This document shows positions 1 through 64,000 of a stretch of 64,000 bases of DNA, one piece after another. The stretch is from Candidatus Blackburnbacteria bacterium (GTDB lineage: Bacteria; Patescibacteriota; Microgenomatia; UBA8517; UBA10165): the NCBI GenBank assembly GCA_016183565.1, contig JACPEJ010000001.1, forward strand, positions 226,577-290,576, read 5' to 3'. Positions within the stretch are counted from its first letter, which is position 1. Each line of letters opens with the position of its first letter. The position numbers were made by a program, and so were the translations under genes. The notes below the pieces were generated by a model. The model was not told where the DNA came from and did no database searches. It was given only the letters and a program-made list of their open reading frames with translations.

Positions 1-374
1 GTTCTGTTGCCCAAAAACAGGTTTATCGGGCTTTTGAGATAGTAAAAAGTGAGACAAACGAAGATCCCTTGCACGTATTTTTGCAGGCGATGGAGAACAT
101 AAAGCCTAACACGGAGGTTCGTCCTCGCAGGATTGGTGGGGCGGCCTATCAGGTTCCGGCTCCTGTTCGCGGTGTAAGGAGGGAGAGTTTGGGAATAAGA
201 TGGCTTATTCAGGCGGCAAGTACTCGGCCGAGTAGTCAGTATAAAACTTATGCGGCGAAACTAGCGGGTGAGATAATAAGTGCGAGGAAGGGTGAAGGCG
301 GGGCCATTACAAAGAAACAGGAGGTTGAAAGGGTTGCAGAAAGCAACCGTGCATTTGCGCATTTTAAGTGGTAA
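1..374 (+). CDS. rpsG: 30S ribosomal protein S7 (5' partial; C-terminal ~120 aa present)
   Basis: ORF end ...ISARKGEGGAITKKQEVERVAESNRAFAHFKW matches the S7 C-terminus; it sits upstream of fusA as in the str operon. Confidence 0.85.
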   Translation, partial: SVAQKQVYRAFEIVKSETNEDPLHVFLQAMENIKPNTEVRPRRIGGAAYQVPAPVRGVRRESLGIRWLIQAASTRPSSQYKTYAAKLAGEIISARKGEGGAITKKQEVERVAESNRAFAHFKW

Positions 375-428
375 GTTTCACACTCAGAAAGGAGTTTGTT
401 TGACTGTGGTTGGTAGTTGGTATATAGT

Positions 429-1721
429 ATGAGGGTGGGGAAAATTTTTGTTGCTTTAGCCTCCTTTTTTTCTATCTTCTTTTTGTCTGCTTCGGCTTTT
501 GCTTCAGAACTTGCGCCTTCTGCAAAACCTCTGATTGTTCCCCCTGGAGACAATATCTTCTTTGGTCAAAGTCACTACTATACTGTTGTTTTTAGAAATA
601 ATGGTGAAGCGGTTGTTTACTCCAAGTTTGTTTTGGTAAACCCAGAGGAGAGTTCTCTTTCAACCTTTAGTTTTGAGGTTCCAAAGGTAGTACCAAGCGA
701 TCTTGTTATTTTTCAGCAAAAGCTTAGGGGTTATTGTTTAAGATATGATCCTGTGGACTCTGTAAAGTGTATTGAGGAGCAAGAACCTGATTACCGAAAT
801 TACTATTATGGGCAGGGTGCACAATATCAGAAGATTCAATATGAGAAGATAGGAAATACTTACAAGTTTGATCTACCGGATCCTGTGAATCCAAACACAA
901 CAGGTGCTTTAATTATTGCATATATTGCGAAAGGGTATGCCAAGGAAGAGTTGGGTGCTTTTAAATTCGATTTTGAGACACTTAAAGTTGATTCGAGAAT
1001 TGAGTCTGTTCGTGTTGCTGTTGATGTTGACAGTGATTTGTATCTTAAAGGCAAAAAGGCGAGTGTAAATTATACGGAGTCTACTGTGGCTTCTATTGCT
1101 GAGTTTGAATCCAGTGTTGGAGTAGTAGATAGGGTTGCGAGTCAGATTGGTTCGTATGGCGCTTTGGTTAAAGAATCAAAAGGTCTTGCTCCAAGTGAGA
1201 GTTTTAGTGTTCGTGGCGAATATTCTGATAGTTTGTTTAAACTTTATTTGAGATCTATTGGTTTGTCGGTGGCAATAATTGCTGCGATAATTTTTGTGCT
1301 AGTTTTGTTTAAGAGAGTTTTTGCTAGGATCGGTGATTGGATTAGTAGCTATGGGGATTCAAAAGCAAATTCGTATGGTTTTTTGGGGATTCTTAACATA
1401 AGCATAGGGCTTTTGTCTGCTTTCTTGGCTTTGGGTTTGACTGTGGTTGTGGTTTTTATTCAAAGATCAAACTTTATTTCGTATGAACCGTTTATTACTC
1501 TTTTGGTTGTGGTGATTTTCGTTCTTCTATACTTCCTAGCATTGTTGGCCCCAGCTATTGCTTCGGCCATATCTCGTGGATGGAGATCTTTGTTGACTGT
1601 TTTGCTTTGGGAAACTATTTGGTTATTTGTTTTTGTGGTTTTGTATTTTTTGTTGTTTAAGTCAGGGCTTGATTATTCCAGGTATCCTAAAATTGTTCCT
1701 CAGGAAAGTGTTATAAAGTAG
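429..1721 (+). CDS. hypothetical secreted/membrane protein (N-terminal signal peptide, ~4 C-terminal TM helices)
   Basis: 434-aa ORF; MRVGKIFVALASFFSIFFLSASAFA looks like a signal peptide; hydrophobic helices at the C-terminus; start codon uncertain (TTG 417 or ATG 429). Confidence 0.6.
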   Translation: MRVGKIFVALASFFSIFFLSASAFASELAPSAKPLIVPPGDNIFFGQSHYYTVVFRNNGEAVVYSKFVLVNPEESSLSTFSFEVPKVVPSDLVIFQQKLRGYCLRYDPVDSVKCIEEQEPDYRNYYYGQGAQYQKIQYEKIGNTYKFDLPDPVNPNTTGALIIAYIAKGYAKEELGAFKFDFETLKVDSRIESVRVAVDVDSDLYLKGKKASVNYTESTVASIAEFESSVGVVDRVASQIGSYGALVKESKGLAPSESFSVRGEYSDSLFKLYLRSIGLSVAIIAAIIFVLVLFKRVFARIGDWISSYGDSKANSYGFLGILNISIGLLSAFLALGLTVVVVFIQRSNFISYEPFITLLVVVIFVLLYFLALLAPAIASAISRGWRSLLTVLLWETIWLFVFVVLYFLLFKSGLDYSRYPKIVPQESVIK

Positions 1722-1834
1722 CATATACTTCTTGAATTTGGTAGAATTTATTCAAGGGAGCGAAAGTCGCGTAGCTTACTCACGTGATGCAAGCCCCCGT
1801 TTTTGTGTTCAATATATCTTTTAGAAGGAATTAA

Positions 1835-3994
1835 ATGGCAGCAAAAAAAGGTGCGTTAATTACAACTACAACAGAGAACCGCAAGCTTCCGATGGAGCGG
1901 ATCCGCAATATTGGGATTATTGCACATATTGATGCTGGTAAAACTACAACAACTGAGCGGATTCTTTTTGAGTCAGGGAAGACTTATAAACTTGGATCGG
2001 TGGACGAGGGGTCAACTGTTACAGATTGGATGGAGCAGGAGAGAGAGCGTGGAATTACAATTGTTTCTGCTGCAATCACAACCTTCTGGTCTCCGAAGGT
2101 TAAAGGAGATGTTCCTGCCCAGTCCTACAGGATAAATATTATTGACACTCCGGGTCATATTGATTTTACGGTTGAGGTTGAGAGGTCTTTGCGTGTGCTT
2201 GATGGTGCTGTAATGATTTTTGACGGACGAACTGGGGTTGAGCCTCAATCGGAAACTGTTTGGCATCAGGCCCAAAAATATGGTGTTCCTAGGTTTTGTT
2301 CTCTTAATAAGCTTAATCTTATTGGTGCGGACTGGGCTGGGTCAATTGCCTCTATTCGGGAACGCTTAAGTCCAAATGCAGCTCCTTTGGATATGCCTAT
2401 TGGCATTGAGCATGGCTTTCATGGTGTTGTTGATCTTGTTGAGATGAAGGCTTATGTTTACAAGTCCCAGGAGGATAATCAACTGATAGAGGAAGATATT
2501 CCTGAAAATCTTAAAGATCAGGCTATGAAATATAGGAGTGAGCTTTTAGAAAGAGTTGCGGAATTTGACGATGAAGTACTTGAGAAGTATTTAGAAGGTC
2601 AGGAGTTGACTTCTCAGGAGATAAAAAGAGCAATAAGGAAAGGAACAATTGCTGGGAATTTTTTCCCAATTTTGGGGGGTGATAATCGGATGGCAACGGT
2701 TCAGCGTCTTTTGGATGGTATTGTGGAATATTTGCCTTCTCCTTTGGATATTCCTCCTGTTAAGGGGACTAATCCGGTTACGGGGGAGATAGAGGAGCGA
2801 AGACCCGAAGATGGTCAGCCCCTTGCGGCTCTTGCTTTCAAGATAAATGTTGATCCACATATAGGGCGTTTGGTGTGGCTTAGGATTTATTCCGGGACTG
2901 TAAAAGCTGGTTCTCTTGTTTATAACTCTACAAAAAGGGTTGGCGAGAGGGCGGGGAGATTGGTGCTTTTGCATGCAGATCAGCGGGAACTTATCGAGGA
3001 AGCTTATGCGGGAGAAATAGTTGCTGTTGTGGGACTTAAAGAAACTGTAACAGGAGATACTGTTTGTGAACAAGGTAAGCCAATACTTCTTGAGTCTATA
3101 AGTTTTCCAGAGCCGGTTATTTCTTTGGCAATTGAACCTAAAACTCGACAGGATCAAGAGAAACTTGGGTATGCTATGTCGCGGCTTGGGGAGGAGGATC
3201 CCACATTTAAAGTAAAGACGAACCACGAGACTGGCCAGACTATTATATCGGGGATGGGAGAATTACAACTTGAGGTTTTGGTTGATAGGATGAAGAGAGA
3301 GTTTAACGTAGAGGCGACTACAGGTGCACCTCAGGTTGCATACAGAGAGACGATTAAGAAAGCAGCTATGGGTGAAGGGAAATATATTCGTCAAACTGGG
3401 GGTCGTGGTCAGTATGGGCATTGTCTTTTGAGGGTTGAGCCAAAAGGTAGGGGAGAAGGGAGTGAATTTGTTTCTGAGATTAGGGGTGGTGCGATACCAC
3501 AGGAGTTTATTCCGGCTATAGAAAAAGGAGTTCGTGAGGCTATGGATAATGGGATTTTAGCTGGTTTTCCTTTAACGGATATGAAGGTGGCTGTTTACGA
3601 TGGTTCTTTCCATGATGTGGATTCTTCAGAAATAGCATTTAAGATAGCGGGTTCTATGGCGCTTCAAGCTGCTTCTAAAAAAGCGGAGTTAGTTCTTCTT
3701 GAGCCTATTATGAAGGTCTTTGTTTCAACACCGGACAATTTTATGGGGGATGTGATAGGGGATCTTTCTTCTCGGCGAGCTCAGATATTGGGGACAGAGA
3801 CAAGAGGTGTTTTGCAGGTTATAAACTCTTTAGTTCCCCTTTCGGAGATGTCTGGTTATGCAACAACTTTGCGTTCTATAACTCAAGGTCGTGCAAGTTA
3901 CTTTATGGAGCCAAGCCATTATCAGGAGGTTCCTTCTAATATAACCCAACAGATAGTTGGGAAATTGCAAGCTTCGGTTGCAGCGGTCAGATAG
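1835..3994 (+). CDS. fusA: elongation factor G
   Basis: AHIDAGKTTTTERIL, DTPGHIDF and full-length EF-G architecture (719 aa). Confidence 0.95.
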   Translation: MAAKKGALITTTTENRKLPMERIRNIGIIAHIDAGKTTTTERILFESGKTYKLGSVDEGSTVTDWMEQERERGITIVSAAITTFWSPKVKGDVPAQSYRINIIDTPGHIDFTVEVERSLRVLDGAVMIFDGRTGVEPQSETVWHQAQKYGVPRFCSLNKLNLIGADWAGSIASIRERLSPNAAPLDMPIGIEHGFHGVVDLVEMKAYVYKSQEDNQLIEEDIPENLKDQAMKYRSELLERVAEFDDEVLEKYLEGQELTSQEIKRAIRKGTIAGNFFPILGGDNRMATVQRLLDGIVEYLPSPLDIPPVKGTNPVTGEIEERRPEDGQPLAALAFKINVDPHIGRLVWLRIYSGTVKAGSLVYNSTKRVGERAGRLVLLHADQRELIEEAYAGEIVAVVGLKETVTGDTVCEQGKPILLESISFPEPVISLAIEPKTRQDQEKLGYAMSRLGEEDPTFKVKTNHETGQTIISGMGELQLEVLVDRMKREFNVEATTGAPQVAYRETIKKAAMGEGKYIRQTGGRGQYGHCLLRVEPKGRGEGSEFVSEIRGGAIPQEFIPAIEKGVREAMDNGILAGFPLTDMKVAVYDGSFHDVDSSEIAFKIAGSMALQAASKKAELVLLEPIMKVFVSTPDNFMGDVIGDLSSRRAQILGTETRGVLQVINSLVPLSEMSGYATTLRSITQGRASYFMEPSHYQEVPSNITQQIVGKLQASVAAVR

Positions 3995-4051
3995 ATACAG
4001 ATTGTTCCTTTGGGATTTTTTGTAGACAGGTTGGGGATTTTGATATGCCTA

Positions 4052-4080
4052 TTGACATAGTATTTAAGGCTCGTTACAAT
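4052..4080 (+). promoter_or_regulatory. sigma70-like promoter upstream of tuf (TTGACA-17nt-TACAAT)
   Basis: TTGACA at 4052-4057, 17-nt spacer, TACAAT at 4075-4080; a 7-bp stem-loop ggactag/ctagtcc follows at 4088-4107. Confidence 0.6.
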
Positions 4081-4246
4081 ATCCTCTGGACTAGTTGGAG
4101 CTAGTCCGTTTCTTGTCAGCCTGATCTTAGCATTCGTCTTCAGGTACTATTCGTACACGACTCATGCTGCGATCTTGGGCGGACTGCGAAAACTTGTATA
4201 CAAGTTTTCTTGTCTTTTTACGAGAGACACGTTATAATTTAGGAAA

Positions 4247-5437
4247 ATGGCAGAATCGAAATTTGAACGAACAAAACCACATATAAATGTTGGAACCATT
4301 GGTCATGTTGATCATGGTAAAACTACTCTTTCTGCAGCTATAACCCATGTATTGTCCAAACAACCTGGGAATTCTACAAAACCTCTAGGGTATGGTGATA
4401 TTGATAATGCTCCTGAAGAGAGAGAGCGCGGAGTTACAATTAACATTACCCATCTTGAATACGAGACTGAGAAGAGACACTATGCTCACATTGATGCTCC
4501 AGGTCATGCAGATTATATTAAGAATATGATTACTGGGGCAGCTCAGATGGATGGTGCTATTTTGGTAGTTTCTGCTCCAGATGGTGCGATGCCTCAAACC
4601 AGAGAACATGTTCTTTTAGCGCGACAAGTTAATGTGCCGGCTATTGTAGTTTTTCTTAATAAAACGGACATGGTTGACGATCCTGAACTTGTTGATCTTG
4701 TTGAAGTTGAAATTCGGGAGCTTCTTTCTAAATACCAATATCCAGGGGATGAAGTACCTATTGTTAGAGGTTCTGCACTTAAGGCTTTGGAAGGGGATGC
4801 TGAGGCAGAGAATCAAATTCTTGAGCTTATGAAGGCGGTTGATGAGTATATTCCAACTCCAGAGCGAGAAACCGAGAAGCCATTTTTGATGTCAGTTGAG
4901 GATGTTTTCTCTATAAAAGGTCGGGGAACTGTTGCAACTGGTCGTATAGAGCGCGGAAAAGTTAAGGTTAATGAGGAAACTGAGATTATAGGACTTAAGC
5001 CAACTAAAAAGACTGTTGTAACTGGTGTTGAGATGTTTAGGAAGTCTTTGGATGAAGGGCAAGCTGGGGATAACGTTGGTATTCTACTTCGCGGAATTGA
5101 AAAAGATGATATTGAGCGGGGTCAGGTTTTGGCAAAGCCGGGTAGTATTACTCCACATACTGAGTTTGAAGCAGAAGTTTATATTTTAACTAAAGAAGAG
5201 GGTGGTAGGCATACACCGTTCTTTTCAGGTTACAAGCCACAGTTTTATATAAGAACTACGGACGTTACCGGTGAGGTTACACTTCCTGAGGGTGTTGAGA
5301 TGGTTATGCCTGGGGATAGTGCAAAAATGAAGGTAAAGCTTATTCAACCGATTGCAATGGAAGAAGGTTTGAGGTTTGCTATTCGCGAAGGTGGAAGAAC
5401 TGTGGGAGCCGGGGTCCTTTCTAAGGTAATTGCCTAA
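4247..5437 (+). CDS. tuf: elongation factor Tu
   Basis: [22 protein letters not shown] motifs; 396 aa. Confidence 0.97.
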
Positions 5438-5464
5438 GGAAAGTTGACTCTAGGGTTTGCATTT

Positions 5465-5486
5465 CCCCCGAAAGGGGGTTTGTTTT
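5465..5486 (+). terminator. intrinsic terminator hairpin (cccccgaaaggggg + T-run) directly abutting the rpsJ start codon
   Basis: GC stem cccccg aa aggggg followed by tttgtttt, then ATG at 5487. Confidence 0.5.
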
Positions 5487-5798
5487 ATGGCAGGAGCTGC
5501 GAGGATTAGAATCCGTTTAAAATCTTACGATCATAGGGTCATTGATGAGGCGGCAGCAAAAATTGTTGATGCTGTTTTGGCTGCTGGTTCTAAAGTAGTG
5601 GGTCCGGTTCCTCTTCCGACAGAAAGACACCTAACTGTTGTTAATACTTCTCCTCATACAGACAAGGATGCGCGTGAGCACTTCGAGATGTTGGTGCACA
5701 AAAGAATGATTGATATAATTCAGCCAACAGAGCGAACAATTGACGCGCTTTCTAATATGGAACTTCCTGCAGGAGTTTCGATTGAAGTTAAAATTTAA
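5487..5798 (+). CDS. rpsJ: 30S ribosomal protein S10
   Basis: [23 protein letters not shown]...[12 protein letters not shown] is a typical S10. Confidence 0.92.
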
Positions 5799-6187
5799 TT
5801 GGTAGCTTTCCTATACACCATCAAACCTTCAATTTTTTCGAAATCTTTTGTATTTAGAGTTGCTAATTCAAGATCATGGCTTAAAGCAGTTGCTGCTATT
5901 ACCGCATCTACAATATTTGTGCCATAAGCTGCTCTTATTCGTCCTGCTTTTTTTGATATTTCCTCGTCCAATTGCAATATTTTTATGCCAGAAAAAAGAG
6001 TTTCAAGAGCAACTCTTGCCTTTTCTATTTCCCAGACACTTTTGCCAGCATAGCTTTCAGTGTGTGCCACAATGGAAGTATATAATTGATATTCTTTCTC
6101 CAGGAGATTATACAAAACGGTCTGACTTTTATCTTTTAGTCGTAGGTAGTCGATAATTATTGAAGAGTCCAGAAGTATTTTGGACAT
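5795..6187 (-). CDS. vapC: PIN-domain toxin VapC
   Basis: [11 protein letters not shown] ... [10 protein letters not shown] ... TLNTKDF shows the PIN acidic residue pattern; 1-nt spacing from the upstream antitoxin gene. Confidence 0.75.
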
Positions 6188-6188
6188 T

Positions 6189-6437
6189 TTACCAATTATA
6201 CCTTTTCGATCTTTCTTCAATTTCAGATCTCATTTTCCTGTAATCTTCGTAGTTTTTTTCTGTAAACCAGTCTGTTTTTAAGTTGATAATCTTTTGGGTA
6301 TAATCTTCAGAAGGCTTTTTTGTGCTAAGTTTTTCTCTGATCACAGCCGAAAGGCTCTTTCTTTTCCTAAAAGCCTCTTCTTTAAGACTTAAATAATCGT
6401 CTTCAGGCAATCTGATATTAGTGGTGATGTAGTTCAT
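6189..6437 (-). CDS. vapB: ribbon-helix-helix antitoxin (VapB/CopG-like)
   Basis: 82 aa; N-terminal TTNIRLPEDDYLSLKEEA is an RHH-type beta strand plus helix; operonic with the PIN toxin. Confidence 0.65.
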   Translation of the reverse strand: MNYITTNIRLPEDDYLSLKEEAFRKRKSLSAVIREKLSTKKPSEDYTQKIINLKTDWFTEKNYEDYRKMRSEIEERSKRYNW

Positions 6438-6565
6438 ATAACAATTGTATCATTGTATTACTTCTTGTCAAGTCTAGATGGTTGCTGTGTGTTTAGGTCG
6501 CGATACATACCGTACAGTTGTGTCTACGGCATACTTCCAGTTGCCAGGGTTAGAACTTGCGTTTC

Positions 6566-6594
6566 TTGCGCACTCCGTGCGTATTTGGTATACT
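6566..6594 (+). promoter_or_regulatory. sigma70-like promoter for the rplC operon (TTGCGC-17-TATACT)
   Basis: TTGCGC at 6566-6571, 17-nt spacer, TATACT at 6589-6594. Confidence 0.5.
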
Positions 6595-6660
6595 ACATAT
6601 TGTGGAGGTGGTTTTGAACCTTCTTTAGCACCAGTATTGCCAGAAAGGGCCCCTTGATTG

Positions 6661-6685
6661 GAGCGCTAGAAGGCGCTCTTTTTTG
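6661..6685 (+). terminator. leader terminator/attenuator hairpin 12 nt upstream of the rplC ATG
   Basis: gagcgc-tagaag-gcgctc stem-loop followed by ttttttg. Confidence 0.5.
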
Positions 6686-6696
6686 TGGAAAAACAT

Positions 6697-7452
6697 ATGC
6701 TAAATACTGTATTGGGAACAAAGCAAGGAATGAAGCAGATTTTTACTCGCGAAGGGGTAAGGTTGTCTGTGACTGTGGTTCAAGGTGGACCGAATGTTGT
6801 CACATATTTACGAACTCAAGACAAGGATGGCTATTGGGCGGTTCAGCTTGGGTTTGGAAGCCGAAGAATGAAAACCATCAAGAAGCCAGTTTTGGGACAT
6901 CTTAAGAAAGGACTTGTCCATACAACTTTGGAAGAACCACAAAAATATCCACGATTCCTCAAAGAAGTTAGAATATTATCCACAGAAGAAACAACATTAC
7001 AACTAGGAGATAGGATCAGTCCTACTGATGTTCTCAAGGCTGGGGATATTGTTCAGGTTACTGGGGTTTCGAAAGGTAAAGGTTTTGCAGGGGGAGTTAA
7101 AAGATGGGGTTTTCACGGTGGGCCGAAGACACATGGACAGTCTGATAGACATAGGGCTCCAGGTTCGATAGGTCAGGCTACAACTCCGGGACGGGTTTAT
7201 AAGGGTAAGAAGATGGCAGGGAGAATGGGGAGTGATCAGAAGACTATTAAAAATCTTGTAGTATTGAGTGTTTTGGAGACGGGTGAGATAGAACTTTCTG
7301 GTCCGGTTCCGGGAAGCAGGGGGTCTTTTTTGCAAATTAAAAAGATTGGAGAGGTAAAGACACCGTACGAGTTAGTTTCCACGAGGAGAGATACAGACAC
7401 AGATACAGAGACAGAGGAAAAGTCGGAAGTTGTAGGAGGGAAGGAGGCTTAA
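6697..7452 (+). CDS. rplC: 50S ribosomal protein L3 (with an acidic TDTDTETEE C-terminal tail)
   Basis: LGTKQGMKQIFTREG...FHGGPKTHGQSDRHRAPGSIG. Confidence 0.93.
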   Translation: MLNTVLGTKQGMKQIFTREGVRLSVTVVQGGPNVVTYLRTQDKDGYWAVQLGFGSRRMKTIKKPVLGHLKKGLVHTTLEEPQKYPRFLKEVRILSTEETTLQLGDRISPTDVLKAGDIVQVTGVSKGKGFAGGVKRWGFHGGPKTHGQSDRHRAPGSIGQATTPGRVYKGKKMAGRMGSDQKTIKNLVVLSVLETGEIELSGPVPGSRGSFLQIKKIGEVKTPYELVSTRRDTDTDTETEEKSEVVGGKEA

Positions 7453-7453
7453 G

Positions 7454-8152
7454 ATGGCAGCTAGGATAAGTAAACAGTCTAAGTCTAAGAGTGAGGCTCG
7501 AGCGAAGGTTCGGAAGGTAGTTTTGGGTCTTGAAGTACCTTTATATGTTAAAGCAGGAGTGCAAGAAGGTACTGTAGAACTGCCAAAGGAAATTTTTGGT
7601 CAGAAACCAAATAAGGTGCTTATTGCTCAGGCAGTGAGGGTTTTTCTGTCACGGCAAAGGATGGCTCGAGCGTCTGTTAAGACTCGCGCACAGGTAGATT
7701 TGACGAAAAAGAAGATGTATCGCCAAAAGGGTACGGGGGGTGCGAGACATGGAGCACAGTCAGCTCCTATATTTGTAGGTGGAGGGAGCGCACATGGTCC
7801 CAAGGCGTTTGAAAATTACAAGTTATTGATATCTAAGAAGATGTCCAGAAAGGCTTTGTTCTCGGCTCTTTCTGAGAGAATGATTGACAAGAGGGTTTTG
7901 GTGGCTGATATAGAAGGGATTGCGCCCAAAACCAGAGATTTGGTGCAGTTTCTTAAGAATGCCCAGATAGATCAAGCACTGATTGTACATAAGGCTAGTG
8001 AGAATCTTTTAAGAGCGGGTAGAAATATAAAGAATATAGCTATTGTTAGGGCCGGGCAATTGAATGCTTATGATGTATTGAGAGGGAGGATGATTGTCTT
8101 GACAAAAGAAGCTTTAGATGTGTTGGCACAGAGGGAGGGCAGGAAAGCGTGA
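7454..8152 (+). CDS. rplD: 50S ribosomal protein L4
   Basis: position between L3 and L23; KGTGGARHGAQSAPIFVGGG motif. Confidence 0.9.
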   Translation: MAARISKQSKSKSEARAKVRKVVLGLEVPLYVKAGVQEGTVELPKEIFGQKPNKVLIAQAVRVFLSRQRMARASVKTRAQVDLTKKKMYRQKGTGGARHGAQSAPIFVGGGSAHGPKAFENYKLLISKKMSRKALFSALSERMIDKRVLVADIEGIAPKTRDLVQFLKNAQIDQALIVHKASENLLRAGRNIKNIAIVRAGQLNAYDVLRGRMIVLTKEALDVLAQREGRKA

Positions 8153-8460
8153 TGTTGAAACCATTGATTACTGAAAAGACATTAAGTGAGGTACAAAGTA
8201 GGAATTGCTACACTTTTTTGGTTTCCGCTCATGTTACTAAGGACCAGATTAGAGAATATGTGGAGGGGATTTTTGGTGTTAAGGTTTTGGGAGTGCATAC
8301 GTCAGTTGTAAGAGGAAAGAAAAAGAGACTAGGTAAAAAGAAAATGTTGGTTTCTAAGAGGGATTTTAAGAAAGTAGTAGTGAGATTACCAGAAAAAGAG
8401 AAGATTGATCTTTTTGAAATTGAAGAAAAGAAAAAAGGCAAGAAAGGGAAAAAATCGTGA
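8149..8460 (+). CDS. rplW: 50S ribosomal protein L23 (Lys-rich C-terminal tail)
   Basis: LKPLITEKT...YTFLVSAHVTKDQIREYVEGIFGVKV. Confidence 0.88.
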   Translation: MMLKPLITEKTLSEVQSRNCYTFLVSAHVTKDQIREYVEGIFGVKVLGVHTSVVRGKKKRLGKKKMLVSKRDFKKVVVRLPEKEKIDLFEIEEKKKGKKGKKS

Positions 8461-9191
8461 GAAAACTTAGAAGAATATTGCCAAAAAATTCAGGTAGGGA
8501 TGCTCAAGGGCGGGTTGCTGTTCGGCACCAAGGTGGAAGGCACAAGAGGTTTTTGCGCGCTGTTGATTTTGCGCGCAGCAAACGTGATATTTTGGGGAAG
8601 GTTGAGAAGATTGAGTATGATCCGAACCGAAATGCCAGAATTGCCCTTATTCTCTATTCTGATGGCGAGCGTTCTTATATACTGGCTCCGAAAGGTTTAG
8701 AAGGTGGTAGCAAAGTTTGTGCAGGGGATGCGGTGTCTATAACAGCAGGTAATGCTTTGCCACTTGGAAGGATTCCTGTAGGTACAACCATACACAATAT
8801 TGAGGTTAAGCCGGGTAAGGGAGGACAGCTTGCCAGGTCGGGATTATCAAGTGCAATTGTGCAGGGTCGAGAAAATGGTACGATTTTGGTAAAATTGCCT
8901 TCTGGGGAAATAAAGAGATTTGATCCTCTTTCCTTAGCCACTATTGGTCAGCCTTCTGGTGGTACTCGCGGGAGAATAGGTAAAGCAGGTAGAAAGAGAA
9001 GAATGGGTGTTCGTCCGACTGTTCGGGGTGTAGCAATGCATCCTGATGCTCATCCTCATGGAGGCGGAGAAGGACGCTCAGGGGAAGGTATGCCACCCAA
9101 GACTCCTTGGGGTAAACCGGCAAGAGGAGTGAAGACAAGAAGGAGAGGGAAGTATTCAGATGGGTTGGTTGTCAAAAGGAGGAAGCAATAG
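8457..9191 (+). CDS. rplB: 50S ribosomal protein L2 (GTG start; ~30 aa shorter at the N-terminus than typical)
   Basis: VRHQGGRHKR...GVAMHPDAHPHGGGEGRS; an in-frame TGA at 8421 prevents N-terminal extension. Confidence 0.9.
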   Translation: MRKLRRILPKNSGRDAQGRVAVRHQGGRHKRFLRAVDFARSKRDILGKVEKIEYDPNRNARIALILYSDGERSYILAPKGLEGGSKVCAGDAVSITAGNALPLGRIPVGTTIHNIEVKPGKGGQLARSGLSSAIVQGRENGTILVKLPSGEIKRFDPLSLATIGQPSGGTRGRIGKAGRKRRMGVRPTVRGVAMHPDAHPHGGGEGRSGEGMPPKTPWGKPARGVKTRRRGKYSDGLVVKRRKQ

Positions 9192-9244
9192 GAAGGTTGT
9201 AGGTGGTAGGTTGTAGTGAGTAGGGGTAGTAGGAGAAAGAAATT

Positions 9245-9517
9245 ATGAGTAGATCTAGTAAAAAAGGACCATTTGTTGATCTGAGGCTGTTGAGCAAAAT
9301 TTTGGCAAAGTCTGATGGGCCTATACGAACTTGGAGTCGAGGTAGTCAGATTGCACCAGAGTTTGTTGGACACAAATTCTTGGTACACAATGGCAAGAAA
9401 TTTATTGAGGTTTTTGTGACGGAGGATATGGTAGGACACTGCTTGGGCGAATTTGCACCAACACGCACTTTTAGGGGTCATGGTCAGATTGTTAAGAGGA
9501 CAATGGAGAAAACATAA
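9245..9517 (+). CDS. rpsS: 30S ribosomal protein S19
   Basis: [11 protein letters not shown]...[34 protein letters not shown]. Confidence 0.93.
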
Positions 9518-9522
9518 GCTCT

Positions 9523-9885
9523 ATGTTAATAAAAGCAGAACAAAAATACATAAGGATGAGTCCACGCAAGATAAGGTTAGTGGTAGATTCTGTGCGGGGT
9601 ATTAAGTTGCCTCAGCAGGTTTTGCTTTATCTTGAGCATGTTAACAAGAGGGCGGCAGGAGTGGTCTCGAAGTTAATCAAACAGGCGATTGCGAATGCTA
9701 CCAACAACCTAAGTTTGCCAGCTGATAAGCTCACGATTAAAGAGTTGCAGGTGGGTGGTGGGCCTGTGTATAAAAGAGGACAACCTGTGTCTCGTGGCCG
9801 CTTTCACCCTGTTTTAAAGCGTACTAGCCATGTGAGGATAGTTCTTGAATCTAAAGAGAGAGGAGGGAAAAACGGGAAACGTTAA
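9523..9885 (+). CDS. rplV: 50S ribosomal protein L22
   Basis: IRMSPRKIRLVVDSVRG; position in the cluster. Confidence 0.9.
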   Translation: MLIKAEQKYIRMSPRKIRLVVDSVRGIKLPQQVLLYLEHVNKRAAGVVSKLIKQAIANATNNLSLPADKLTIKELQVGGGPVYKRGQPVSRGRFHPVLKRTSHVRIVLESKERGGKNGKR

Positions 9886-9941
9886 ACGCAAAACGGCAGA
9901 CGAGAAATGTTAAACGTTTCGCGTTTTGCGTATCACATTGT

Positions 9942-10604
9942 ATGGGTCAAAAGGTTAATCCAGTAAATTTTAGAATTGGCGTTTCAAACACTTGGAAGTC
10001 TCGGTGGTTTGCAGAGAGAGGTGAATATAGGAAGTTTTTATTCGAGGATATTTTGTTAAGGCGATCTCTTGAGGAGAAATTGAAACTTGCTGGAGTTTGC
10101 AGTGTTGACATTGAGCGTTTGCCAAAGGCGATGACGATTAGGTTGTTAGTGTCTCGCCCCGGTATTGTTATTGGTAGAGGAGGATCGGGTATTGAGGATG
10201 TTAAAAAATTTGTAGTTGAAAAGTTAGGTTTTACACCCAAGAGCCCAAAACTTTCTAAGATTGAGATTATTGTGGAAGAAGTGAAAAATTCGGATTTGTC
10301 AGCACGATTGGTGGCGCAGAGGATTACTGGTGAACTGGAGCGTAGGATGCCACATCGTCGTGTTGTGACAAAGATTATGGAAAGAGTAATGGCAGCAGGG
10401 GCGAAGGGTATAAGAATATCTCTTGCTGGTAGAATTGGGGGGGCAGACATTGCAAGGTCGGAGAAATTTCAGGTTGGTTCGGTTCCGACACAGAGTTTGC
10501 GGGCAGATATTGATTATGCGCAGGCGCAGGCTCTTTTGAAAAAGGGATATGTTGGAATAAAGGTTTGGGTTTATAAAGGGCAGGAGGAAAATCATGCAGC
10601 CTAA
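9942..10604 (+). CDS. rpsC: 30S ribosomal protein S3
   Basis: MGQKVNPVNFRIGV..., KH domain. Confidence 0.93.
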   Translation: MGQKVNPVNFRIGVSNTWKSRWFAERGEYRKFLFEDILLRRSLEEKLKLAGVCSVDIERLPKAMTIRLLVSRPGIVIGRGGSGIEDVKKFVVEKLGFTPKSPKLSKIEIIVEEVKNSDLSARLVAQRITGELERRMPHRRVVTKIMERVMAAGAKGIRISLAGRIGGADIARSEKFQVGSVPTQSLRADIDYAQAQALLKKGYVGIKVWVYKGQEENHAA

Positions 10605-10998
10605 GAATCAAAAACACAGAAAAGAGTTTAGAGGTAGACGAAGAGGGAAATCTATTCGTGGATCGAATGTTGATTTTGGAGAGTATGGTCTTAAAAGTTT
10701 AGGACGTGGTTGGCTTAGTAGTAAACAGATAGAGGCAGCTCGTCGTGCCATTGCTCATGCTGTTTTACGGGGAGGAAAAATTTGGATTAGAGTTTTTCCT
10801 GCAAAGCCTGTTACCGGGCGTGCTGCTGGGGTTAGGATGGGGGGAGGTAAAGGAGATGTTCAAAAGTATGTTGCGGTTGTAACTCCTGGCAGAATACTTT
10901 TTGAAATAGCAGGGGTAAGTGAGGAGTTGGCTCGTGAGGCATTTGGAAAGGCGTCTTCGAAACTACCTTTTCCAACTAAAATTATACATAGAGGGTGA
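10594..10998 (+). CDS. rplP: 50S ribosomal protein L16
   Basis: RMGGGKGDVQKYVAVVTPGRILFEI. Confidence 0.9.
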   Translation: MQPKNQKHRKEFRGRRRGKSIRGSNVDFGEYGLKSLGRGWLSSKQIEAARRAIAHAVLRGGKIWIRVFPAKPVTGRAAGVRMGGGKGDVQKYVAVVTPGRILFEIAGVSEELAREAFGKASSKLPFPTKIIHRG

Positions 10999-11020
10999 TT
11001 ATTTTTGAAAGGAGTAAGGT

Positions 11021-11230
11021 ATGAAAAGAAGTGAATTTAAAACATTAAAAGAAAAGACGCATGATGAGTTGGCACAGATGGTAAGGATAAAACAATTGGA
11101 GATCTCAAAAGCGAGGATGGAGTTTTTGGTTGGGAAAGTTAAGAATGTACGTTTGGTTAAGAACTTACGGCATGGTTTGGCAAGGGTAAAAACTTTGATG
11201 CGAGAAAAAGAAAGGGAGGAACAAGAATGA
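11021..11230 (+). CDS. rpmC: 50S ribosomal protein L29
   Basis: 69-aa helical protein between L16 and S17; ELAQMVRIKQLEISKARME. Confidence 0.8.
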   Translation: MKRSEFKTLKEKTHDELAQMVRIKQLEISKARMEFLVGKVKNVRLVKNLRHGLARVKTLMREKEREEQE

Positions 11231-11532
11231 AAGTTTTTATAGGAAAAGTAAAAAGCGTGAGTTTGACAAAAACTGTAATTGTGGAAGTTGAGCGTTTTCG
11301 TGTTCATCCAATCTACGAGAAACGCACAAGAAGCACAAAGAGATATCCTGTACATGATGAGATAGGTGTAAAAGAGCGCGATGTGGTGGAGTTTAAAGAG
11401 ACAAGGCCTATATCAAAGACCAAGAGGTGGATGATAACACGAGTGTTGGGGAAGAGAAAAGAGGAAGAACGGGAAACGTTAAACGCAAAACGACAGATGG
11501 GAAACAAACGCAAAGTTGCCACTTCGCGGTAA
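11227..11532 (+). CDS. rpsQ: 30S ribosomal protein S17 (C-terminal extension encoded by a repeat element)
   Basis: GKVKSVSLTKTVIVEVERFRVHPIYEKR. Confidence 0.88.
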   Translation: MKVFIGKVKSVSLTKTVIVEVERFRVHPIYEKRTRSTKRYPVHDEIGVKERDVVEFKETRPISKTKRWMITRVLGKRKEEERETLNAKRQMGNKRKVATSR

Positions 11533-11568
11533 AACGTTGTACGTCTCGCGTTTCTCGTATCACGATCT

Positions 11569-11934
11569 ATGATACAAATAGAATCGGTTTTAAGACTAGC
11601 GGATAATACAGGTGCTAAAGCAATAAGAGTGATTGGCATACCTGGTTCTAATAAAAGAATTGCAACTATTGGAGATGTTGTTAGTGCAGTTGTTGATCGT
11701 GCTGATCCAAATGGTGTTGTGAAGGATAGTGAGAAGGTGAAGGCTGTAATAGTTCGGACCAAAAAAGAATGTAGACGTGTGGATGGGAGCTATGTAAGAT
11801 TTGATGATAATGCGGCTGTTATTATTGATAACCAGAAAAACCCTCGTGGTACACGAATTTTTGGACCTATCGCTCGAGAAGTTAGGGAAGCTGGATTTGC
11901 AAGGATTGCTTCTTTAGCACAGGAGGTGGTATAA
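11569..11934 (+). CDS. rplN: 50S ribosomal protein L14
   Basis: [17 protein letters not shown]... Confidence 0.93.
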
Positions 11935-12047
11935 CCACGCTTCGCGTGGAATTTTCCCGCCTGCTATCGCCTAGCAGCGAAGCAATTGGCGGGCAGGCAA
12001 TTTTCAATGAGCAATTTTCAATTAAAAACAAACAAAAAGGAGAGTAA

Positions 12048-12353
12048 ATGAAGTTACATATAGGTGATGAAGTTTTAGTGACAGCTGGGAAAGATAAAGG
12101 GAGACGTGGGAAAATTGAGCACGTTTTTCCTAAAAAGGACCGAGTTGTTGTGCCAGGAGTTAATGTTTACAAGAGGCACAGGAAGGGTATGGGTGGTGAA
12201 AAGGGAGGGGTAAGCGAGTTTTCTCGCCCTCTTTTTGTTGCCAGTGTGGCGTTTTTTTGTACTTCTTGTAATAAACCTACACGGATTGTGTATGAGGTAG
12301 CCAAGACTGGAGAGAAGACGAGGGTGTGTGCTAAGTGTAGGAGAGAAATTTGA
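12048..12353 (+). CDS. rplX: 50S ribosomal protein L24 (KOW domain plus a C-terminal CxxC...CxxC zinc-ribbon tail)
   Basis: MKLHIGDEVLVTAGKDKGRRGKI; C-terminal CTSC...CAKC. Confidence 0.85.
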   Translation: MKLHIGDEVLVTAGKDKGRRGKIEHVFPKKDRVVVPGVNVYKRHRKGMGGEKGGVSEFSRPLFVASVAFFCTSCNKPTRIVYEVAKTGEKTRVCAKCRREI

Positions 12354-12377
12354 TATTTAATATTTGTTTTATCTACC

Positions 12378-12935
12378 ATGGTTGCACTATTAGAAAAATA
12401 CCAGACTGATGTTAGACCCAAACTTGTTAAAGAGTTAGGTTTAAGTAATACTATGGCTGCTCCTTTGGTTGAGAAGGTTGTTTTGAATATGGGTATTGGG
12501 GATTTGAAAGATAACAAGGAAGAACAAGATAGATTAATTAGTGATCTTGCGAGTATTGTGGGACAGAAACCTTCTTTGAGGAAGACGCGTAAATCTATTG
12601 CTGGTTTTAATATTCGGCAAGGGCAAGTAGTTGGAGTTGTGGTAACTGTGCGCGGGGGCAGAATGTATGACTTTTTGCAGAAACTTTTTAATATTGTTTT
12701 GCCAAGATTGCGCGACTTTAGAGGAGTATCGGGAGGTTGCTTTGACAAAGAGGGTAATTATACGTTAGGCTTGCCAGAGCATACAGTTTTTCCTGAGATA
12801 GATTTGGGGAAGGTTGGTAGGGCTAGGGGTTTGGAAGTAACTATAGTTACTAATACTCATGACAAAGAGAAAAGTAGACGGTTGTTGGAGGAGTTGGGGA
12901 TGCCTTTTGAGAAAGGGGAAAGGGGGAAGGGTTAA
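12378..12935 (+). CDS. rplE: 50S ribosomal protein L5
   Basis: VVLNMGIGD...; position in the cluster. Confidence 0.92.
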
Positions 12936-12958
12936 GGGTAAAGAACCTAACGAATATT

Positions 12959-13144
12959 ATGGCAAAAACAGCAAAAGTTGTAAGAGAGACAAAAAAACTT
13001 AAGTTTGAAGGGCGCTATCGCAATCGGTGTCAAAGGTGCGGCCGGCCTCGTGGGTTTATACGAAGATTCGGTCTTTGCAGACTTTGCTTTAGGGAATTTG
13101 CATCTCAAGGCCAGATTCCAGGCGTAAGGAAGGCATCTTGGTAA
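12959..13144 (+). CDS. rpsZ: 30S ribosomal protein S14 type Z (zinc-binding)
   Basis: 61 aa, [23 protein letters not shown]. Confidence 0.92.
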
Positions 13145-13251
13145 AAAAAGTAAATGTATCAAATGTATCAGAGAAATATCAGAGGAATCAAAAAGATTAA
13201 TAAAGGAAGGAGAGCAGCGAGTTTAGCCGGAGGCCAAGCTTTGCTTGCGAG

Positions 13252-13282
13252 CGTCGAGAGGAAACCTTGGTGTCCTCTCGAG
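13252..13282 (+). promoter_or_regulatory. perfect 10-bp-stem hairpin immediately upstream of the rpsH start
   Basis: ctcgagagga-aaccttggtg-tcctctcgag. Confidence 0.4.
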
Positions 13283-13289
13283 ATTAAGT

Positions 13290-13670
13290 ATGGTTACTGA
13301 TCCAGTAGGAGACTTTCTAACACAAATAAAGAATGCAGCTTATAGAAAAGTGGTGGAGGTTTGTGTGCCTTACTCAAAAATGAAGGATAGTATTGCGCAG
13401 GTACTTAAGGGGGAAGGATATCTTACTGACGTTGTGAAAGAGGATAATCGGTTGCGTGTTGTGCTTACATTTAGAAGGCGTCGTGCGATTATTTCAGATA
13501 TTAAAAACGTATCACGTCCAGGTTTGCGTATTTACAGACCAACAAAGAGATTACCTTCACCCTTAGGAGGGGCTGGTATTTCTATTATTTCAACCTCGAA
13601 GGGGGTTATGTCTAACAGGGAAGCAAAAAGGCTTGGGTTGGGTGGAGAAGTGCTAGGGGAGGTGTGGTAA
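13290..13670 (+). CDS. rpsH: 30S ribosomal protein S8
   Basis: MVTDPVGDFLTQIKNA... Confidence 0.92.
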   Translation: MVTDPVGDFLTQIKNAAYRKVVEVCVPYSKMKDSIAQVLKGEGYLTDVVKEDNRLRVVLTFRRRRAIISDIKNVSRPGLRIYRPTKRLPSPLGGAGISIISTSKGVMSNREAKRLGLGGEVLGEVW

Positions 13671-14215
13671 TGAGTAAGATAGGGAAAAAACCGTTAATAA
13701 TACCAGAAGGTGTCACTCTTCAAAAAGAGGGAAGGATGCTTAGGGTTTTGGGACCTAAAGGTGAGTTGTCGTTTAATCTTCCTGTGGGTGTAGAAGTGGT
13801 TATTAAAGACGATACTGTGAATATTGTGCAGACAGACGGTGATACGACTCGATTGGTTGGCCTTTATGGAAGGCTTATTGCGAATGCTATAGTGGGTGTT
13901 GTAGAAGGGTGGACTAAGACTTTAGAACTTATAGGAACTGGTTATCGTGCGCGATTGGAAGGGAACGATCTTGTTTTAGCTCTTGGTTTTTCTCATCCTA
14001 TTCGGATTACAGCACCTGCTGGTGTAAGTTTTTCTGTGGAGGAGAATAGGATTAAAGTTTTGGGAAGCAATCGAGAAGTGGTTGGGCAGATAGCGGCCAA
14101 TATTCGAATGATGAGGCCACCTGAGCCTTATCAGGGTAAGGGGGTAAGGTATCAGAATGAGTATGTTCGCAGGAAGGCAGGTAAGTCGGCTAAAACGGGA
14201 GCTAAGGCGGCGTAA
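13670..14215 (+). CDS. rplF: 50S ribosomal protein L6
   Basis: [15 protein letters not shown]; TAATG overlap with rpsH. Confidence 0.92.
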
Positions 14216-14237
14216 AGCTCTTTTGGGGAGAGGATAT

Positions 14238-14570
14238 ATGAATAAAGCAAAAAGGGAGAAACAAGTTAAAAGAGTAAGGGCAAAACTAAGGCATGCGACA
14301 CGGCCAAGGCTGTCTGTGTTTGTGTCAAATAAACATATTTATGCGCAGATAATTGATGACCACAAAGGGGAAACAATTGTGTCGGTTAGTGATGTTGGAA
14401 TGGAGAGTAGTAAGAACATTAAAGTGGCTCAAAAAATTGGAGAACTTATAGCTGTTAAGGCGAAGGAAAAGAAAGTAAAAGAAGTAGTTTTTGATAGGGG
14501 TGGGAAGAAATATCATGGTAGAGTTAAGGTTCTTGCGGAAAGCGCAAGAGAGCATGGGTTAGTTTTTTAA
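14238..14570 (+). CDS. rplR: 50S ribosomal protein L18
   Basis: [30 protein letters not shown]. Confidence 0.9.
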
Positions 14571-14572
14571 AC

Positions 14573-15034
14573 ATGGAAAGAGATTTTCAAGAGACAGTAA
14601 TAGAAATAAATAGAATTTCTAAAAAAACGAAAGGTGGAAATCAAATAAGGTTTTCGGCCCTTGTAGTTGTGGGAGACAAGAAAGGTGGAGTGGGTGTTGG
14701 TTTGAGTAAGGCACCGAATGTTGTTTCTGCTATTAGGAAGGCAATTACTCAGGCAAGGAAGAATATGGTTAAAATACCACTCAAGGGAACAACCATACCT
14801 TTTAGTGTGCGAGTAAAGTATGGGGCTGCTAGGGTGATGCTTAAACCAGCAAGACCTGGTTCGGGTGTTGTTGCCGGAGGGCCACTCCGAGCTGTTTTTG
14901 AGTCAGCGGGGGTAAAAGATATTGTTGCCAAGATTTTGGGAACTAACAATAAAACAAGCAATTTATATGCAACCATTGAGGCGGTAAGAATGCTTAATGG
15001 TCTTTTGGAAGTACAAAAGGAGGTAGTATTGTGA
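14573..15034 (+). CDS. rpsE: 30S ribosomal protein S5
   Basis: VVGDKKGGVGVGLSKAPNVVSAIRKA. Confidence 0.93.
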   Translation: MERDFQETVIEINRISKKTKGGNQIRFSALVVVGDKKGGVGVGLSKAPNVVSAIRKAITQARKNMVKIPLKGTTIPFSVRVKYGAARVMLKPARPGSGVVAGGPLRAVFESAGVKDIVAKILGTNNKTSNLYATIEAVRMLNGLLEVQKEVVL

Positions 15035-15480
15035 TTAGTATTGGAAATTTGCCACCAGTAAAACAGAAGACAAAGAAGCGATTAGGTCGTGGGTATGGAA
15101 GTGGCAAGGGTGGTCATACAGCAAGTCGTGGTCAAAAAGGGCAAAAAAGTCGAAGTAAAATTCACCCACTTTTTGAAGGAACGAAGAACAAAAAGTCTCT
15201 TATCCAGCGTTTGCCTTTACTTAGAGGGAAAGGTAAATTGAAACCTTCTGTTTCTCGTCCGTTTGTGGTGGAGGTTGGTAAGCTTAATGTTTTTGCGGAG
15301 GGTAGTGTTGTGGATGTTGATGTTCTTGTTGCAAAAGGTGTTTTGCCTAAAGAGGCGAAAAATGCTGGTGTAAAGATATTGAGTAATGGTAAACTGGAAA
15401 AGAAGTTAACGGTAAATTTGCCGGTAACTCGTGGTGCAGCCTCACAAATTAAGGCTCTAGGAGGAGTTATTCAAGAATGA
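15031..15480 (+). CDS. rplO: 50S ribosomal protein L15
   Basis: [27 protein letters not shown]. Confidence 0.9.
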
Positions 15481-16757
15481 GGGCGGTTTCGAACCTTCTT
15501 CGCGCATGGTCTATACCTGAACTTCGTAGGAAACTTATTTTTACCGGAGTTATCTTTGTTATTTTTCGCTTGGTTGCACATATTCCGGCTTCTGGAATTG
15601 ACCGAGAGGCTTTACGGTTGTTATTTGCACAGAGTCAATTTTTGTCCTTGTTGGATATTTTTTCGGGAGGGACTCTTGCAAACTTTTCTATTTTGGCCCT
15701 TGGCCTTAATCCTTATATTAATGCTTCCATAATCTTGCAGCTTTTAACGTTGGTTTTTCCTCAACTTGAGGAATTATCAAAAGAAGGAGAAGCTGGGCGG
15801 GCAAAAATCAATCAATATACGAGGTTTTTGACTGTTCCCCTTGCTGCGCTTCAGTCGATTGGTATGTATTTCTTGCTTAATAGTCAGAATGTTGTTTCGT
15901 CTTTAGGTGTTGTTCCTTTGGTTGTTTTGATGGTAACAATGACTGCAGGAACGGTTTTTGTAGTTTGGTTGGGAGAGCTTATTACGGAGTATGGAATAGG
16001 GAATGGTATATCTATTCTTATTTTTGCCGGCATTGTTGGTAGGTTGCCTGTAGTTTTCAGTCAAACTTTTTTGACGGTGACTGCTCAAGATCTTTTTCCG
16101 ATAATAACTTTTGCTCTTGTTTCAGTAATTGTGATAGCAGGTGTTGTTTTTATGAATGAAGCGACAAGGCGTATTCCAGTTCAGTATGCTAGGCGTGCTA
16201 GCCGAGGTGGTGTGGTTGCACAACAAACTCACTTGCCATTGCGCCTTAATCAGGCTGGTGTCATTCCAATTATTTTTGCAATCTCTCTTGTTTTGGCTCC
16301 TTCTATGTTTGGTCAATTTTTGTCACGTGTTCCGAATCCTAATATTTCTTGGTTTGCTTCCAATTTGTCCAGCTGGTTTAGTCCTGGTTCTGTTGTTTAT
16401 AATGTTGTCTACTTTTTGTTGGTTGTTGGTTTTACTTTCTTCTACACAGCTTTTATTTTCAATCCTACAAAGATTGCAGATGAGATTAAAAAGCACGGGG
16501 GATTTGTTCCAGGTATAAGGCCGGGTGGGGCAACCAGTCACTATTTAAATTTTGTTTTGAATAGGATAACTTTGGTTGGTGCTTTGTTTTTGGGGTTGAT
16601 TGCAGTACTTCCTTCTGTTGTTCAGTCTTTTACTCAAGTTGCTGCGTTAGCAATTGGTGGTACTGGAATTTTAATAGTTGTCTCGGTTGTATTAGAAACT
16701 ACGAAGAAAATTGAGGCTCAGTTGGCAATGCGGAACTACGATAAATTTCTTACTTAA
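15477..16757 (+). CDS. secY: preprotein translocase SecY
   Basis: 426 aa, 10 TM helices, follows rplO. Confidence 0.93.
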
Positions 16758-16758
16758 G

Positions 16759-17298
16759 ATGAACATTGTATTTTTAGGTCCTCAAGGATCTGGCAAAAGT
16801 ACACAGGCCGAACTTGTAAGTCAGCACTTGAAACTTCCACTTTTAGTTATTGGGGATTTTTTGCGATCTGAGGCTAGAAAAGAAACGTCTGTGGGGAGGC
16901 GTATTGCCCAACTTATCAAAAGAGGGGAACTTATAGAAGATACTTTGCTTGTGTCGCTTCTAAAGAAGGAATTGGTAAAAGAGAAGTACAAGGGTGGTCT
17001 AATTCTTGATGGGGCACCACGGACGTTGAAACAAGCATATCTTTTTGAACCCGTTTTGTCAGTTGATCAAGTGGTTTATCTTTCTATCCCCGACTTGGTT
17101 GCTTACGAGCGCCTCTTCAAGAGAGGCAGGTTTGATGACACTCCGGAGCTTATTAAACGGCGTTTGGAGATTTACCACGATGAAACGGATCCAGTACTGT
17201 CTTATTACAAAAAAGCGGGTGTGCTTACAACGATTGATGGGATACCGGATGTACAGACTATTTTTAAGGAGATAGTCTCAAAAGCGAGATTGCGTTAG
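16759..17298 (+). CDS. adk: adenylate kinase
   Basis: MNIVFLGPQGSGKSTQ P-loop; ...ILDGAPRTLKQA. Confidence 0.88.
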   Translation: MNIVFLGPQGSGKSTQAELVSQHLKLPLLVIGDFLRSEARKETSVGRRIAQLIKRGELIEDTLLVSLLKKELVKEKYKGGLILDGAPRTLKQAYLFEPVLSVDQVVYLSIPDLVAYERLFKRGRFDDTPELIKRRLEIYHDETDPVLSYYKKAGVLTTIDGIPDVQTIFKEIVSKARLR

Positions 17299-17321
17299 TG
17301 TGGGGACAAATTTTGTTTGAA

Positions 17322-17490
17322 AGCGGGGCCTGTCGCGCGCTCGTCCTCGGTCCGTATGTCCTCACTAGCGCTGCGGTCGCTCGACGGGACTCCTCGTTCG
17401 AGTCTGAGCCGATTCGGCCTGAGCTCACGGTCGAAGGACCTGAGGGCTCATCCCTCAGAGTCGAAGACCTCCCATACTGACACCCGCCTT
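17322..17490 (+). repeat. GC-rich structured repeat element, copy 1 (intergenic, ends in a T-run)
   Basis: ~165 nt at >60% GC in a ~40% GC genome; a near-identical copy lies at 49946-50078 inside recJ; internal palindromes (ctgagggctcatccctcag). Confidence 0.8.
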
Positions 17491-17507
17491 TTTTTATTAG
17501 TTAGCTT

Positions 17508-18257
17508 ATGGTTATACCTAAAACTCTTGAAGAGATTGAAATTGTGAGAGAAGGTGGGCAAAGGCTTGCTCGGATTAAGGACGAGTTGCGGCAGATGGTT
17601 TGTCCTTCTGTTACTCCGATTGAAATTGAAAGAAGGGCGGAGTGTCTTATATTGGAGGCTGGGGGCCAGCCTTCGTTTAAGATGGTGCGAGGTTATCGAT
17701 GGGCTACTTGTATTAATATAAACGAGGGGGTGGTTCACGGAATTCCGGGGAAGGTTCCTTTTAAGGAGGGTGATATTGTGACGGTTGATGTAGGTATTTT
17801 TTATAAAGGTTTTCACTCGGATAGTGCTTTTACTTTGGTTGTAGGGCAACCGTCAAAAGAGCGGCAGTCTTTTCTTGGGGCTGGTAAGGAGGCTTTGCGA
17901 AGGTCGATTAAAGAAGCGAAGCAGGGTAACAGAATAGCAGATATCTCAAGAACTATTCAAGAAGTTTTAGAGAAAAGGGGCTATTCGCCAGTTTACGAGT
18001 TGACGGGTCACGGTATTGGGAGACAACTGCATGAAGATCCTCAGATTCCATGTTTTTTAGAAGGAGATCCTTGTAGGTCTCCCCTTATTCCGGAAGGAGC
18101 GGTTCTTGCGATAGAGGTGATTTATACTCAAGGGTCTCCCCGATTGGTGCTATCCGACGATGGATGGACAATAAGCACAAAAGATGGTAAAATTGGCGCA
18201 GTATTTGAGGAAACTGTTGCAGTTGTACATGGGCAACCCCAGATACTAACTGCCTAA
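17508..18257 (+). CDS. map: methionine aminopeptidase type I
   Basis: 249 aa, pita-bread fold motifs (VVHGIPG, GHGIGR). Confidence 0.9.
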   Translation: MVIPKTLEEIEIVREGGQRLARIKDELRQMVCPSVTPIEIERRAECLILEAGGQPSFKMVRGYRWATCININEGVVHGIPGKVPFKEGDIVTVDVGIFYKGFHSDSAFTLVVGQPSKERQSFLGAGKEALRRSIKEAKQGNRIADISRTIQEVLEKRGYSPVYELTGHGIGRQLHEDPQIPCFLEGDPCRSPLIPEGAVLAIEVIYTQGSPRLVLSDDGWTISTKDGKIGAVFEETVAVVHGQPQILTA

Positions 18258-18263
18258 AATATC

Positions 18264-18293
18264 GCCCTCCCAAACCGAGGGCTTTTGTATGGA
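18264..18293 (+). terminator. intrinsic terminator after map
   Basis: gccctc-ccaaacc-gagggc followed by ttttg. Confidence 0.5.
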
Positions 18294-18308
18294 GTTGGAA
18301 TTTTTGCA

Positions 18309-18566
18309 ATGGAAGAAAACACAGGTCAGAGTCTGGCGCAAAATGATGGGGGACAAGAAGAAAATGAGCGGATTCTTGGGACAGTACTTGAATCTTTGCC
18401 CAACACTATGTTTAGGATAGAGCTATCAGATGGTCGCAAGGTCATTGCGACTGTTGCAGGCAAAATGCGAAGGCATTTTATTAGGATTTTGCCGGGTGAT
18501 AAGGTAACTGTTGAGATGACACCGTATGACAAAGAAAGAGGTCGTATTGTGTGGAGACAAAAATAA
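18309..18566 (+). CDS. infA: translation initiation factor IF-1
   Basis: [43 protein letters not shown]. Confidence 0.92.
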
Positions 18567-18682
18567 TGAAGGTACAAGCATCAGTGAAGAAAATTTGTAA
18601 GGATTGTAAAATCGCTAAACGACGGGGAGTTCTTTTCGTGATTTGCAAAAATCCGAGACACAAACAGAGACAAGGGTAAAGA
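18566..18682 (+). CDS. rpmJ: 50S ribosomal protein L36 (38 aa; absent from the ORF track)
   Basis: [37 protein letters not shown]; TAATG overlap with infA. Confidence 0.9.
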
Positions 18683-18704
18683 GAAGAAAGTAGAAGATAT
18701 TATT

Positions 18705-18752
18705 ATGTCGAGAATAAGAACCTGGCTTCGCCAGAACCTTGTTCTCAATTGA
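18705..18752 (+). other. 15-codon upstream ORF created by an 18-nt duplication of the rpsM translation start
   Basis: attattatgtcgagaata occurs at 18697-18716 and 18757-18774; the uORF MSRIRTWLRQNLVLN* contains the palindrome agaacctggcttcgccagaaccttgttct. Confidence 0.4.
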
Positions 18753-18762
18753 AAGGATTATT

Positions 18763-19161
18763 ATGTCGAGAATAGCAGGAATTGATTTACCAGACAGCAA
18801 AAGAATAGACTACTCACTTACCCTTATTTATGGGATTGGCTGGAGATTGTCTGAAAAGGTTCTAGAGGGTAGTCGGGTAGATCCTTCTAAGCGGGTTCGT
18901 GATTTGTCGGAAGAAGAATTAGTTCGTATTAACAAAGCTTTGGAGAGTTATGTTATCGAGGGGGATTTGAGACGAGAGATTCGGCAAAATATCCAAAGAC
19001 TTAGAGATATTAGTTCATATCGTGGTGTAAGACATGGTAGATCTTTACCTGTGAGAGGGCAGCGGACAAAGACAAATGCTCGGACTAAAAGAGGAAAGAG
19101 AAAGACAGTTGGTGCGTTCAAAAAGGAAGCATTGACTAAGATGACACAGTCGAAAAAGTGA
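18763..19161 (+). CDS. rpsM: 30S ribosomal protein S13
   Basis: [14 protein letters not shown]... Confidence 0.93.
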
Positions 19162-19177
19162 AGAGAGAGTAGAAAAT

Positions 19178-19582
19178 ATGGCAAAAAACAAAAAGAAAAC
19201 AGACAAGGGACAGTCGCGCTGGAAAAGAGAACAGGTTCCAGTGGGAAAAGTGTTTGTTAGTGCTTCGTTTAATAACACACTTGTGACTGTGACTGATGAA
19301 AAAGGTGGTGCTTTGAATTGGGGATCAGCAGGTAGATCGGGTTTTAAAGGAACAAGAAAGGCTACACCATATGCTGCTACTTCCGCTGTTGAGTCAGTGA
19401 TACGGCGTGCGAAAGAGGACTTTGGGCTAAAAAATGTTGACGTTTACCTAAAGGGGCCAGGGCCAGGCAGGGATGCTGCGCTTCGAGCAATTAAAAGTGT
19501 TGGGCTTAGGATGAATCTTATTGCTGATGTGACGCCTATGCCGCACAATGGCCCTCGGGCTAGGAAGAAAAGGAGAGTTTAA
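19178..19582 (+). CDS. rpsK: 30S ribosomal protein S11
   Basis: [21 protein letters not shown]. Confidence 0.93.
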
Positions 19583-19584
19583 TT

Positions 19585-20166
19585 ATGAGATATATAGGAC
19601 CTAAAGATAGATTATCAAGGAGAGAGGGAGTGGACCTTTTTGGTACTGGTGCAAAATTAACACGTTTGACTGTGCCGCCTGGTATGCATGGTTCAAAAGT
19701 GATGAGGAAGCTTTCTGGTTACGGAAGGCAGCTAAGGGAGAAGCAAAAAGCAAAAAGAATTTATGGAGTTTCAGAAAAACAGTTTAGGGCTTATGTGGAG
19801 AAATCTCAGAAGAGCAAGAATCTTATTGAGCTTCTTGAGAGAAGGTTGGACAATGTTGTCTACCGATTAGCTTTTGCACCTACTAGGTCGGCTGCTAGAC
19901 AACTTGTATCTCACAGGCATATATTGATCGATGGGAGCTTGGTTAATATTCCATCTTACCAAGTGGAGAAGGATCAAGTAGTTGCTCTTGATTCTAAGGC
20001 GCAAAATATACCAGAGGTTAAAAAGATGCTAGATTTATCTCTGGATGTAATACCAGGGTGGTTGGAAAGAAAGGCTGCAGTAGGTAGGGTTGTACGAATG
20101 CCTAACAGTGAAGATGTGATGGAGCCGATCTCAGAGCAAGAAATTATTGAGTTTTACTCACGCTAG
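19585..20166 (+). CDS. rpsD: 30S ribosomal protein S4
   Basis: MRYIGPKDRLSRREG..., S4 domain. Confidence 0.92.
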   Translation: MRYIGPKDRLSRREGVDLFGTGAKLTRLTVPPGMHGSKVMRKLSGYGRQLREKQKAKRIYGVSEKQFRAYVEKSQKSKNLIELLERRLDNVVYRLAFAPTRSAARQLVSHRHILIDGSLVNIPSYQVEKDQVVALDSKAQNIPEVKKMLDLSLDVIPGWLERKAAVGRVVRMPNSEDVMEPISEQEIIEFYSR

Positions 20167-20308
20167 TGAGCGGGCTCTAGACTTTTAGTGTGTGGTAGCT
20201 TATAATGTGTTTTTGGCAAAGCCAAAAACACATTGAAGCGACTGGTAGGAACTATCAGGAGCGCTATAATGTAAGGTCTGAAAGTATTTGTAAGGAGGTG
20301 AAAAAGCT

Positions 20309-21265
20309 TTGGGTAAAACAAATCAGAATTTCTCTTCAACTTCGTATAAACCGTTATTGTTTCAATTAGAACAAAAAGAAACACAAGAAACCTACGGTGA
20401 ATTTGTAATAGAACCTTTGGAACAAGGATATGGGCACACATTGGGTACTTCTTTGCGTCGAGTTTTGCTAACTGGTCTTTCTGGTGCGGCAATAACACAG
20501 GTTAAAATTGTTGGCATGAAGCATCAATTTGGTCCTGTAAAGGGTGTAAAAGAAGATGGGGTGGATTTACTACTTAATCTTAAGAAGATTAGGGTTTCTT
20601 ATTCAGGCGAGAAGCCTGTTAAACTTACACTCTCTGCGAAAGGAAAGGGTCAGGTTTTAGCAGGAGATATAAAAACACCAGCTGATGTTCAGATAGCGAA
20701 TCCAGATTTTGTTATTGCGACTTTGGCAGATGATAAAAGCAAGCTTGAATTAGAGCTTCAAGTAGAATCCGGTGTTGGCTACTCTCCTTCGGAGGATCGT
20801 AAGACTAATATGGTTGGACAGATTCCATTAGATGCTGACTTTTCGCCACTACGTCGTGTGAATTACAAAGTTGAAGAAACACGAGTTGGGCGTCTTACGA
20901 ATTATGATAAGTTGACTTTGCAGGTGTGGACGGATGGTTCAGTGAATGCTTCAGATGCTGTTAAAAAAGCGTCTGAAATACTGTTAGGTTATTTTAACCA
21001 TCTTGTTTCTCCTGTGGTTAAAAATAGTTCTGCTGTAAAAACTAAAAATTTGGAAACTTCAGTAACAAGTAAGTTTTCAGTTGAAGAGCTAAGTCTTCCT
21101 ACAAGGATTGTAAATGCTTTGATTGGAGCTTCGTATGAAACAGTTGAAGATATTGTTCGTTCGAACAAGACAGAACTTGCCAAGATCAGAAATTTGGGAG
21201 AAAAGTCAGTTAAAATAATAGAAGCAGCTCTTGGAGAAAAAGGTATTTCTTGGAAAGGAGAGTAG
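20309..21265 (+). CDS. rpoA: DNA-directed RNA polymerase subunit alpha (TTG start, strong SD taaggaggtg)
   Basis: EPLEQGYGHTLGTSLRRVLL; 318 aa with a C-terminal domain. Confidence 0.92.
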   Translation: MGKTNQNFSSTSYKPLLFQLEQKETQETYGEFVIEPLEQGYGHTLGTSLRRVLLTGLSGAAITQVKIVGMKHQFGPVKGVKEDGVDLLLNLKKIRVSYSGEKPVKLTLSAKGKGQVLAGDIKTPADVQIANPDFVIATLADDKSKLELELQVESGVGYSPSEDRKTNMVGQIPLDADFSPLRRVNYKVEETRVGRLTNYDKLTLQVWTDGSVNASDAVKKASEILLGYFNHLVSPVVKNSSAVKTKNLETSVTSKFSVEELSLPTRIVNALIGASYETVEDIVRSNKTELAKIRNLGEKSVKIIEAALGEKGISWKGE

Positions 21266-21268
21266 ACT

Positions 21269-21664
21269 TTGTTAAAGCGAAATAGAGTTAAAAAGCTGGG
21301 AAGAGACAAAGATGCTCGTAGAGCTCTTTTTAAGAGCTTGGTTTCTTCTTTGTTTGAGAAAGGGAGTTTAAGTACTTCAGAGCAGAGAGCAAAGGCTGTA
21401 GTTCCTCTCGTGGATCGGATTGTTGCGATTGCTAAAAAGGGTGACCTTAATGCTCAAAAGAGAATATCTGTGCTTTTGAGCGGTGATCGTAGGTTGGTTC
21501 GGCAGGTAATAGAGAGAGCGAAAAATATTGAGAAGACAAGTGGAGTTACCCGAATTGTTAAGCTAGGTAGACGATTGGGGGACGGTTCCCAGAGGGTAAA
21601 GCTGGAACTTTTGTTAAACAAACAGGTGTCTGTGGAAGTACCTTCTGAAGTAGCCAGTGTTTAG
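21269..21664 (+). CDS. rplQ: 50S ribosomal protein L17 (TTG start)
   Basis: KKLGRDKDARRALFKSLVSSLFEKGSL. Confidence 0.88.
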   Translation: MLKRNRVKKLGRDKDARRALFKSLVSSLFEKGSLSTSEQRAKAVVPLVDRIVAIAKKGDLNAQKRISVLLSGDRRLVRQVIERAKNIEKTSGVTRIVKLGRRLGDGSQRVKLELLLNKQVSVEVPSEVASV

Positions 21665-21685
21665 CATATCAGGGAGTTAGGTTAT

Positions 21686-22120
21686 ATGGCTCAGCTATTT
21701 AAAACTTACCATCCAAAAGTAGAAGATATTAAAAGGGAGTGGCATCTTGTTGATGTTAAGGATCAGATTCTTGGGAGAACAGCAACAAAGATTGCAGCTC
21801 TTTTAATGGGTAAACGCAAAAGAATTTATTCACCACATGTGGATATGGGAGACTATGTGGTAGTTGTTAATAGTAGTGGTGTTAGGGTTACTGGGAACAA
21901 AGAGGAAAATAAAGTATACTATCGGCATTCAGGGTACCCAGGGGGTTTAAGAGCAACGGTGTTGGAAGAACAAAGAAAGAAAAATCCAAATAAAATTGTT
22001 GAGCTTGCAGTTAAAAGGATGTTGCCCACAAATCGGTTGAGAGATAAAAGATTGGCGAGATTAAAGGTTTTTTCTGGTAGTGAACATTCTTACGAAAGAA
22101 AGTTTGAGGTTAAAAATTAA
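21686..22120 (+). CDS. rplM: 50S ribosomal protein L13
   Basis: KREWHLVDVKDQILGRTATKIAALLMGK. Confidence 0.92.
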   Translation: MAQLFKTYHPKVEDIKREWHLVDVKDQILGRTATKIAALLMGKRKRIYSPHVDMGDYVVVVNSSGVRVTGNKEENKVYYRHSGYPGGLRATVLEEQRKKNPNKIVELAVKRMLPTNRLRDKRLARLKVFSGSEHSYERKFEVKN

Positions 22121-22122
22121 GT

Positions 22123-22539
22123 ATGGCAGCGAGAAAGAAAGTCAGCAATAATTTTACTTTTGCAGTTGGTCGTCGTAGGACGTCGGTTGCTCGTGTGCGT
22201 CTTTCTAGGGGCAGTGAGCAACATATTGTGAATAATATTGTAATTGGTGAATATTTTCCAGGTGATGAGCAGAAGAGGTTGTGGAATCGACCTTTCCAAA
22301 TTACTCAAACAGAAGGTAAGTATCATGTGACTGCGAGGATTGAAGGAGGAGGTAAGAGGGGGCAGTTGGGGGCTTTTGTGCATGGAGTTGCAAGGGCTTT
22401 GGTAGCTTTGGACTCTGAAAATTATAAACCTCTGCTTCGAAAATGTGGCCTTTTAACTCGTGACCCCCGCGCCAGACAGCGCCGAATGGTTGGAATGGGT
22501 GGAAAGTCAAGAAGAAAAAAGCAGTCTCCAAAGCGATAA
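22123..22539 (+). CDS. rpsI: 30S ribosomal protein S9
   Basis: C-terminal ...KSRRKKQSPKR. Confidence 0.92.
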   Translation: MAARKKVSNNFTFAVGRRRTSVARVRLSRGSEQHIVNNIVIGEYFPGDEQKRLWNRPFQITQTEGKYHVTARIEGGGKRGQLGAFVHGVARALVALDSENYKPLLRKCGLLTRDPRARQRRMVGMGGKSRRKKQSPKR

Positions 22540-23336
22540 TGAACAGCCAACCAATTGGTATTTTTGATTCGGGAGTTGGGGGCTTGACAGTTGCGAAAGG
22601 AATATTGGAAGCTTTGCCCAAGGAAAGTATTGTCTATATAGGAGACACTGCTCGTGTCCCTTATGGCACTCGTGGAATTGAGATAATTACTCAGTTTGCT
22701 ACAGAGCTTGTTCAGTTTCTTCTAAAGCATAATGTCAAAATACTTGTTGCTGCATGTAATACAATATCAGCAACTTGTTTAGATAAGCTTCAAGAGAACT
22801 CTCCGGTTCCGGTTATTGGTGTTATAAAACCTGCTGTTTTAGAAGCGAGCAAAACAACCAGAAACAAAAAAGTTGGGGTAATTGGAACACGAGCTATAGT
22901 GAACAGCAAGATTTACGAAAAGGAGATTGCGAAACTTGATTCAGAGATTGAAGTCTTGTCCCAAGTGTGTCCTTTGTTTGTACCAATTGCCGAAGAAGGG
23001 ATGGGCAATAATGGTATAGCAAAACTTGCCGCGAGTCAGTATTTAGATGTGTTTAATGAAATAAACATAGATACTCTAATTTTAGGTTGTACCCATTATC
23101 CTCTTTTGAGAGAGGTAATTCAGGAAGTTGTGGGGATAGATGTTACGTTAGTTGATTCTGCGCATCCTACGGCCAGAGACTTGAAGGCTTTTCTTGAGGA
23201 GAATAATTTGCTGAATGCGGTTGGTGATGTTACTAAGCAATTTTTTGTTACAGATGCTCCTGAGAGAGTTCGGGAGGTTGCAGATGTGTTTTTGGGTTGT
23301 CATGTGGTACCTGCTTTAGAAAAAGTAACGCTTTAA
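22539..23336 (+). CDS. murI: glutamate racemase
   Basis: IGIFDSGVGGLTV, ACNT, GCTHYP motifs. Confidence 0.88.
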   Translation: MNSQPIGIFDSGVGGLTVAKGILEALPKESIVYIGDTARVPYGTRGIEIITQFATELVQFLLKHNVKILVAACNTISATCLDKLQENSPVPVIGVIKPAVLEASKTTRNKKVGVIGTRAIVNSKIYEKEIAKLDSEIEVLSQVCPLFVPIAEEGMGNNGIAKLAASQYLDVFNEINIDTLILGCTHYPLLREVIQEVVGIDVTLVDSAHPTARDLKAFLEENNLLNAVGDVTKQFFVTDAPERVREVADVFLGCHVVPALEKVTL

Positions 23337-23397
23337 TTTAGCTTCATTCGGAGCATTTTCTGTGGTAAAATAAGGCGGTTTCTATTTAGGGAATCAG

Positions 23398-23468
23398 CGG
23401 GGAATAGTTTAACGGCAGAATGCGCCCATGGGGTGGGTGTGGTAGGTGTTCAATTCACCTTTCCCCGA
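23398..23468 (+). tRNA. tRNA-Pro (anticodon GGG), 71 nt, CCA not encoded
   Basis: hand-folded: perfect 7-bp acceptor stem cggggaa/ttccccg with the C1:G72 pair and A73 typical of bacterial tRNA-Pro; U8; D-loop with GG; anticodon stem cgccc/gggtg; loop aUGGGGu with U33 and G37; T-stem aggtg/cacct; T-loop TTCAATT. Confidence 0.8.
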
Positions 23469-23506
23469 AAGCTATAGGATATGGTAGTAAGAAATATCTA
23501 CTTCTT

Positions 23507-23535
23507 GACTTCGGGTTAAATTTGGCATAATGTAA
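23507..23535 (+). promoter_or_regulatory. sigma70-like promoter (TTGACT-17-TAATGT, extended TGG-C-ATAAT) for the island's first gene
   Basis: seen in sequence upstream of 23540. Confidence 0.45.
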
Positions 23536-23539
23536 GATT

Positions 23540-24376
23540 ATGGCCACTACGATAGCAATTTTTGAAGGTAAAAAAATCCGCAGACATTGGGATGAGGAAA
23601 ATGAAAAATGGTGGTTTGCTGTGGTTGATATAGTATCTGTGTTGTCTGAGAGTACGAACCCACAAGTATATTGGAGAGTACTCAAAAAAAGACTGCTTGA
23701 TGAAGGTGCAAATGAAACCGTTACAAAATGTAACGATTTGAAAATGCTAGCAGCAGACGGAAAAATGCGTCTTACTGATGTGGCAGATGTTGAAACAATG
23801 CTTAGAATAATCCAATCAATTCCTTCTCCTAATGCTGAACCTTTTAAATTATGGCTTGCCCGTGTTGGTTATGAACGGATTGAAGAAGCAGAAGATCCAG
23901 AAAAAGCTATCCAGAGAGCAATGAACTTTTACTTAAAACGTGGCTATTCTAAAGATTGGGTGAACCAAAGACTAAAAAGCATTGAGATTAGAAAAGAATT
24001 AACTTATGAGTGGGAAAACAGAGGAGTTAAAGGAGATAATAAATTTGCCATACTGACTGACGTAATTACTTTTGCTTGGGCTGGTTTAAAAACAAGAGAT
24101 TACAAGAAATATAAGGGATTAAAAAAGGAAAATTTAAGGGACAACATGACTAATCTTGAACTTGTCCTTAATATGTTAGCTGAAGCCTCAACCACAGAAA
24201 TCTCCGAGAAAGTTGAACCGAAAAGCTTTAAGGAGAATAGAAAAGTTGCTAGGGAAGGTGGAACAATTGCGGGGACTGCCAGAAAACAAATTGAAAAAAG
24301 AACAGGTAGAAAGGTTGTTTCAAAATTAAATGCTAAAAAGCTAGGGCTTTTAGACAGCGAGATTGATAAAGAATAA
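23540..24376 (+). CDS. DinD-like protein (Bro-N/KilA-N-type N-terminal domain)
   Basis: N-terminal AIFEGKKIRRHWDEENEKWWFAVVDIVSVL resembles the Bro-N/DinD pattern; ~275 aa like E. coli DinD. Confidence 0.5.
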   Translation: MATTIAIFEGKKIRRHWDEENEKWWFAVVDIVSVLSESTNPQVYWRVLKKRLLDEGANETVTKCNDLKMLAADGKMRLTDVADVETMLRIIQSIPSPNAEPFKLWLARVGYERIEEAEDPEKAIQRAMNFYLKRGYSKDWVNQRLKSIEIRKELTYEWENRGVKGDNKFAILTDVITFAWAGLKTRDYKKYKGLKKENLRDNMTNLELVLNMLAEASTTEISEKVEPKSFKENRKVAREGGTIAGTARKQIEKRTGRKVVSKLNAKKLGLLDSEIDKE

Positions 24377-24502
24377 CGCTTAAATTGAGTTGTCCGAAAG
24401 AATCGTACAACAAAGTTTTGAAGGACTAAAGTGCAAGTGCATACAATCTTGACAAGGGGTTTGTAAAGAATTATTCTACAGATAGGCTAGTCCACAGGAC
24501 GA

Positions 24503-24985
24503 ATGACTGAACCTACAGGCGAAATTAGTCGGGGTTTGGAAGCCGAAGTAAATCTCCAGGGAGAATTACTGTCCTCAGTTTTTTTTTGGTCTCTTCAAAG
24601 AATAGATTCTGAAACTGGTGTTTGGAACGGGAGGGTGGATTGCGAGGGACATGCTGTTGATGTTGTTATCTCGGCACATTCTGCAAAAGATTCTCCGTAT
24701 CCTCGTTATGCAACTATCGAGATCCGGGACGGTTTTAGAGAAGAAACATGGGTTTTACGAGAACATGAAGACCGCCGGATGTTTTCACTGGTGAGTACAT
24801 CGTCTTCTTCTATGCTTTTTGGCGAGTCTGTAAAAACCCCCGAAGAGCGACCTAGTGGTGTTGGTTTGACGGTTTGGTTGCAAGATGGAGGGGTAGATAT
24901 GGCGCGGACTGGGGTGGGTTGTTCGGGGGCAATTAATGCCTTGAAGACGTTTACGGCTGCGGTTTACAAGAGTGATGCTTCTTGA
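24503..24985 (+). CDS. hypothetical protein (160 aa) in the island
   Basis: ORF only; no recognisable motif. Confidence 0.45.
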   Translation: MTEPTGEISRGLEAEVNLQGELLSSVFFWSLQRIDSETGVWNGRVDCEGHAVDVVISAHSAKDSPYPRYATIEIRDGFREETWVLREHEDRRMFSLVSTSSSSMLFGESVKTPEERPSGVGLTVWLQDGGVDMARTGVGCSGAINALKTFTAAVYKSDAS

Positions 24986-25108
24986 GTTACAGAATATCTT
25001 TTTAACCTGCAGACTTTTGACATCTCCAGAGATAGTTTCTACTTACTAAATTCGCGACTTTGAGAAATTTCTTCTACAGGAAGTTTTGTATCGAGTCATA
25101 GCTTATAG

Positions 25109-25137
25109 TTTGAATTCAAAATAGTTTTTTGTTACAA
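25109..25137 (+). promoter_or_regulatory. sigma70-like promoter TTGAAT-17-TACAAT; predicted transcript start ~3 nt before ATG 25147 (near-leaderless)
   Basis: TTGAAT at 25109-25114, TACAAT at 25132-25137. Confidence 0.5.
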
Positions 25138-25146
25138 TCTGGGGAG

Positions 25147-26901
25147 ATGACCATTGAAACCACATCTCAAGACAACCGTGAGGCCAGGCGTCTTAATGCT
25201 GCCATGGACCGTCGGACCACCCCGGCCTCGGCCAAGTTATTAGAGCTGATACATCAACAAAGACATCAAGCAGAAACAGCCTGGCATGAAATGATTAGAC
25301 GGCCTGGCATAAGTTTGGCCCAGCTAATTTATCAAACTGAACCAGTTGTACCGGCTATGGTAGAAAAAATGCGCTCCTTTTCTCAGTCTCTAGCCCAAGC
25401 TAAAGGAGTGAGGCAACCACCAGAGGAGCAACCCCGTCAGCGATGGGCTAAGTACCTCAATGGTTTAAGCAAAGAAGATTATTATTCATTAAAAGTTGGC
25501 GGCATCAAGGGTTTAGGAAGAGAAGGAACATCGCTTTCAGATATTGAAACAATGTCCCTGCCCCTGTCTTTAGAGGATATTAACAGGATTAACCGTATTT
25601 ATCGTCATAATTTGCTGTTTCGTGCTAATAGTCAAGAGACATTTATTGCCCAGTCAGGTCTTGTTTTGGCTGCCCAGCCATGGGCCAGGCCAGATTTAAA
25701 ACAGGCAATCCCTGCTACTATTAGGCCTTTATTTGATCGGTTGACCAACTATTGGGATTACCATACCAACTTAATAGCCAATCCGGTATTTGATACTGGC
25801 GAGGAAGCCAAGCTGGCCACGATGGTTGGTTGGTTAGGTAAAGGTTTTTTTAAAAGTCTGGCCCTGTTTATACCAGCTCGTTTAGGTATTACTCCAGCTT
25901 CAACCATGAAGTTGTTTGAATATCATTCAGCCTTTTCCGGGCTTGATCTAACTTGGAAGATGATCACTGATTTGCTTGGCCCAGAGCTGGTCCAGGCCTA
26001 CCGTCCTGATAATTTGCCACCTGACCTGCAACCATATCAGCAATATGCCCCTGAAGCTGACAAAAAAACCAGTCAGGTTTTGGGTAGATATTATCAAAAT
26101 CAAGCTGCCTCAGAGCTGGTTAGCCACCTTGACAGCTGGCAGAGTTTCTTGAGGCTTGGCCTTTACTGGAAAGCCCTTCGGACAGATATTTTAACTTCAG
26201 GCTCCAACCGGCTGGAGTTTAGATTGCCAGACCACCCAGTCTTTAATGAAGTGATACTGACCTGCCAAAATAAACAGGTCTTGATATTTATTCTCAGTTT
26301 GGCTTTGGATCAGACACATTTAACTTTAGAAATTGATAATCAGGGCCGCCTTTTCGGGTTGCCAGCTGATTTAGTTTGGGAGTCACCATCTGCCGGTCAT
26401 TATCTAATTCAGGATATCCTCAGTCCAATTTTAGAGTGGGCCCGCAACCTTCACCCGCAAATTGAACCAAGCCCACTAGTAGCCACCACTGCTCCAAGTA
26501 AAAAAACCCAGCCAGCTTTAGTCCAAAGCAGTGTTAATCAGGTAGAGGCTGTGCCTCGATCTTCGGTAGTTAAACGCCGTCGTTTGCCTCTACCAGCACC
26601 TTTTCAGGAACCAGACTTACCCTTACCAGTTAGGCCAGTTAGGCAACAGTTGACAGTGATTTACTCCCGGAGTCAGGTTCGTGAATTGTTGGGACCCAAA
26701 ACTCCTGAGAAGGTAGTTACACAGATTATGGGAGCTATTAAACAGCTTGAGTATGGCTCAAGGAAATTAGAGTCAGTTAAAGCACTACCAGGTTGTTATA
26801 AATTTCGCAGTGGTAACTACCGGGTTATAGTTAGACCTGAGGATGGGCAGGTTTACTTTTTAGTGAATATAGGCTATAGGCGGAATATCTATGATTTTTA
26901 G
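25147..26901 (+). CDS. large (~585 aa) protein: unknown N-terminal ~500 aa fused to a C-terminal RelE/ParE-family mRNA-interferase domain
   Basis: C-terminus ...ALPGCYKFRSGNYRVIVRPEDGQVYFLVNIGYRRNIYDF aligns with E. coli RelE ...MPDCYKIKLRSSGYRLVYQVIDEKVVVFVISVGKRERSEVY, including Lys, Arg and Tyr positions; the ORF-track start TTG 25129 lies inside the promoter, so ATG 25147 is preferred. Confidence 0.7.
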   Translation: MTIETTSQDNREARRLNAAMDRRTTPASAKLLELIHQQRHQAETAWHEMIRRPGISLAQLIYQTEPVVPAMVEKMRSFSQSLAQAKGVRQPPEEQPRQRWAKYLNGLSKEDYYSLKVGGIKGLGREGTSLSDIETMSLPLSLEDINRINRIYRHNLLFRANSQETFIAQSGLVLAAQPWARPDLKQAIPATIRPLFDRLTNYWDYHTNLIANPVFDTGEEAKLATMVGWLGKGFFKSLALFIPARLGITPASTMKLFEYHSAFSGLDLTWKMITDLLGPELVQAYRPDNLPPDLQPYQQYAPEADKKTSQVLGRYYQNQAASELVSHLDSWQSFLRLGLYWKALRTDILTSGSNRLEFRLPDHPVFNEVILTCQNKQVLIFILSLALDQTHLTLEIDNQGRLFGLPADLVWESPSAGHYLIQDILSPILEWARNLHPQIEPSPLVATTAPSKKTQPALVQSSVNQVEAVPRSSVVKRRRLPLPAPFQEPDLPLPVRPVRQQLTVIYSRSQVRELLGPKTPEKVVTQIMGAIKQLEYGSRKLESVKALPGCYKFRSGNYRVIVRPEDGQVYFLVNIGYRRNIYDF

Positions 26902-26988
26902 TGGACACAAGTTGCGCTGGAAAATTTTGAATATTTACCTTTACAAGGGTTGTGTTTTAAAATTTTTGCGGTATAATTTTTCTTGATA

Positions 26989-28074
26989 ATGCCAAGAAAA
27001 AATAATTCGGAAACACAGACTCCCACACAAGTAGATGCTTCACAGAAACTTCAGGCAATTAAGGTTGCAATGGAACAGATCCAGAAGCAATATGGGCAGG
27101 GTTCTATTATGCGTCTTGGGGAGAGAATGAATGCTCAAGGAGAGGTAGATGTAATCCCCACGGGTTCTATTGCTTTGGATCTTGCGCTTGGTATTGGAGG
27201 ATTTCCGCGAGGAAGGGTTATTGAGGTTTATGGACCCGAGGCGAGCGGCAAAACCACAGTGGTGTTGCATGCTATTGCAGAGGCGCAGAAAAGAGGTGGA
27301 ACTGCAGCATTTGTTGATGCCGAACATGCATTGGATCCAATTCGAGCTGAGGCTATTGGTGTCAATGTTGATGATCTTCTTATTTCTCAACCTGATACAG
27401 GAGAACAAGCTTTAGAGATTGTCGAAACACTAGTTCGATCCGGGGCTGTTGATATTATTGTTGTAGATTCAGTTGCTGCGCTTGTTCCAAGGGCAGAGAT
27501 TGAGGGGGAAATGGGAGATGCTGTTATGGGTGTTCAGGCGAGACTTATGTCTCAAGCGCTTCGTAAACTGACTGGGGCGATTGCGAAAACACGGACTTGT
27601 TTGATTTTTACAAATCAACTTCGTTTGAAGATTGGTGTAATGTTTGGGAATCCTGAGACTACTCCTGGTGGGTTGGCATTAAAGTTTTATGCTTCAGTAC
27701 GTATTGATCTTCGTAAAACAGAGTCTATAAAAGAAGGAGATAATATTGTTGGTTCACGGCACAGGGCAAGAATTGTTAAAAATAAAGTTGCTCCTCCTTT
27801 TCGGGTTGCTGAATTTGATATTACCAATGAAGCAGGTGTTTCTAAGGCTGGGGGTTTGATAGATGTAGGGGTAGAGCTTGCTTTACTTGAACGAAGTGGT
27901 GCGTTTTATAGATACAATAGTATGGTACTGGGGCAAGGAAAGTCTGCTGCGATTAGTTTTTTGCAAGATCCAACTAATCAAAAAGTTGCTGAGGAAATAG
28001 AAAAGAAAATTAGAAGTACTGCTACCTCTGTTAAGCTTCCTAAAGAAATAGGAGAGGTGACTGAAGAAGAGTAG
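26989..28074 (+). CDS. recA: recombinase RecA
   Basis: GPEASGKTT Walker A, ...FVDAEHALD... Confidence 0.95.
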
Positions 28075-28697
28075 TGTCTACAATTACTAAAGTAGTTCAA
28101 CAGAAAAATAAAAATCGAGCAAATCTTTATTTGGATGGAAAGTTTGCTTTTGGGGTTTCTTTAGAAGCAATTTTTAAGTATGGTTTAAAGCAGGGCAAAA
28201 CTCTAAGTTGGGAAGAGATAGCAAATTTACGCTCTAAGGGAAGCGAGGAAAAGATTTACGCTTCTGCTGTAAACTTTGCTACTGTTAGACCAAGGAGCGG
28301 AAAAGAGATAGTGGATTGGTTTAAACGGAAAGGTGTTGATAAGGAAGTTTCGGAAAAGGTGTTTAATCAATTAAAGAGATTGGATTTGGTGGATGATAAA
28401 AGTTTTGCGAAGTGGTGGGTTGAAAGTCGCACTAGTTTTAAGTTCTACTCGCGCAAACTTTTGAAATTTGAGTTAAAACAAAAAGGGGTTGATCAGAAGA
28501 TTATAGATTTAGTTTTGGAAGAGACAGATGTTCCTTCCGAGATACAGCTTGCAAAGCAGGCTTTGAGGAAAAAGGTAAGAGACAGGGTAGATTTTTCAGA
28601 AGACGATAAGAGGAGGCTTTGCGGCTTTTTGGGGCGTCGGGGTTTTTCTTGGAGCACGATAAAGCGTGCCGTTGACGAAGTGTTTACAAAGGAGTAA
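28074..28697 (+). CDS. recX: regulatory protein RecX
   Basis: ~207-aa helical-repeat protein immediately after recA; LYLDGKFAFGVSLE. Confidence 0.75.
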   Translation: MSTITKVVQQKNKNRANLYLDGKFAFGVSLEAIFKYGLKQGKTLSWEEIANLRSKGSEEKIYASAVNFATVRPRSGKEIVDWFKRKGVDKEVSEKVFNQLKRLDLVDDKSFAKWWVESRTSFKFYSRKLLKFELKQKGVDQKIIDLVLEETDVPSEIQLAKQALRKKVRDRVDFSEDDKRRLCGFLGRRGFSWSTIKRAVDEVFTKE

Positions 28698-28839
28698 GAT
28701 TTGGTAAAGAGGGAAAAAAGATGGATATTGCAAATTCTTTAGAAGTATATCCTCAACTGGCTGTCAACTGATGGTTGATTTAAAGTGCCTCTTTTTTCCT
28801 ATCCATTCCCGAAGGGAGTGATCTTAACTTAAATATAAA

Positions 28840-30003
28840 ATGAGTTCTAGAGAAGATTATCTTAAGAAGTTGGAACAGATTTCTGGTTTAACTCGTGAGC
28901 AAGCAAAACTTCAGTTGCTTGATGAACTTGAGAAGGATCTTGTTGCCGAAAAGGCGAAGAGATTGCGAGCTTTGGAAGAGAACATACGCCTTGAGGCGGA
29001 TGAAAAAGCGCGGGAGATTTTGGTTGACAGTATGCGTCATGGTGCAACGGGGTATGTTGCGGAGTATACGGTTTCGAGTGTGCGCTTACCGGATGAGGAA
29101 ATTAAAGGGAGGATTATTGGACGAGAGGGAAGAAACATTAGGGCTTTTGAGCAAGCTACTGGTGTTGAGATAGAACTTGACGAAACTAATGACATTCGCC
29201 TTTCTTCCTTTGACCCTATAAGGCGGGAGATTGCCAGAATATCTCTTGAGCAATTAGTGAAAGATGGGCGTATACAGCCTACTCGCATAGAAGAGGTTGT
29301 TAAACAGCAGCAAGTAAAGATGGATAATATTCTTCTTGAGGAAGGGAAGAATATTTCGCATGCTTGTGGTGTATATGATCTTTCGCTTGATTTAGTGCGG
29401 ATGATAGGTCGCTATCGCTTCCGTACATCATATGGCCAAAATCTTGCTCAGCACACTATAGAGGAGACGAAAATTGGTGTGCAAATGGCACATGAAGTTG
29501 GAGCAAATGTTGAAATTGTTCGTAAGGGGTGCTTGCTCCATGATATAGGTAAAGTTGTCACCGATGAGGAGGGGACTCATGTTCAGCTTGGAGTTGATCT
29601 TTTACGTCGATATGGAGTGCAACAGGAGGTTATCGATACTGTTGCGGAACACCACGAAGATAGACCTTTTTCATCTGTAGAATCTGTTATTGTTTATACG
29701 GCCGATGCTTTGTCTGGTAGTCGACCAGGGGCTCGTTATGAACCGTACGAGAATTATGCTCAAAGGATGCAGCAGATAGAAGAAGTTGCGAATTCTTTTA
29801 AGGGGGTTTCTCAAGTGTTTGCCTTTCAGGCGGGTCGGGAGGTTCAAGTTATAGTTAGGCCTAGTGAAGTTTCAGATGACGAGCTTACTGTTTTGGCTCA
29901 TGATATTGCTAAGAGGCTTGAAAAGGAAGTGGAGTATGCTGGGCAGATAAAAGTTAATGTAATACGACAAACACAAGTTTCTGAAACTACAAGGGCAAAA
30001 TGA
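28840..30003 (+). CDS. rny: ribonuclease Y (KH + HD domains; lacks the usual N-terminal TM segment)
   Basis: IGREGRNIRAFEQATGVEIELD (KH), LLHDIGK (HD). Confidence 0.85.
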   Translation: MSSREDYLKKLEQISGLTREQAKLQLLDELEKDLVAEKAKRLRALEENIRLEADEKAREILVDSMRHGATGYVAEYTVSSVRLPDEEIKGRIIGREGRNIRAFEQATGVEIELDETNDIRLSSFDPIRREIARISLEQLVKDGRIQPTRIEEVVKQQQVKMDNILLEEGKNISHACGVYDLSLDLVRMIGRYRFRTSYGQNLAQHTIEETKIGVQMAHEVGANVEIVRKGCLLHDIGKVVTDEEGTHVQLGVDLLRRYGVQQEVIDTVAEHHEDRPFSSVESVIVYTADALSGSRPGARYEPYENYAQRMQQIEEVANSFKGVSQVFAFQAGREVQVIVRPSEVSDDELTVLAHDIAKRLEKEVEYAGQIKVNVIRQTQVSETTRAK

Positions 30004-30020
30004 CCTTTGAATCATACCGA

Positions 30021-30049
30021 TTGACTTCATGGCAGGTTTTGAATACACT
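30021..30049 (+). promoter_or_regulatory. promoter TTGACT-17-TACACT placing the transcript start at or next to the hup ATG (leaderless candidate)
   Basis: TTGACT at 30021-30026, TACACT at 30044-30049, ATG at 30058. Confidence 0.45.
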
Positions 30050-30057
30050 TAGTTTTG

Positions 30058-30327
30058 ATGACCAAAAAAGATCTTGTGGAGATTGTTGCCAGGAAGGCAC
30101 ATCTTACAAAAAAAGCGGCAACAGAGTCGATAGAAACTTTCCTCTTGGAAATTCAAAGAGCTTTAATTAAGGGGGAAAAAATTGTAATTAGTGGGTTTGG
30201 TACTTTCTCTGTTGATCAACGGGCAAAAAAGAAAATGTTTTTGCGTGGTCGGGAAGAAGATGTTCCCCCTCACAGATTGCCTCGTTTTCATCCGGGCAAA
30301 ACACTAAAGCGTTTAGTTAAGAAGTGA
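30058..30327 (+). CDS. hup: DNA-binding protein HU
   Basis: MTKKDLVEIVA...GFGTFSVDQRAKKK... Confidence 0.85.
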   Translation: MTKKDLVEIVARKAHLTKKAATESIETFLLEIQRALIKGEKIVISGFGTFSVDQRAKKKMFLRGREEDVPPHRLPRFHPGKTLKRLVKK

Positions 30328-30336
30328 TTATTGGGA

Positions 30337-30708
30337 CTAGTGTTGGTATTTAACTTCTAGATATTTAATGTTTTCATTTAAAAGACTGAATTCTTTTTTT
30401 ATGTAACTTTTGACTTTTTGATAATCGAACTTTTTGCAAGAAAAGATGTCTATACAGAGCTCTCTTTCTTTTGTGAACGTGTGGATTGAGATATGAGAAA
30501 AGTCTATAATTGCAAAACCTGTTACTCCGGGGTTTTCTGGAATTCCATCAATTGCAACAGGTCCGTGTGCTATAGTCATGTCACACAGTGACGCGATCTT
30601 GCAAATTATATTTTTTATTTTATCTTTGTCAGAAAGAGGGGGGATGTCGCAATTGAATGCGTCTATAATAATATGGAAACGTCGGGAGTTGTTTTGGATT
30701 TTCGACAT
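30337..30708 (-). CDS. speH: S-adenosylmethionine decarboxylase proenzyme (small bacterial/archaeal type)
   Basis: ~120 aa; FSHISIHTF matches the ESHISIHTWPE processing-site motif. Confidence 0.7.
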   Translation of the reverse strand: MSKIQNNSRRFHIIIDAFNCDIPPLSDKDKIKNIICKIASLCDMTIAHGPVAIDGIPENPGVTGFAIIDFSHISIHTFTKERELCIDIFSCKKFDYQKVKSYIKKEFSLLNENIKYLEVKYQH

Positions 30709-30765
30709 ATTTAAGGGTTAGCACAATTAGATAGTGAAAGCAATTTTCTTAAAAACTTAAATACC

Positions 30766-31737
30766 ATGTCAATAGGCAACAAGAAACTACTTGTAATTTG
30801 TGGCCCAACAGCAACAGGTAAAACAAATCTTGGTATCTATCTTGCAAAAAAGCTTAATGGCGAAATAATTTCTGCTGACTCTAGACAGGTTTATCGTGGT
30901 CTTGATATTGCTACAGGGAAAGATATATCCGAGAATTTCAAATTTCAAATATCAAATATCAAATATCAGAATGAAGAAATTGGTTATTGGGAAACTGACG
31001 ATGGGGTAAGAGTATGGTTAGTAGATGTGGTTGATTCTACAGCGAACTTTAGTGTTGCTACTTACCGGGGGCTTGCTAGTCTTGTAGTAGAGGATGTGTA
31101 CGGACGTGGCAAACTTCCTATTGTAGTTGGGGGTACAGGCTTGTATATAAGGGCTTTGGTTGATGGGATTGATACCATTGGTGTTCCGCCGAATCCGACT
31201 CTACGAGCATTATATGGGAGGAAAACTTCGGAGGAGCTTTATGATGTTCTGTTTCACTTGGTTCCAGACACAATAATTGGTCTTAGTTTTTCTGAAAGAA
31301 AGAATAAACAGAGGCTTATAAGAAGGATAGAAATTGCACAATCTAACAGGAAGAAAATTAGTGTTTGCTCACCGGACTGGGATGTTCTTTTTGTTGGTTT
31401 GACTGCACAGTGTGGGTTTTTACAGAAACGGATAGAAAAACGAATTGATCAGTGGGTGACTGAGGGGGTTCGGGAGGAAGTGGCAACTCTTTTGGATAAG
31501 GGGGTAAGTTGGGAGGGTCAGGCGATGAGTTCTTTGGGGTATCGTCAATGGAAGCCGTATTTTGAGAAGAAAGCAACGGTGCAAGAGGTTGTCGAGAGGT
31601 GGAAGAAAGAAGAGTGGCAGTATGCAAGACGTCAGCTTACTTGGTTTAAAAAAGACGAAAGGGTTAGGTGGTTTGATGTTAGCAGTGATGGTTGGAGGTC
31701 TGAGGTGGAAAAGTTGGTCTCAGGTTGGTACAATTGA
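30766..31737 (+). CDS. miaA: tRNA dimethylallyltransferase
   Basis: LLVICGPTATGKT...ISADSRQVYRGLDIATGK. Confidence 0.88.
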   Translation: MSIGNKKLLVICGPTATGKTNLGIYLAKKLNGEIISADSRQVYRGLDIATGKDISENFKFQISNIKYQNEEIGYWETDDGVRVWLVDVVDSTANFSVATYRGLASLVVEDVYGRGKLPIVVGGTGLYIRALVDGIDTIGVPPNPTLRALYGRKTSEELYDVLFHLVPDTIIGLSFSERKNKQRLIRRIEIAQSNRKKISVCSPDWDVLFVGLTAQCGFLQKRIEKRIDQWVTEGVREEVATLLDKGVSWEGQAMSSLGYRQWKPYFEKKATVQEVVERWKKEEWQYARRQLTWFKKDERVRWFDVSSDGWRSEVEKLVSGWYN

Positions 31738-31809
31738 CGTAACAGATCATTCCCTTCGGGAATGGAAAACAAATCAGAATTTGTCTTCAACTGCGTATAA
31801 AAATGTAGT

Positions 31810-32820
31810 ATGCCTAAAACAATTGAGATTTCCCATAGAACAATAATTTTTACGGTGTTTTTTTTGCTTTCGCTTTGGGTTTTGTTTCAGATAAGAACAA
31901 TTTTGATAGGTTTGTTTGTGGCAGTTCTTCTTGCAACAGCTCTTTCTCCTATTGTTGATCGTTTATCCAGTTTCAGAATACCACGAGGAATTGCAATTTT
32001 AGTAGCGTATGTTTTTTTCTTGGGGGCATTGGGTTGGGGATTGTCAACAATTGTTGCGCCTTTGGTTGAGCAAACGACTAACTTAGTAAATAGGTTACCA
32101 ATGTTGTTTGATGATTTAGGCCGCTGGCTTGAGGGTGTAGGAATTCAGGGTGTTGACAGTAGTGCAATCGCAAGTCAGGTCTCCCAGCTTGGGGCAATTC
32201 CGGCTGATATTGTTCGCTTTATTGTTTTTATTTTCTCTAATTTAGTTACGGTTATAGCTGTCTTGGTTATTACCTTTTACATGCTTGTTGAGAAGAAAAA
32301 TTTGGATAATTATTTGCTTATTCTTTTAGGGACCGAGAGAGAGCAGAAGGCCAAGTCTTTTATAGATAAATTGGAAGTACGCTTGGGAGGTTGGGTTAGA
32401 GGAGAGCTTTTGTTGATGGTCATAATTGGTGTTATGACTTACATAGGGTTAAGGCTTCTTGGTATACCCTATGCTCTTCCTTTAGCGATACTAGCGGGAT
32501 TTTTGGAGATATTGCCTAACATTGGTCCTATTATCTCAGCGATTCCAGGTGTTCTTCTTGCTCTTACAATATCACCTATCATGGCTTTGGCCACAGGCTC
32601 TTTGTACTTTTTAATTCAACAGCTTGAAAATAGTTTGATAGTACCTAAGGTTATGCAAAAGGCTGCTGGAGTAAATCCGTTGGTTATAATTGTTTCCTTG
32701 GCGGTTGGGTTTGAACTATCAGGGGCTATGGGGGCGATTCTTGCGGTACCTATAATTATTGTTGTACATGTGGTAGCAGTTGAACTTTTGGGCTTCCGGA
32801 TGCAGTATACAGAGAAGTGA
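31810..32820 (+). CDS. AI-2E family transporter (UPF0118/PerM-like permease)
   Basis: 8 TM helices; characteristic ...LAILAGFLEILPNIGPIISAIPGVLLAL... Confidence 0.75.
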   Translation: MPKTIEISHRTIIFTVFFLLSLWVLFQIRTILIGLFVAVLLATALSPIVDRLSSFRIPRGIAILVAYVFFLGALGWGLSTIVAPLVEQTTNLVNRLPMLFDDLGRWLEGVGIQGVDSSAIASQVSQLGAIPADIVRFIVFIFSNLVTVIAVLVITFYMLVEKKNLDNYLLILLGTEREQKAKSFIDKLEVRLGGWVRGELLLMVIIGVMTYIGLRLLGIPYALPLAILAGFLEILPNIGPIISAIPGVLLALTISPIMALATGSLYFLIQQLENSLIVPKVMQKAAGVNPLVIIVSLAVGFELSGAMGAILAVPIIIVVHVVAVELLGFRMQYTEK

Positions 32821-32854
32821 GATTTGTGCTGCGCATACGTACGCTTGCCATGCA

Positions 32855-32886
32855 GCAAAAAAGCCGCATTGCTGCGGCTTTTTTGC
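32855..32886. terminator. bidirectional intrinsic terminator shared by the AI-2E gene (+) and rnpB (-)
   Basis: aaaaaa-gccgcattgctgcggc-tttttt. Confidence 0.7.
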
Positions 32887-33334
32887 ACTAGGAATGAGTA
32901 AGCCAGGTTCTGTTTCCGCTAGTTGGCGGAGGCGATAATCTATCTAACGCCCTCAAACTTTGATGCTTCCGGAAGCTGGTAATAGCCTGCCTAGACTTAA
33001 TGTCTTAGCAGGGCTGGCGCATCGTTCGGAGGTTGCAGCGGGGAGGATTGCCTCTTTTCACCCTCTGCCCTGTTAGCTTTAGGCTAACGAGATGAGTCGT
33101 TGTCTCTGTGGCTCTAACTGGCGGTTTGCCTTCGACTATTTCGACAAACTCAGTACAAGTTCGCTCAGGCAACCCTGAGCTTGCCGAAGGGTTCCCGCCT
33201 CGGCTTACGCCGAGCACCCTGCTTCCTGCTGCCTGGACTTTCCTCCCCGCCATTCGCTTCCCACTTGGCTTTGGGTTCTATTCGAACGCGCCTCGTGGTG
33301 CGCTTCGGCGGGGTAATCGCCCTGTTTCCTAGGT
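32886..33334 (-). ncRNA. rnpB: RNase P RNA (bacterial type; ~449 nt)
   Basis: on the minus strand: GGAGGAAAGTCCAGGC (5' strand of P4) ... AGGGTGAAA ... ACAGAACCTGGCTTAC (3' strand of P4), with compensatory A:U in P4; P1 pairing cctaggaa/ttcctag; terminator follows. Confidence 0.8.
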
Positions 33335-33388
33335 ATGCGTATCATACCAAAAGTAGCCTTAAAAGTCAATTACTACAGGTGAGTCTTG

Positions 33389-33418
33389 ACAAATAGGTTT
33401 GCTTTCACAATACTGGGT
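33389..33418 (+). promoter_or_regulatory. sigma70-like promoter TTGACA-17-AATACT upstream of leader motif copy C
   Basis: seen in sequence. Confidence 0.4.
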
Positions 33419-33550
33419 TAGGTTTAGGTGAATCTGGCTCGCCCAATCTTACCTCTCGCCTTACCTACTATTCGTAGCGCGGCGCGAGGAGCGATTTAGG
33501 TCGAGCTGCGCCAAGTCAGACTTGGCTTGAAAGGAGGTGAGGGAAACAAA

Positions 33551-34234
33551 ATGACACTTTTTCAAGCGTGGCAGGTAGCTCTTTTTACTTCTTGGAATCA
33601 GATTTGGACTTCTTTTGTAGCTTTTTTACCAGCTTTTTTGGGTGCAGTAGTAGTTTTTGTGGTTGGTTTGTTTGTGGCAAGTTGGGGTAAAAAGCTTACA
33701 GAGAGTTTGTTGAGAGCTTTAAGGTTACAAGACCTATCGGAAAGTTCTGGTTTTGCGGGCTATTTAAAGAAAGCGGACATTCGACTTACAGCGACAGAGC
33801 TTGTAGGAACTCTTGTTAAATGGGTTTTACTCTTAATATTTTTTGTTGCTGCAGTGGATATAGTAGGTCTTACGGTTGTTTCAACTGTGTTAACGAGTGT
33901 TTTGGGTTATATACCGAATGTTTTGGCAGCAGCATTGGTTTTTGGCGCAGGAGTTCTTGTAGCAAACTTGGTTGATGGGTTAGTGCGGGGTGCTTTTGCA
34001 ACTATTGATCATGAAGCAGCGAGGCCGGTTGGGAAGTTGGCAAGATGGGTGGTTCTTGTAGTTGCCTTCTTTGCTGCTGTTGATCAACTAAAGATTGCAC
34101 AAACCTTAATTGATACGTTTTTCCAAGGTCTTACGTGGACATTGGTACTTATTTTTGGATTGTCGATAGGATTGGGAGGTAAGGATTTCGTGTCAAGGTT
34201 GTTGGATGATTGGTATAAGAGGATTCAAAAGTAA
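33551..34234 (+). CDS. hypothetical integral membrane protein
   Basis: SD aaggaggtga 12 nt upstream of the ATG; multiple TM helices. Confidence 0.55.
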   Translation: MTLFQAWQVALFTSWNQIWTSFVAFLPAFLGAVVVFVVGLFVASWGKKLTESLLRALRLQDLSESSGFAGYLKKADIRLTATELVGTLVKWVLLLIFFVAAVDIVGLTVVSTVLTSVLGYIPNVLAAALVFGAGVLVANLVDGLVRGAFATIDHEAARPVGKLARWVVLVVAFFAAVDQLKIAQTLIDTFFQGLTWTLVLIFGLSIGLGGKDFVSRLLDDWYKRIQK

Positions 34235-34256
34235 CCTGTAGAAAATTTGATTGTGT

Positions 34257-35366
34257 ATGAAACTTCGTAATTGGAGTATTGCGCTTTTAGCTCTGGGTTT
34301 GATTTTCTTTATTGTCTTTTTGTTTCCCTTAAAGGCGGATATTGTTAATGGGGGATCTAATTTTTTGGGTGAAAGTGGGTTTAAAAAGCTGTTGCGTTGG
34401 AAGCCTTCCTCAGATTATGTTCCAGGAGAGATTGCTCTGGGGAAAGTTTTTCAGGAAGATCACAGCTGGACAAAGAAATTAACAAATGGTCGGACGAGGG
34501 TACTTATAACCACTGGGGATGTTATGCTTGGGCGAGCCGTTAACCAGAAAACTGCCCAAAAAGGTGATTTTATTTGGCCTTTTCAAAATACTGCGGATTT
34601 TTTAAAAAGTGCTGATTTGACTTTTATAAATCTGGAGAGTCCGATTGTTGAGAATTGTCCGGTTAAAATAGATGGTATGACTTTTTGCGGTAACACAAGG
34701 CATGTTGAGGGTTTGCTGTTTTCTGGAATAGATGTTGCGAATTTGGCAAATAATCATATAGGAAATTATGGAACTGAGGGTTTGAATACAACAAGTAATT
34801 TTTTAGAAAGTGTTGGGATTCTTACTACGGGTAATTTGAAGCCAGCATACAAGGAATCAGGAGGAATGGTTTTTTCTTTTTTAGGATATAACGATATTCC
34901 TCCGAAGTTTGAAGGCGTTTCTTGGGTTGATGAGGAGAGGGTCGAAAGAGAAATTAAAGAGGCAAAAGCTAATAGTGATATAGTGATTGTTGCTTTTCAT
35001 TGGGGAGAAGAGTATAGGCGATTTCCAACCAAGCGACAGAAGAAATTGGCTCGGCTAGCTATTGACTTGGGAGCAAGTGTTGTAGTTGGCAATCATCCAC
35101 ACGCTATTCAACCTATTGAAGTATACAAAGGAGGATTAATTGTCTATTCGCATGGGAATTTTGTTTTTGATCAAATGTGGTCAGAGGGGACAAAGGAAGG
35201 AATAGTAGGCAGATTTGTTTTCTACGATGAGAAGTTGGTTGATGCAGAGTTCTTTCCGATTCGAATTGAGAATTATGGTCAACCCTATCTATTGACTGAC
35301 CAGAGGAAGGATGAGATTCTTGAAGAGTTAGAAAAAGACAGTAGGATACTAGCGGAGGGAGAGTAG
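34257..35366 (+). CDS. CapA/PgsA-family metallophosphatase (poly-gamma-glutamate synthesis-like)
   Basis: N-terminal TM; FHWGEEYRRFPT...VVGNHPHAIQPIE...YSHGNFVFDQ. Confidence 0.7.
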   Translation: MKLRNWSIALLALGLIFFIVFLFPLKADIVNGGSNFLGESGFKKLLRWKPSSDYVPGEIALGKVFQEDHSWTKKLTNGRTRVLITTGDVMLGRAVNQKTAQKGDFIWPFQNTADFLKSADLTFINLESPIVENCPVKIDGMTFCGNTRHVEGLLFSGIDVANLANNHIGNYGTEGLNTTSNFLESVGILTTGNLKPAYKESGGMVFSFLGYNDIPPKFEGVSWVDEERVEREIKEAKANSDIVIVAFHWGEEYRRFPTKRQKKLARLAIDLGASVVVGNHPHAIQPIEVYKGGLIVYSHGNFVFDQMWSEGTKEGIVGRFVFYDEKLVDAEFFPIRIENYGQPYLLTDQRKDEILEELEKDSRILAEGE

Positions 35367-35415
35367 GATGGATTATTCTTGACTAGTAGTTAACACGCAG
35401 TTCATACTGGGTTTA

Positions 35416-35985
35416 GTGCAACTTTCTTTAAGTCGAACATTGGGACAGATGAGGCTTGTTTTAAAGGACCCAGAAAGTGTTGGGCCTTTCACTGTTTATG
35501 AGGTTTTTCGCGATGATTCGGATGGTTGGGCAAACAAGACTGTAATTTATCCTGGTAAGTTGGGTGAGGAATATACAAAGACGTTTGGACATTATCATCC
35601 GGAGGGTGCGCCGGATGAAGTATATCGTGTGATTGAAGGGGAAGGTATTCTGGAGCTTCAGAAAAAACATTTGGGGAATGATCAATTGGTTTCTTTCCAG
35701 GTAGACGAAGTTTTATTGATAAAAGCCAAATCAGGGGATGAGATTGTTATTACCCCAGAATATGGTCATTCGTGGTCTAATGTAGGTAGTACTCCTTTGA
35801 TTCTTCTTGATGATTGGGAGGTTGGTCATACAGGAGCTGATTATGAGCAGATTGGGAAATTTCATGGTATGGCTTACTATCTTGTAGAACTAAACGGTGG
35901 GCCTAGAGCTTTTCCTAACCCAAATTACGAGAATCTTCCGGAGCCTGTTTTTTTGACAGCAAAGGAGTTTAAAAGACCCTCCTGA
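35416..35985 (+). CDS. cupin-type glucose-6-phosphate isomerase-like protein (cPGI family)
   Basis: TFGHYHPEGAPDEVYRVIEGEG and EYGHSW are consistent with the His/Glu metal site of cupin PGIs; start codon uncertain. Confidence 0.5.
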   Translation: MQLSLSRTLGQMRLVLKDPESVGPFTVYEVFRDDSDGWANKTVIYPGKLGEEYTKTFGHYHPEGAPDEVYRVIEGEGILELQKKHLGNDQLVSFQVDEVLLIKAKSGDEIVITPEYGHSWSNVGSTPLILLDDWEVGHTGADYEQIGKFHGMAYYLVELNGGPRAFPNPNYENLPEPVFLTAKEFKRPS

Positions 35986-36052
35986 TCTTACCATTCGCCT
36001 TCAGGTACTATTCGTACACGGCTCATGGAGCGATCTTAGGAGGGCAAGGGAG

Positions 36053-36256
36053 GTGATAATAGTGTACAAAACGGTAACTGCATATTTTAAAAAACATGTT
36101 TTATATAACTCATTGGTGCATGTTTTAGGAGGGGTGGGGGTAGGGATTCTTGTAGCGCGTCCATATGTTACCAACCCTGTTAGGTGGGGATTGGGGCTTT
36201 TAGTAATAAGTATAGTTGCTCACCTTTATCCTTTATTGACCAAAAGTTCTAAGTGA
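36053..36256 (+). CDS. small hypothetical membrane protein (67 aa)
   Basis: GTG start with SD aggagg 9 nt upstream; two TM helices. Confidence 0.45.
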   Translation: MIIVYKTVTAYFKKHVLYNSLVHVLGGVGVGILVARPYVTNPVRWGLGLLVISIVAHLYPLLTKSSK

Positions 36257-36279
36257 GTATTTCTGGTATAGTTTAGGTA

Positions 36280-37812
36280 ATGCTTTCGAAGGTTTTTTCC
36301 GGAACTACGTTGGGTTTGTCGGGAATACCAATAGAGGTGGAGGTGGATGTTCCTTCACAGGGCTTTCCTTCGTTTAATATAGTAGGTCTTCCAGATAAGG
36401 CTGTGGAGGAGGCAAAGGAACGGATTCGCTCGGCAATAAAGAATTCTGGTGCGGATCTTCCTCCTAAAAGAATAACTGTAAACTTAGCTCCAGCGGATTT
36501 GCCAAAAGAAGGGCCATCTTTTGATTTGCCTATGGCAGTTGGGATACTACTTGCTTCGGAACAGTTGCCTAAGCAAGATCTTTCTCAAGCTCTTTTTTTA
36601 GGGGAACTGTCTCTTGATGGTTCGCTTCGACATACAAATGGGGTTTTGCCAATTGTGATGTTGGCAAGGGAAAAAGGCTTCAAGGAGGTTTTTTTGCCAT
36701 CAGTGAATGCGCAGGAGGCAGCTGTGGTAAGAGGGGTAAGGATTTATCCTGTTCAAAGTATAGTTGAGTTGATTCGCCATTTGGCAGGGGTTTCAAAGAT
36801 TACTTCAGTAGAACATCTGTCCCTTCAAGAGTTGTTTGAGTTGCCAACCTTGGAGTTTGATTTTGCCGAGGTTCAAGGACAGGAACATATAAAGCGGGCT
36901 TTAGAGATTGCGGCTTCCGGGGGTCACAATGTTTTTATGAAAGGTACGCCTGGGTCCGGAAAAACTATGCTTGCTCGTGCTTTTCCTGGGATTTTGCCTC
37001 GGTTGACAGAAGACGAGGCTTTGGATGTAACAAAGATTTATTCGATTACAGGCAACCTTCAGAGTGGTCAATCAGTTGTTCGTTCACGTCCGTTCAGAAG
37101 CCCACACCATACTACATCGCGTATTGGGTTGATAGGTGGAGGCAGTAAGCCTATGCCGGGTGAGATATCACTGGCCCATCGTGGAGTACTTTTTTTGGAC
37201 GAGTTCCCCGAATTCCCCCGACACGTTCTTGAGGCACTTCGTCAGCCTATGGAGGATGGGGTAGTTACTATCTCAAGGGCAGCTGGGACTGTTTCATATC
37301 CTGCAAGTTTTACTTTGGTTGCGGCATCTAACCCGTGCCCTTGTGGTTATTATGGTTCGGATGTTAAACCTTGTAAATGTCTTCCTGGGCAGGTTTCTAG
37401 ATACGAAAAAAGGATATCTGGGCCAATATTGGATAGAATTGATATACACTTGGAGGTTCCGTCTGTTAGGCCTGAGAAACTTTTGGGTCATCAAGCTTCT
37501 TGTGAGAGTTCTAAAGATATTCAAACAAGAGTTCAAGAGACGCGTGACGTACAGCTTAAAAGGTTTGGGGATTTGAAGATTAAGTCGAACGCTGAGATGA
37601 ATACTCGACAGGTACGCGAATTTTGTCCGCTTTCTTTGGAGTGTGAAGCTTTAATGCGGCAAGCGGTTTCTCAAATGAACTTATCTGCTCGCTCTTTTTA
37701 TAGGGTAATTAAGGTTAGCCGCACAGTTGCGGATATAGCAAGTACAAAAGAAATTTTGCTGGCACATTTAAAAGAAGCTCTTATGTACCGACCTCGCCAG
37801 GATGATCTTTAG
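36280..37812 (+). CDS. comM: Mg-chelatase-like AAA+ ATPase ComM/YifB
   Basis: Lon-like N-domain; GTPGSGKTMLA Walker A; C-terminal ChlI-type domain. Confidence 0.88.
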   Translation: MLSKVFSGTTLGLSGIPIEVEVDVPSQGFPSFNIVGLPDKAVEEAKERIRSAIKNSGADLPPKRITVNLAPADLPKEGPSFDLPMAVGILLASEQLPKQDLSQALFLGELSLDGSLRHTNGVLPIVMLAREKGFKEVFLPSVNAQEAAVVRGVRIYPVQSIVELIRHLAGVSKITSVEHLSLQELFELPTLEFDFAEVQGQEHIKRALEIAASGGHNVFMKGTPGSGKTMLARAFPGILPRLTEDEALDVTKIYSITGNLQSGQSVVRSRPFRSPHHTTSRIGLIGGGSKPMPGEISLAHRGVLFLDEFPEFPRHVLEALRQPMEDGVVTISRAAGTVSYPASFTLVAASNPCPCGYYGSDVKPCKCLPGQVSRYEKRISGPILDRIDIHLEVPSVRPEKLLGHQASCESSKDIQTRVQETRDVQLKRFGDLKIKSNAEMNTRQVREFCPLSLECEALMRQAVSQMNLSARSFYRVIKVSRTVADIASTKEILLAHLKEALMYRPRQDDL

Positions 37813-38078
37813 TGCTTACGAGAATTTTACTTTTGGGGAGATTGACGGTTCTTGTATTTGGTGTCACTTCTAAAAATGGGTAAATTTTCCTGTTCGTAAC
37901 CTACGATTAGTACAATTCATTTGTTTTGTTTTTATGGAGGAAGCGGAGGATTCTTTGGAAAAACTGATGATCAGATTATTTGGAGTGGGTTATTTTTTGA
38001 TTATATCTTTTGGTTTATCGTTGTATTTGTTGTAATTTTAACTGTTACCAAAACCAGCATCAAGAGTGTCAAAGATTT

Positions 38079-38771
38079 TTAAAGGGGCGGTACTACTAAC
38101 TCCCGACGTTTTGCAAGAACCCGCCCTGCTTGGATCCAATTATTATCTCTGGCATATTGAGAATTAGGGCTATCATTTCTCCGAAGTGGATCCTGTGAGA
38201 TTATAAATGCCTCTAGTGCTCTGCGTTGGTTGGAAAAAGCATCTCCGTGATTGTGCGCATCTATAAATCTAATACTATTACCTCGAATAGTTCTTTCTTC
38301 TTCATTACGGGCTTGCATAAAACGATGATACTCTTGCTCGCCAGTTACGCTAGGAGGAGCACTTCTTTCTGCATCAATAAGACGAAGTAAGCCTTCAATT
38401 GGTACTCCTTCGCGAATAAAAAATTGACCGGGAACCTCTACAGGGAAAGTGTAATCATCAGTATCATAAAATAACCCTTTACCATCACCACCTAAATGCC
38501 ATACCGCGCGACTAATTATACAGAAGTCCGAAAGAAAAGTTATTATTTGGGGCTGGTCTTGTTTGAAGCGCTTAGCTAGTAATTCTCGTGATCTATGGCT
38601 TTCCCAACATTCTCGTGCCTGAGCAGTTCTAAAATCTAAACGTTGATACACTGCATTAAAAGCATTAATAATCTCTTGCGGGCTGTCTTTTTTAGGTTCT
38701 TTAGCGGGAGTAGCTTCTCTTTGCCATAGCCGTCTAATGGTTCTTCTTATTCCAGGATTTTTCTCAACCAT
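38079..38771 (-). CDS. hypothetical protein (230 aa)
   Basis: ORF only. Confidence 0.45.
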   Translation of the reverse strand: MVEKNPGIRRTIRRLWQREATPAKEPKKDSPQEIINAFNAVYQRLDFRTAQARECWESHRSRELLAKRFKQDQPQIITFLSDFCIISRAVWHLGGDGKGLFYDTDDYTFPVEVPGQFFIREGVPIEGLLRLIDAERSAPPSVTGEQEYHRFMQARNEEERTIRGNSIRFIDAHNHGDAFSNQRRALEAFIISQDPLRRNDSPNSQYARDNNWIQAGRVLAKRRELVVPPL

Positions 38772-39052
38772 GTCTAGACTCTATCATAAAGCCTATAAAC
38801 ATACAAGACGACACTTTACTCCTTTTTAGGGGTTGCACCCCCCATTTTGTTTACACTGAGCCTGTTGAAGTGTAGGGTCCAAAAGGCTTGTAGATTTAAA
38901 AGAGTGTCTCTGGTCTGGTTTTTAACACTTGACATAGTTTTACGTCATCGCGTATTTTTGTGTCAAGTGTTGAAATAGATTTTTGATCGGCTGCTCCCGA
39001 GGTGCCAACGTATTCCACCTCCCAGGTGGAAGAATAATAGGTAGTCTTTAGT

Positions 39053-39670
39053 CTACAACAACCCCTTTTGTTGTAAAAACTTTTTTAATCTTTCGTTGGT
39101 TCTGTATTGCTGGCCTATTGATACAAATAGATTGTTAATTTTTGTCCAGTGCTTCTTAGGTAGAATTTTTGTAAGGGCTTTTTCTGTTTGCTCTGGGGTT
39201 TTTGTATTAACCCATCCTAGTACATTTGCAATACGGTGAACATGTGTGTCGACACCTATTGCAGGGATATTGAAAGCACGAGCTAAAACTATATTTGCAG
39301 TTTTTCTACCGACACCTGGGAGGGATGTAAGTTCCTCAAGGTTTTTTGGCACATTCCCCCCAAACCTTTTTATTATTTCTTCTGAGAGTTTCTTTAAGTT
39401 TTTTGCTTTGTTTTTATAGAAATTAACCGGTTTTATTGTGTCTGCTAGTTCTTTAACTGATAACTTACTTATGAATTCTGCATCGGCTGTGATTTCAAAG
39501 AGTTTTTTGCACACTTGTGCTGTTGTTTCGTCACGTGTGCGGGCGGACAGCATTGTCGCGACAAGTGTTTGAAACGGTGTTTTTGAGACTTCTATTAAGG
39601 GGATTTCTTGGTAGTGTTTTTGGAAGACTGTAAAAACTTTTTTTACTGATGGGGTCATTTTCTTTCTCAC
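39053..39670 (-). CDS. HhH-GPD base-excision DNA glycosylase, endonuclease III-like but without the C-terminal Fe-S cysteine cluster
   Basis: LVATMLSARTRDETT...LPGVGRKTANIVL; no Cys-x6-Cys-x2-Cys-x5-Cys motif; GTG start. Confidence 0.7.
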   Translation of the reverse strand: MRKKMTPSVKKVFTVFQKHYQEIPLIEVSKTPFQTLVATMLSARTRDETTAQVCKKLFEITADAEFISKLSVKELADTIKPVNFYKNKAKNLKKLSEEIIKRFGGNVPKNLEELTSLPGVGRKTANIVLARAFNIPAIGVDTHVHRIANVLGWVNTKTPEQTEKALTKILPKKHWTKINNLFVSIGQQYRTNERLKKFLQQKGLL

Positions 39671-39809
39671 CTACTGTTTGTAGCGCGGCTCGTGCTGCGA
39701 TTTTAGGAGGACTTTGGGCTATTTGTATTTAGAGTTGTCCTTCGTAACCAAAAGGAACCCCGGAAGGGGTGTCCTCTTGGAATTCAAGTTTAGTCCGCCA
39801 GTTGGTGGA

Positions 39810-39950
39810 TTAGGCCTTTCCGATCTTGAACATTGTTGTGCCACAAACTTCGCAAACAGCTTTTGTTGCTGGTTTGCCGTTTTTCATGGTGACAGGCTGC
39901 AAATTTTTGCCTTCTCGGCTTGATCGACATTTTACACAATACATTGCCAT
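39810..39950 (-). CDS. small zinc-ribbon protein (46 aa; absent from the ORF track)
   Basis: MAMYCVKCRSSREGKNLQPVTMKNGKPATKAVCEVCGTTMFKIGKA with two CxxC pairs. Confidence 0.4.
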   Translation of the reverse strand: MAMYCVKCRSSREGKNLQPVTMKNGKPATKAVCEVCGTTMFKIGKA

Positions 39951-39994
39951 ATATTTTTAAGGATTGATCCCTTTCACCTCCTCTCCAGGACAGC

Positions 39995-40297
39995 TCATTT
40001 GAACCAAAGCCAGTATATCATCAATTCGATTCCAAGCACCAATATAGCAAATACTGCGCTTTTTACAAGGTCTTGGATTATGGCAGTGTTATTTACAAAA
40101 AGTATTGATTTTTCAATCCTTTTTGGGTTTTTAGCCTCGAGAGGGGATTGTTGAAGGTTTTTCAGGCTAAAGCTAAATTCCCTCTTGACAGGTTCAAGAG
40201 AAGCGTTTGAAGAGAGGTTGTTTGAAGAGTTTTGTGAAAACTTGTTTAGGCTTCGTCTTGCTGCTTTCTCTTTTTGCTTTCTTGTTTTCCTTGTCAT
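39995..40297 (-). CDS. hypothetical small protein with a C-terminal TM helix
   Basis: ORF only. Confidence 0.4.
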   Translation of the reverse strand: MTRKTRKQKEKAARRSLNKFSQNSSNNLSSNASLEPVKREFSFSLKNLQQSPLEAKNPKRIEKSILFVNNTAIIQDLVKSAVFAILVLGIELMIYWLWFK

Positions 40298-40428
40298 TTA
40301 GAGGTTATTATAACCGACCCAATAAAAGATTTTTTCTTTTAGAAGAAATCTCTTCAACTACGTATAGCACGGAGTACAATTGGTTATATGAGTTTGTATA
40401 GCAAACGATTATATTATATCATCAACCA

Positions 40429-41748
40429 ATGCAACCAATACTCACTCACGCACTTCCATCACCCGAACTAGAACTTCCGCGCACACTGCACGACGATAGG
40501 CATCAACTTGAGGTGGTTGATGTGCCAATAGTTACTACGTCAGCTAGTTTCAGAAGTGATATCAAGAGAAACTTTGGCGAGTCAACTCGCAGTAAAGGGG
40601 ATGACATTGTTTTTTCCAGAGCACATTTCTCAATGGCTGTGGGAGTTTTAGAGCAAGCTGTTGAGGGGGGTTTAAGCTCTTGGCTTGTGGACCCAATTAA
40701 TTATATTTCGATTAAAGATTGGGGAAAGTTGGTGATGATGGTGAAGGTGGGACGTTTAGTTGCCAGATTTCATTTTTTAAAACACGTTAAGGATTTTGTA
40801 GATGAAATTGCTCGTGGGAAGATGCCGTTGACGAGTGCCATAACTCGACCATTGGTTTATGTAACTGGTGCTACCACGAAGCCAGTAGTATCGCTGCATT
40901 ATGAGACAGGAAATATTTTGGCAAGGGAAGGTAAGCAAGTTTTGCAAGTCGTGACGGATCCTTATGTTAGATCTCAATATCTTTTTGAAGCAGAGCGAGA
41001 GAATATAACTTATGCAGTTTTTGACAAAGAAACAAAGAAAGATTTTTTAGCTCAGGCAAAGGAACTTGGAAAACAGGTTGATCCGGCTCGAATTGTGGTT
41101 ACAGGACCACCTGTTGATCCAAGAATAGTAAGAGCCAGAGAGGGAAAGGCTGCTGTCTCACACAAAAGCCGACCCTTAAGGCTTGTTGTGACCACTGGAG
41201 GTTTGGGACAGAACAAAGAAGAAATTTTTCAAGTTCTTGATAGTATTGGACCTCTGGTTAAAGAAGGGAAGGTACAGGTTTTACTTTATGGGAGTACGTT
41301 GTCTGATTTTAAAAATATGTATAGAGAGGTAGCGCGTAAGTTTGATATTCCGGTTGGAGCAACAGATGATCTACAGGCGGCCTTGCGGATTCTATATTAT
41401 CCCGGCATAGTAGATGCGAATCAGTCTTTAATTAGTTATGCGTTTGACTGGGCTGATGGTTTTATTACCAAACCGTCGGGGGATATGGCGTATGACGCAG
41501 CGGCAGCAGGTTGCCTTCTTTTACTACTTGAACCATGGGGGGAGTGGGAGGAAAGTATTGGAAAAATTTTTACTAAACTTAACATTGCCTGCAAGGTTCA
41601 AACTGATGATTTTAGTCAACAACTGGAAGGGCTTCTTCAGAGTGGGTGGGTTGAAACCTCGATTGCAAATGCACTTAACATAGATAGGCTTTTTTTAAAT
41701 GGAGCGAAAAAGATAGTTGACTTACAGCAAAAAATTGCAATACAATAG
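40429..41748 (+). CDS. putative glycosyltransferase (MGDG-synthase/UgtP/MurG-like C-terminal domain)
   Basis: ...GFITKPSGDMAYDAAAAGCLLL... resembles the ITKPGG donor-binding region of GT28-type enzymes. Confidence 0.35.
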   Translation: MQPILTHALPSPELELPRTLHDDRHQLEVVDVPIVTTSASFRSDIKRNFGESTRSKGDDIVFSRAHFSMAVGVLEQAVEGGLSSWLVDPINYISIKDWGKLVMMVKVGRLVARFHFLKHVKDFVDEIARGKMPLTSAITRPLVYVTGATTKPVVSLHYETGNILAREGKQVLQVVTDPYVRSQYLFEAERENITYAVFDKETKKDFLAQAKELGKQVDPARIVVTGPPVDPRIVRAREGKAAVSHKSRPLRLVVTTGGLGQNKEEIFQVLDSIGPLVKEGKVQVLLYGSTLSDFKNMYREVARKFDIPVGATDDLQAALRILYYPGIVDANQSLISYAFDWADGFITKPSGDMAYDAAAAGCLLLLLEPWGEWEESIGKIFTKLNIACKVQTDDFSQQLEGLLQSGWVETSIANALNIDRLFLNGAKKIVDLQQKIAIQ

Positions 41749-42199
41749 TAGGGAGGTGGTATTAAGTTTTGTAATTGTTGCCTTGTGGTTGTTGGGCTTG
41801 ACTGTTTGGGTTTACAGGGCTACTGTTCACTGCTCTCGTTTAACAGGAAGTAGTGACAAGAAGGATCTTAAGACAATTCTTGACAATTTGCTTTTGAGTT
41901 CGACAAAAACTTCAGATCATGTGAAGGATGTCGAACTTAAGATGGCAGAACTTGGCAGGCAGGTACAAAAGCATATTCAAAAGATAGGTGTTGTAAGATT
42001 TAATCCATTTGGGGACACTGGAGGTAACCAGTCTTTTGCAATAGCTTTCTTGGATGGACAAGATTCGGGGGTTGTGGTTTTGAGCTTGCACGGTAGAGAA
42101 GGAACCAGAGTTTATGTTAAAAATGTTAAGGAGGGTGTTTCTTCCTACGAACTTTCTAAGGAAGAAGCGCAAGCGGTTGAGCAGGCAAGGAAGAGATGA
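41717..42199 (+). CDS. hypothetical membrane-anchored protein (DUF4446-like)
   Basis: N-terminal TM helix; VVRFNPFGDTGGNQSFAIAFLD; start uncertain (TTG 41717 or GTG 41756). Confidence 0.4.
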   Translation: MTYSKKLQYNSREVVLSFVIVALWLLGLTVWVYRATVHCSRLTGSSDKKDLKTILDNLLLSSTKTSDHVKDVELKMAELGRQVQKHIQKIGVVRFNPFGDTGGNQSFAIAFLDGQDSGVVVLSLHGREGTRVYVKNVKEGVSSYELSKEEAQAVEQARKR

Positions 42200-42203
42200 A
42201 GGA

Positions 42204-43364
42204 ATGAGTAATTTAAATATAAAATTAAGAGTAATTGGAGGGTTATTAGGAATTTTTCTTTTATCTGTAGGTATCTCCTACGCGGCTTTTTCATATCTTA
42301 GCAAAATGGGGGTTGGTAAGACGGTCTCTCCGCAAGGGATGGGAGGAGCGAGAAATAAAATAGATCTTTCTCTCCCCAAAACCGAGGAGTGTCCTCTTAA
42401 TGGCCAGATGTTTACTAAGGCAGAGCGGGAAATTTGGGAGAAGAGAAGGCCTCTTGGAGTTATGATTGAAAACCACACAGAAGCCCGTCCGCAATCGGGA
42501 TTGTCATCTGCAGATGTTGTATATGAGGCAGTTGCAGAGGGAGCGATTACTCGTTTTCTGGTGGTGTTTTATTGCGGAGCTTCGGCAGAAGAAGTAATGA
42601 TAGGACCTGTCCGATCTGCTAGAACTTACTATTTAGATTGGGTTTCGGAATACGGACAAGCTCCTCTATATGCTCATGTTGGTGGTGCCAATAGATCTGG
42701 TCCTGCCGACGCGTTGGGCCAAATAGAAAAATATGGATGGTACTTATACAACGATCTCAACCAATTCAGCATAGGGCTTGATGCATTCAGGAAAGAGATG
42801 GAGCGTCTACCTGATGTTGCAACGGAACACCAAATGTATGCAACGACCGATAAATTATGGACAGTTGCTGCCGAGCGTGGACTTACTTACAAGGACAAGA
42901 ATGGAGTTGCTTGGAATAAAGGCTTTGTGCAATGGAAATTTGCTGATGGTCAGCCTTCTGCTTCTCCACCAACAACTCGTATAAGCTTTCCTTTTTGGGA
43001 AGGATATATGCAATACGCGGTTTTGTGGACTTACGATCAAAGCACCAACACATATAAAAGAGAGAATGGTGGTGGATCACACAAAGACCTAAACAATGAC
43101 ACCCAGATTTATGCATCAAATGTTGTGGTTATGTTTACTACAATGAAATACCTTAATGATCCAGAGAAGCATTTGCTTTACACAACAACTGGTTCAGGCA
43201 AAGCACTATTTTTCCAGAACGGAAATGTAACAGAAGGTAAATGGTCCAAGAAATCAAGAACTGACAGAACAATTTTTACAGATAAAGCTGGGAAAGAGAT
43301 ATTATTTGTGCGGGGGCCGATTTGGATTGAAGTTTTAGAGACTGGGTCTAAAGTTACTTATTAA
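42204..43364 (+). CDS. DUF3048 (YerB-like) secreted protein
   Basis: PLGVMIENHTEARPQSGLSSADVVYEAVAEGAITRFLVVF resembles the DUF3048 signature. Confidence 0.55.
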   Translation: MSNLNIKLRVIGGLLGIFLLSVGISYAAFSYLSKMGVGKTVSPQGMGGARNKIDLSLPKTEECPLNGQMFTKAEREIWEKRRPLGVMIENHTEARPQSGLSSADVVYEAVAEGAITRFLVVFYCGASAEEVMIGPVRSARTYYLDWVSEYGQAPLYAHVGGANRSGPADALGQIEKYGWYLYNDLNQFSIGLDAFRKEMERLPDVATEHQMYATTDKLWTVAAERGLTYKDKNGVAWNKGFVQWKFADGQPSASPPTTRISFPFWEGYMQYAVLWTYDQSTNTYKRENGGGSHKDLNNDTQIYASNVVVMFTTMKYLNDPEKHLLYTTTGSGKALFFQNGNVTEGKWSKKSRTDRTIFTDKAGKEILFVRGPIWIEVLETGSKVTY

Positions 43365-43421
43365 CCAAACTACTTGCTTTTGTACCTGCCGAAGGGCTGC
43401 CTCAAACTAAAGAATTGAATC

Positions 43422-44006
43422 ATGGCAACATTAAGGGATTTTATAGTCTCTGGGGTTAGGGTCAAACTCCTTAAAGCTTTTTTGGAAGATTCTCGGGAAA
43501 TGTATCATGTGCGTGACTTGGTAAGGCGCATTGGAGAGGAAATAAATGCGGTAAGACGGGAGTTGTCGAGAATGGAGGAAGCGGGGATGGTTAGGAAAGA
43601 GAAGAGGGGCAATAGGCTTTATTATTGGTTTAGAGGGGACTATGTTTTTTTTCCGGAACTAACAAGTTTGGTTGCAAAAACAACCGGACTTGGCTTTGCA
43701 ATCCGTAAGAATAGAGGAAGGATTGGAAAGCTGGATTTTGTTATGTTTTCTGGGGAGTTTGTACGACATGCTTCTCGCAAAACTAGTGATCAAGTAGATG
43801 TGTTTGTTGTTGGTGATGTTGTTTTGCCTGAGTTGGCTTTACTTATTAGGCAAGAGGAAACAAAACGGGAGCAGGAGATTAATTATACTCCAATGACTAG
43901 GGAAGAATTTGAGTTTCGTAAATCTCGTCGAGATCCTTTTGTGTTGGGTGTTCTTATGAATAAACGAGTTATGATAATTGGTGAAGAAGAGGAGTTTGTG
44001 AGTTGA
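43422..44006 (+). CDS. winged-HTH regulator fused to a minimal nucleotidyltransferase-like domain
   Basis: N-terminal wHTH; C-terminal FVMFSGEFVRHASRKTSDQVDVFVVGD resembles the polymerase-beta/MNT G-S...D-x-D motif. Confidence 0.45.
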   Translation: MATLRDFIVSGVRVKLLKAFLEDSREMYHVRDLVRRIGEEINAVRRELSRMEEAGMVRKEKRGNRLYYWFRGDYVFFPELTSLVAKTTGLGFAIRKNRGRIGKLDFVMFSGEFVRHASRKTSDQVDVFVVGDVVLPELALLIRQEETKREQEINYTPMTREEFEFRKSRRDPFVLGVLMNKRVMIIGEEEEFVS

Positions 44007-44209
44007 TACAGAAAGTTTTTAAGACTGGTAATAGTTTGGCTATCACAATTCCTGCGAAGTTTGTTGCTTGTCTTGGAATTAAACGGGGTGATAATGTTCA
44101 GGTAATAGAACAAAAAGATAAAGCGAGGATTGTGTATCACTTTGCTGGTAGTCGCCAATTGCCTTTGGCCCAAGAGTTTTTCAAAAAAATGGGTAAAAGT
44201 CACTCTTGA
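44003..44209 (+). CDS. AbrB/MazE/SpoVT-family small DNA-binding protein (antitoxin-like)
   Basis: KTGNSLAITIPAKFVACLGIKRGDNVQV swapped-hairpin motif; TTG start overlapping the upstream stop (gtgagTTGa). Confidence 0.55.
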   Translation: MIQKVFKTGNSLAITIPAKFVACLGIKRGDNVQVIEQKDKARIVYHFAGSRQLPLAQEFFKKMGKSHS

Positions 44210-44210
44210 A

Positions 44211-45581
44211 ATGGGTTCTTCTGTAAGACGTGTTTTTATAATAGTTATTCTGATTTTGGTGGCTGCTTTTGTAGCACTTCCTGATGAGTTGCCTATTAAT
44301 TTTGGGTATGGGAACTTTAAGGTTAATTATGTCCTCCAAAGACCTCCTGTTAGTTTAAATTATGGTAGTTTTTCTTTCCAGCGTGATTTGGATCTTAAGT
44401 TAGGTCTTGACCTTGCAGGGGGTAGTCATCTTGTTTTTGAGGCGGATGTAACGGGCATTGATGCTAGTGATCAAGATTTGGCGGTAGAGTCGGCAAGAAG
44501 TGCGATCGATCGTAGGATAAATTTATTTGGGGTTTCGGAAAGTACTGTTCAGACTGCGAAAGTTGGAACATCAAGAAGGATTATTGTTGAGTTGCCTGGT
44601 ATTAAAGATGCGCAACAAGCAGTAAGTTTAATTGGTAAAACAGCTCGGTTGGATTTTAGGGAGTTGACTGATACAGTTGAGGCGACACAGGGTGCTGTTT
44701 TTTTGACTCTAGATAATACTAAAACAACAGGATTTACAGGTGCAGATTTTGAGCGAGCTAAACCAGATTTCGATTCTACAACTGGTAAGCCAGTTGTTTC
44801 TTTTGAAATGAAGCAGGATTCAGCAAAGAAGTTTGGTGAGATTACAACAAGGCTACAAGGTAAAAGACTTGCAATTTTTTTGGATGAAACTCCAATCTCT
44901 GCTCCTGTTATTCAAACTCCAATTACGGAGGGGAGGGGTCAAATAACTGGGGAGTTTACGTTGCAAGAAGTGAAGGATTTGTCGAATTTATTGAGTGCTG
45001 GTGCTTTGCCGGTTCCTGTAAAACCTATTGAACAAAGGACTGTTGAGGCAAGTTTAGGTAGAGAATCTATACAAAAAAGTGTAGTTGCTGGGGTTGTTGG
45101 TTTGGGAATGGTTGTTCTTTTTATGGTTCTTAATTATAGAGTACTTGGTTTTCTTGCGAGTGTTGCTCTGTTAATTTATGGCATATTAACTCTTGCGTTA
45201 TATAAACTTATTCCTATTGTTTTAACACTACCTGGTATTGCAGGTTTTATACTTTCTGTTGGCATGGCGGTTGATTCAAATATATTAATTTTTGAGAGAA
45301 TGAAGGAAGAGCTTATGAGTGGTAGGTCATGGCAAAATAGTATGGAATCGGCTTTTGGAAGGGCATGGGATTCTATAAGAGACGCTAATATTGCTACTCT
45401 TTTGACAGCCTTTGTTTTGTTTAATCCGTTGAACTTTAGTTTCTTGCATACCTCTGGTCCTGTACGTGGGTTTGCGTTAACCTTGGCATTGGGGATAGCA
45501 GTAAGTTTGTTCACAGGGGTATTTGTTACAAGGACATTGATGCGGGTTTTTGCAAAGAAAGATATACAGAAAAAAATATGA
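44211..45581 (+). CDS. secD: protein translocase subunit SecD
   Basis: N-terminal TM, periplasmic domain, 5 C-terminal TM helices; followed by secF. Confidence 0.88.
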   Translation: MGSSVRRVFIIVILILVAAFVALPDELPINFGYGNFKVNYVLQRPPVSLNYGSFSFQRDLDLKLGLDLAGGSHLVFEADVTGIDASDQDLAVESARSAIDRRINLFGVSESTVQTAKVGTSRRIIVELPGIKDAQQAVSLIGKTARLDFRELTDTVEATQGAVFLTLDNTKTTGFTGADFERAKPDFDSTTGKPVVSFEMKQDSAKKFGEITTRLQGKRLAIFLDETPISAPVIQTPITEGRGQITGEFTLQEVKDLSNLLSAGALPVPVKPIEQRTVEASLGRESIQKSVVAGVVGLGMVVLFMVLNYRVLGFLASVALLIYGILTLALYKLIPIVLTLPGIAGFILSVGMAVDSNILIFERMKEELMSGRSWQNSMESAFGRAWDSIRDANIATLLTAFVLFNPLNFSFLHTSGPVRGFALTLALGIAVSLFTGVFVTRTLMRVFAKKDIQKKI

Positions 45582-46450
45582 ACTGGATGAAGTTTCGCTG
45601 GTTTTATTTTTTGGTTTCAGGAATTGTGTTGGCTTTTTCTGTATATGCAATAGCTACCTGGGGTTTTCGCCCCTCAATAGATTTTACTGGGGGGAGTGTA
45701 GTGGAATACAGATTTCAGGGTCGTGTTGAAGCATCAAAAGTATCGGAAGATATTGTAGCGCAAGGTTATGAACTAAAGGAAGTTAAGAGTATAAGTGCTA
45801 ATAGTTTAGAACTGAAATTTGTGCCAACCTTTGAGCAAAGGAATGCGGAGGATTTAAGTGCAATTCTTGCTCAATCTTTAAAAGAAAAACCTGAGATTGT
45901 AAGATTTGAGACTGTTGGTCCGGCCTTGTCTACAGAGATTCTTGAAAAAACATATATAGCAATAGCAATTGCGGCAACAGGAATTCTTCTTTGGGTTGCG
46001 TGGCAATTTAAAAGTATTCAGTTCGGGATTTCTGCGATTCTTGCGACGCTACACGATACGATAATTTTGCTTGGTGTGTTTGCAGTACTTGGGCACTACA
46101 AGGGTGTTGAGGTTGATATACTTTTTGTTACAGCAGTTTTAACAACTTTGTCCTTCTCGGTTCACGATACTATTGTTGTCTATGATCGAATCCGAGAGTC
46201 GAAAAGAAGATTTAGTAGTGTTTCTTTTGTAGATCTTTCTAATAAAGCGGTCACAGAGACAATGGGTCGTTCGCTTAACAATTCTTTGACTATTATTTTC
46301 ATGCTTCTGGCGCTTTTTTTGATGGGAGGAGTAACTATAAAATGGTTTGTTGCAGCACTTCTTGTTGGTACAATATCAGGTACTTACTCATCTCCATTTG
46401 TCGCAGTCCCGCTTTTGGTGATGTGGGATTGGATTAGAGGTAGGTTCTAG
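45578..46450 (+). CDS. secF: protein translocase subunit SecF
   Basis: 290 aa, SecF topology; overlaps secD by 4 nt. Confidence 0.88.
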   Translation: MNWMKFRWFYFLVSGIVLAFSVYAIATWGFRPSIDFTGGSVVEYRFQGRVEASKVSEDIVAQGYELKEVKSISANSLELKFVPTFEQRNAEDLSAILAQSLKEKPEIVRFETVGPALSTEILEKTYIAIAIAATGILLWVAWQFKSIQFGISAILATLHDTIILLGVFAVLGHYKGVEVDILFVTAVLTTLSFSVHDTIVVYDRIRESKRRFSSVSFVDLSNKAVTETMGRSLNNSLTIIFMLLALFLMGGVTIKWFVAALLVGTISGTYSSPFVAVPLLVMWDWIRGRF

Positions 46451-46551
46451 TGGAGCTTCATTGGAAATTATTTTACAGTATACAAGCTTTGAATAAGGCT
46501 ACTTGACAAAGGCTCTTGGTTGTAGTAGTGTATATACATTGTATATATTAG

Positions 46552-46866
46552 ATGGCTACCTTTAGTTTGAGGGGTATTGTTGGTTTTGAATGGGATAAAG
46601 GAAACATTTCTCATATAGCAAAGCACAATGTTGCACCAAGAGAGTCTGAAGATGTGTTTTTCGATAAGAATAATGTGTTGGATGAGGATTTGAAACATTC
46701 GGTGGGAGAACAGCGTTTTTTAATCATCGGAAAAACGAAAAGGGGAAGAATTTTATATCAAATATTTACCGTAAGGGGAGGCAAGATTAGAGTTGTCTCG
46801 TCGCGAGATATTAACAAGAAGGAGGTGAGCTTGTATGAAAAAAAAGTTGATAATTCCAAAATTTAA
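46552..46866 (+). CDS. brnT: BrnT-family ribonuclease toxin (DUF497)
   Basis: FEWDKGNISHIAKHNVAPRESEDVF ... RFLIIGKTKRGRILYQIFTVRGGKIRVVSSRDINKKE. Confidence 0.75.
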   Translation: MATFSLRGIVGFEWDKGNISHIAKHNVAPRESEDVFFDKNNVLDEDLKHSVGEQRFLIIGKTKRGRILYQIFTVRGGKIRVVSSRDINKKEVSLYEKKVDNSKI

Positions 46867-47098
46867 GAGTGAGTCGGAAGAATCCAGATTTTGGGCTAAT
46901 CTTGATTTAATGGAATATTTTGAACCTTCTGATTTTAGAAGGGGAGTTGTGTTTCCGCAATTAAAGCGGAGCAAGCGCCTCGTTTCAATTCGCCTTCCTG
47001 ATGAATTAATAGTTAGAGTTAAAGATAAAGCTAGTAAGCTTGAAGTGCCATATCAAAGTCTTATACGTAGGTATATTCAGCAGGGAGTAGCTAGATAA
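46835..47098 (+). CDS. brnA: BrnA-family antitoxin (RHH/CopG-like)
   Basis: SESEESRFWANLDLMEYFE...SIRLPDELIVRVKDKASKLEVPYQSLIRRYI. Confidence 0.7.
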   Translation: MKKKLIIPKFKSESEESRFWANLDLMEYFEPSDFRRGVVFPQLKRSKRLVSIRLPDELIVRVKDKASKLEVPYQSLIRRYIQQGVAR

Positions 47099-47319
47099 AA
47101 GTTCTTTTGTTCAGGGGCAAGTGAGGTTGAAAGGAAACTTGAGCAATAACCCTGCAGTTTAGTTAGTGGTAGGCCCGAGTTCTCAAAACGATCGCAACAC
47201 CTTAAGGGTTAATTTTTAGGTATCATCACCTCCATGGGAATTAGAATGGAGGTGAGTAAAATACCAAAGTATAGAAAGCTGGTTAAGGAGGATAGGATAC
47301 TGATTGCTCAATGTAGAGA

Positions 47320-47430
47320 CAATGGTTTGTTGCAGCACTTCTTGTTGGTACAGTGTCAGGTACTTACTCATCTCCATTTGTCGCAGTCCCGCTTTTGGTG
47401 ATGTGGGAGAAAATTAAGAGGAGGGTTTAG
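47320..47430 (+). pseudogene. duplicated 3'-terminal fragment of secF (~110 nt, 2 mismatches over the first 92 nt)
   Basis: aatggtttgttgcagcacttcttgttggtaca...gtcccgcttttggtgatgtggga also occurs at 46331-46440 as the genuine secF end. Confidence 0.85.
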
Positions 47431-47668
47431 CAAATGTTTTTTAGTGATTTTGTTGCAGTTTATTCAATTTTATACTTTAAGGTAATCTGAACACTACACT
47501 CCTACGTAGGAGTGTAGTGTCTAATACGCTCATACATATGGATATTATTAAAATTATTGGTGTTATGTTTCGAAACATTGGAACTTAAAACTCAGGATTT
47601 AGAACATGGAGTAGGAATATTTGATTGGTCATTGATATCATGATTCGAATCATGATATCAAATATGAT

Positions 47669-47992
47669 TTACATTAACTGGAAACGGATTATTTTCAAGG
47701 GTGTGGTTTTGTTGATGTCGCAGTTATAGTAATGGGAGTAAGTTTCATACATTTTTTTATCGTTTTTGAAGGATTCGTGTCCATCTTTGTCTTCTTTTGT
47801 TAGTTTACCGAAAGTTGTTTGTTTGACTGAAGTGATTTTTGCTTTTGCAAATTCTTTTAGTGTTTCTCTATTGACCAAACTTAGTTTGTCATCTTCTGTT
47901 AGATTTTTGTCGTCGAAGAGCCGCCATGTGGAAGTTTTAGAACCATTAAGGATAATAGGGACTAATTCTGGGCTAAACTTTAGTATTTTCAT
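47669..47992 (-). CDS. ASCH-domain protein
   Basis: IILNGSKTSTWRL...GDKL pattern. Confidence 0.45.
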   Translation of the reverse strand: MKILKFSPELVPIILNGSKTSTWRLFDDKNLTEDDKLSLVNRETLKEFAKAKITSVKQTTFGKLTKEDKDGHESFKNDKKMYETYSHYYNCDINKTTPLKIIRFQLM

Positions 47993-49364
47993 TATTACCA
48001 ATTTCTTTAATACGCTTCAGAAGATAATCTCTGTTGTTTTTGGAGAGGTCTTCTTCAACTTCTGCAAAAAGTTTACTTAAAATTTGACCGATTTTTGGTC
48101 CTGATGGGATGTTTAATGTTTTCATAACATCATTACCGTCAACTTCTAAATCTTTTACAGAGAATGGTTGTTTTTGTACCTCTTCTAATCTCTTTTTGAA
48201 CTTTTCTAATCGCCAAGAAGTTTCGCTTGCTCCGCCACCTAAGCGGTCACCAGTTCGCAAATCTAGCATGTCTTGGAGGTTGTCTTTTCCAACCTTTCTT
48301 ATAAACCGTCTTAGTGCACCATCGGTTTGTCGCTCGTCGACGGTAAACTGGTGATAGCGTATAAGAGTCCATAGTTTATCTTTTTGTTTTTTTGAGAGTC
48401 TTAGGCGATCCGCAATCTCTTTTGCCATACGTGATCCAATTACTTCATGGTTATAAAAAGTGATAATGCCTTTTTCTGTCACCTGTTGTGTTTGTGGTTT
48501 CCCAATATCATGCAAGAGTGTTGCTAAACGGACAAGTGGATCTTTTGATGGACAGTTTTTAAGGGACATAAAAAGATGAGTACCTACATCATAAAGATGG
48601 TGTCTTTTTGGACTTTTCTGTTTAACTCCGAAAGATTTTTCGACTTCTGGTAGGATTTGTGTGAGCAATCCTGAATTTCTAAGCATTACTACCCCCTCGT
48701 AAGGGTAGAGGGATGCGAGGAGTTTTAATAGCTCATCCCGTATTCTTTCTTTTGAGACGAGATTTACTGATTCTCCTTGCATTTTTATTGCTTCGAAAGT
48801 CTTCTCTTCAATGGTGAATCCTAACTCGGAAGCAATTCTTACTCCCCGTATCACGCGAAGGGCATCTTCTCGAAATCTTTCGACAGGGTCGCCGACCGCT
48901 TTTATTAGTTTGTTTTTTAAATCATTCTGTCCGCCATGAGGATCAATTAACTCAAAGGGTAAATTGGATAGTTTACCTTGAGCAAGCGTGGCGCGTCGAA
49001 GGGCCATTGCATTTATTGTAAAATCACGCCTTGATAAGTCTTCTTCAAGACTTTCGCCCCATTCGACTTTGTCAGGGTGACGCTTATCTGTAAACCCAAT
49101 TTCTCGTCGGAAAGTTGTAATTTCGTAGGGCTTGAGGCAGGATTCGTGTGCGATGCCGATAGTACCAAATACGTTGTCGTAAAAGCCGTCGGGAAAAAGT
49201 TTTAAGATTTGGTCAGGTGTTGCGTTTGTTGTGAAGTCCCAGTCATTTACATCACGGTTTGTTAGGATATCTCGGACAGCTCCACCGACTATATAGATTT
49301 GGAACCCCGCTTGTTCGAAAGTATTGATGATGATTTTTACAAATTCTGGAAACTTGGTCGTCAT
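47973..49364 (-). CDS. cca: CCA-adding tRNA nucleotidyltransferase with HD domain
   Basis: GGAVRD..., D-x-D, HD domain LHDIGKP. Confidence 0.88.
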   Translation of the reverse strand: MTTKFPEFVKIIINTFEQAGFQIYIVGGAVRDILTNRDVNDWDFTTNATPDQILKLFPDGFYDNVFGTIGIAHESCLKPYEITTFRREIGFTDKRHPDKVEWGESLEEDLSRRDFTINAMALRRATLAQGKLSNLPFELIDPHGGQNDLKNKLIKAVGDPVERFREDALRVIRGVRIASELGFTIEEKTFEAIKMQGESVNLVSKERIRDELLKLLASLYPYEGVVMLRNSGLLTQILPEVEKSFGVKQKSPKRHHLYDVGTHLFMSLKNCPSKDPLVRLATLLHDIGKPQTQQVTEKGIITFYNHEVIGSRMAKEIADRLRLSKKQKDKLWTLIRYHQFTVDERQTDGALRRFIRKVGKDNLQDMLDLRTGDRLGGGASETSWRLEKFKKRLEEVQKQPFSVKDLEVDGNDVMKTLNIPSGPKIGQILSKLFAEVEEDLSKNNRDYLLKRIKEIGNNENTKV

Positions 49365-49381
49365 GGTATTATTGTAACAAA

Positions 49382-51148
49382 ATGGAAAGCAGTAAGCAGG
49401 TAGAAAAGGTTATCAGCACACTTTTGGTCAATCGTGGGGTAGTGACAAAAAAACAGAGGGAAGAGTTTTTTAATCCTCCACATCCCACAAAGATTACTTT
49501 TCGCCAGGTAGGTATTGATAAGAAGCAGGTTGCGCGGGCTGTTGCAAGGGTTAAAAAAGCGATTGACGAGAAAGAGAAAATAATTGTTTATGGAGATTAT
49601 GATGTTGATGGGATTTGTGCAGCTGCAATTTTGTGGGAAACCTTAAAAAGTTTGGGCGCAGATGTTTTGCCATATATACCAAGTAGATTTACGGAAGGGT
49701 ATGGCTTAAACATAGAGTCTATACAGAAACTCAAAGAAGAAGATCCTGCCATTGGTCTTATTATTACTGTAGATAACGGTATTGTTGCTCACGAAAAGAT
49801 TGATTTCGCGAAGGGGTTGGGAGTGGATGTAGTTATTACTGATCATCATCAGCCGGCGGAAACCTTACCATCTGCGCATGCGATTGTACATACCACACAA
49901 GTATCTGGTAGTGCTGTTGCTTGGTTTTTTGCGTGTGAACTTGTTGCCGCGGGGCCTGTCGGGAGCTCGTCCTCGGCCCGTATATCCTCGCTTAACGCTG
50001 CGGGCGCTCGGCGGGACTCCTCGTTCGAGTCTGAGCCTGAGGGCTCATCCCTCAGAGTCGAAGACCTCCGCTCCCGACACCCGCTTGAGTTGCTCGCTGA
50101 CCATCTGGGGCTTGCAGCTCTTGGGACAGTTGCAGATATTTTACCTTTAGTTGGGTATAATCGGTCACTTGTTTATCATGGCCTCGAGATTTTAAGAAAA
50201 ACTAAACGTCCTGGGGTGGTGGCCATATGTCGCGAGGCAGGGATAAAACAGGAAGAAATTGACATTTTCCATATCGGCTTTATGATTGCCCCTCGACTTA
50301 ATGCGGCGGGTCGTATGGAACACGCTATCAATAGCTTGAGACTTTTGTGTACTACACAAAAAGCGCGGGCGGAGATGTTGGCCCTTGCTTTGGGGCAAGC
50401 AAATAGAAAAAGACAAGAAAGTACAGAGCTTGCTGTAAAGCATATTGAAACTAATTACTCGTCCCAGTGGACTCAAAATGGTCTGCCTAAGGTTTTGTTC
50501 GCTTACCATAGTTCTTACGAGGAGGGTGTAGTCGGGATTGTTGCGGGGAGATTGGTCGAGAAGTATTATAGGCCAGCAATAGTGGTTTCTTATGGCGAAG
50601 CTTTATCAAAAGCATCAGCAAGGTCAATTGCTGGTATCGATATTATTGATACTATAAGAAAGGCTGGTGAAGGAATTTTACTAGGTGCGGGGGGGCACCC
50701 TATGGCAGCTGGTTTTAGTTTAGAGAGTAAGAAGATAAGTGAGTTTGCCGCTCGTTTAGATGAAGTGATGTTGGATGTTCCGGAAGGGGTTTTTAAAAGA
50801 GAGTTTCGAGTGGACTGTGACCTTCTATTTGCTGGTATTTCAGAAGAGCTTTATGGGGTTATTGTTAAGTTTGCTCCTTTTGGTTTTGGTAATCCTCAGC
50901 CGACATTTCGCACATCAGAAGTCTTTGTACAGGATGCAAGGTTGCTAGGAAAACAAAATGAGCATCTCAAGCTTTTTGTTGCTCAAGAAAAAGAGGGGAA
51001 AGGGTATGAGGCTATTGGTTTTAGAATGGGTGAACTATATTCAAGGTTGGATTCTTGTAATCCTGTAACTATTATATATTCGCTTGAGGAGGATCAGTGG
51101 AATGGGAGGAAGAAACTTCAATTGCGGCTGCGGCAGGTTGAATTATAG
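49382..51148 (+). CDS. recJ: single-stranded-DNA-specific exonuclease RecJ, carrying an in-frame ~43-codon GC-rich insert
   Basis: DHH motifs (YGDYDVDG, DHH), DHHA1 with GGHPMAAG; insert GPVGSSSSARISSLNAAGARRDSSFESEPEGSSLRVEDLRSRHP. Confidence 0.88.
   Translation: MESSKQVEKVISTLLVNRGVVTKKQREEFFNPPHPTKITFRQVGIDKKQVARAVARVKKAIDEKEKIIVYGDYDVDGICAAAILWETLKSLGADVLPYIPSRFTEGYGLNIESIQKLKEEDPAIGLIITVDNGIVAHEKIDFAKGLGVDVVITDHHQPAETLPSAHAIVHTTQVSGSAVAWFFACELVAAGPVGSSSSARISSLNAAGARRDSSFESEPEGSSLRVEDLRSRHPLELLADHLGLAALGTVADILPLVGYNRSLVYHGLEILRKTKRPGVVAICREAGIKQEEIDIFHIGFMIAPRLNAAGRMEHAINSLRLLCTTQKARAEMLALALGQANRKRQESTELAVKHIETNYSSQWTQNGLPKVLFAYHSSYEEGVVGIVAGRLVEKYYRPAIVVSYGEALSKASARSIAGIDIIDTIRKAGEGILLGAGGHPMAAGFSLESKKISEFAARLDEVMLDVPEGVFKREFRVDCDLLFAGISEELYGVIVKFAPFGFGNPQPTFRTSEVFVQDARLLGKQNEHLKLFVAQEKEGKGYEAIGFRMGELYSRLDSCNPVTIIYSLEEDQWNGRKKLQLRLRQVEL
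49946..50078 (+). repeat. GC-rich structured repeat element, copy 2 (in-frame inside recJ)
   Basis: ~90% identical to 17322-17490 except for a 30-nt internal deletion. Confidence 0.8.
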
Positions 51149-51191
51149 GGAGACTTGCTGTGGGAGACTCTTCTCGTTTACAATGTAGGTT

Positions 51192-52556
51192 GTGGAAAGA
51201 ACTTTAGCTATAGATACTGTAAAAAAAGTAGGTCAGGAGGTACGGCTTTTGGGTTGGGTGCACACAAAGAGGGATCATGGAAAAATTGTTTTTGTTGATT
51301 TGCGCGATAGGAGCGGGATAGTTCAGGTTGTTGGTGGTCAGGATTTGGTTGGTCTTCGTCCGGAGGATGTTGTTGAATTGACCGGCAATGTAATTAAAAG
51401 ACCGGATAACTTGATTAATCCTAAAATTCCGACCGGGGAAGTGGAACTTAAGGCCTCACGCGTTCAAGTTTTGTCAAAATCCTCGGATTTGCCTTTTCCA
51501 ATTGAAACTGATGGCTTGGAGATCGAGGAAGCGTTGCGTCTTAAGTATCGATATTTGGATTTAAGGAGAGAGAGAATGCAGCGCAACATTAGAGTTCGAA
51601 GTAAAGTTGTTCGGAGAATGCGAGAGTTTTTGATGGAACGGGATTTTGTGGAGATAGAGACCCCGATACTTTCGAAGGCGACTCCGGAGGGTGCACGGGA
51701 TTTTCTAGTGCCGTCCCGTTTACAAAAAGGGAAATTCTATGCTCTTCCCCAGTCTCCTCAGCAATATAAGCAATTATTAATGGTTGCTGGTATGGAAAGA
51801 TATTTTCAGATTGCAAGATGTTTTCGTGATGAGGATGCTCGGGCGGATAGAGCTTATGGGGAATTTACTCAGCTTGATATGGAAATGTCTTTTGTTACAC
51901 AAGATGAAATACTTTCTTTGGTCGAAGAGCTTTTTTTGGAGATTACAGAGAGTGTTTTGAACAAGAAGGTTTTTAAGAAGCCGTTTCCTAGGTTTACTTA
52001 TGGGCGGGCTTTGGAACAATTTGGAGATGATAAGTTTGACCTTCGAGAAGAGAAAGATCCGGATGTTTTAGCTTTTGCTTGGGTTGTGGACTTTCCTCTT
52101 TTTGAGCAGACGTCGGGAAGGAATGTTGCGCCGATGCACCATCCTTTCACAGCTCCTCGGGAGGAAGATATATCGCTTTTGGATACTGATATTTTCCAAG
52201 TTAGGTCTTTGCAGCATGATTTGATTTGCAATGGATTTGAGGTTGGGGGAGGGTCAGTAAGGATTACAGATCCTGAACTTCAAGCGAAAATCTTTGAAAT
52301 CCTTGGTCATACGCGGGCGGAAGTTGAGCGAAAGTTTGGTCATCTTTTGAGAGCTTTTCAGTATGGTGTTCCACCGCATGGGGGAATTGCTCCTGGTATA
52401 GATAGATTTTTGATGGCTGCGTTTGGAGAACCTTCAGTTCGGGAAGTAATGGCTTTTCCAACTAGCACTTCTGGTCAGACTGCGGTTATGGATGCTCCGT
52501 CTGAGGTTGAAGAAGATCAGTTGAAAGTTCTTGGAATTCAAGTTGGCAAAAAGTAG
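51192..52556 (+). CDS. aspS: aspartyl-tRNA synthetase (short type lacking the GAD insertion; GTG start)
   Basis: OB anticodon-binding domain, class II motifs (FRDE, GGGSVRI, GIDR). Confidence 0.9.
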   Translation: MERTLAIDTVKKVGQEVRLLGWVHTKRDHGKIVFVDLRDRSGIVQVVGGQDLVGLRPEDVVELTGNVIKRPDNLINPKIPTGEVELKASRVQVLSKSSDLPFPIETDGLEIEEALRLKYRYLDLRRERMQRNIRVRSKVVRRMREFLMERDFVEIETPILSKATPEGARDFLVPSRLQKGKFYALPQSPQQYKQLLMVAGMERYFQIARCFRDEDARADRAYGEFTQLDMEMSFVTQDEILSLVEELFLEITESVLNKKVFKKPFPRFTYGRALEQFGDDKFDLREEKDPDVLAFAWVVDFPLFEQTSGRNVAPMHHPFTAPREEDISLLDTDIFQVRSLQHDLICNGFEVGGGSVRITDPELQAKIFEILGHTRAEVERKFGHLLRAFQYGVPPHGGIAPGIDRFLMAAFGEPSVREVMAFPTSTSGQTAVMDAPSEVEEDQLKVLGIQVGKK

Positions 52557-52568
52557 ACAATTTTCGGT

Positions 52569-53507
52569 ATGCCCAAAAAACTTGTAAATTATTTTTCTGC
52601 GGAAGACCAATTCCTTTTTTATGTTTGCGCTTTTTGGGTCAGTGTAGTTTTTGCAGGTTTGGTTATAGGGGAGACAGGAAAGGTTAAGGCAGAGAGGGAA
52701 GTTCTTCCACCTCAGCCTTTTGTGCAGGAGGTGCCGCGAGTGCCAAAGCCCGATTTGAGGTCAGGTGCTATTTTACCGCCTGTTCTTTCTGCCAAGGCGG
52801 TGTATGTGGTTGATGATGAATCGGGGGAAGTGTTATTCTCGAAGAATGAGAGTGAGCCTGTTCTTCCTGCTTCGACTACAAAGATTGCGACTGCGTTGGT
52901 TGCCTTAACACACTATAATCTTCAGGATGTACTTACGGTTGGTAAGTTAGATGCTACTGGTCAAACTATGGATCTTCAGGTGGGTGAAGAGATGAGTGTG
53001 GAAAATCTTCTTTATGGGTTATTGATTTTTTCAGCTAATGATGCGGCGGAGGTATTGGCACAAAACTACCCAGGAGGTAGAAGTAATTTTATAGATGCGA
53101 TGAATCGTTTAGCGAAACAGCAAGGTTTGGAGAATACTCATTTTGTGAACCCTGTTGGTTTTGATGAATATTTGCATTTCTCTTCTGCACAAGATTTGAC
53201 TAAGTTAGCGCAGTACGCAATAAAAAACCCGGTGTTTGCAAAGATTGTTGCAACTCCTGAGTTTAGTGCAACTAATGTAGACGGAACTGCGGTGCATAAG
53301 CTTGCGAATATAAATGAGCTGATTGGTAAGGTGCCTGGTGTTTTGGGAATAAAGACTGGTTGGACTGAGAGTGCAGGAGAGTCGTTGATAACTTTGATTG
53401 AGAGGGATGGGCATAAGGTTGTTATTTCTCTTTTGGGGAGTGCTGATCGTTTTGAAGAGACAAAGGTTCTTTTGGATTGGATATTTGGGAGTTATGAGTG
53501 GAAGTAA
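52569..53507 (+). CDS. D-alanyl-D-alanine carboxypeptidase (PBP5/6 family)
   Basis: SxxK (ASTTK), SxN (FSAND), KTG (IKTGWT). Confidence 0.8.
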   Translation: MPKKLVNYFSAEDQFLFYVCAFWVSVVFAGLVIGETGKVKAEREVLPPQPFVQEVPRVPKPDLRSGAILPPVLSAKAVYVVDDESGEVLFSKNESEPVLPASTTKIATALVALTHYNLQDVLTVGKLDATGQTMDLQVGEEMSVENLLYGLLIFSANDAAEVLAQNYPGGRSNFIDAMNRLAKQQGLENTHFVNPVGFDEYLHFSSAQDLTKLAQYAIKNPVFAKIVATPEFSATNVDGTAVHKLANINELIGKVPGVLGIKTGWTESAGESLITLIERDGHKVVISLLGSADRFEETKVLLDWIFGSYEWK

Positions 53508-53521
53508 TATGATATTATAAT

Positions 53522-53725
53522 GTGCTACACATGATGAAACCCGTTGATTTAACTAAACTTTTAAAGAAGTACACTTCAGGGTGGGTTGCACTGTCTAAAG
53601 ACTACAAAAGGGTGGTAGCTGCAGCTGAATCCTTAGAGGAGCTTGATGGGAGGCTGAAGAAGCTTAGAAATCCAAAAGTAGTTTTGATCTCTGCTGCACC
53701 TAATTATCGTAGTTTTATTACATAA
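53522..53725 (+). CDS. small protein (67 aa), DUF5678-like
   Basis: KKYTSGWVAL..D.KRVVAAAESLEEL...; coupled to the next gene by an ATAATGA overlap. Confidence 0.45.
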   Translation: MLHMMKPVDLTKLLKKYTSGWVALSKDYKRVVAAAESLEELDGRLKKLRNPKVVLISAAPNYRSFIT

Positions 53726-54129
53726 TGACACTTCCGTATTTTATGCTGCCTGGCGATCCCACCAAAGTTCTACGGCCACTTGTGCCAGTCAAATATAAGT
53801 ATCAAGGTAAAGAAACCAAACCCATACTTACCCTTATTGATTCAGGTGCTGACTACTCTTTTGCGACTCTCAAGATTGCTCTTTATTTGGGTATAAAATT
53901 TAAGGGTATTAAACCTGTATCAATTACTGGTTTTAACCAGGCTACAACAGGCTGTTTTCCCAAAGAGGTGGGTGTTGAGGTCGCAGGGCGAGAAATCCAG
54001 ATGCCAGTGTATTTTGGTGGCTCACTGACTCAGGAGTATCCCAGTATTTTAGGCCAGGATATATTCTTTGATAAAGCAAGAATTACATTTGAAAGATACA
54101 ATTGGAGTTTTGGTATCTATTGGCAGTGA
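53725..54129 (+). CDS. retropepsin-like aspartic protease
   Basis: LTLIDSGADYSF matches the D-S/T-G-A active-site motif; 134 aa. Confidence 0.6.
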   Translation: MTLPYFMLPGDPTKVLRPLVPVKYKYQGKETKPILTLIDSGADYSFATLKIALYLGIKFKGIKPVSITGFNQATTGCFPKEVGVEVAGREIQMPVYFGGSLTQEYPSILGQDIFFDKARITFERYNWSFGIYWQ

Positions 54130-54163
54130 AACCCTCTCGAGTTAAAATAGATGAGTATAAGAA

Positions 54164-55207
54164 TTAGTTTCCGTAATATTCGGGGGTGATGGCGGGGATA
54201 AAGCTTCGGAAGTTGTTGTCTCCCTCGAAGGCGAAGACTGGTTGGAGGAATTGTTGGGGGGTTCCTGAATCATAATACGCAAGATAAACTCTTCTTATAG
54301 GTATGTTTCCGCCGGTTGGCGGAGCGGAGATTATAAGAGCCTTGCCACTTGTTAGTTCCTCCCAGGCGGTTTGTACAGTCTTTATAGGATAGGTAGATTT
54401 TTGCTCTTGGGATATTGGGAAGTAATGATATTCTCCGGCGACAATTTGGCGTGGTCCGTATGTTTCTCCTGAGACTAAAAGCCACACGGTTGAACGGTCT
54501 ATCTTTGGGGTTAGAATTGGTAGGTTATTGTAGTCCTGTCTCCAAAAGTTAACTCTTACGAAGTTTGCTTGGGATATGGAGGACACAGTTTCGAGAGCCT
54601 CAGGCGCGCTGCGCAAGAATTCGAAGGTTTGTCGGCCTTGTACTAAATCTTGAGCAAGGAGGCTAGCGGAGTTTAGGAAGGAACGTGCACTTTGGCTTGC
54701 GTCTTCGGTTGATTTTGGGTGAAGGTTTAGTAATTCTGTGTCTTGATTTAAGTTGTAACTGAGAGATAGTGTTCGGTTGACTATGTTTATATCTAATACC
54801 GAAGGAACGGTTGGATGTTGGAATCTGTATGTGACATCTGATAAAGCAGTGACTTCTTTGGGGAAACCGAGATATTTTGCAATTCTTGATGCTTCGTCAA
54901 GGTTTAAAAAGGAGGTTTGTGGTGTGGGCATAAAATGGACCGTTGCCTGGGATGAGAATTTTGGTAGTTCTCCGGTTGGTGTTTGTAAAGAATAGGAAAA
55001 GGTTGGTAAACCCGGTTTGGGTGTGAATACAATTGCAGGGAGTTTTTTAAACCTCACCTCTGGTGGTGGAGGAGGAGCGGGAAAAAAATGCCGGTAAGTG
55101 CTGAAGCCTGCGACCCAGGCGATACGAAGACCCAGGAGGATACTTATAAAAATTATTCCGTACTTGATTACACTTCTGGACCAATAGGCGGTTTCAGTTA
55201 GTGTCAT
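54164..55207 (-). CDS. hypothetical membrane-anchored extracytoplasmic protein
   Basis: N-terminal TM helix then a PPPPPE linker; 347 aa. Confidence 0.5.
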   Translation of the reverse strand: MTLTETAYWSRSVIKYGIIFISILLGLRIAWVAGFSTYRHFFPAPPPPPEVRFKKLPAIVFTPKPGLPTFSYSLQTPTGELPKFSSQATVHFMPTPQTSFLNLDEASRIAKYLGFPKEVTALSDVTYRFQHPTVPSVLDINIVNRTLSLSYNLNQDTELLNLHPKSTEDASQSARSFLNSASLLAQDLVQGRQTFEFLRSAPEALETVSSISQANFVRVNFWRQDYNNLPILTPKIDRSTVWLLVSGETYGPRQIVAGEYHYFPISQEQKSTYPIKTVQTAWEELTSGKALIISAPPTGGNIPIRRVYLAYYDSGTPQQFLQPVFAFEGDNNFRSFIPAITPEYYGN

Positions 55208-55269
55208 TAGTTTGATTCTACCATGTTTTATACGTATACTGAAGGTGTTTTTGGAAGGGGTTGGTGGTT

Positions 55270-56592
55270 ATGAGAAAAACTGGAAAATCTATTAAAGGTG
55301 TGCGTACGAGGGTTGCGCCTTCTCCTACGGGATTTGCTCATGTGGGTACTGCGTACGTAGCGCTTTTTAATTATGCTTTTGCAAAAAAGCATGGTGGTCA
55401 ATTTATACTTCGGTTGGAGGATAGTGACGTTAAAAGAAATGTACCTGGTGCTGAGGAGGCAATTTATAAAGGGCTTTCTTGGTTAGGTTTGTCTTGGGAT
55501 GAAGGGCCGGATATTGGTGGAAGCTACGGACCTTATCGGGAGTCAGAGAAGCTGGAGATTTATCAAGGACAAGCAAAGAAGCTCGTGGGGGAAGGTAAGG
55601 CTTATGAGGATAATGGGGCTATAAGGTTTAAGAATCCGGGCGAGGAGGTTAGTTGGAATGATCTTATTCGGGGGGTAATTACGTTCCCAGGAGAAGAGAT
55701 AACGGATTTTGTAATTATGAAATCTGATGGGTATCCGACCTACAACTTTGCTGTGGTTGTGGATGATATTGAGATGAAAATTTCCCATGTGATTCGGGGG
55801 GAGGAGCATATATCAAATACTCCGAGGCAGTTGGCTATTTATAAGGCTTTGGGTGTTGTGTCTCCACAATTTGCACATCTTCCGACACTGCGTAATTTTG
55901 AGCGCAAAAAGCTTTCTAAAAGGCGTGATCCTGTTGACTTGCGTATTTATCAAAAGGAAGGGTATTTGCCCGAAGCTTTGGTTAATTTCTTGTGTCTTTT
56001 GGGGTGGTCGCATCCGGAGGAAAAAGAGGTGTTTTCCTTGAACGAGTTTGTTACGAGTTTTGATTTGGGGCGAGTAAGGAAGGCGGGGCCGATTTTTGAT
56101 GTAAAAAAGCTTGACTGGATAAATGGGGTTTATATAAGAAATTTGGATGATAATACTCTTTCTGATTTGGTTGGTAAATATCTGTCCGTGAGTGTTTCGG
56201 AGGATTTTTTGAGGCAAGTTGTTCCTTTGATAAAAGAGAGGATTTCAAAGCTTTCAGAGGCGGAGAATCTTTTGTCGTTTTTTTGGGAAAGGCCGAGTTT
56301 GCAACCGGAGCTCTTTAGTCCTCACGGGGTTTCGCATGTGGCGTCAGCTGCTCGTGCTCTTGGCGAGATTTCGGATTGGATACTAGAAGACGTTAACAAC
56401 AAACTTGGAGAGCTGATTGCTGAAAAAAAATTTAAGACTGGTGAATTCTATATGAGTTTAAGACTTGCCCTGACTGGAAAGCGGGTTACGCCGCCAATTA
56501 ATGAGTCAATAGTTATTTTAGGTCAGGATGAGGTAATACATCGCCTGGAAGAGGCTGAAAAGGTTTTGGTTGAAGTTGGAGCTCGGGTTTAG
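55270..56592 (+). CDS. gltX: glutamyl-tRNA synthetase
   Basis: VRTRVAPSPTGFAHVGTA (HIGH-type), KLSKR (KMSKS). Confidence 0.92.
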   Translation: MRKTGKSIKGVRTRVAPSPTGFAHVGTAYVALFNYAFAKKHGGQFILRLEDSDVKRNVPGAEEAIYKGLSWLGLSWDEGPDIGGSYGPYRESEKLEIYQGQAKKLVGEGKAYEDNGAIRFKNPGEEVSWNDLIRGVITFPGEEITDFVIMKSDGYPTYNFAVVVDDIEMKISHVIRGEEHISNTPRQLAIYKALGVVSPQFAHLPTLRNFERKKLSKRRDPVDLRIYQKEGYLPEALVNFLCLLGWSHPEEKEVFSLNEFVTSFDLGRVRKAGPIFDVKKLDWINGVYIRNLDDNTLSDLVGKYLSVSVSEDFLRQVVPLIKERISKLSEAENLLSFFWERPSLQPELFSPHGVSHVASAARALGEISDWILEDVNNKLGELIAEKKFKTGEFYMSLRLALTGKRVTPPINESIVILGQDEVIHRLEEAEKVLVEVGARV

Positions 56593-56605
56593 GTAATTCA
56601 ATTCA

Positions 56606-57613
56606 ATGTCAAAAACTGCCTATTGTACGACGTCTGCAGCACGGAATCGGATTAAGCTACGGCATTTTGAGGCGCAGGCAAGGTTTCGGCAGAGACATCC
56701 TCACGCTTCTGAGTTTTTCCAAAAAGTAGGGGTTGATCCGGGGAAAATAAGAGAACATTCCGCTCGGCTTTTGACAGCCGGAGCTTTAGGTGGTGCTTTG
56801 CTTCTTGCGCCTGGTATAAGTGTTAGTAATCAGCAGAATCAGGTTGGCCAGCCCCCTTCTTTGAAAATGTTGCCTCTATCAAGTACCGCAAACCCTCTTG
56901 TTTTGCCTGCTCCTATTGTCCCGTCACTTGAGGATGCTGGGAAAGTTTGGACAACAAATCCTCAGGAATGGTTAACTTACCAATTAGGAAAACTTCTCCC
57001 TCCAATTACGAATCGTTGGGGGTTGCCTTTTTTAAGCAGGGAAGAAGAAAAGATAATCGAGAAGGTTGTGGAGCGTGCAACGGGTGTGCCGGCAAAGGCT
57101 ACTTTAGAAGGTGAACGTTTGAACACTGTTTACGGGTACATTGGTGCTGAACAACACCTTGCGCGTTATCCTGGTGACACAATGGCTGGTCATGAGTTGA
57201 AGGCGGAGGGGATGGCTCCGGGTTTGGGAGGTTGGGGATATTTTACCGTTGCTGGTAAATTAACCAGTGATGCTATTGAGCGGGAGAAATATTATGTTGC
57301 TGTGCAAACTCTTTATTTGCCTGATTGGGGGAAGAGGGTGAAGTATCTTGCTCAGTGGTATAAGTGGAGGAAGGTTATAGTTGTTGATGTTGAGCGGGGG
57401 ACGGCAGTAGTTGCGGTGGTGGGGGATGCTGGACCGGCTGCTTGGACAGGAAAACATTTTGGCGGAAGTCCTGAGGTAATGTACTCTTTGGGAGGGCCGC
57501 GATATAAGAAAGGACGAGTGCTTTTGTATTTTGTGGATGATCCGGAGAATAAGATTCAACTTGGGCCAGTTGATTATAATAAGCTTAATGTTCCGATGGT
57601 AAAATCAATCTAA
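56606..57613 (+). CDS. hypothetical secreted protein (possible DPBB/3D-like C-terminal domain)
   Basis: ORF; C-terminal VVDVERGTAVVAVVGDAGP resembles RlpA/3D-type barrels (weak). Confidence 0.4.
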   Translation: MSKTAYCTTSAARNRIKLRHFEAQARFRQRHPHASEFFQKVGVDPGKIREHSARLLTAGALGGALLLAPGISVSNQQNQVGQPPSLKMLPLSSTANPLVLPAPIVPSLEDAGKVWTTNPQEWLTYQLGKLLPPITNRWGLPFLSREEEKIIEKVVERATGVPAKATLEGERLNTVYGYIGAEQHLARYPGDTMAGHELKAEGMAPGLGGWGYFTVAGKLTSDAIEREKYYVAVQTLYLPDWGKRVKYLAQWYKWRKVIVVDVERGTAVVAVVGDAGPAAWTGKHFGGSPEVMYSLGGPRYKKGRVLLYFVDDPENKIQLGPVDYNKLNVPMVKSI

Positions 57614-57662
57614 TATGAGTAAGATATTTTATACGAGCGAAGCGAATTGAAGAAAGTTTTGT

Positions 57663-57998
57663 ATGTCAAAAATTTTTTACGATCACTTGATAATCCTTGA
57701 GGAAGTTGAGATTGAGTTGAGTAGGCTTGAGATAGAGCGGGAGGAGCGGACCGAGATTGAACAATTGATAGATGAGTTGGTTCATCACAGAGTTTTGGAC
57801 AGAGTTCTTACACATCTTCCACGAGAGCATCATGAGGAATTTTTGGAGAAGTTTCATCGGGCTCCTTATGATTCTAAACTTCTTTCGTACCTTGATGAGA
57901 AGATTGAGGAAAGTGTTGAGGAGCATATCAAAGATGAGGTTGGGAAGTTAAAAAAGGAAATACTAGAAGATCTTCGTTCTTCTTCTAAAAAGGATTGA
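57663..57998 (+). CDS. hypothetical acidic coiled-coil protein
   Basis: ORF only. Confidence 0.35.
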   Translation: MSKIFYDHLIILEEVEIELSRLEIEREERTEIEQLIDELVHHRVLDRVLTHLPREHHEEFLEKFHRAPYDSKLLSYLDEKIEESVEEHIKDEVGKLKKEILEDLRSSSKKD

Positions 57999-58008
57999 TT
58001 TTCCTACT

Positions 58009-58038
58009 TGACTTTTTTTACAGAATAACATTATAGTG
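58009..58038 (+). promoter_or_regulatory. sigma70-like promoter TTGACT-18-TATAGT upstream of the giant surface-protein gene
   Basis: seen in sequence. Confidence 0.4.
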
Positions 58039-58060
58039 TTCAGATACTGTTAATTTCTGA

Positions 58061-61000
58061 ATGAAGATTGGAATATATAGTAGAATACTATCTTCAGCGT
58101 TAGTTCTTTCTTTGGTTTTTACACAAGGTGTTTTCCCCTCATTGGTTATTGCTCAAGAGGCAACTCAACCAGCTGAATTATTTAGTGGAATTGACGGCCA
58201 GGAACAGCAAACGCAGTTAACTTTAGAAATTACTCCTACACCATCAATAACTCCTACTGATACCCCAACTCCCACTGCAACCACAACCCCTACCACTACT
58301 CCAGAACCAAACCCTACGCCAACACCATTAAATCCACAAGCGCTATGGACAAATAATAATGATTCATACACAACAGAAATACTAAAATTAGGTGTAACCT
58401 ATAAATTCCCTCTTAACGAAAAAGTCAGTTTAACATTTACCAAACTTCCTACTGAATCTGGCACTGTCACGGTTACAGAACATGATGCGCCTGCCACTAT
58501 CAACAATCCAGGCAGCAAAGATTATGAAATTACTTCAACAATGGAGAATGGTAGTTTCGAATTTGACTTAACTCTACCAACTAATGATCCCAATAAAAAC
58601 GTTCTTTCCTCCCAGGATGGACAAAATTATTCTCCTCTTAATAATGAAAAAATAACATCTTTAGATGCGGTCACTATTAAAGGCATCAATCATCTAACCC
58701 ATTTTTTAGTAGGGGAGTTAAATAATTCTAATGATACTAAACATCCGGTTATTAATGAGTTCTTTTCTAGTGGATCAAACGACTGGATAGAATTATATAA
58801 CCCTAGAGCGGACCCAATAGATTTGTCTGGGTGGAAGTTGGATGATAACGGAGGTACCTCAGCTGTATATACCTTTGGCTCGGTAACTATCCCGGCGGGA
58901 GGGTTTGTCCTACAAGGTGGTACTTTCGGCTTAAACAATGACGGAGATACGGTAAGGCTTATCGACTCCTCAGGCAATACTAGAGACGCTGTTCCATATG
59001 GATCAGAACCTAATGCTTTATTAGCAGCCCCAAGTTCATCCCAATCTGGTAGACGAATAATCAATAGCGGAACTACCTGGGAAATATCATCTAATATTAC
59101 TCAAGGTTTTACTAACGAGAATTCCATTATTTATGTTGATGACAGTTACACAGAAGGCAGCGAATTCGGCACCACTACTTTTCCATTTAACACCATCCAG
59201 GAAGGAGTTAATGCGGTTATATCCGGCGGTACAGTCAATGTGGCGGCGGGAACATACACAGAATCTGTTGTTGTAAATAAAACTTTGACATTGTCTGGGG
59301 TTGGTGCAACCACTGTTATTAGTCCAACAGTTGACCAGGATGGTATTAAAGTTACAGCAAACAATGTGGTAATAAAGGACTTAAAAGTTGTTACGTCTAA
59401 TTCTGGTGTTACTCCTAATATTGCAGTTCGGATTGAGGGAACAAGCGGAGTTGAAATTAGCGGCAATGTGATTGAAACTACCGGCAACAAAGCCATGGGA
59501 ATTTGGATCTGTGGCACTACTTCCGGTTGCTCAACGACCAGCAACCTAACTATAAAAAAGAATACGATTACAATTAATGACTCCGCAACTGGTATTTATG
59601 CCGAAGAAGCCAGTCCTGCGCATGCTGGTTGGACAATTGGGGGGACAAGTACCTCTAACGCCAATACTATTACAGCTAATTTAGGCAATCCTTTAGAGCT
59701 TTATGATGTGTCAGCCTCAGAAGTTAGTTACAATAACCTTACTACAGCTGCGACGGGCGGATCTAATGTTATATGGTCAAGCCAATTATCTGATATCTCC
59801 AACTTGGTGTTTAAAAATAACACAGTTGTCGGCTCCGGAGGTAGTCAGGTTGCTTTCTTGACAGACTTTCTTGTTCTCGGTGACGGTTTGGCGAATACCC
59901 ATGTAAGTATCGTGACAATTTCAGAGAATACTTTTAGTAGTTGGGGTTCAAGAGCGTTAAGAATTGGAGATGGAGCTGGTGTAAACGGAACAACTGTTAC
60001 TGGAGTTACTATTAGTTCAAACACGTTTAATATGACCGCTGACCCGGAAGTTATTGGAGGTACGGCTGGTGGCAGTGCGACCGGAACTGGAAATACATTC
60101 AACGTAAGTGGAACAGCAAAAATCCAAAAAGCCATTGATGCTGCTAGAACCAACGATATAATCAACGTAGCAGTAGGAACATATACCGAGGACTTAACGA
60201 TTGCTTCGGGCAAGACGAATCTTGAACTGTCGGGGACTGGTTCACCAACTATTAAGGGCGTTTCAACAGTCCCCGTTGCGAATTATCCCCAAGCAGTGCC
60301 AAATATAGAAATTTTAGCAAGCGGAGTAAAGCTTCATGGCTTTACTATCGAAGGGCCTGATTATTCTGCCAGTACTTATGCAAGCGGTATGATTGTTGGT
60401 AGCTCAAACGTAGAAATTTACTCAAACGCTTTTAGGGTGCCTACGTACAGTAATGGTAATACTGCTATGAGCAATGCTATTCAAACTTGGCATAAGAATA
60501 ACAAACCAACTGTTGATATTTCAGGTCTGAATATCCATGACAATACTTTTGCTGGTTTGTCTTCTGAAAATGCTGGTTATGAGGGTATTTATCTAAACTT
60601 GGATACAGGCACTAGTGTTGCAACGATTCAAAATAATATTTTTACAGGCAATATTTTTCGTGCTATTACCACAGAAAGATCCAAGACTACTATTACTGGC
60701 AACACAATAACCAACAATCTTCCTGCAAGTGGTGGTAGTTATACGGGTACTGGTGGGTGGCAAGGTATAAATATAGGTGGTGCAAATGACTTTGGGGCGG
60801 TGACAGACATTTTGGTTTCTGCTAACACAATAACTGGGTCTAGTGAAGACAGAGGTTTTTCCTATGGTGTGAAACTAGGATTTAACTCGGTAAATGCGTT
60901 TAGTGGAGTTTCGGTGACAAACAACACAATACACAGAGCTGGTATTGCAGGAGTTCGGGTAATGCACACTGCAAACGGGATTTTGGCGAACACCAACGAT

Positions 61001-64000
61001 TTGTCTGATAATGTTTTGGGTGCAAAAAATGAAGATGCTACAAATATTCTTAATGCAATTAACAACTGGTGGGGAGTTGCGAGTCCGAGTTGGGCAAGTA
61101 CTGTTTTTGGGCTTGTCAGTTATGATCCTTGGTGGATGGATGCTAATAAAACGCTTCCATCAACATTTATTAACACCTTCAATACCATCCATGACGACCT
61201 TGTTGACCAAGATATAGAAAATAATATCGATACTTGTGGCACTCATCCAAATTCCTGCTCTGGGTTATATTTTAAAAAGGTGGTTAACGGAATCTCCCTG
61301 GGGAAACTGTTCTTTACCAATACGCTTGATTTAACCAGCAATGAAACAACAACATTTCTACAAAATCTTGGTAACAAACTTGAACAAGGCAGTGGTAGAA
61401 TTGCCTTTGATGCCAGAGAGTCATCATTATTTTCTGCCACCGGCGCCACTCTGGAAATGTATAACTTGCCTGTTGTTACCCAGTCAAACCTGGTTGTTAG
61501 AAATGATACTGGAACAATACTTGACCAGACAGGACTAATCAGTAATTTTAGCTATAGTACTGGACCAAATGCAGACGGAGACACCAATATTGTTTCTTTC
61601 AATGCTGCCCACTTCACGCAATTTGATATTGATACCACAAAACCGACAACTTTGGATAATGTTGATGGCGCATGGCACAACACAACTCAAACTATCACAT
61701 TAACATGCATCGATAATCTGTCCGGTTGTGACAAAACCTATTACACCACAGACGGAAGCATACCCACCACCAGTTCTTCCCAAGGCAATTCTGTTGTATT
61801 AGCTACGGACGGTACTTATACTATTAAATATTTCTCAGTTGATAAAGCTGGAAACGCAGAAGAGGTAAAAACCTCTGCCAACCAGATAAGAATTGACAAG
61901 ACCAATCCCGATGCTCCAATTGTTACTTCTATAGCAACTGATAATAAAATAAACAATGCAGAAAAATCAGCTATTGTGGTTACGGGAACTGCTGAGGCCA
62001 ACTCTTTGGTTAGCGTCACTTTAAGTGATGGCGCTAACAGTGTTACTAATACTCAACAATTAACCAATGGCGCTGCTAATTTTTCTGTTACTCTTAATGG
62101 GGCTAATGCTTTGCCAGCTGGTTTAACTGATGGTACTATTACTCCTTCTGTCACAGCCAAAGATGCTGCTAATAATGTTAGTAATCCTGCCACTACTCCC
62201 ATAGCTATTCTAGATACTGCTTCTCCTTTAGCGCCAAATATTACTCTACTTGATCCAATCAATAATTCTAATAAAACCGCAGTCACTATCACAGGCACAG
62301 GAGAAGCAAATGCAGCTATCAACTACACAATTACTGACAGCACTAACACAATCACTGGCACTTCTACTGTTAATAATGAAGGTGTAATTAATATCACCGG
62401 TATTAATGTATCAACGCTTATTGACGGAACACTTACCGCTAGTGTTACTATAATTGATACGGCAGGAAATATTAGCACTACTGGTGCTGATAGCGCTGCT
62501 AAAGACGCTGTTATTCCCAGTTTGTCCTCTGTAGGCCTATCTTCCAGTAATTCCAACAACGCCGCAGCAAAAGTAGGTGATACTGCTACTCTCACTTTTG
62601 TCTCTTCTGAATCTATTCAAGCGCCTACGGTGACAATTGCTGGTCATACCGTTACAGCTACTAATACTACTGGTAATACTTGGACTGCTATCTATACTCT
62701 GACACCAACGGACACAGAAGGGGTAGTTATTTTAACTATTGGGTTTGTTGACATAGTAGGAAATGCAGGAAATACAGTCAATGCCACGACAAATAACTCT
62801 TCTGTATTGTTTGATAAAACTGCTCCTTCTCAAATAGTAGCCAATCCGATTGCTGGATCTTATTCTTCAGCTCAAACTATTAGTTTTACCAGTAGCGGTA
62901 GTTCTGTCATTATGTATAGCACCACACAAACATTAAGTGGGTGTGCTTTTGGTAATGTTTATTCCTCACCTATTACCATCTCCTCGTCTACGAATCTTTT
63001 CACAATTTCGTGTGATGACGCTGGTAATAGCAGTAAGGCTGATTTTAGCTATACTATTGGTAACACTAATTTACAGCCGCCTTCAGAGAATCTTGGCCAG
63101 GTTTCCACTCCTGCCACTGTTATGTTAAATAATAATGCCAGTTTAGATGTAAGTGGTGGTCGGAATATAGCGGTAGGAGGGATTATAAAAGTCGATGGGG
63201 TGGATAAATCCCTGAGCAGTTTTTCTAGTAATGATCTGAGTAATAAAGATTTGACTGTTCCTCAATCGGTAGGTGGGCAATTAATTACTATTAATCAAGC
63301 TGTGAAGCTTGAGTCGACTTCTGATATTAGTTTGGCTAATGCTGATTTGACAAATGTTAATGTTTCTATTCCGAACAATACTACGGTTTTAGCGCCAACT
63401 GGGTGGGATGGTAGGATTCAACCGCCTAAGGCTGTTGGGGGTTCTGGTAGTGCACCAACGGGGTTTTCTTTGGGCAATACAGTTATTGAGGTTGGGTCAG
63501 CTGATACAGTACTGCTTTTTGACAAACCCGTTGTTGTAACTCTAAGCGGGGTTACGGGGGATGTGGGCTACAAAGCTGCAGGATCGACGACTTGGCACAA
63601 GATAGATACGATTTGTAATAGTTACGATAGTCCAACGAATGTTGTGTTTCCTGGAGAGTGTCGTGTTTCGAATGGCACGGACACGCGGATATACACTTAT
63701 CACTTCACGACTTTTGGTTCGTTGGATGTTGCTCCTGTGGTTTCTGGTGAAGGTTCTGTTGGGGGAGTAAGTGGTTTGTCAGCAAGTGGGGCCCCGGTTT
63801 GCGTGGACACTAAGCCTTCGAGTGCTCCTAAGCTTCTTTCAGCACAAATCACAGGTTTTAATGAGGTTACTTTAACATGGTCTCCTGCTTCGGATCCTGT
63901 TACATATTATTTAGTGGCCTATGGAACGAAATCGGGAGAGCTTGTTTATGGGAATCCGGATGTGGGAGGTAGGGGTACGACGAGTTTTACAGTTGAAGGA
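58061..64000 (+). CDS. giant secreted surface protein (>1980 aa; 3' end beyond the window): signal peptide, Thr/Pro linker, lamin-tail domain, parallel beta-helix repeats, Big/chitobiase-C-like Ig domains, FN3
   Basis: open frame 2 from ATG 58061 to the window end, not listed in the ORF track; LTD motif INEFFSSGSNDWIELYNPRADPIDLSGWKLDD; beta-helix repeats NVAAGTYTESVVVNKTLTLSG; YTTDGSIPT...YTIKYFSVDKAGNAE. Confidence 0.8.
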   Translation, partial: MKIGIYSRILSSALVLSLVFTQGVFPSLVIAQEATQPAELFSGIDGQEQQTQLTLEITPTPSITPTDTPTPTATTTPTTTPEPNPTPTPLNPQALWTNNNDSYTTEILKLGVTYKFPLNEKVSLTFTKLPTESGTVTVTEHDAPATINNPGSKDYEITSTMENGSFEFDLTLPTNDPNKNVLSSQDGQNYSPLNNEKITSLDAVTIKGINHLTHFLVGELNNSNDTKHPVINEFFSSGSNDWIELYNPRADPIDLSGWKLDDNGGTSAVYTFGSVTIPAGGFVLQGGTFGLNNDGDTVRLIDSSGNTRDAVPYGSEPNALLAAPSSSQSGRRIINSGTTWEISSNITQGFTNENSIIYVDDSYTEGSEFGTTTFPFNTIQEGVNAVISGGTVNVAAGTYTESVVVNKTLTLSGVGATTVISPTVDQDGIKVTANNVVIKDLKVVTSNSGVTPNIAVRIEGTSGVEISGNVIETTGNKAMGIWICGTTSGCSTTSNLTIKKNTITINDSATGIYAEEASPAHAGWTIGGTSTSNANTITANLGNPLELYDVSASEVSYNNLTTAATGGSNVIWSSQLSDISNLVFKNNTVVGSGGSQVAFLTDFLVLGDGLANTHVSIVTISENTFSSWGSRALRIGDGAGVNGTTVTGVTISSNTFNMTADPEVIGGTAGGSATGTGNTFNVSGTAKIQKAIDAARTNDIINVAVGTYTEDLTIASGKTNLELSGTGSPTIKGVSTVPVANYPQAVPNIEILASGVKLHGFTIEGPDYSASTYASGMIVGSSNVEIYSNAFRVPTYSNGNTAMSNAIQTWHKNNKPTVDISGLNIHDNTFAGLSSENAGYEGIYLNLDTGTSVATIQNNIFTGNIFRAITTERSKTTITGNTITNNLPASGGSYTGTGGWQGINIGGANDFGAVTDILVSANTITGSSEDRGFSYGVKLGFNSVNAFSGVSVTNNTIHRAGIAGVRVMHTANGILANTNDLSDNVLGAKNEDATNILNAINNWWGVASPSWASTVFGLVSYDPWWMDANKTLPSTFINTFNTIHDDLVDQDIENNIDTCGTHPNSCSGLYFKKVVNGISLGKLFFTNTLDLTSNETTTFLQNLGNKLEQGSGRIAFDARESSLFSATGATLEMYNLPVVTQSNLVVRNDTGTILDQTGLISNFSYSTGPNADGDTNIVSFNAAHFTQFDIDTTKPTTLDNVDGAWHNTTQTITLTCIDNLSGCDKTYYTTDGSIPTTSSSQGNSVVLATDGTYTIKYFSVDKAGNAEEVKTSANQIRIDKTNPDAPIVTSIATDNKINNAEKSAIVVTGTAEANSLVSVTLSDGANSVTNTQQLTNGAANFSVTLNGANALPAGLTDGTITPSVTAKDAANNVSNPATTPIAILDTASPLAPNITLLDPINNSNKTAVTITGTGEANAAINYTITDSTNTITGTSTVNNEGVINITGINVSTLIDGTLTASVTIIDTAGNISTTGADSAAKDAVIPSLSSVGLSSSNSNNAAAKVGDTATLTFVSSESIQAPTVTIAGHTVTATNTTGNTWTAIYTLTPTDTEGVVILTIGFVDIVGNAGNTVNATTNNSSVLFDKTAPSQIVANPIAGSYSSAQTISFTSSGSSVIMYSTTQTLSGCAFGNVYSSPITISSSTNLFTISCDDAGNSSKADFSYTIGNTNLQPPSENLGQVSTPATVMLNNNASLDVSGGRNIAVGGIIKVDGVDKSLSSFSSNDLSNKDLTVPQSVGGQLITINQAVKLESTSDISLANADLTNVNVSIPNNTTVLAPTGWDGRIQPPKAVGGSGSAPTGFSLGNTVIEVGSADTVLLFDKPVVVTLSGVTGDVGYKAAGSTTWHKIDTICNSYDSPTNVVFPGECRVSNGTDTRIYTYHFTTFGSLDVAPVVSGEGSVGGVSGLSASGAPVCVDTKPSSAPKLLSAQITGFNEVTLTWSPASDPVTYYLVAYGTKSGELVYGNPDVGGRGTTSFTVEG

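Follow-up and report, generated by a model that had tools for sequence, protein, structure and literature searches.

A hairpin element of about 70 nt, designated hp1, is present in five copies in the window (the whole 64-kb stretch of DNA analysed here) and belongs to a family that is new to the databases searched, lineage-wide but patchy. What selection acts on is the folded single strand, either RNA or single-stranded DNA. The element is a discrete cassette that closely related genomes gain and lose, and that occurs in either orientation and in tandem and decays. It is neither tied to any gene family nor strictly oriented, and it does not serve as a dedicated regulator of tuf, comM or the membrane genes. 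The reading preferred here, at roughly even odds (a probability of about 0.5), is that the copies are non-autonomous mobile, or at least indel-prone, structured hairpin cassettes of the REP/REPIN, PATE or MITE kind.

Copies of the element in the window

The five copies, A, B, C, E and D, all lie on the plus strand, the first four being full and D consisting of the 3' half (Table 1). The four copies listed in the original prediction, A to D, are all present on that strand. The covariance-model scan that it proposed was carried out on the window without filters, using a model called R1, and gave strong scores for A, B and C (E-values of about 1e-20 to 1e-22), a weak one for D (21 bits) and a further copy, E, absent from the original list. 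Simple patterns are also enriched, a 13-nt core matching four times against 0.4 expected and a 48-nt gapped pattern three times (A, B and C) against 0 expected. In a MAFFT alignment of A, B and C, the mean column identity is 83%, and the differences between A and B are mostly compensatory pairs.

Table 1. Positions of the hp1 copies in the window and of the hairpins and promoter-like sites close to copies A and C
Feature	Positions	Strand	Remarks
Promoter-like TTGACA-17-TACAAT upstream of copy A	4052-4080	+	11/12 matches
Small hairpin between the TTGACA-17-TACAAT site and copy A	4087-4108		
Copy A (hp1)	4115-4184	+	252-nt fusA-tuf spacer; R1 78.4 bits, E 5e-20
Second hairpin after copy A	4188-4209	+	Terminator-like, tail TTGTCTTTTT; preceded by CUGCG
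Promoter-like TTGTCT-17-TATAAT between copy A and the tuf ATG (4247)	4210-4238	+	10/12 matches
Copy E, diverged	33245-33313 (R1 match 33243-33316)	+	R1 45.7 bits, E 1.5e-10; fold z -3.7
Copy C	33436-33507	+	R1 84.4 bits
Second hairpin after copy C	33510-33526	+	GCCAAGUCAGACUUGGC, then SD AAAGGAGGUGA
Copy B	35977-36044	+	R1 87.3 bits
Copy D, relic	39670-39712	+	R1 21 bits, E ~0.002; many broken pairs

Copy A folds into one rod (-26 kcal/mol, z -3.4, reaching -5.0 with its flanks). Transcripts starting at the promoter-like site that follows it would be without the element. Upstream of copy B, a cupin/GPI ORF extends 10 nt into the basal helix P1 and stops at the UGA of the copy itself (35983-35985), and the Shine-Dalgarno sequence (SD) and GTG of a 67-aa ORF come directly 3'. 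Copy C stands 3' of a promoter-like TTGACA-17-AATACT and 5' of the gene for a small MscS-like membrane protein. Copy E, about 120 nt upstream of copy C, retains pairing in helices P2 (CCAC/GUGG), P3 (GGC/GCC) and P4 (GUUC/GAAC), and a further hairpin stands 3' of it at 33332-33348; a similar subtype is found at 3286-3359 of L050 (L numbers designate the loci compared). In copy D, the stretch from P4 to the 3' strand of P1 is retained, whereas the 5' half has been replaced by the minus-strand SD and start of nth; the low R1 score follows from this loss, as the lost half no longer pairs. An hp2-like hairpin (39712-39754) and a GC hairpin (39757-39770) lie 3' of copy D. The 3' end had been described as running into the SD of the downstream gene in three copies. 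This holds roughly for copy B only, since copy C and its SD are separated by the second hairpin, the 57 nt from copy A to the tuf SD contain a hairpin and a promoter-like site, and the AGGAGG of copy D is the 3' strand of P1.

Other repeats are found in the window. A GC-rich repeat of about 135-165 nt occurs at 17323-17487, between adk and map, and at 49949-50084 with about 90% identity; the latter copy lies inside a recJ-like ORF (49382-51148), between DHH and DHHA1, and recalls in-frame insertions of palindromic elements. Neither an Rfam match nor a significant fold energy was obtained for this repeat. A 36-nt repeat, AAAACAAATCAGAATTTCTCTTCAACTTCGTATAAA, is found at 20315-20350 and 31766-31801 with 94% identity, one copy just upstream of an ORF start (31810) and the other at an ORF start (20309). 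A purine-rich 42-nt repeat at 9866-9907 and 11463-11504 (90% identity) belongs to the ribosomal-protein operon region.

Structure of hp1

A full copy forms a single rod of about 70 nt composed of the helices P1, P1b, P2, P3 and P4, its internal loops being conserved and its apical loop UAUUC. P1 comprises 7 bp with the consensus CCNCC/GGNGG, namely CCUCC/GGAGG in about half of the copies and CCGCC/GGCGG in the other half, and is followed by a 2-nt 3' bulge and by P1b, which is GAUC/GAUC or AAUC/GAUU. A 3x3 internal loop, UUA/AGC, stands between P1b and P2, a 4-bp helix with a nearly free sequence in which each pair displays two to three pair types. P2 is separated by a UC/UC loop from P3 (GCC/GGC). 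The asymmetric loop between P3 and P4 exists in two subtypes, UUAC...CGC in copies C and D and UUCAG...AC in copies A and B, and the 4-bp P4 is capped by the apical loop. The 4-bp mini-hairpin initially proposed must thus be replaced by a four-helix hairpin of about 70 nt. The compensatory change noticed at its centre, GTAC/GTAC versus CTAC/GTAG, is real and family-wide, the pair being C-G in 42, G-C in 28, A-U in 2 and U-G in 1 of 76 copies, with 3 mismatches.

In the 76-copy alignment, standard pairs fill 92.6% of pair cells, compared with 34-44% once the partners are slid. Double-sided changes are observed in 19 of the 21 pairs, and none of 500 shuffles matches the observed values. Single-sequence fold z-scores of full copies range from -2.0 to -3.7. 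Wobble-type counts are equivalent overall (33 G-U vs 34 A-C), whereas in the inner helices G-U exceeds A-C (15 vs 5), which mildly favours RNA of the modelled strand. Loop conservation is overstated because 61 of the 76 copies were ascertained with a window-derived pattern that fixes many loop bases; in the 15 pattern-independent copies, however, the helices still pair, and the UAUUC loop and the loop bases CUU/CUC/GCG are kept. Stems that covary together with loop bases that stay fixed thus place the folded single strand under selection. A tRNA-like fold was considered and rejected, as ARAGORN finds only a tRNA-Pro in the window and the covariation describes a rod, not a cloverleaf.

Distribution and database searches

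The family was searched with a 22-position pattern in GTDB contigs, one genome per species, and 58 loci were matched. All informatively titled ones are Microgenomates/Patescibacteria MAGs, the named hosts including Levy-, Roizman-, Woese- and Gottesmanbacteria. The total of 76 copies was reached with R1 in these 58 loci and the window, and includes the 15 that do not match the search pattern. In the protein collection, no entry exceeds 92% identity to the EF-Tu of the window, whose nearest named relatives are Blackburnbacteria and Woesebacteria. A pattern search in IMG/VR returned no copy, and a phage origin was therefore rejected. With Rfam 15 at the gathering score, no family matched the element in the window or in any of the 58 loci, in keeping with the initial remark that it was not recognised as any known riboswitch or ribosomal-protein leader. 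In permissive Rfam searches, copy B found no match at E-values up to 10, and hp1 plus hp2 of L035 gave only noise (12-13 bits). Full-text literature searches returned no description of the hairpin element.

Second hairpins and neighbouring signals

A second hairpin, hp2, nearly always stands directly 3' of hp1. In class 1, hp2 has covarying stems and the conserved ends NUAAGAA...UUUCUAA, and it ends either 2-3 nt before an SD, which is left free, or 3 nt before the 5' end of a tRNA or tmRNA. Class 2 consists of CUKCG and a simple hairpin, followed by a strong TTGACA-17/18-TAnnnT promoter and a nearly leaderless gene. Copy A has this layout; copies C and E carry CUKCG or a simple second hairpin with no adjacent promoter. 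In class 3, the end of hp2 is CAUCAAAAAA and a GC hairpin adjoins it; together they constitute the intrinsic terminator of the opposite-strand gene. A pseudoknot between hp1 and hp2 (UCUUA with UAAGA) was dropped, since only class 1 would allow it and classes 2 and 3 lack it. The 3' strand of hp2 was also considered as a native target, in a guide-like scheme, and rejected because the same UUUCUAA also precedes tRNA and tmRNA.

A purine run of at least 7 nt starts between +34 and +47 after hp1 in 25 of 70 copies. At about ten loci, hp1 and hp2 are followed by terminator hairpins, and most adjoining terminators have their U-run on the opposite strand only. Taken as an intrinsic terminator itself, hp1 was ruled out, as it is followed by a second hairpin and not by U-runs and is also found inside the rplJ-rplL operon. 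Promoter-like sites are located 1-45 nt upstream of about 15 copies. Inspection by eye of hp1 and hp2 revealed no acceptable -35/-10 pair on either strand, and copies in antisense context have no consistent promoter of their own upstream.

Genomic context and orientation

The protein genes directly 3' of sense copies include tuf (copy A), rplL (L003, L024 and L039), recA, rpsU and the gene for an RRM protein, as well as pth and the genes for a Fur-like protein, a response regulator and many small membrane proteins. Sense copies also stand 5' of 16S rRNA (L019, L028 and L031; gap of 23), of 23S rRNA (L037; gap of 2 nt), of tmRNA (L048) and of tRNAs (L049 and L058). In the tRNA/tmRNA context the gap is about 41, and hp2 stops 3 nt short of the mature 5' end. 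For seven sense copies in all, the 5' end of a stable RNA is no more than about 200 nt away. In L018 (2398-2536), hp1 abuts an AdoCbl-II riboswitch aptamer (B12) on the same strand, with an overlap of about 10 nt. On the minus strand of L028 (~440-507), a hairpin ending in UGCUCUUUAACA stands between hp1 and the 16S rRNA. This motif presumably corresponds to the boxA antitermination consensus, in which case hp1 would lie upstream of boxA in the rRNA leader of L028.

The downstream genes are functionally unrelated and share no common pathway. As copies precede rRNA, tRNA and tmRNA, a translational device is excluded as a general mechanism, and the copies located upstream of the promoter of the next gene are not part of its mRNA. 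Comparison with 16S, partial 23S and tmRNA revealed no mimicry or complementarity beyond SD/anti-SD and 7-8-mers.

Relative to neighbouring genes coding for 100 aa or more, 26 copies were co-oriented with both neighbours, 15 were opposed to both, 14 lay in divergent and 6 in convergent regions. With tandems collapsed, the co-oriented and opposed copies number about 22 vs 12, which is not clearly different from random. A called downstream feature is available for 65 copies, of which 44 face it and 21 do not, and opposed copies match sense copies in R1 score. In L035 and L045, a copy in antisense separates the rpsJ terminator from the start of rplC, and L050 contains a tandem array of three copies about 118 nt apart. 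The original prediction had proposed a leader element shared by unrelated genes, and had reasoned that random strand and placement would instead indicate a simple dispersed repeat. The sharing by unrelated genes and the frequent location in 5' leaders are borne out. A dedicated cis-regulatory leader is not, in view of the orientation, the absence in relatives and the copies upstream of promoters; the 26 co-oriented and 15 opposed copies come close to the dispersed-repeat pattern.

In the window, the S10 operon is itself split between rpsJ (~5487-5798) and rplC (~6697-7452) by an apparently VapBC-like pair on the minus strand (5795-6437), made up of a gene for a PIN-domain toxin (PF01850) and, upstream of it, an ORF of 82 aa; another 250 nt (6438-6690) are non-coding.

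Gain and loss between relatives

The spacers that hold the element in one genome are found without it in others. The fusA-tuf spacer of L035 is only 68 nt long and lacks it. The five closest relatives by EF-Tu (89-92% identity) were also scanned with R1, and the 97 kb of their loci yielded no copy. Those of these loci that include a fusA-tuf or rpsJ-rplC spacer have other insertions there, and with such other cargo the two spacers look like insertion hot spots in the lineage. Two examples follow. In L084 (4320-5825), a set resembling a diversity-generating retroelement, with two RVT_1 ORFs and bAvd, lies between rpsJ and rplC. In L087 (8411-9188), a 223-aa Y1_Tnp protein with a weak match to REP-associated tyrosine transposases is encoded between fusA and tuf; its gene is flanked on both sides by CACACC(A/T)GGTGTG and looks like part of a RAYT-REP pair, with a sequence unrelated to hp1.

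In L003 the rplJ-rplL spacer contains hp1 and hp2, about 118 nt in total, whereas the element is lacking in L079 (spacer of 36 nt), L081 (24 nt) and L082 (4 nt), whose RplL proteins are 96%, 89% and 86% identical to that of L003. In L080 (91%), a different palindromic element takes the place of hp1 and hp2. The more distant L024 (85%) and L039 (76%) possess the rplJ-rplL copy. L003 and L079 can be aligned to the left and right of the indel, where L079 has about 19 unrelated nt, so this is not a clean insertion. No copies were found in 81.5 kb of L079-L082, against five in the 64-kb window, nor in 91 kb around the PGA_cap relatives, which are distant and of uncertain taxon. The palindrome of the L080 spacer (9906-10000) is a member of a second dispersed family characterized by CTCGCAATGAC, which also occurs in L022, L043, L045 and L053; about 550 kb contain six exact 11-mers, whereas about 0.3 would be expected.

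The subtypes of hp1 travel together with particular 3' modules. A cassette lineage with P2 GCAC/GCAU and hp2 UUGAUCGGC...CAUCAAAAAA occurs at unrelated loci in L032, L017 and L035/L045, and the similarity between its members sets in exactly at P1 and ends after the A-run.

Interpretation and alternatives

If the copies are portable cassettes, as preferred here, they would be recognized as a folded strand by a machinery acting in trans. The copies land in the few spacers tolerated by such compact genomes, among them rplJ-rplL, fusA-tuf, rpsJ-rplC, the leaders of stable RNAs and positions beside terminators. The 3' end seemingly prefers purine runs, either an SD or the A-run opposite the U-tract of a terminator, a preference that would explain both the leader-like sense copies and the antisense copies abutting terminators. 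A hairpin in sense orientation necessarily lies within the transcript, and putative secondary effects on 5' UTR processing, stability or insulation are probably to be expected. Several observations weigh against mobility. No transposase, reverse transcriptase or other mobilizing gene is linked to the element, no flanking direct repeats or target-site duplications were found, nor terminal inverted repeats beyond P1, and no genome contains near-identical copies of the kind left by a recent burst. The loops are conserved across very divergent lineages, far above the level of REP families and as expected of an RNA with a host function, and placement is non-random, with about two thirds of the copies facing the next gene. 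For these reasons, two rivals were retained.

The more probable of them, given about half the weight of the portable cassette, is a host-selected cis-acting RNA module, i.e., a general 5'-leader or intercistronic element of highly expressed transcripts, which would serve as an endonuclease site, as a 5' stabilizer or as insulation of the SD or the mature 5' end, and would be recruited by duplication or recombination. The sense copies directly 5' of the SD-ATG of abundant proteins (tuf, rplL, recA and rpsU) or of 16S, 23S, tmRNA and tRNA argue for it, as do the promoter-like sites upstream of some 15 copies, the SD left free by hp2, the strong loop conservation and the G-U excess of the inner helices. 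However, the 21 of 65 copies not facing a downstream feature score as well as sense copies, class-2 copies precede the promoter that serves the next gene, close relatives have the same spacers without the element and with no sign of replacement, and a mere stabilizing hairpin needs no conserved sequence. Such a cis-acting role overlaps with mobility, since a mobile cassette could have the same effects. A trans-acting or catalytic RNA, the other rival, is unlikely; it could act as a small RNA encoded in many copies, bind a protein or cleave itself as a new ribozyme, and would be expressed either independently or, in the manner of tRNA genes, as part of strong transcription units. The distribution is indeed reminiscent of tRNA genes, with copies beside tuf, in the leaders of rRNA, tRNA and tmRNA, in tandem and in both orientations. 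Terminator hairpins follow hp1-hp2 at about ten loci, ribozymes and protein-binding RNAs typically combine covarying stems with conserved unpaired nucleotides, and the hairpin-rich unit repeated every ~118 nt in L050 is similar to ribozyme arrays. On the other side, antisense-context copies have no consistent upstream promoter, most adjoining terminators point to the opposite strand by their U-run, about 180 kb of close relatives contain no copies, which would be odd for an essential RNA, and no known ribozyme or small-RNA family is matched.

A metabolite or ion riboswitch, or an autoregulatory ribosomal-protein leader, is essentially excluded. A conserved domain followed by variable second hairpins does evoke an aptamer with its expression platforms, and a CCUCC/GGAGG P1 could act as an anti-SD and SD mimic, an alternative fold of this kind being seen for copy C only; otherwise hp1 and the second hairpin form side by side in the predicted folds. 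Nevertheless, P1 is CCGCC/GGCGG in the other half of the copies, antisense copies exist, and the copies share no downstream pathway and precede rRNA, tRNA, tmRNA and even another riboswitch. Similarity to 16S, 23S and tmRNA does not go beyond the SD, and the element is not conserved upstream of tuf or rplL in relatives. The ribosomal-protein leader was specifically rejected on the absence from the fusA-tuf and rplJ-rplL spacers of close relatives and on the lack of rRNA-site mimicry; a true L10 leader was found separately in L039.

A bolder version of these ideas, which must be regarded as a long shot, sees in hp1 either a new catalytic or nuclease-recognized RNA, or the RNA or single-stranded DNA recognition module of a mobilization system specific to Microgenomates. 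If catalytic, hp1 and hp2 would form a natural mobile "insulator" cassette cutting itself out of 5' leaders, and would standardize the 5' ends of mRNAs, rRNA, tRNA and tmRNA in these bacteria. A catalytic RNA or processing signal would then represent a compact natural 5'-UTR insulator and a new RNA class, whereas mobilization as folded DNA would point to a machinery new to science.

Bacteria of the candidate phyla radiation have tiny, gene-dense genomes with almost no characterized non-coding elements, and a robustly covarying, lineage-wide structured element absent from the databases searched is of interest in this context. As portable cassettes, the hairpins would indicate that streamlined genomes too carry such elements, which remodel the spacers of core operons (fusA-tuf, rplJ-rplL and rpsJ-rplC) and rRNA leaders. 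For annotation, riboswitch or leader calls made from a single genome are unsafe for motifs of this type.

Comparison with known systems

The MITE, Correia, RPE and PATE (IS200/IS605) elements resemble hp1 as short non-coding cassettes with sharp boundaries that are present or absent between relatives. Insertion by gene starts or terminators, fusion with the end of an ORF (copy B) and co-transcribed RNA hairpins are further common points. Unlike them, hp1 displays neither a target-site duplication nor a parent insertion sequence, its only terminal inverted repeat is P1, with hp2 lying outside, and copies of the same genome are not near-identical but old and diverged by compensatory changes. HEARO/omega-RNA likewise combines strong covariation with a multi-copy, patchy and apparently mobile distribution, and was noticed before its function was known. 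In contrast to this system, hp1 is much smaller, has no associated nuclease or transposase ORF in 87 loci and no Rfam match. In terms of function only, the class-1 order of element, hairpin and free SD before many unrelated genes recalls, by its layout, processing or insulator hairpins placed before ribosome-binding sites, such as the RNase III sites of phage T7 and the synthetic RiboJ insulator, made of a ribozyme and a hairpin. Copies of hp1, by contrast, also occur in antisense and upstream of promoters.

The REP/REPIN-RAYT system differs from hp1 in several respects. hp1 is one rod of about 70 nt with three conserved asymmetric internal loops, its sequence is conserved Microgenomates-wide, whereas that of REP is conserved within a genus, and it has no terminal GTAG/CGTC tag, P1 beginning with YCCNCC and GUAG occurring only inside P4 of subtype a. 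No Y1_Tnp gene is present in the window or the hp1 loci, and a link to a RAYT/Y1 transposase was rejected, as the RAYT-like gene of L087, the sole one found, is flanked by a different palindrome. The likeness lies in the general organization: both are extragenic imperfect palindromes, often placed right after stop codons, found in both orientations and in tandem clusters, with copy numbers that are very different between genomes, and in both the folded single strand is the selected form.

Follow-up and report, generated by a model that had tools for sequence, protein, structure and literature searches.

In most bacteria, the genes for the ribosomal proteins S10 (rpsJ) and L3 (rplC) are adjacent and co-transcribed, and in Escherichia coli the leader of the S10 operon is the site of L4-mediated transcription attenuation and translational repression. 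Cyanobacteria and plastids have S10 placed after tuf, in an arrangement similar to the one described below. Toxin-antitoxin pairs of the VapBC type are among the commonest bacterial genes. The E. coli S10/L4 leader is restricted to Gammaproteobacteria (PMC3616713). In Archaea, S10 stands after EF-1a, apart from L3-L4-L23 (PMC10833476). Multigene insertions have been described at the operon junctions of the str-S10-spc-alpha supercluster, among them bfd-bfr-hopD of Salmonella, inserted between str and S10 (Brandis et al. 2019, PMC6735719).

Here, we analyze the rpsJ-rplC junction in a Candidatus Blackburnbacteria genome, within a stretch of 64,000 nucleotides that is called the window throughout. 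We will argue, with a probability of about 80%, that this junction is an old, insertion-tolerant operon boundary throughout Microgenomates, and that the vapBC pair found there is a low-GC, horizontally acquired occupant of it. The first-pass annotation of the same DNA had instead read the pair as an insertion that split the S10 operon.

The tuf gene (EF-Tu; 4247-5437, plus strand), an ORF whose product is 90% identical to a Ca. Blackburnbacteria EF-Tu by tblastn, would be the first gene of a tuf-rpsJ unit, and a promoter scan finds promoter-like sites ahead of it at 4052-4080 and 4210-4238. The presumed last gene of this unit is rpsJ (5487-5798, plus strand; stop codon TAA at 5796-5798), which matches the NCBIfam S10 equivalog with 135 bits. 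Also on the plus strand, rplC (6697-7452; L3_bact, 219 bits) is the first gene of an r-protein cluster that continues uninterrupted in the window through secY, to about 17.3 kb; its genes up to L14 are identified by gene calls and Pfam labels on an identical contig, and after L14 the gene names follow solely from the size and order of the ORFs. The 898 bp between rpsJ and rplC contain a promoter and just two genes, vapB and vapC, both on the opposite strand. The canonical S10 operon, with rplC directly after rpsJ in one unit, is thus not found in the window. An assembly artefact behind the position of vapBC is ruled out, as the identical layout is present on Logan contigs from SRR12113430 and SRR12113384, and VapB and VapC are both recorded, under NCBI Ca. 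Blackburnbacteria names, on a 686-kb contig. The layout is the same across these three independent assemblies.

Between tuf and rpsJ there is a terminator-like hairpin on the plus strand, CCCCC-GAAA-GGGGG at 5465-5478, with the U-rich tail UUUGUUUU extending to 5486 (−11.8 kcal/mol, z −2.0). It does abut the rpsJ ATG, as had been noticed at first, but from this position it does not bracket the toxin-antitoxin pair, as had also been suggested. Its GGGGG arm (5474-5478) lies 8 nt ahead of the rpsJ ATG and may double as a sequestered SD sequence. Of 95 related loci, no more than 22 have a comparable hairpin at the tuf-rpsJ junction, and most of these belong to close relatives.

On the minus strand, the promoter scan identifies a promoter-like site ahead of vapB at 6438-6471, with 11 of 12 matches and the TG extension (−35 TTGACA at 6471-6466, a 16-nt spacer, and TGaTACAAT with the −10 at 6449-6444). 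Both vapB and vapC would be read from this single sigma-70-type promoter. The vapB ATG follows the −10 after just 6 nt, which makes a leaderless vapBC mRNA probable. The hexamer TACAAT is present twice near the vapB start, at 6457-6452 and 6449-6444, and the palindrome ACAATTGT is located at 6448-6441; these repeats and the palindrome are candidate RHH operator half-sites, and the promoter would probably be autorepressed by VapB or VapBC. Described type II VapBC systems likewise have repeats and a palindrome that cover the −10 of their promoter.

Turning to the relatives, the rpsJ-rplC gap in 109 unique Microgenomates loci ranges from 69 to 4745 bp, with a median of 799, and it is at least 1 kb in 47 of them. 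The near-universal adjacency of S10 and L3 from which the first-pass annotation started therefore fails in Microgenomates. Clustering shows the gap ORFs to be mostly singletons. Their toxin-antitoxin-related members include HicA, HicB-like, Gp49/HigB with HTH, YafQ, CopG_antitoxin, BrnA-like and Fic proteins, and the other cargo comprises DUF433, DUF5678, an RT with bAvd (a retroelement cassette), an FtsJ methyltransferase, an epimerase and a peptide deformylase. The nearest relatives hold different cargo at this junction, and a vapBC homologue is absent from all 160 related rplC loci searched. The splitting of an operon is not borne out by the comparison.

The closest described parallels differ from this situation in part. 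As in the supercluster insertions (PMC6735719), accessory genes are placed between units and not within them, and the remaining cluster stays colinear. However, the junction in the window is one gene further on, at rpsJ/rplC instead of tufA/rpsJ, and the Microgenomates cargo is highly variable, with several toxin-antitoxin families and a retroelement cassette, across the CPR superphylum. The archaeal arrangement (PMC10833476) is similar in that rpsJ goes with tuf and the str unit and rplC heads its own cluster, but the Microgenomates units are not dispersed and remain neighbours, 0.07-4.7 kb apart. Our literature search on an rpsJ/rplC split or on VapC in CPR found nothing specific.

The orientation of the cargo bears on the possibility that the toxin-antitoxin pair is wired to r-protein expression. 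According to this proposal, convergent transcription of tuf-rpsJ would make RNA polymerases collide over the promoter-distal vapC or produce antisense RNA there, such that toxin output depends on r-protein transcription. It is true that rpsJ and vapC have overlapping stop codons, in TTAA at 5795-5798, and antisense interplay may arise from these overlapping 3′ ends. The toxin gene is moreover the one closest to rpsJ, and a sequence scan recognizes no intrinsic terminator between the two genes on either strand, neither on the minus strand for vapBC nor, up to the rplC leader, on the plus strand for rpsJ; some read-through is therefore likely in both directions. However, the gap ORFs of the relatives show no preferred orientation (83 plus vs 75 minus; 36 plus vs 27 minus for the first ORF after rpsJ), VapBC homologues are found in unrelated neighbourhoods, and small CPR genomes are usually tightly packed in any case. 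We consider a regulatory wiring of this kind to be unlikely, and prefer the reading of vapBC as one occupant among many of an old boundary.

In support of this boundary, rplC has a predicted promoter of its own at 6566-6594 on the plus strand, recognized by reading the sequence and by comparison with relatives (−35 TTGCGC at 6566-6571, a 17-nt spacer, and the extended −10 TGgTATACT at 6586-6594). The generic promoter scan missed it because only three of the six −35 positions match. Its TTGCG...TGATATAAT arrangement is conserved in relatives, and an extended −10 motif is present ahead of rplC in 90 of 132 loci, compared to 4 of 132 shuffled controls.

The promoter is followed by a leader at 6600-6687 (plus strand), delineated by a covariance model and by covariation. 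It contains a candidate mini-ORF from GTG at 6602 to TAG at 6628 (MEVVLNLL), an invariant UGGAGG at 6603-6608, a predicted 5′ hairpin in which GGAGGU (6604-6609) pairs with ACCUUC (6618-6623), a candidate antiterminator pairing of 6619-6633 with 6659-6673 (an inverted repeat that is 73% complementary), and a terminator-like hairpin at 6660-6679 followed by a run of five T residues at 6680-6684. With −12.8 kcal/mol and z −2.95, this last hairpin alone stands out, the folding energy of the whole leader in the window being not unusual (z −0.44). The elements follow the generic layout of an attenuator leader: the −10 ends at 6594, the hairpin and the T-run extend to 6684, and the rplC ATG is at 6697, which leaves no space for a second promoter.

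The covariance model of the leader matches the window with 52 bits (E 2e-8). Searched against 1.2 Mb on both strands, it detects the leader in 84 of 160 loci, each time just ahead of rplC and on the plus strand, and nowhere else. A weak match at 47191-47237 in the window (13 bits, E 0.42) was rejected as a second copy. The order and spacing of promoter, GGAGG motif and hairpin are conserved in relatives, and the distance from the hairpin to the ATG has a median of about 20 nt. In the terminator helix, 99% of the cells are paired and 29 show double, compensatory changes, and its covariation score is reached by none of 500 shuffles. For the antiterminator pairing, the alignment has 80% paired cells compared to 76% in shuffles and 36-58% in slid controls, with 14 double-change cells, and when truncated leaders are folded, the 5′ arm pairs with upstream sequence. 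The leader may act by attenuation rather than by simple termination. A 5′ hairpin in fixed register (P1) has no covariation support and performs no better than shuffles, since the lineages differ in which parts of GGAGGUGAU they pair with ACCUC, ACCAC or AUCACC. The option that GGAGGUGAU serves as an SD sequence for a downstream start codon was also discarded, as there is no start codon at SD spacing; there is one 2 nt upstream of GGAGG.

Compared to the E. coli S10 leader, the rplC leader is likewise promoter-proximal, with a terminator hairpin and a U-run before the first cistron of an operon that encodes L3, L4, L23, L2 and the genes that follow. It differs in standing before rplC and not rpsJ, in its length (about 90 nt vs 172 nt), in lacking sequence or Rfam similarity to its counterpart, and in the mini-ORF and start codon that are conserved at its 5′ end. 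With Rfam 15, the window gives no gathering-score match to a known r-protein leader, and the region 3900-7000 gives no relevant match at E ≤ 10. Our search of the literature on r-protein leaders in CPR and Microgenomates found no such leader described.

These results speak strongly against the scenario in which the toxin-antitoxin pair broke up a contiguous rpsJ-rplC operon, after which rplC expression was restored by a newly evolved promoter and leader hairpin. The scenario builds on the adjacency that is usual in most bacteria, and a promoter and a hairpin do stand just before rplC in the window, as the first-pass annotation had stated. However, they are not new. Relatives have this promoter and leader whatever the size of the gap, also where it is below 200 bp, including gaps of about 120-150 bp with no inserted gene; the leader is widespread and carries compensatory changes; and the junction varies lineage-wide, with other cargo in the nearest relatives. 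We thus regard a forced rewiring of the operon as highly improbable, and the predicted promoter and leader before rplC as ancestral in Microgenomates.

In the preferred reading, that of an old operon boundary, rpsJ would close a co-transcribed tuf-rpsJ unit, and rplC would be the first gene of a second, long r-protein operon, which has a promoter of its own and an attenuator-type leader. The leader would consist, in order, of the 5′ mini-ORF with UGGAGG, about 50 nt of intervening sequence, the GC hairpin with the U-run, and the rplC start. The stretch from the rpsJ stop to the rplC promoter would have been filled repeatedly, species by species, by unrelated accessory genes. The occupant in this genome would be vapBC, a horizontally acquired module of low GC that came to lie between units, in a gap that was already there, with no operon interrupted. 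The boundaries of the transcription units, the use of the promoters, and whether transcripts end or read through at 6660-6684 are here inferred from the sequence.

A more far-reaching proposal can be put forward only tentatively, and we think it rather doubtful. It is that the rplC leader represents an undescribed, near-leaderless family of Microgenomates cis-regulatory RNAs of ca 90 nt, in which a mini-ORF of 5-14 codons (M-x-V-V/I..., overlapping UGGAGG) and a terminator/antiterminator switch would tie transcription of the main r-protein operon to ribosome availability or translation or, alternatively, to L4 or another r-protein. By setting a sharp operon boundary behind rpsJ, the leader would moreover provide a lineage-wide landing pad, on which toxin-antitoxin modules, other accessory genes and a diversity-generating retroelement are captured again and again.

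The vapBC pair itself is ordinary and adds little. The toxin gene vapC (5795-6187, minus strand, start ATG at 6187) encodes a PIN-domain protein of 130 residues that matches PF01850 with 67.2 bits (cutoff 23.6). Its best solved relative is the VapC structure 7by2 (E 6.5e-9), with whose catalytic residues the intact acidic tetrad D7/E44/D94/D115 aligns, and an NCBI MAG of Ca. Blackburnbacteria lists the exact protein sequence as "VapC family toxin". VapC-family NCBIfam models also match, below their equivalog cutoffs. In particular, the product differs from the tRNA(fMet)-specific VapCs in not reaching the cutoffs of NF047863 (48.8 bits vs 140) and PRK13725 (31 bits vs 143).

The antitoxin gene vapB (6189-6437, minus strand, stop TAA at 6191-6189) encodes 82 residues, with an N-terminal ribbon-helix-helix at residues 3-37 approximately and a C-terminal helical region that would bind the toxin. 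The window VapB alone is below the Pfam threshold for RHH_1 (16.9 bits vs 20.5), while 38 of 43 homologues match this profile. Its AF2 model (pLDDT 76) has a strand-helix-helix followed by two C-terminal helices, and the top Foldseek neighbours are all RHH proteins, each individually non-significant with E > 0.1; the family profile gives no match to PDB sequences. As judged from the profiles and the model, the assignment as an RHH-type antitoxin holds at the family level, and the minus-strand PIN and RHH pair that had been read from the letters is confirmed. Unlike the well-known VapBs, this family is CPR-specific, and vapB is annotated "hypothetical" in the source MAG.

The two genes are co-oriented, with a single nucleotide between the vapB stop and the vapC ATG (6187-6185). 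Homologous pairs adjoin in other CPR contigs, in one of them (L084) with a 0-nt spacer, and related VapCs have as partner either this RHH VapB or a protein with an AbrB/MazE-type N-terminus, the C-terminal region being common to both. The order of antitoxin then toxin with a 1-nt spacer, the PIN fold with four acidic residues, and the RHH N-terminus with a C-terminal helical tail in the antitoxin are all as in the type II systems of M. tuberculosis (VapBC 5x3t) and Shigella/Salmonella (VapC 3tnd). By sequence, the pair makes up an intact type II VapBC (PIN + RHH) module of canonical form, with predicted toxicity and neutralization. That it should be a decaying remnant, a mis-called ORF pair or an assembly chimera, as the sub-threshold scores of VapB in Pfam and VapC in NCBIfam might suggest, is highly improbable, given ORFs that are full length against more than 50 VapC and 100 VapB homologues, intact catalytic residues, closely coupled genes, and identical sequence from two sequencing runs together with the 686-kb contig record.

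Concerning its origin, vapBC looks recently acquired, as the first-pass annotation had supposed. In addition to its absence from the related loci, its GC content is 34.2% compared to a window median of 41.4%, which is the 0.9th percentile of same-size windows, and VapC homologues with 48-68% identity occupy unrelated neighbourhoods. The nearest sequenced relatives are distant, with identities of 60% for L3 and 87-88% for S10; a search for closer ones in GTDB species genomes and JGI metagenomes gave a best L3 identity of 60% and otherwise only identical contigs. No integrase, transposase, flanking repeats or tRNA target that would mark a mobile element or genomic island were found at vapBC: direct and inverted repeats around it are at chance level, and the sole match of a tRNA/tmRNA scan of the window is a tRNA-Pro at 23398. 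On these comparisons, vapBC is a species-specific occupant of the rpsJ-rplC boundary.

The value of the finding lies in correction and context. The S10 operon of the textbooks would not begin with rpsJ in Microgenomates, where the rpsJ/rplC junction would instead be an operon boundary, and one that receives insertions recurrently. Phylogenomic pipelines are affected in practice, as they often presume a contiguous block of 16 r-protein genes. Gene callers can also mis-annotate the rplC leader, across which a 59-residue ORF is called in a public assembly of the same sequence. The conserved leader, as an undescribed element with a 5′ mini-ORF and a possible terminator/antiterminator switch, is of more interest than vapBC itself. 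The unit of promoter, leader and hairpin before rplC is a candidate regulator of r-protein synthesis in a major uncultured radiation, from which the E. coli S10/L4 leader is absent.

The genome is a member of the Microgenomates (CPR/Patescibacteria), with Candidatus Blackburnbacteria as its nearest relatives (identity ca 90% for EF-Tu, 87-88% for S10 and 60% for L3). The plus-strand genes fusA (1835-3994), tuf (4247-5437) and rpsJ (5487-5798) are followed on the minus strand by vapC (5795-6187) and vapB (6189-6437), and then, again on the plus strand, by rplC (6697-7452), rplD, rplW, rplB and the rest of the cluster. From rplC onward the ribosomal cluster is unbroken on this strand, via secY and an adk-sized ORF, to ca 17.3 kb (names past L14 are given by ORF order and size only), and the rpsJ-rplC junction is thus its sole break. 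The stop codons of rpsJ and vapC share a TTAA (5795-5798), and one nucleotide separates the vapB stop from the vapC start. Independent Logan contigs, each from a different run, show the same layout; a 686-kb contig has proteins identical to both, which bear NCBI Ca. Blackburnbacteria names ('VapC family toxin' for VapC, 'hypothetical' for VapB). A 59-aa ORF (6478-6657, plus strand), annotated as a gene on L001, a public Logan contig of identical sequence, spans the rplC promoter and leader; it has no Pfam match and is probably a gene-calling artefact.

The first-pass annotation had read the minus-strand pair as a PIN toxin with an RHH antitoxin, and this assignment is confirmed. VapC scores 67 bits against Pfam PIN, it matches VapC-family NCBIfam models with scores under the equivalog cutoffs, and its best solved relatives are VapC toxins, the catalytic residues aligning with D7, E44, D94 and D115. 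The VapB of the window taken alone is sub-threshold against RHH_1 (16.9 bits, cutoff 20.5), while 38 of the 43 sampled among its more than 100 homologues match this family. Its AlphaFold model (pLDDT 76) shows a strand-helix-helix followed by two C-terminal helices, and the top Foldseek neighbours are all RHH proteins (CdbA, AtaR, TacA, M. tuberculosis VapB, CopG and Arc), each with E > 0.1. The module belongs to the VapBC kind and displays its testable defining features, although VapC does not reach the cutoff of the tRNA(fMet)-specific subfamily. A minus-strand promoter-like site, TTGACA-16-TGaTACAAT (6471-6444, 11/12 match), stops 6 nt short of the vapB ATG, and this distance suggests that the vapBC mRNA is leaderless. 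The -10 element is overlapped by a TACAAT repeat and the palindrome ACAATTGT, a candidate operator of the kind expected for RHH proteins. As a toxin-antitoxin system, vapBC is itself ordinary.

We now consider the junction in relatives, which were fetched via L3 as 80 species-representative genomes and 80 metagenome contigs. The median rpsJ-rplC distance was ca 1 kb in a first set of 66 loci with both genes; for the 109 unique loci with both, it ranges from 69 to 4745 bp (median 799), with 33 gaps below 200 bp and 47 of at least 1 kb. Another six loci lack an rpsJ over more than 3 kb upstream. As the gap is variable and often filled, the premise that S10 and L3 are almost universally adjacent does not hold in this lineage. 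On clustering, most of the inserted ORFs remain singletons, and the cargo shows no orientation bias (83 plus vs 75 minus). Toxin-antitoxin families among them are HicA, HicB-like/UPF0150, Gp49 (HigB-like) with HTH, YafQ, CopG_antitoxin (BrnA-type), DUF433, DUF5678 and Fic/Doc; the housekeeping-type cargo includes FtsJ methyltransferase, epimerase, peptide deformylase, histidine phosphatase, NUDIX and MGMT; and a reverse transcriptase with bAvd looks like a diversity-generating retroelement. The closest relatives hold different cargo, namely a minus-strand HicA (locus L003), a BrnA-type antitoxin (L004), and a DUF5678 pair with reverse transcriptase and bAvd (L021). The junction is a recurrent insertion site. 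It has a precedent in the small multigene insertions between operons of the str-S10-spc-alpha supercluster (PMC6735719), and also in the archaeal arrangement in which S10 is placed after EF-1a, apart from L3-L4-L23 (PMC10833476).

Two types of cargo deserve separate mention. Between rpsJ and rplC, L021 (1078-4765) has a split reverse transcriptase together with a bAvd-like protein and two paralogues (270-330 aa, no Pfam match), a third of which is present in L003; this cassette looks like a diversity-generating retroelement at the same junction, and the DUF5678 protein, paired with an aspartyl-protease-like one, adjoins it. In five Woesebacteria loci (L006, L009, L017, L029 and L038) the gap holds the same two proteins, of ca 290 aa (minus) and ca 327 aa (plus), which are probably the FtsJ-like methyltransferase and NAD-epimerase Pfam matches (five members each). 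Some junction cargo is thus inherited within subclades.

For vapBC itself, an insertion conserved in all relatives would have indicated an old feature, as the annotation had recognized, and none of the 160 rplC loci carries a vapB or vapC homologue. VapC homologues with 48-68% identity occur in unrelated neighbourhoods of other CPR contigs, some partnered with the same RHH-type VapB (the pair on contig L084 abuts with a 0-nt spacer), and others with an antitoxin that has an AbrB/MazE-type N-terminus and the same C-terminal region. At 34.2% GC, vapBC lies at the 0.9th percentile of windows of its size, the median of the whole stretch being 41.4%. An integrase, a tRNA target and flanking repeats were looked for around the module and none was found. 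The module looks like a mobile, recent occupant of the junction. The antitoxins of related VapCs (L086:4700-5020 vs window 6189-6437) have swapped DNA-binding N-termini, RHH or AbrB/MazE-like, joined to similar C-terminal segments (...LLtvKgsWFs..d...) that presumably bind the toxin.

The window contains a second type II pair (46552-47098, plus strand), in which a BrnT toxin gene (PF04365, 66 bits) overlaps a BrnA/CopG_antitoxin gene (PF12441, 78 bits). Next to it, an ORF-poor, low-GC stretch of ca 570 bp (47100-47670) between two convergent genes has no Rfam match, a weak leader-model match (47191-47237, 13 bits) and a perfect 10-bp inverted repeat on the minus strand (TCACCTCCAT at 47246-47255 and ATGGAGGTGA at 47226-47235); it may represent an ncRNA or the remnant of a gene.

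Upstream of rplC, on the plus strand, a -35 element TTGCGC (6566-6571) is followed after 17 nt by an extended -10, TGgTATACT (6586-6594), and 7 nt later by GTG GAG GTG (from 6602). Some 50 nt further on comes a terminator-like hairpin, GGAGCGCU-AGAA-GGCGCUCU (6660-6679), then U5, 12 nt and the rplC ATG (6697). The annotation was right about the presence of promoter and hairpin; their newness is contradicted by the relatives, in which the same order and spacing recur. The unit of promoter, UGGAGG motif, hairpin and U-run (window 6566-6696; relatives' loci L003-L168) is conserved across Microgenomates. Within 220 nt upstream of rplC, the hairpin is present in 106 of 132 unique loci (8 shuffled controls) and the extended -10 in 90 (4 controls), both independently of gap size. 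A covariance model built from 30 leaders, R1, matches the window with 52 bits (6600-6687) and gives 84 matches at E <= 0.1 in the 160 loci, each of them immediately before rplC on the plus strand, with no match elsewhere in the 1.2 Mb searched on both strands. When the leaders are aligned to the model, 99% of the terminator-helix cells are paired and 29 are compensatory, and no shuffle attains the observed covariation. With only 10-60 nt between U-run and start codon, rplC expression has to depend on read-through; the leader is built like an attenuator rather than a simple terminator. Promoter and hairpin are ancestral on this comparison, and nothing was rewired by the insertion. The E. coli L4/S10 leader is confined to Gammaproteobacteria (PMC3616713). 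An Rfam search gave no match to the rplC leader, which is apparently undescribed.

Other features of the leader are less certain. A candidate antiterminator at 6619-6633 pairs with the terminator 5' arm and loop (6659-6673), and in a Woesebacteria-like group a conserved AGGAuGUGCC pairs with GGyGCCUCC. This pairing has modest support, being formed in 80% vs 76% for shuffles and 36-58% when slid (43 distinct sequences). The minimum-energy fold predicted for a Levy/Daviesbacteria-type group instead engages the loop and 3' arm of the terminator in another helix; a fixed-register 5' hairpin has no covariation support. Of the 65 loci whose -10 is clear, 64 have an ATG or GTG 7-15 nt past it (vs 2-52% in downstream windows), and this codon opens a 5-14-codon ORF starting M-x-V-V/I (MEVVLNLL in the window, GTG...TAG, 6602-6628). 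Depending on the lineage, the start codon is 3, 6 or 9 nt away from an invariant GUG and in frame with it. Such a pattern suggests that attenuation is ribosome-mediated, with a near-leaderless leader peptide; an r-protein as effector is no less possible, and the mini-ORF signal could reflect constraint on the RNA rather than a peptide.

In the proposed working of the locus, tuf-rpsJ would be one unit, with promoter-like sites at 4052-4080 and 4210-4238 and a tuf-rpsJ spacer of 13-70 nt in most relatives. The CCCCC-GAAA-GGGGG hairpin (5465-5478) lies between tuf and rpsJ and so cannot bracket the module, as had been claimed; a comparable one is present in only 22 of 95 relatives. Many relatives (tuf-rpsJ spacers of L005-L059, e.g. 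L022, L025 and L030) have a short conserved motif, GCAC(A/C)TTAA(CC), 5-15 nt before the rpsJ start and no obvious SD. In the fusA-tuf spacer (4052-4238, plus strand), the sites TTGACA-17-TACAAT and TTGTCT-17-TATAAT are interleaved with terminator-like hairpins (4087-4108 and 4188-4209), which suggests a further regulated boundary before tuf. The second unit would comprise rplC and the downstream genes, driven by the conserved promoter and modulated by the leader. The vapBC pair would fill the dead space between the two, transcribed in the direction of rpsJ and away from the rplC promoter. Between the 3' ends of rpsJ and vapC no terminator-like site was found, which makes some convergent read-through likely, and this would fall mainly on the promoter-distal vapC.

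With vapBC confirmed, and junction and leader found lineage-wide, the first-pass annotation was a correct observation with an over-read interpretation. What is worth pursuing is the lineage-wide boundary with its variable cargo and the conserved rplC leader.

Follow-up and report, generated by a model that had tools for sequence, protein, structure and literature searches.

Ribosomal proteins are needed in equal amounts, and textbook bacteria rely for this on overlapping genes, tuned Shine-Dalgarno (SD) sequences and autoregulatory leaders. The genomes of CPR bacteria are tiny, and few regulators are known from them. How the end of one ribosomal protein gene is joined to the start of the next in such a genome is the question raised by a stretch of DNA from the uncultured CPR bacterium Candidatus Blackburnbacteria (64 kb, here called the window, about 9% of the genome). 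A preliminary description of this DNA had pointed to two S10-spc junctions bridged by related elements, and had suggested a conserved structured junction serving translational coupling, RNA processing or autoregulation.

Two copies of one spacer at the L22/S3 and S17/L14 junctions

The sequence and its open reading frames bore out that related, hairpin-capable elements lie at rplV/rpsC and rpsQ/rplN. Element 1 (9868-9944) is at the L22/S3 junction and element 2 (11463-11571) at the S17/L14 junction. Pairwise alignment gave an identical run of 33 nt in the 5' module and roughly 75% identity in the 3' module. Column identity over the alignment was 79%, with an additional 30-nt segment in element 2. 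The 24-nt 5' module ACGGGAAACGTTAAACGCAAAACG had two matches in the window at up to 3 mismatches, where shuffles expect 0.00. For the 3' module CGCGTTTYYCGTATCAC two matches at 0-1 mismatch were found where 0.22 are expected; taken alone, this is weaker evidence than the 5' module. As a 33-nt identity stands against an expectation of zero by chance, it is well supported that the elements are two paralogous copies of one intercistronic spacer. It is likewise well supported that this spacer is transcribed within the S10-spc polycistronic mRNA.

A search for further copies, proposed in the preliminary description, found the module at these two sites only within the 64 kb, both in the same operon. 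Three Logan assemblies of the same organism were identical over both elements. A metagenome scan with a degenerate two-arm pattern (AAACG..AAAACG..CGTTTYKCGTA, not the exact module) returned 120 loci, all of them unrelated terminator-like hairpins and none adjoining a ribosomal gene.

All features given below are on the plus strand. L22 (9523-9885) ends in ...GGKNGKR and is separated from S3 by 56 nt. In its last codons, directly 5' of element 1, is an SD-like GGAGG (9862-9866; anti-SD duplex -12.2 kcal/mol), which is also present 5' of the L22 stop in relatives. The 5' arm (9868-9895) is built of the four heptads AAAAACG, GGAAACG, TTAAACG and CAAAACG (lag-7 z = 6.5, lag-14 z = 5.4) and contains the L22 tail and stop. 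A central loop region, placed from sequence and fold (9896-9909; GCAGACG, AGAAATG), has an out-of-frame AUG at 9907. The 3' arm (9910-9930; TTAAACG, TTTCGCG, TTTTGCG) pairs with the 5' arm in two alternative registers in the predicted folds. The 3' tail (9931-9944) consists of TATCACATTGT and the S3 start codon (9942-9944), and neither the sequence nor an anti-SD scan showed an SD there. In terms of the genes, 9869-9885 in the 5' arm is L22 coding sequence and stop, and 9910-9931 in the 3' arm is S3 leader.

S17 (11227-11532) has the C-terminus ...EERETLNAKRQMGNKRKVATSR, its Pfam domain extends to residue 71 of 101, and the gap to L14 is 36 nt. A weak SD-like GAGG (11461-11464; -5.9 kcal/mol) lies in the S17 coding sequence directly 5' of element 2. 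By translation and alignment, the 5' module (11463-11504), with its 33 nt identical to element 1, is read in another frame and contributes to the C-terminal extension of S17. It is followed by an insert specific to element 2 (11505-11532, opposite a 30-nt gap in element 1) with the small hairpin CGCAAAGTTGCCACTTCGCG (11509-11528) and the S17 stop. The 3' module (11533-11571; CGTTGTA, CGTCTCG, CGTTTCT, CGTATCA, CGATCTA; lag-7 z = 4.2 in the 3' half) still contains an ancestral ATGA overlap motif and ends in the L14 start codon (11569-11571).

Each element thus provides the stop of the upstream gene and then abuts the downstream start, as originally described (TAA 9883-9885 and ATG 9942; TAA 11530-11532 and ATG 11569). 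The 5' module is indeed translated both as the L22 tail and as an S17 extension of about 22 residues; the earlier reading missed that the two frames differ, with the L22 stop TAA of the module out of frame in S17. This difference in frame argues that the repeat acts at the nucleotide level. Programmed frameshifting at GGGAAAC or GTTAAAC was rejected by inspection: in the L22 frame neither is in X XXY YYZ register, and in S17 GTTAAAC is in register (ACG TTA AAC) but a -1 shift misses the L14 frame.

The anti-SD complementarity in positions -25 to -1 was 0 kcal/mol for both S3 and L14, as compared to -6 to -12 kcal/mol for about 13 of the 22 genes of the cluster. The claim that S3 and L14 have no SD is therefore correct, but they are not unique, as L5, S14, Adk and Map likewise have none. 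The purine-rich SD-like motif directly 5' of each element had escaped the preliminary description.

Heptad periodicity in the window

Lag-7 autocorrelation gave z = 6.5 for element 1 and 4.8 for element 2 (lag-14 was also high), and 6.3 and 4.7 at the related loci L048 and L004; coding controls gave -1.6 and -0.3. This strong 7-nt periodicity of both elements had earlier been overlooked. TRF detected direct heptad arrays also in the L2/S19 spacer (9194-9229; AGGTGGT x5.3), which is of the same junction-spacer class, in the L14/L24 spacer (11998-12023; CAATTTT x3.7), behind GC-rich hairpins at 11935-11997, and between the end of L5 and S14 (12911-12943; GAAAGGG x4.7), where the array runs across the L5 stop. 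None of the 39 other intergenic segments of the window (9.8 kb) reached z >= 2.5. Intergenic heptad periodicity in the window is confined to S10-spc junctions, which argues against a genome-wide mutational quirk. A heptad array of 35 nt was also seen within miaA.

Heptamer repeats are known from cyanobacteria as STRR. The heptad units of the window (NNAAACG/CGTTTNN, AGGTGGT, GAAAGGG and CAATTTT) include neither STRR units nor TAACTGA. TAACTGA repeats occur in Beggiatoaceae, cyanobacteria and Bacteroidetes; in Beggiatoaceae they replace SDs upstream of genes, ribosomal protein genes included, and CspB binds one heptamer per protein, with a role in translation proposed but not proven (PMC4679880). 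The spacers described here share with that class the 7-nt period, the position directly before SD-less starts, also in ribosomal operons, and the stops inside the unit. They differ in that the units are lineage-specific and the copies few and degenerate, in that elements 1 and 2 are a direct array followed by its inverted complement and so form a hairpin, and in that the arrays of this window are in one operon, as compared to 169 TAACTGA sites genome-wide.

Relatives and origin of the spacers

No relative with an S3 identity between 74% and 100% was found among 5.8 billion proteins. L048, with an S3 identity of 74%, has ggaggagaaacgaaaaacgaaaaacgttTGAcgtatcacgttttacgttttgcgtaccatcATG at its L22/S3 junction, and L004 has ggaggttaaacgtTAAacgtttaacggtttacccacATG. 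In both, the heptad unit and the palindromic symmetry of element 1 are kept while the lengths differ. Among Blackburnbacteria, homologues of element 1 were found in L048, in L004 and as a fragment in L051 only (lengths 56, 30 and 20 nt). In the other members L22 and S3 overlap (-17), lie 6 nt apart or are separated by unrelated inserts of 75-113 nt. Element 2 was found in none of 50-odd related operons, and in the nearest relatives S17 and L14 overlap by ATGA or are no more than 18 nt apart.

The junction is thus not conserved as the preliminary description had it: element 2 is missing from all relatives and element 1 is limited to two or three Blackburnbacteria. Absence from close relatives had been named beforehand as a sign of recent neutral duplication, and such absence is complete for element 2 and partial for element 1.

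The following history is well supported. A 7-nt tandem array (NNAAACG) together with its inverted complement (CGTTTNN) gave rise to the spacer, an imperfect palindrome that has since decayed. Element 1 is the older copy, since L048 and L004 have the same heptad unit and palindromic symmetry, and the shorter orthologous forms at the same site indicate that it grew in place, in the Blackburnbacteria lineage and between formerly overlapping or abutting L22 and S3 genes, rather than being inserted. Element 2 is derived, as all relatives have the ATGA overlap or a short spacer; it is a later copy of element 1 in the former S17/L14 ATGA overlap, in this genome only, and its arrival moved the stop codon of S17, making the protein about 22 residues longer.

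Small palindromic repeats such as REP/BIME, Correia/NEMIS and RUP are co-transcribed in operons, and Rickettsia palindromic elements insert in frame into genes. The two spacers resemble REP, MITE and Rickettsia elements as imperfect palindromes of tens of nt with more than one copy between operon genes. Their arms pair over about 18 bp in element 1 and with mismatches in element 2, as terminal inverted repeats of the MITE/REP kind do, and element 2 is partly translated as a protein extension, like the Rickettsia elements. Unlike REP/MITE they have no target-site duplication, as the flanks contain no direct repeat (GGGAAAA and ATTGT for element 1, GGAAGA and GATCT for element 2), and there are two copies, in one operon, in 64 kb. 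Another palindromic repeat of the genome has one copy in a spacer and one, in frame, within RecJ.

The elements may be a neutral or selfish by-product. Heptad slippage and template switching would have made a palindromic microsatellite in the only permissive place, between stop and start; ectopic gene conversion or MITE-like copying would have produced element 2; and both would merely be tolerated, with S3 and L14 using the same SD-independent route as L5, S14, Adk and Map. We consider this possible, though on the doubtful side. It agrees with the fast turnover of the junction among relatives, with element 2 being found nowhere else, with the further SD-less genes of the cluster and with the array inside miaA, and the repeat in RecJ and a spacer means that small repeats do spread here. 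It fits less well with heptads that are limited in the window to S10-spc junctions and missing from 9.8 kb of other intergenic DNA, with a palindromic symmetry that survives changes in length in element 1, L048 and L004, and with the lack of flanking target-site duplications.

Folding and strand

The sense strand of element 1 was predicted to fold at -22.1 kcal/mol (z = -2.2), with -21.1 kcal/mol and z = -2.8 in further calculations, and that of element 2 at -27.6 kcal/mol (z = -1.2). In both, an interrupted helix of about 18-20 bp is possible, and 11-14 nt lie between the end of the predicted hairpin and the AUG. Of the two, only element 1 has the perfect 10-bp inverted repeat acgcaaaacg/cgttttgcgt that had been described for both; in element 2 the 3' arm reads cgtttctcgt. 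As compared to element 1, the 5' arm of element 2 is identical and the 3' arm has uncompensated changes, a degraded stem that is in line with the by-product explanation. Of the structured junction claimed earlier, the hairpins do form in prediction, but the sense fold is only modestly above shuffles and element 2 folds better as antisense.

The minus strand of element 2 folds at -36.0 kcal/mol (z = -4.1), where three A.C mismatches of the plus strand become G.U pairs, and only on this strand does its insert look like a terminator, with a hairpin and a T-run. The elements might thus act on that strand or as DNA, as a terminator of antisense transcription or as a hairpin for a recombinase. We find this scarcely credible: almost all genes within tens of kb lie on the plus strand and no gene or promoter reads into the elements from the other side, the energy of element 1 has no strand preference, three of three mismatch sites on one strand corresponds to p = 0.125, and related spacers overall favour the sense strand.

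At gathering thresholds Rfam gave no match in the whole window, and over 9700-12150 at E <= 10 it gave three chance-level hits, the best with 17-22 bits against thresholds of 39-94. With no Rfam family matched, the suggested autoregulation is not supported. A scan for sigma-70-type promoters (-35/-10, spacing 16-18 nt) found none on the plus strand over 9860-9944 or 11455-11571, and the total count of promoter-like sites was not above that in shuffles. On the plus strand no terminator was detected at either element.

REP-type hairpins inside operons stabilise upstream mRNA. The suggestion of an RNA processing site at the junctions, in its fuller form an RNase III-type site or a barrier to 3' exonucleases that would segment the mRNA and adjust the half-lives of the segments, is in keeping with the length of the possible helix. 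It was nonetheless not supported and is very unlikely, as the homologous stems in L004 and L014 have 9 bp, too short for RNase III, and the sense strand has no U-tract or terminator signature.

Spacers in other CPR ribosomal operons

We compared 53 CPR operon loci, in which 7 is the modal period of intergenic tandem repeats: 41 period-7 arrays were found in 39.7 kb of intergenic sequence, as against 21 in 350 kb of coding DNA. In 18 of 50 loci two or more junctions had similar spacers, with a maximum of 12 in one operon; in L046 the same spacer of about 100 nt is found at 12 of about 14 junctions. At many junctions the same module runs from stop to start. The heptad units vary by lineage (AAAAACG, TTTCGAA, AATTTTC, GAAAGGG, AGGTGGT). 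Elements 1 and 2 are a small case of an apparently undescribed habit of CPR ribosomal protein operons.

Such modules could be read by a single-stranded RNA-binding protein with a footprint of about 7 nt (a cold-shock-domain or S1-like OB fold), so that a copied module would equalise the initiation of ribosomal proteins. The modal period of 7 in the 53 loci, the operon-specific signal in the window and the single module from stop to start point in this direction, and a similar proposal exists for the Beggiatoaceae repeats (PMC4679880). We regard this factor as improbable all the same. Units that differ wholly between lineages leave no common recognition sequence, the protein is putative, and in the predicted fold the heptads of elements 1 and 2 are mostly base-paired.

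Folding across 188 operon spacers favoured the sense strand (112 versus 59 for antisense, p = 2e-5). The upstream stop lies within the 5' arm or loop of a hairpin in element 1, L004, L014 (both junctions), L015, L021, L028 and L048, and a stem joining the upstream ORF end to the downstream leader has the same layout in L004, L014, L015, L028 and L048. Stems exceeded shuffles in L014 (z = -5.3 and -7.4), L015 (-3.9) and L028 (-3.5). The 5' arm is common to the two junction hairpins of L014, and between the 3' arms there are exchanges of G.U and Watson-Crick pairs that keep the sense pairing. The 9-copy spacer family of L046 had no compensatory pairs and only one-sided G.U changes. This lack of covariation goes well with a by-product, to which the sense-strand bias and the keeping of a spacer of about 100 nt at 12 of about 14 junctions in compact, small CPR genomes are opposed. 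A special link between the L22/S3 and S17/L14 junctions was considered and rejected: the pair is seen again in L015 and, weakly, in L014, but across the 18 loci with repeated spacers the pairs vary.

It is conceivable, although we think it unlikely, that CPR ribosomal operons have undescribed, operon-specific 7-nt-periodic modules which are copied between junctions (two here, 12 of about 14 in L046). On this view a leader common to several genes would take the place of overlap coupling led by an SD and hold ribosomal proteins at equimolar levels, and it might be read by the terminating ribosome or by an RNA-binding protein that recognises heptads. Elements 1 and 2 would then be a two-copy, hairpin-forming version. 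If copied heptad spacers do couple or standardise initiation, they would be a new answer to ribosomal protein stoichiometry and a new, easily searchable signature across the phylum. If they are junk, a streamlined genome tolerates, and repeatedly gains, palindromic microsatellites of 50-100 nt in its most compact and most highly expressed operon, and these even add residues to essential proteins, S17 being an example. In both cases SD-less starts and artificial C-terminal extensions are to be expected when such junctions are annotated.

Proposed translational coupling and the upstream SD

A role of the elements in translation is plausible, and their modelled geometry is compatible with translational coupling. 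Our preferred but tentative reading is a coupling hairpin, in which the end of the upstream coding sequence (5' arm) would pair with the leader, lacking an SD, of the gene that follows (3' arm). When the upstream gene is not translated, the leader would be kept in the stem. A ribosome finishing L22 or S17 would melt or occupy the 5' arm and free the pyrimidine-rich leader and AUG, and S3 and L14 could then be started by a new 30S subunit or by the terminating ribosome. In element 1 a ribosome on the stop (9883-9885) would cover up to about 9900 and a 30S subunit on the AUG at 9942 would need about 9922-9957, so that the two should not clash. Synthesis of S3 and L14 would in this way be tied 1:1 to the upstream gene in spite of the gaps of 56 and 36 nt.

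Coupling by RNA unfolding has been described for E. coli rpmI-rplT, where it acts at a spacing of +52 nt, and SD-less coupling has been documented as well (PMC12548453). As in rpmI-rplT, phage f1 gene VII-IX and MS2 coat-lysis, the predicted stem consists of the upstream ORF end and the downstream leader, and the spacing of +56 and +36 is similar to the +52 of rpmI-rplT, which allows opening without occluding the next start (PMC12548453). In the known cases, however, the stem hides an SD or a start, whereas S3 and L14 have no SD nearby and the predicted helix stops 11-14 nt short of the AUG; in addition, elements 1 and 2 are built of heptads and duplicated within the operon.

The upstream stops within hairpins, the stems beyond shuffles, the exchanges in L014 that preserve pairing, the sense-strand bias, the lack of a proximal SD and the operon-specific heptads all count in favour of the coupling hairpin. 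Several observations count against it. With the helix ending 11-14 nt before the AUG the start codon is not clearly masked, and as S3 and L14 have no SD to unmask, this reading does not account for ribosome recruitment by the freed leader. The sense fold of element 2 is not significant (z = -1.2) and poorer than the antisense fold and its 3' arm is uncompensated, and the L046 family lacks compensatory covariation. The extreme variability at L22/S3 (overlap, 6 nt, 20-113 nt, unrelated sequence) also gives it the look of a dispensable spacer.

The motif upstream of each element suggests a further explanation, in which the upstream SD would still serve S3 and L14 in a split ribosome-binding site and the hairpin would loop out the insert. 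The model for this is T4 genes 38 and 25, where an SD is followed, between two cistrons, by a hairpin that takes up most of an overly long SD-AUG interval, and the distance is shortened from 22 to 5 nt and from 27 to 11 nt (PMC3014915). Here too the hairpin fills most of such an interval. GGAGG is found directly 5' of the hairpin in element 1, L004, L014 (both), L015, L021, L028 and L048, with none near the AUG, and GAGG precedes the hairpin of element 2, again with no SD near the L14 AUG. Hairpin formation would cut the SD-AUG path from 31-104 nt to about 5-18 nt. Unlike in T4, where spacings of 5-11 nt are backed by mutagenesis, the inserts are 3-5 times longer and the spacings of about 5-18 nt are no better than in shuffles.

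We calculated effective SD-AUG distances from MFE and Boltzmann-sampled structures and compared them with dinucleotide shuffles. The ensemble distance was 14.8 nt in element 1 and 5.1 nt in element 2, with averages of 13-15 nt for shuffled inserts; 60% (element 1) and 7% (element 2) of the shuffles were as good or better. Across the inserts compared, a fraction of 0.06-0.74 of the shuffles had distances no longer than those observed, so specific selection is not supported. The effective spacing in element 1 (about 15-18 nt) is past the usual optimum, and the SD of element 2 is weak. Among 159 spacers, a noisy set since some small genes were missed, proximal and upstream SDs showed no association (Fisher p = 0.10, in the wrong direction); they are not complementary as a split site would have it, and this result is instead in agreement with a by-product. 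Altogether a split ribosome-binding site seems quite improbable. The position of the upstream SD is fully accounted for by ancestry, as relatives with tight junctions have GGAGG-N8-stop-ATG.

Sequence and gene boundaries of the two elements

The S10-spc ribosomal protein cluster (L3 to SecY) lies at 6685-16757 on the plus strand and carries spacer elements at the L22/S3 junction (el1, 9868-9944) and at S17/L14 (el2, 11463-11571). The L22 stop TAA (9883-9885, plus strand) is followed by a gap of 56 nt to the S3 start at 9942, and the S17 stop TAA (11530-11532, plus strand) by 36 nt to the L14 start at 11569. The relatedness of the elements, proposed in the preliminary description, proved real and statistically solid: they share an identical run of 33 nt, and a search for further copies of the 24-nt 5' module ACGGGAAACGTTAAACGCAAAACG at ≤3 mismatches found exactly two in the 64 kb, with 0.00 expected. 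The identical run is followed by a 30-nt segment present in el2 only. In their 3' modules, which end, as had been described, at the ATG of S3 and of L14, the elements share about 75% identity. The likeness is at the nucleotide level, since the 5' module is read as AAC GGG AAA CGT TAA in L22 and as CGG GAA ACG TTA AAC in S17. The element-encoded parts of both proteins are tails, because the Pfam domains end before them (residue 109 of 120 in L22, 71 of 101 in S17).

The ATGA motif of the ancestral overlap with L14 is still present in el2, and its TGA terminates a short UUG-initiated frame of 11 codons (11537-11572). In el1 a frame of 19 codons opens with the AUG at 9907 and runs 22 nt into S3. 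These mini-frames could be relay mini-ORFs for reinitiation, or chance.

The junctions in related operons

We compared 43 related operons from GTDB representatives and 10 from genomes with the most similar S3 proteins. The S3 of the window matches without difference a protein annotated as Candidatus Blackburnbacteria (Microgenomates, CPR) on a 686-kb NCBI contig, and the nearest S3 relative beyond it had only 74% protein identity. No difference across el1 or el2 was seen in three Logan assemblies of the same organism. In most Microgenomates the L22/S3 junction is a 17-nt overlap (ATGggacaaaaagtTAA) or a gap of 1-6 nt, S17 and L14 share an ATGA overlap, and at these junctions the final codons of the upstream gene contain GGAGG. 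Counterparts of el1 were found in locus L048 (S3 74% identical; ggaggagaaacgaaaaacgaaaaacgttTGAcgtatcacgttttacgttttgcgtaccatcATG) and locus L004 (ggaggttaaacgtTAAacgtttaacggtttacccacATG), and a remnant, TAAcgtatca, in L051, indicating that the L22/S3 palindrome is old in the family but varies in length (20, 30 and 56 nt). No counterpart of el2 was found at S17/L14 in any of the 43 + 10 operons. The earlier proposal of a conserved regulatory junction overstates the case. On this comparison, el2 is a later copy, inserted into the ATGA overlap of S17/L14. The perfect 33-nt 5' module beside a 3' module diverged by about 25% hints at a recent gene conversion of part of the element, or at selection acting on its 5' half; the run could have fallen in about 50 places, so the pattern is no more than suggestive.

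In two other loci a 113-nt insert was present at L22/S3 (L049, 2640-2752; L052, 2888-3000) between direct repeats of the SD (Shine-Dalgarno) region (GAAAGGAGA ... GAAAGGAGA). The repeat looks like a target-site duplication, and its downstream copy is the proximal SD.

Heptad periodicity and copied spacers in CPR ribosomal operons

el1 can be written as heptads (AAAAACG GGAAACG TTAAACG CAAAACG GCAGACG AGAAATG TTAAACG TTTCGCG TTTTGCG TATCACA TTGTATG). Autocorrelation at a 7-nt offset gave z = 6.5 for el1 (lag-14 z = 5.4) and 4.8 for el2, 6.3 and 4.7 for L048 and L004, and 4.0 and 6.0 for two junctions of the related locus L015; none was detected in coding controls. As an independent method, TRF called further period-7 arrays in this operon, at L2/S19 (9194-9229, AGGTGGT x5.3), L14/L24 (11998-12023, CAATTTT x3.7) and L5/S14 (12911-12943, GAAAGGG x4.7). 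In the L2/S19 array TAG recurs about every 7 nt and so provides a stop in more than one reading frame. The L14/L24 spacer (113 nt) starts with GC-rich hairpins in AT-rich surroundings (11935-11997; CCACGC-TTCG-GCGTGG, then CCCGCCTGC...GGCGGGCAGG).

When the window was scanned, lag 7 had the heaviest tail among lags not divisible by 3, with S10-spc junctions making up four of the ten top peaks; outside the cluster, none of 39 intergenic segments (9.8 kb) reached z ≥ 2.5. The modal intergenic tandem period in the 53 related loci was also 7 (41 arrays in 39.7 kb, compared with 21 in coding sequence totalling 350 kb; counts for periods 8, 9, 10 and 11 were 19, 17, 10 and 24). Several arrays consist of a direct run and then its complement, and so give long hairpins, as in L030, L036 (with imperfect pairing) and the spacers between L22 and S3 in L033 and L042.

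In 18 of 50 loci similar spacers recurred at one or more pairs of junctions within the operon, and the pairs varied; L015 uses the same pair as the window. L010 has two copies (L23/L2 and S17/L14, 96-97% identity), L036 and L038 three each, L040 nine, and L046 twelve, which occupy 12 of its roughly 14 junctions. The full-length L046 copies (~100 nt) fill the interval between the upstream stop and the ATG of the next gene; three others are shorter and partial. Spacers in these five loci measure 70-110 nt, with 77-99% identity between copies within a genome. The best description of el1 and el2 is as a hairpin-forming member, with two copies, of this broader class of heptad-periodic, intra-operon-copied spacers. 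The class is apparently undescribed: no published account of repeated spacers in CPR ribosomal operons was found in the searchable literature. The closest parallel in print is found in Beggiatoaceae and cyanobacteria, whose TAACTGA heptamer repeats lie directly upstream of SD-less starts, including those of ribosomal protein genes, and for which a translational role was proposed (PMC4679880).

RNA folding and translation of the downstream genes

Both elements were folded, as suggested earlier. For the sense strand of el1 the predicted fold had -22.1 kcal/mol (z = -2.2), and -21.1 in another register that uses the perfect 10-bp repeat; el2 gave -27.6 (z = -1.2) in sense and -36.0 (z = -4.1) in antisense, because three A.C mismatches turn into G.U pairs there. 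Predicted hairpins of relatives were clearer, with the upstream stop codon in the 5' arm or loop. Those at both junctions of L014 (z = -5.3 and -7.4) have a common 5' arm and 3' arms that differ by exchanges between G.U and Watson-Crick pairs; L015 and L028 gave z = -3.9 and -3.5, and in L004 the stop codon forms the loop of a 9-bp stem. Among 188 operon spacers the sense fold was better in 112 and the antisense in 59 (p = 2e-5, uncorrected for base composition).

The lack of an SD before S3 and L14 was borne out by zero anti-SD complementarity at -25..-1. An SD-like motif lies immediately 5' of each element, and we therefore tested a split ribosome-binding site of the T4 gene 25/38 type (PMC3014915), with the upstream SD brought near the AUG by the hairpin. 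With the hairpins formed, the distance between SD and AUG did fall from 31-104 nt to roughly 5-18 nt, but shuffled inserts did likewise, and upstream and proximal SDs were not distributed in a complementary manner across 159 spacers. The GGAGG-N8-stop regularity is accounted for by the tight ancestral junction. These results lend such a site no specific support, and it is an unlikely reading.

The anatomy agrees better with translational coupling by RNA unfolding. The upstream gene supplies the 5' arm with its translated end, and the leader of the downstream gene forms the 3' arm. A ribosome at the L22 stop would reach roughly 9900 and a 30S subunit on AUG 9942 would require about 9922-9957, leaving room for both on el1. 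The same logic applies to E. coli rpmI-rplT, where RNA-unfolding coupling acts across a +52 nt spacing, and there are documented cases of coupling that lack an SD (PMC12548453). On the other hand, the AUG is not clearly masked by a helix, no SD is present to expose, the el2 stem is degraded, the junction is highly variable among relatives, and the L046 spacer family lacks compensatory covariation. A role in translational coupling is plausible, and RNA unfolding at el1 and el2 is the likeliest of the candidate mechanisms, at somewhat less than even odds.

Alternatively, heptad slippage and copying within the operon would leave the spacers as a tolerated by-product. Rapid junction turnover, the lack of compensatory covariation in the L046 spacer family, and tolerance of other small repeats at odd sites in the genome (a palindromic element in RecJ, a heptad array in miaA) agree with this. 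Points against pure neutrality are a heptad signal that is operon-specific in the window, palindromic symmetry that survives length changes, and spacers that are widespread though the genomes are compact. We consider the by-product explanation somewhat less likely than coupling; the remaining probability is spread over other rivals.

Other repeats and gene arrangement

The miaA (IPP transferase) array, (AATATCA)x5 at 30934-30968 with 96% matches, leaves the ORF unbroken. The GC-rich palindromic element (about 135-165 nt, GCGGG...CCCGC termini) has two copies of ~90% identity (17323-17487 and 49949-50084), without an Rfam match. One is in the adk/map spacer; the other lies in frame and stop-free in RecJ between the DHH and DHHA1 domains, a read-through resembling Rickettsia palindromic elements. 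A 63-nt repeat family is found at 4120-4182 (fusA/tuf spacer), 35981-36043 and 33251-33313, the first two copies being 89% identical. The 36-nt repeat AAAACAAATCAGAATTT(C/G)TCTTCAACT(T/G)CGTATAAA (20315-20350, 31766-31801 and 40349-40366; first two 94% identical) occurs at the start of rpoA and closely upstream of two further ORFs, and may represent a leader or promoter motif common to these genes. A 142-nt direct repeat (46341-46482 and 47321-47462) has 82% identity between copies 980 nt apart.

The ribosomal cluster is broken up between S10 and L3 by a minus-strand pair (5795-6437), in which a gene for a PIN-domain toxin of 141 aa overlaps an ORF of 82 aa that is probably its antitoxin. At 14573-15480 L15 directly follows S5 and no L30 gene intervenes, as is usual for CPR bacteria.

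Follow-up and report, generated by a model that had tools for sequence, protein, structure and literature searches.

A RelE-fold domain permanently fused to a large helical module in Microgenomates bacteria: a candidate antitoxin-less mRNA endonuclease gated in cis

Canonical RelE is a stand-alone toxin of ~ 90 aa that comes with a separate antidote, and the question raised by the present locus is how a RelE-type protein may stay safe without one. The window, i.e. the whole stretch of 64,000 nucleotides that was analysed, belongs to a Candidatus Blackburnbacteria genome and contains on its + strand, at 25147..26901, a gene (hereafter X) whose 584-aa product consists of an N-terminal module, a linker and a C-terminal RelE-fold domain. 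CPR bacteria, among which the Microgenomates are counted, are ultra-small and their ribosome biology is already unusual. Considering a RelE fold with conserved residues, a permanent fusion and the lack of an antitoxin gene, an intramolecularly controlled toxin is the natural reading; hence we propose, with a probability of about one in two, that X is an mRNA endonuclease of the RelE type which lacks an antitoxin and is gated in cis, within its single chain, by the N-terminal module.

The open reading frame starts either at ATG 25147, which gives 584 aa, or at TTG 25129, which gives 590 aa, and ends with the stop codon TAG at 26901. The NCBI entry HYU80_01405, a hypothetical protein of 584 aa from Candidatus Blackburnbacteria, is identical to X. 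A promoter-like site (TTGAAT-17-TACAAT with a TG extension) was located by consensus scan, as a pattern match only, at 25110..25138 (+). Given that this site ends 8 nt 5' of the ATG, X probably possesses its own promoter and a leader that would be very short or absent. The N-terminus of the protein (MTIETTSQDNREARRLNAAMDRR...) is hydrophilic and displays no signal peptide, as initially annotated, nor any hydrophobic segment. A twin-arginine signal, considered for the NRxxRR motif found near the N-terminus, was ruled out by the lack of a hydrophobic h-region after this motif. In the AF2 model of X (pLDDT 91.2, pTM 0.89) both modules are placed with high overall confidence, and the linker forms the low-confidence region, with a pLDDT of 53-74 over residues 440-480. 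As a whole the protein is basic, with a median pI of 9.8 for the C-terminal domain, 8.9 for the N-terminal module and 9.4 for the linker, which would fit RNA or ribosome binding.

The C-terminal domain, residues 501-584 (26647..26898, +; pI 9.8), adopts the beta-alpha-alpha-beta-beta-beta arrangement of the RelE/ParE fold (BECR). It superposes on solved RelE and ParE toxins in the fold search, in which ParE structures score nearly as high as RelE. The initial annotation had aligned this part of X with E. coli RelE, and the HMM check agrees with it: the match to PF05016 (ParE_toxin) lies above the curated threshold, though marginally, since full-length X scores 24.2 bits where 23 are required and the domain on its own scores 26-27. 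Moreover, phrog_1213 (RelE-like toxin) matches X at 1.1e-8. The similarity between E. coli RelE and X is marginal (E 0.023), and only 7-8 of 43-81 relatives individually pass E 0.01 for the RelE/ParE family model. The profile of the domain found no match at E 1e-3 among 5.8 billion proteins. The Pfam family matched by X mixes RelE-type and ParE-type toxins (PMC11980606).

At the level of individual residues, the five equivalents of the E. coli RelE catalytic set, which the first reading of the locus had partly listed, are all present in X. According to the alignment to RelE, K552, R554 and R559 (codons within 26800..26823, +) correspond to K52, K54 and R61, and the G-x-R-x-x-I-Y motif that holds R578 and Y582 (26878..26892, +) supplies the equivalents of R81 and Y87. 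Across 94 family sequences, whose mutual identity is only ~ 30%, four of the five are kept at 88-100%: the R81-equivalent (578) is R or K in 94/94, the R61-equivalent (559) is R in 92/94, the K54-equivalent (554) is R or K in 87/94 and the Y87-equivalent (582) is Y or F in 83/94. The fifth, the K52-equivalent (552), is variable (E 24, R 19, K 12, S 12). As judged from these alignments, the catalytic equivalents are under purifying selection. Furthermore, profile alignment matches the C-terminal gdRkeiY of the family to the HR..IY of M. jannaschii RelE3 and of Mtb Rv2866, which are bona fide RelE mRNases. The ParE-type C-terminal motif is LH.RM, unlike that of the X family. Homology to RelE would predict both nuclease activity and ribosome dependence for this domain.

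The preceding part of the protein starts with an all-helical stretch of ~ 15 helices, residues 1-350 (25147..26196, +), which is basic (pI 9.2) and of no known family or fold. Alignments, a conservation scan and secondary structure place within it the most conserved motif of the family, A-R-L-G-I-T-P-x-S-x-x-K (residues 244-255; 25876..25911, +), the columns of which are invariant or near-invariant in the family alignments. In the model this motif sits at an HTH-like junction between helices 232-246 and 250-263, and a putative HTH function may be suggested for the region. A serine-enzyme site formed by S-x-x-K was judged implausible in such an all-helical context. The module is completed by a small beta/alpha subdomain, residues 351-435 (26197..26451, +), with a four-stranded sheet, two helices and conserved THLTLE and (Y/F)GxP motifs, and acidic in X (net charge -5). 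A Pro-rich basic linker, residues 436-500 (26452..26646, +), then leads to the RelE fold and carries a conserved KRRRL motif and conserved prolines. Residues 1-435 found no match in Pfam, NCBIfam, PADLOC, PHROGs or PDB, whether by sequence or by fold, and no N-terminal Pfam domain was found in 81 relatives, so that the N-terminus is, as first described, free of recognisable domains. The module as a whole is basic whereas classical antitoxins are acidic, an observation that speaks against cis-gating by an antitoxin-like part.

Upstream of X the only ORF considered is a 160-aa orphan, ORF160 (24503..24985, +), situated 162 bp from X, behind the promoter-like site. It has no family matches in Pfam, NCBIfam, PADLOC or PHROGs, and it was rejected as an antitoxin because the related loci contain no homolog of it and a search of 5.8 billion proteins retrieved nothing but itself. 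With recA lying downstream and no small conserved partner gene shared across the neighbourhoods of 17 loci, the claim of the initial annotation that no antitoxin adjoins X stands. No conserved immunity gene was found downstream of X in the loci compared. The Cys4 gene that precedes X in relatives was also rejected as a missed antitoxin: it is 72% conserved compared to 31-54% for X, its best PDB match is ribosomal protein L28 and it is absent from the window. Within the proteins themselves, X and 81 relatives gave no Pfam match to RHH/ParD, Phd/YefM, HTH-Xre/HigA, MqsA or BrnA antitoxin domains, and PDB sequence and fold searches found no antitoxin domain in X. X differs in this from a type II TA toxin, its toxin domain being the tail of a 584-aa protein with no cognate antitoxin gene adjoining.

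The X family comprises ~ 130 clusters at 50% identity, almost all of ~ 600 aa, and the 127 clusters found at E below 1e-30 are nearly all full length, with 560-630 aa. As far as seen, it is confined to Microgenomates (CPR), and no relatives were found on IMG/VR viral contigs using two peptide patterns. Every member carries a RelE fold, of one of two sequence types, and the RelE domain is permanently fused to the large N-terminal module across the family. Homologs of this module fused to other effectors, for which a search had been suggested, did not emerge in any of the family clusters: the C-termini of 11 clusters that appeared different are also RelE folds, recognised by structure where sequence methods failed. 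Indeed, single-sequence Pfam searches gave no match for these variants, hhalign against the main type gave a probability of 0.2%, and a PDB profile search retrieved only HigB at E 0.7. This second type retains its own R/D/R/H/F set.

Using a strict search pattern, the genome scan gave 5 loci and the metagenome scan 3. The order M50 peptidase, L28-like zinc-ribbon gene, X, fmt and def is observed in 9 of ~ 17 distinct loci. In 7 related loci the L28-like gene lies upstream of X, which begins 12-27 bp after it or overlaps it, and the two are apparently co-transcribed in most lineages. The best PDB matches of this small gene are ribosomal protein L28, at E 0.02-0.4, with no Pfam or NCBIfam match, and they weakly support its L28-like identity. 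At the shared locus X is 31-57% identical compared to 47-83% for the flanking genes, X thus evolving ~ 2x faster, and the locus persists between lineages that have diverged to only 47-69% identity in fmt and def. In most lineages X is a vertically inherited resident gene, held long term, and, given its stability within this frame, the protein must be tolerable in its resting state. In the loci seen, X is carried neither by plasmids nor by obvious mobile elements; TA pairs, a DGR-like RT with bAvd and a recombinase are found near it in other genomes.

The window displays another arrangement, in which the L28-like gene is absent and the neighbours of X are murI, tRNA-Pro, a Bro-N gene, recA (downstream), recX and rny. 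The tRNA-Pro(GGG), at 23398..23468 (+), marks the left edge of a 3.5-kb block formed by the Bro-N gene, ORF160 and X. The Bro-N protein (23540..24376, +) is a full-length match to the PADLOC candidate defence family PDC-S13 (2.9e-129), and it is the only match here, no PADLOC-DB v2 family matching X at E up to 1. The codon skew of X is foreign-looking and non-host, and X seems to have arrived or moved horizontally in the Blackburnbacteria genome. As to att sites or an island, the 3' end of the tRNA-Pro is not repeated, and neither meaningful direct repeats nor an integrase were found at the window locus. The fast evolution of X and its foreign codon skew, beside a candidate defence gene, are more in keeping with a conflict gene than with a housekeeping gene.

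The known RelE proteins to which X can be compared are E. coli RelE, T. thermophilus RelE (2KHE), M. tuberculosis RelE1 (9G12), RelG/Rv2866 and M. jannaschii RelE3. Unlike the RelE of RelBE, X is not a stand-alone protein of ~ 90 aa: its toxin fold sits behind a 500-residue N-terminal region, with no adjoining antitoxin gene or bicistronic autoregulated operon and with a variable K52-equivalent. In the CapRel-type fused toxin-antitoxin defence proteins, also single chains, a regulatory part restrains a toxin aimed at translation until a trigger releases it, and X is proposed to work by this logic too. The CapRel toxin is a RelA/SpoT-like tRNA pyrophosphokinase whose fold differs from that of X; and whereas CapRel belongs to the mobile defence genes and its phage trigger is known, X is mostly a syntenic chromosomal resident. 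SmrB, Cue2, NONU-1 and B. subtilis Rae1 are resident cellular endonucleases of translation quality control, acting on mRNA within or close to the A site of certain ribosomes; their folds (SMR, NYN) are unrelated to RelE. The analogy with them is purely functional and would match the housekeeping synteny of X and its link to translation genes.

A RelE-effector design of this kind had been thought undescribed. This does not hold, given that the literature already contains Cami1 (CARF-RelE) along with further multidomain toxins of the RelE/ParE kind (PMC11229360, PMC11980606), and X is therefore no brand-new principle: the single-chain RelE sensor-effector design is already known, and it is the N-terminal module of X that is previously undescribed. 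Cami1 is a sensor-effector ancillary to type III CRISPR that cuts A-site mRNA when activated (PMC11229360). Like Cami1 (PDB 8PHB), X is one chain with an N-terminal module, regulatory by prediction, a C-terminal RelE-fold nuclease domain and no antitoxin, and Cami1 is found among the fold matches of X (rank 22 in one search, rank 17 in another). However, X shows no CARF match by Pfam or fold, family and taxon range differ, and no CRISPR/cas genes were found in the X loci examined. The latest superfamily survey, Gerdes 2025, catalogues multidomain and fused RelE/ParE toxins (ParD-ParE, YefM-YoeB and HigB-HigA fusions, ToxM, PtuXYZ), counts 195 fused BECR toxin-antitoxin proteins and leaves unanalysed the many multidomain RelE/ParE proteins without identifiable antitoxin (PMC11980606). 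X resembles the multidomain toxins of this catalogue in carrying a RelE/ParE-fold domain inside a larger protein, but the part to which this domain is fused could not be recognised as an antitoxin, a TM domain or a PtuA/restriction partner. Among the entries listed in the supplementary tables of the survey there are no Microgenomates, Daviesbacteria or Blackburnbacteria (PMC11980606), and the eLife 2020 conflict-systems paper mentions no RelE effectors.

In the mechanism that we favour, the C-terminal 84 residues, which keep the phosphate-binding and catalytic residues on a RelE fold, would follow the example of RelE, moving into the A site of the ribosome and cleaving the mRNA at that position. 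This nuclease would be tethered via a flexible basic linker of ~ 65 residues to the mostly helical, basic module of 435 residues, which may replace the missing antitoxin by determining in cis at what time, or at which ribosomes, the nuclease acts. Under such control X would be harmless at rest, and translation arrest would occur only on a signal or a particular ribosome state. X thereby bears on how antitoxin-less RelE proteins stay safe, a group that the latest survey set aside (PMC11980606). In a family of more than 100 clusters the nuclease residues are kept, the antidote gene is absent, the fold of the N-terminal module is unmatched and the gene has long been held at a translation-gene locus. 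If the module gates the nuclease, it would be a regulatory domain of a new kind for a toxin that acts on ribosomes, and it may be a new sensor too; if it directs the nuclease to particular ribosomes, a toxin fold would have been recruited into normal translation control. With its domain boundaries predicted and the point mutants to make already evident, X offers a concrete and testable entry point.

As regards the physiological role of such a protein, we judge a resident one (stress or translation surveillance) to be a little more likely than defence against phages. The initial annotation had proposed an abortive-infection or defence protein, in which the fast-evolving N-terminal module would recognise a phage component and free the RelE nuclease so that translation stops, in the manner of CapRel or Cami1. 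The ~ 2x faster divergence of X from its syntenic neighbours, its non-host codon skew near tRNA-Pro and next to the PDC-S13 match in the window, its apparent horizontal arrival in this Blackburnbacteria genome and the TA pairs, DGR-like RT with bAvd and recombinase near it elsewhere all point in this direction, and single-chain sensor-toxin designs are established. Nevertheless, X has no PADLOC match, no relatives on IMG/VR viral contigs by two peptide patterns and no integrase or att repeat marking an island in the window. Whereas defence sensors are modular, its N-terminal module is never found with an effector of any other kind. X also lies operon-like behind a 72%-conserved L28-like gene, and defence genes do not usually keep their locus between lineages so far apart (47-69% identity in fmt and def), as X does; we therefore regard a defence function as possible but do not favour it. 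A slightly more tentative proposal is that X is a domesticated RelE, a Microgenomates-specific and constitutively encoded surveillance endonuclease, whose N-terminal module would recognise a ribosome state (stalled, collided, hibernating or phage-modified) and whose RelE domain would cut the A-site mRNA. In function it would parallel SmrB, Cue2 or Rae1, with a toxin fold as its basis and expression together with the gene of a ribosomal protein, and it would be the first member of the RelE family to serve in housekeeping, free of any antitoxin logic.

It is unlikely, in our estimation, that the fold has lost its nuclease activity, so that X would be no mRNA interferase and the domain would either just bind ribosomes or RNA or poison gyrase as ParE does. 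The variable K52-equivalent, the name of the matched Pfam model (ParE_toxin) and the tolerance of the gene at a housekeeping locus without antitoxin would agree with it, but the R61, R81, K54 and Y87 equivalents are kept in 88-100% of sequences at ~ 30% overall identity, the G-x-R-x-x-I-Y end matches RelE3 and Rv2866, the second C-terminal type retains an R/D/R/H/F set of its own and the domain pI of 9.8 is RelE-like. With even less conviction could X be seen as a classical addiction module in one chain, whose novel N-terminal antitoxin would be removed by proteases, for instance at the disordered linker. Indeed, the regulator-first, toxin-last order mimics the relBE operon, the ~ 65-residue linker is disordered with conserved motifs present, 195 fused BECR toxin-antitoxin proteins are known (PMC11980606) and one stand-alone copy of the C-terminal domain, of 81-94 aa, occurs on a short contig. 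Yet antitoxins are small, acidic and labile, whereas the module is a basic and well folded one of 435 aa; RHH, Phd, HTH-Xre or other antitoxin domains are absent by Pfam in 81 members, the loci seen are not on plasmids or obvious mobile elements and X has been vertically inherited for long. Compared to these alternatives, the cis-gated endonuclease remains our preferred reading of X. Finally, we give hardly any credence to a secreted or contact-delivered polymorphic toxin of an episymbiotic CPR cell, directed against host or competitors, with a trafficking module and an exchangeable C-terminal toxin. Its support lies in the two sequence-distinct RelE-type C-termini borne by one scaffold, the 11 variants of which are not monophyletic in a crude NJ tree of the N-terminal module; that tree is uninformative on domain swapping because its distances are saturated at ~ 0.8. 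Against it are the hydrophilic N-terminus with neither signal peptide nor hydrophobic segment, the lack of a conserved downstream immunity gene and the single toxin fold of all members. Moreover, the variant-type P0071 occupies the M50-fmt-def locus as the main type does, which favours divergence in place.

In this window from a Candidatus Blackburnbacteria (CPR, Microgenomates) genome, gene X reads on the + strand from an ATG at 25147 (or an alternative TTG at 25129) to a TAG at 26901, and its product of 584 or 590 aa is identical to the NCBI hypothetical protein HYU80_01405. The initial annotation had described a RelE/ParE-type domain at the C-terminus of this protein, which is borne out by several searches. 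Indeed, Pfam ParE_toxin (PF05016) matches X at E 5e-5 and 24.2 bits (cut-off 23) and the tail taken alone at 26-27 bits, phrog_1213 "RelE-like toxin" matches at 1.1e-8, and a PDB sequence search returned RelE-family toxins as the sole, weak matches (E. coli RelE, E 0.023 over 47 residues). Furthermore, the AlphaFold2 model obtained from a 105-sequence alignment (pLDDT 91.2, pTM 0.89) displays a RelE fold, residues 503-577 forming a beta-alpha-alpha-beta-beta-beta unit. Both its sequence score, above threshold, and its fold place the C-domain in the RelE/ParE (BECR) superfamily.

The catalytic-type residues noticed earlier are all there as well, K552, R554, R559, R578 and Y582 of X being the equivalents of RelE K52, K54, R61, R81 and Y87. 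Conservation was scored over 94 relatives of the main C-terminal type, which share only ~ 30% identity: position 559 is R in 92 of the 94, position 578 is R or K in all 94, position 554 is R or K in 87, position 582 is Y or F in 83 and position 552 is variable. The catalytic-type residues of the domain are under purifying selection, the HR..IY motif of M. jannaschii RelE3 and M. tuberculosis Rv2866 aligns to the family C-terminal G-x-R-x-x-I-Y, and the domain is strongly basic (median pI 9.8). It is thus probably an active RelE-type mRNA endonuclease, a ParE-like action being less likely.

The remainder of X is new. In the AlphaFold2 model, residues 1-350 form ~ 15 helices, residues 351-435 a four-stranded sheet with two helices, and residues 436-500 a Pro-rich basic linker of low model confidence. 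As had been stated from the sequence, this N-terminal region carries no recognisable domain: it has no match in Pfam, NCBIfam, PADLOC or PHROGs, nor in the PDB by sequence profile, and the corresponding region of 81 relatives has none in Pfam. Its conserved patches are polar, namely GTSLxDIExM (residues 127-136), YFDYY (202-205), ARLGITPxSxxK (244-255, at a helix-turn-helix-like junction), THLTLE (390-395) and (Y/F)GxP (403-406). Flexible stretches carry short basic motifs, NRxxRR close to the N-terminus and KRRRL within the linker. The N-module is itself basic (median pI 8.9), unlike classical antitoxins, which are acidic.

An exhaustive search of 1.84 billion representative proteins with the X profile gave 168 matches, 127 of them at E <1e-30, almost all of 560-630 aa and aligned end to end; the named members come from Blackburnbacteria, Daviesbacteria and one "Microgenomates group" bacterium. 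Other effectors fused to the N-module, which the initial annotation had suggested looking for, did not appear in this search, as every member carries the RelE fold. This argues for a dedicated partnership rather than a modular sensor with swappable effectors. X represents a new family, confined to CPR bacteria as far as seen, whose putative regulatory module is novel, and no paper describing it was found in a literature search.

The absence of an adjacent antitoxin likewise stands. Upstream of X lie murI (22539-23336), tRNA-Pro(GGG) (23398-23468, +), a Bro-N protein gene (23540-24376, +) starting 72 bp after the tRNA, and ORF160 (24503-24985, +), a 160-aa frame; recA, recX and RNase Y follow downstream. 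ORF160 was rejected as an antitoxin because it has no family match and no homolog at any related locus; a search of 5.8 billion proteins returned nothing but its NCBI entry, HYU80_01400, and it is an orphan gene or no gene. Among ~ 17 distinct related loci the gene surroundings differ, and X has no small conserved ORF as a companion. At 7 of them, the gene for a Cys4 zinc-ribbon protein of 67-78 aa, termed L28-like, lies 12-27 bp ahead of X or overlaps it. Copies directly upstream of X homologs are at L001 5737-5973, L003 5752-5988, L006 3828-4064, L009 3592-3825, L015 3324-3560, L016 898-1101, L021 3432-3668 and L022 4010-4234, and the gene is unannotated in three source records. The slot directly upstream of a toxin is the classical antitoxin position. 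However, this very conserved protein (37 invariant positions) is 72% identical on average against 31-54% for X, its best PDB matches are ribosomal protein L28 (weak, E 0.02-0.4), and its gene is absent from the window, for which reasons it was rejected as an antitoxin. It has no Pfam or NCBIfam match; by sequence, the gene is a probable rpmB, and its product could be bL28 in a divergent CPR version.

A frame consisting of a divergent M50 peptidase gene, the L28-like gene, X and convergent fmt and def, often with Wzy/TPR and mreB, is found whole or in part at 9 of the ~ 17 loci. When genomes that keep this frame are compared, the flanking proteins share 47-83% identity and X 31-57%; X is hence a long-term resident whose rate of evolution is about double that of the genes around it. 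A relative with the variant C-terminus, P0071, occupies the same frame, and the two C-terminal types are therefore positional orthologs. In the window, none of M50, L28-like, fmt and def lies near X. Here X sits in a block of 3.5 kb that follows tRNA-Pro and also holds the Bro-N gene, whose product matches over its full length PDC-S13 (2.9e-129), a PADLOC candidate single-gene defence family, and phrog_15286 (3.9e-117). The third-codon-position GC skew of X is 0.12 against 0.4-0.7 for host genes of the window, and 0.16-0.26 for X genes of other genomes. Together, these features point to horizontal arrival or relocation. Given that the Bro-N gene, at 0.19, is also under the host level, it may have entered the genome along with X. 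Neither an integrase nor an att repeat that would mark a discrete island was found around X in the window, and no relatives turned up on viral contigs.

Within 25110-25149, a promoter-like TTGAAT-17-TACAAT with a TG extension (TGtTACAAT as -10) ends 8 nt before the X ATG by pattern match, and GGGGAG directly adjoins the ATG. X is therefore probably transcribed from a promoter of its own, into an mRNA that may be leaderless or nearly so.

In X, a flexible linker permanently ties a RelE-fold domain to a large module that is folded and basic. By analogy with RelE, the C-domain would cut mRNA in the ribosomal A site and so arrest translation locally or globally. As the gene has no antidote and is tolerated by the cell nevertheless, the N-module or linker would have to control the nuclease in cis, either occluding it until a signal arrives or limiting it to particular ribosomes. 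The high pTM despite the floppy linker suggests a defined inter-domain arrangement in the model.

As to its role, the phage-defence or abortive-infection protein proposed initially would agree with the fast evolution of X, the signs that it was transferred into this genome and the PDC-S13 gene nearby, but the synteny weakens the abortive-infection reading. Since synteny, a single effector type and an operon-like link (co-transcription with the highly conserved L28-like gene at a housekeeping locus is likely) favour a resident cellular function, in stress response or translation surveillance, we rank the latter slightly above defence. If this domesticated housekeeping role is true, X gains in interest.

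X is unlike a type II module, having neither stand-alone toxin nor antitoxin, unlike fused antitoxin-toxin proteins, having no recognisable antitoxin part, and is not among PADLOC-listed defence proteins. In its working it most resembles Cami1, in which an N-terminal CARF sensor activated by cA4 precedes a C-terminal RelE cleaving A-site mRNA (PMC11229360), although X has no CARF and no CRISPR context. Hence the single-chain, antitoxin-less RelE effector is retained from the initial interpretation, while its design principle, thought undescribed, was already published. Gerdes (2025) surveyed multidomain BECR toxins and set aside those without identifiable antitoxin (PMC11980606); no Microgenomates, Daviesbacteria or Blackburnbacteria entries were found in the portion of its supplementary tables covered.

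Of the ORFs of 150 aa or longer in the window (1-64000), nearly all lie on the + strand. GC skew stays between +0.2 and +0.4 along its whole length and third-position skew is 0.4-0.7, so that the strands are unusually asymmetric; 25-27 kb, gene X, holds the only 1-kb bins with skew ~ 0 inside + strand genes. In L003 (Microgenomates Gr01-1014_7), the flanks of the M50/L28-like/X block (1-5100 and 7897-8567) encode a reverse transcriptase with bAvd (DGR-like), a large serine recombinase and two PIN-type TA pairs; L009 and L022 likewise have PIN or BrnT-like pairs close to X, and L011 a RelE/YafQ-like one. At L013 284-568 (+), a stand-alone 81-94-aa copy of the C-domain, including a few linker residues, sits on a 1-kb contig without same-strand neighbour; it could be a leftover of the RelE module or a free-living relative of it. 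Finally, the three contigs L009, L011 and L012, which carry X homologs, have Microgenomates-typical M50, fmt, def and Wzy neighbours, and their public label, "uncultured Gammaproteobacteria bacterium", is probably mistaken.
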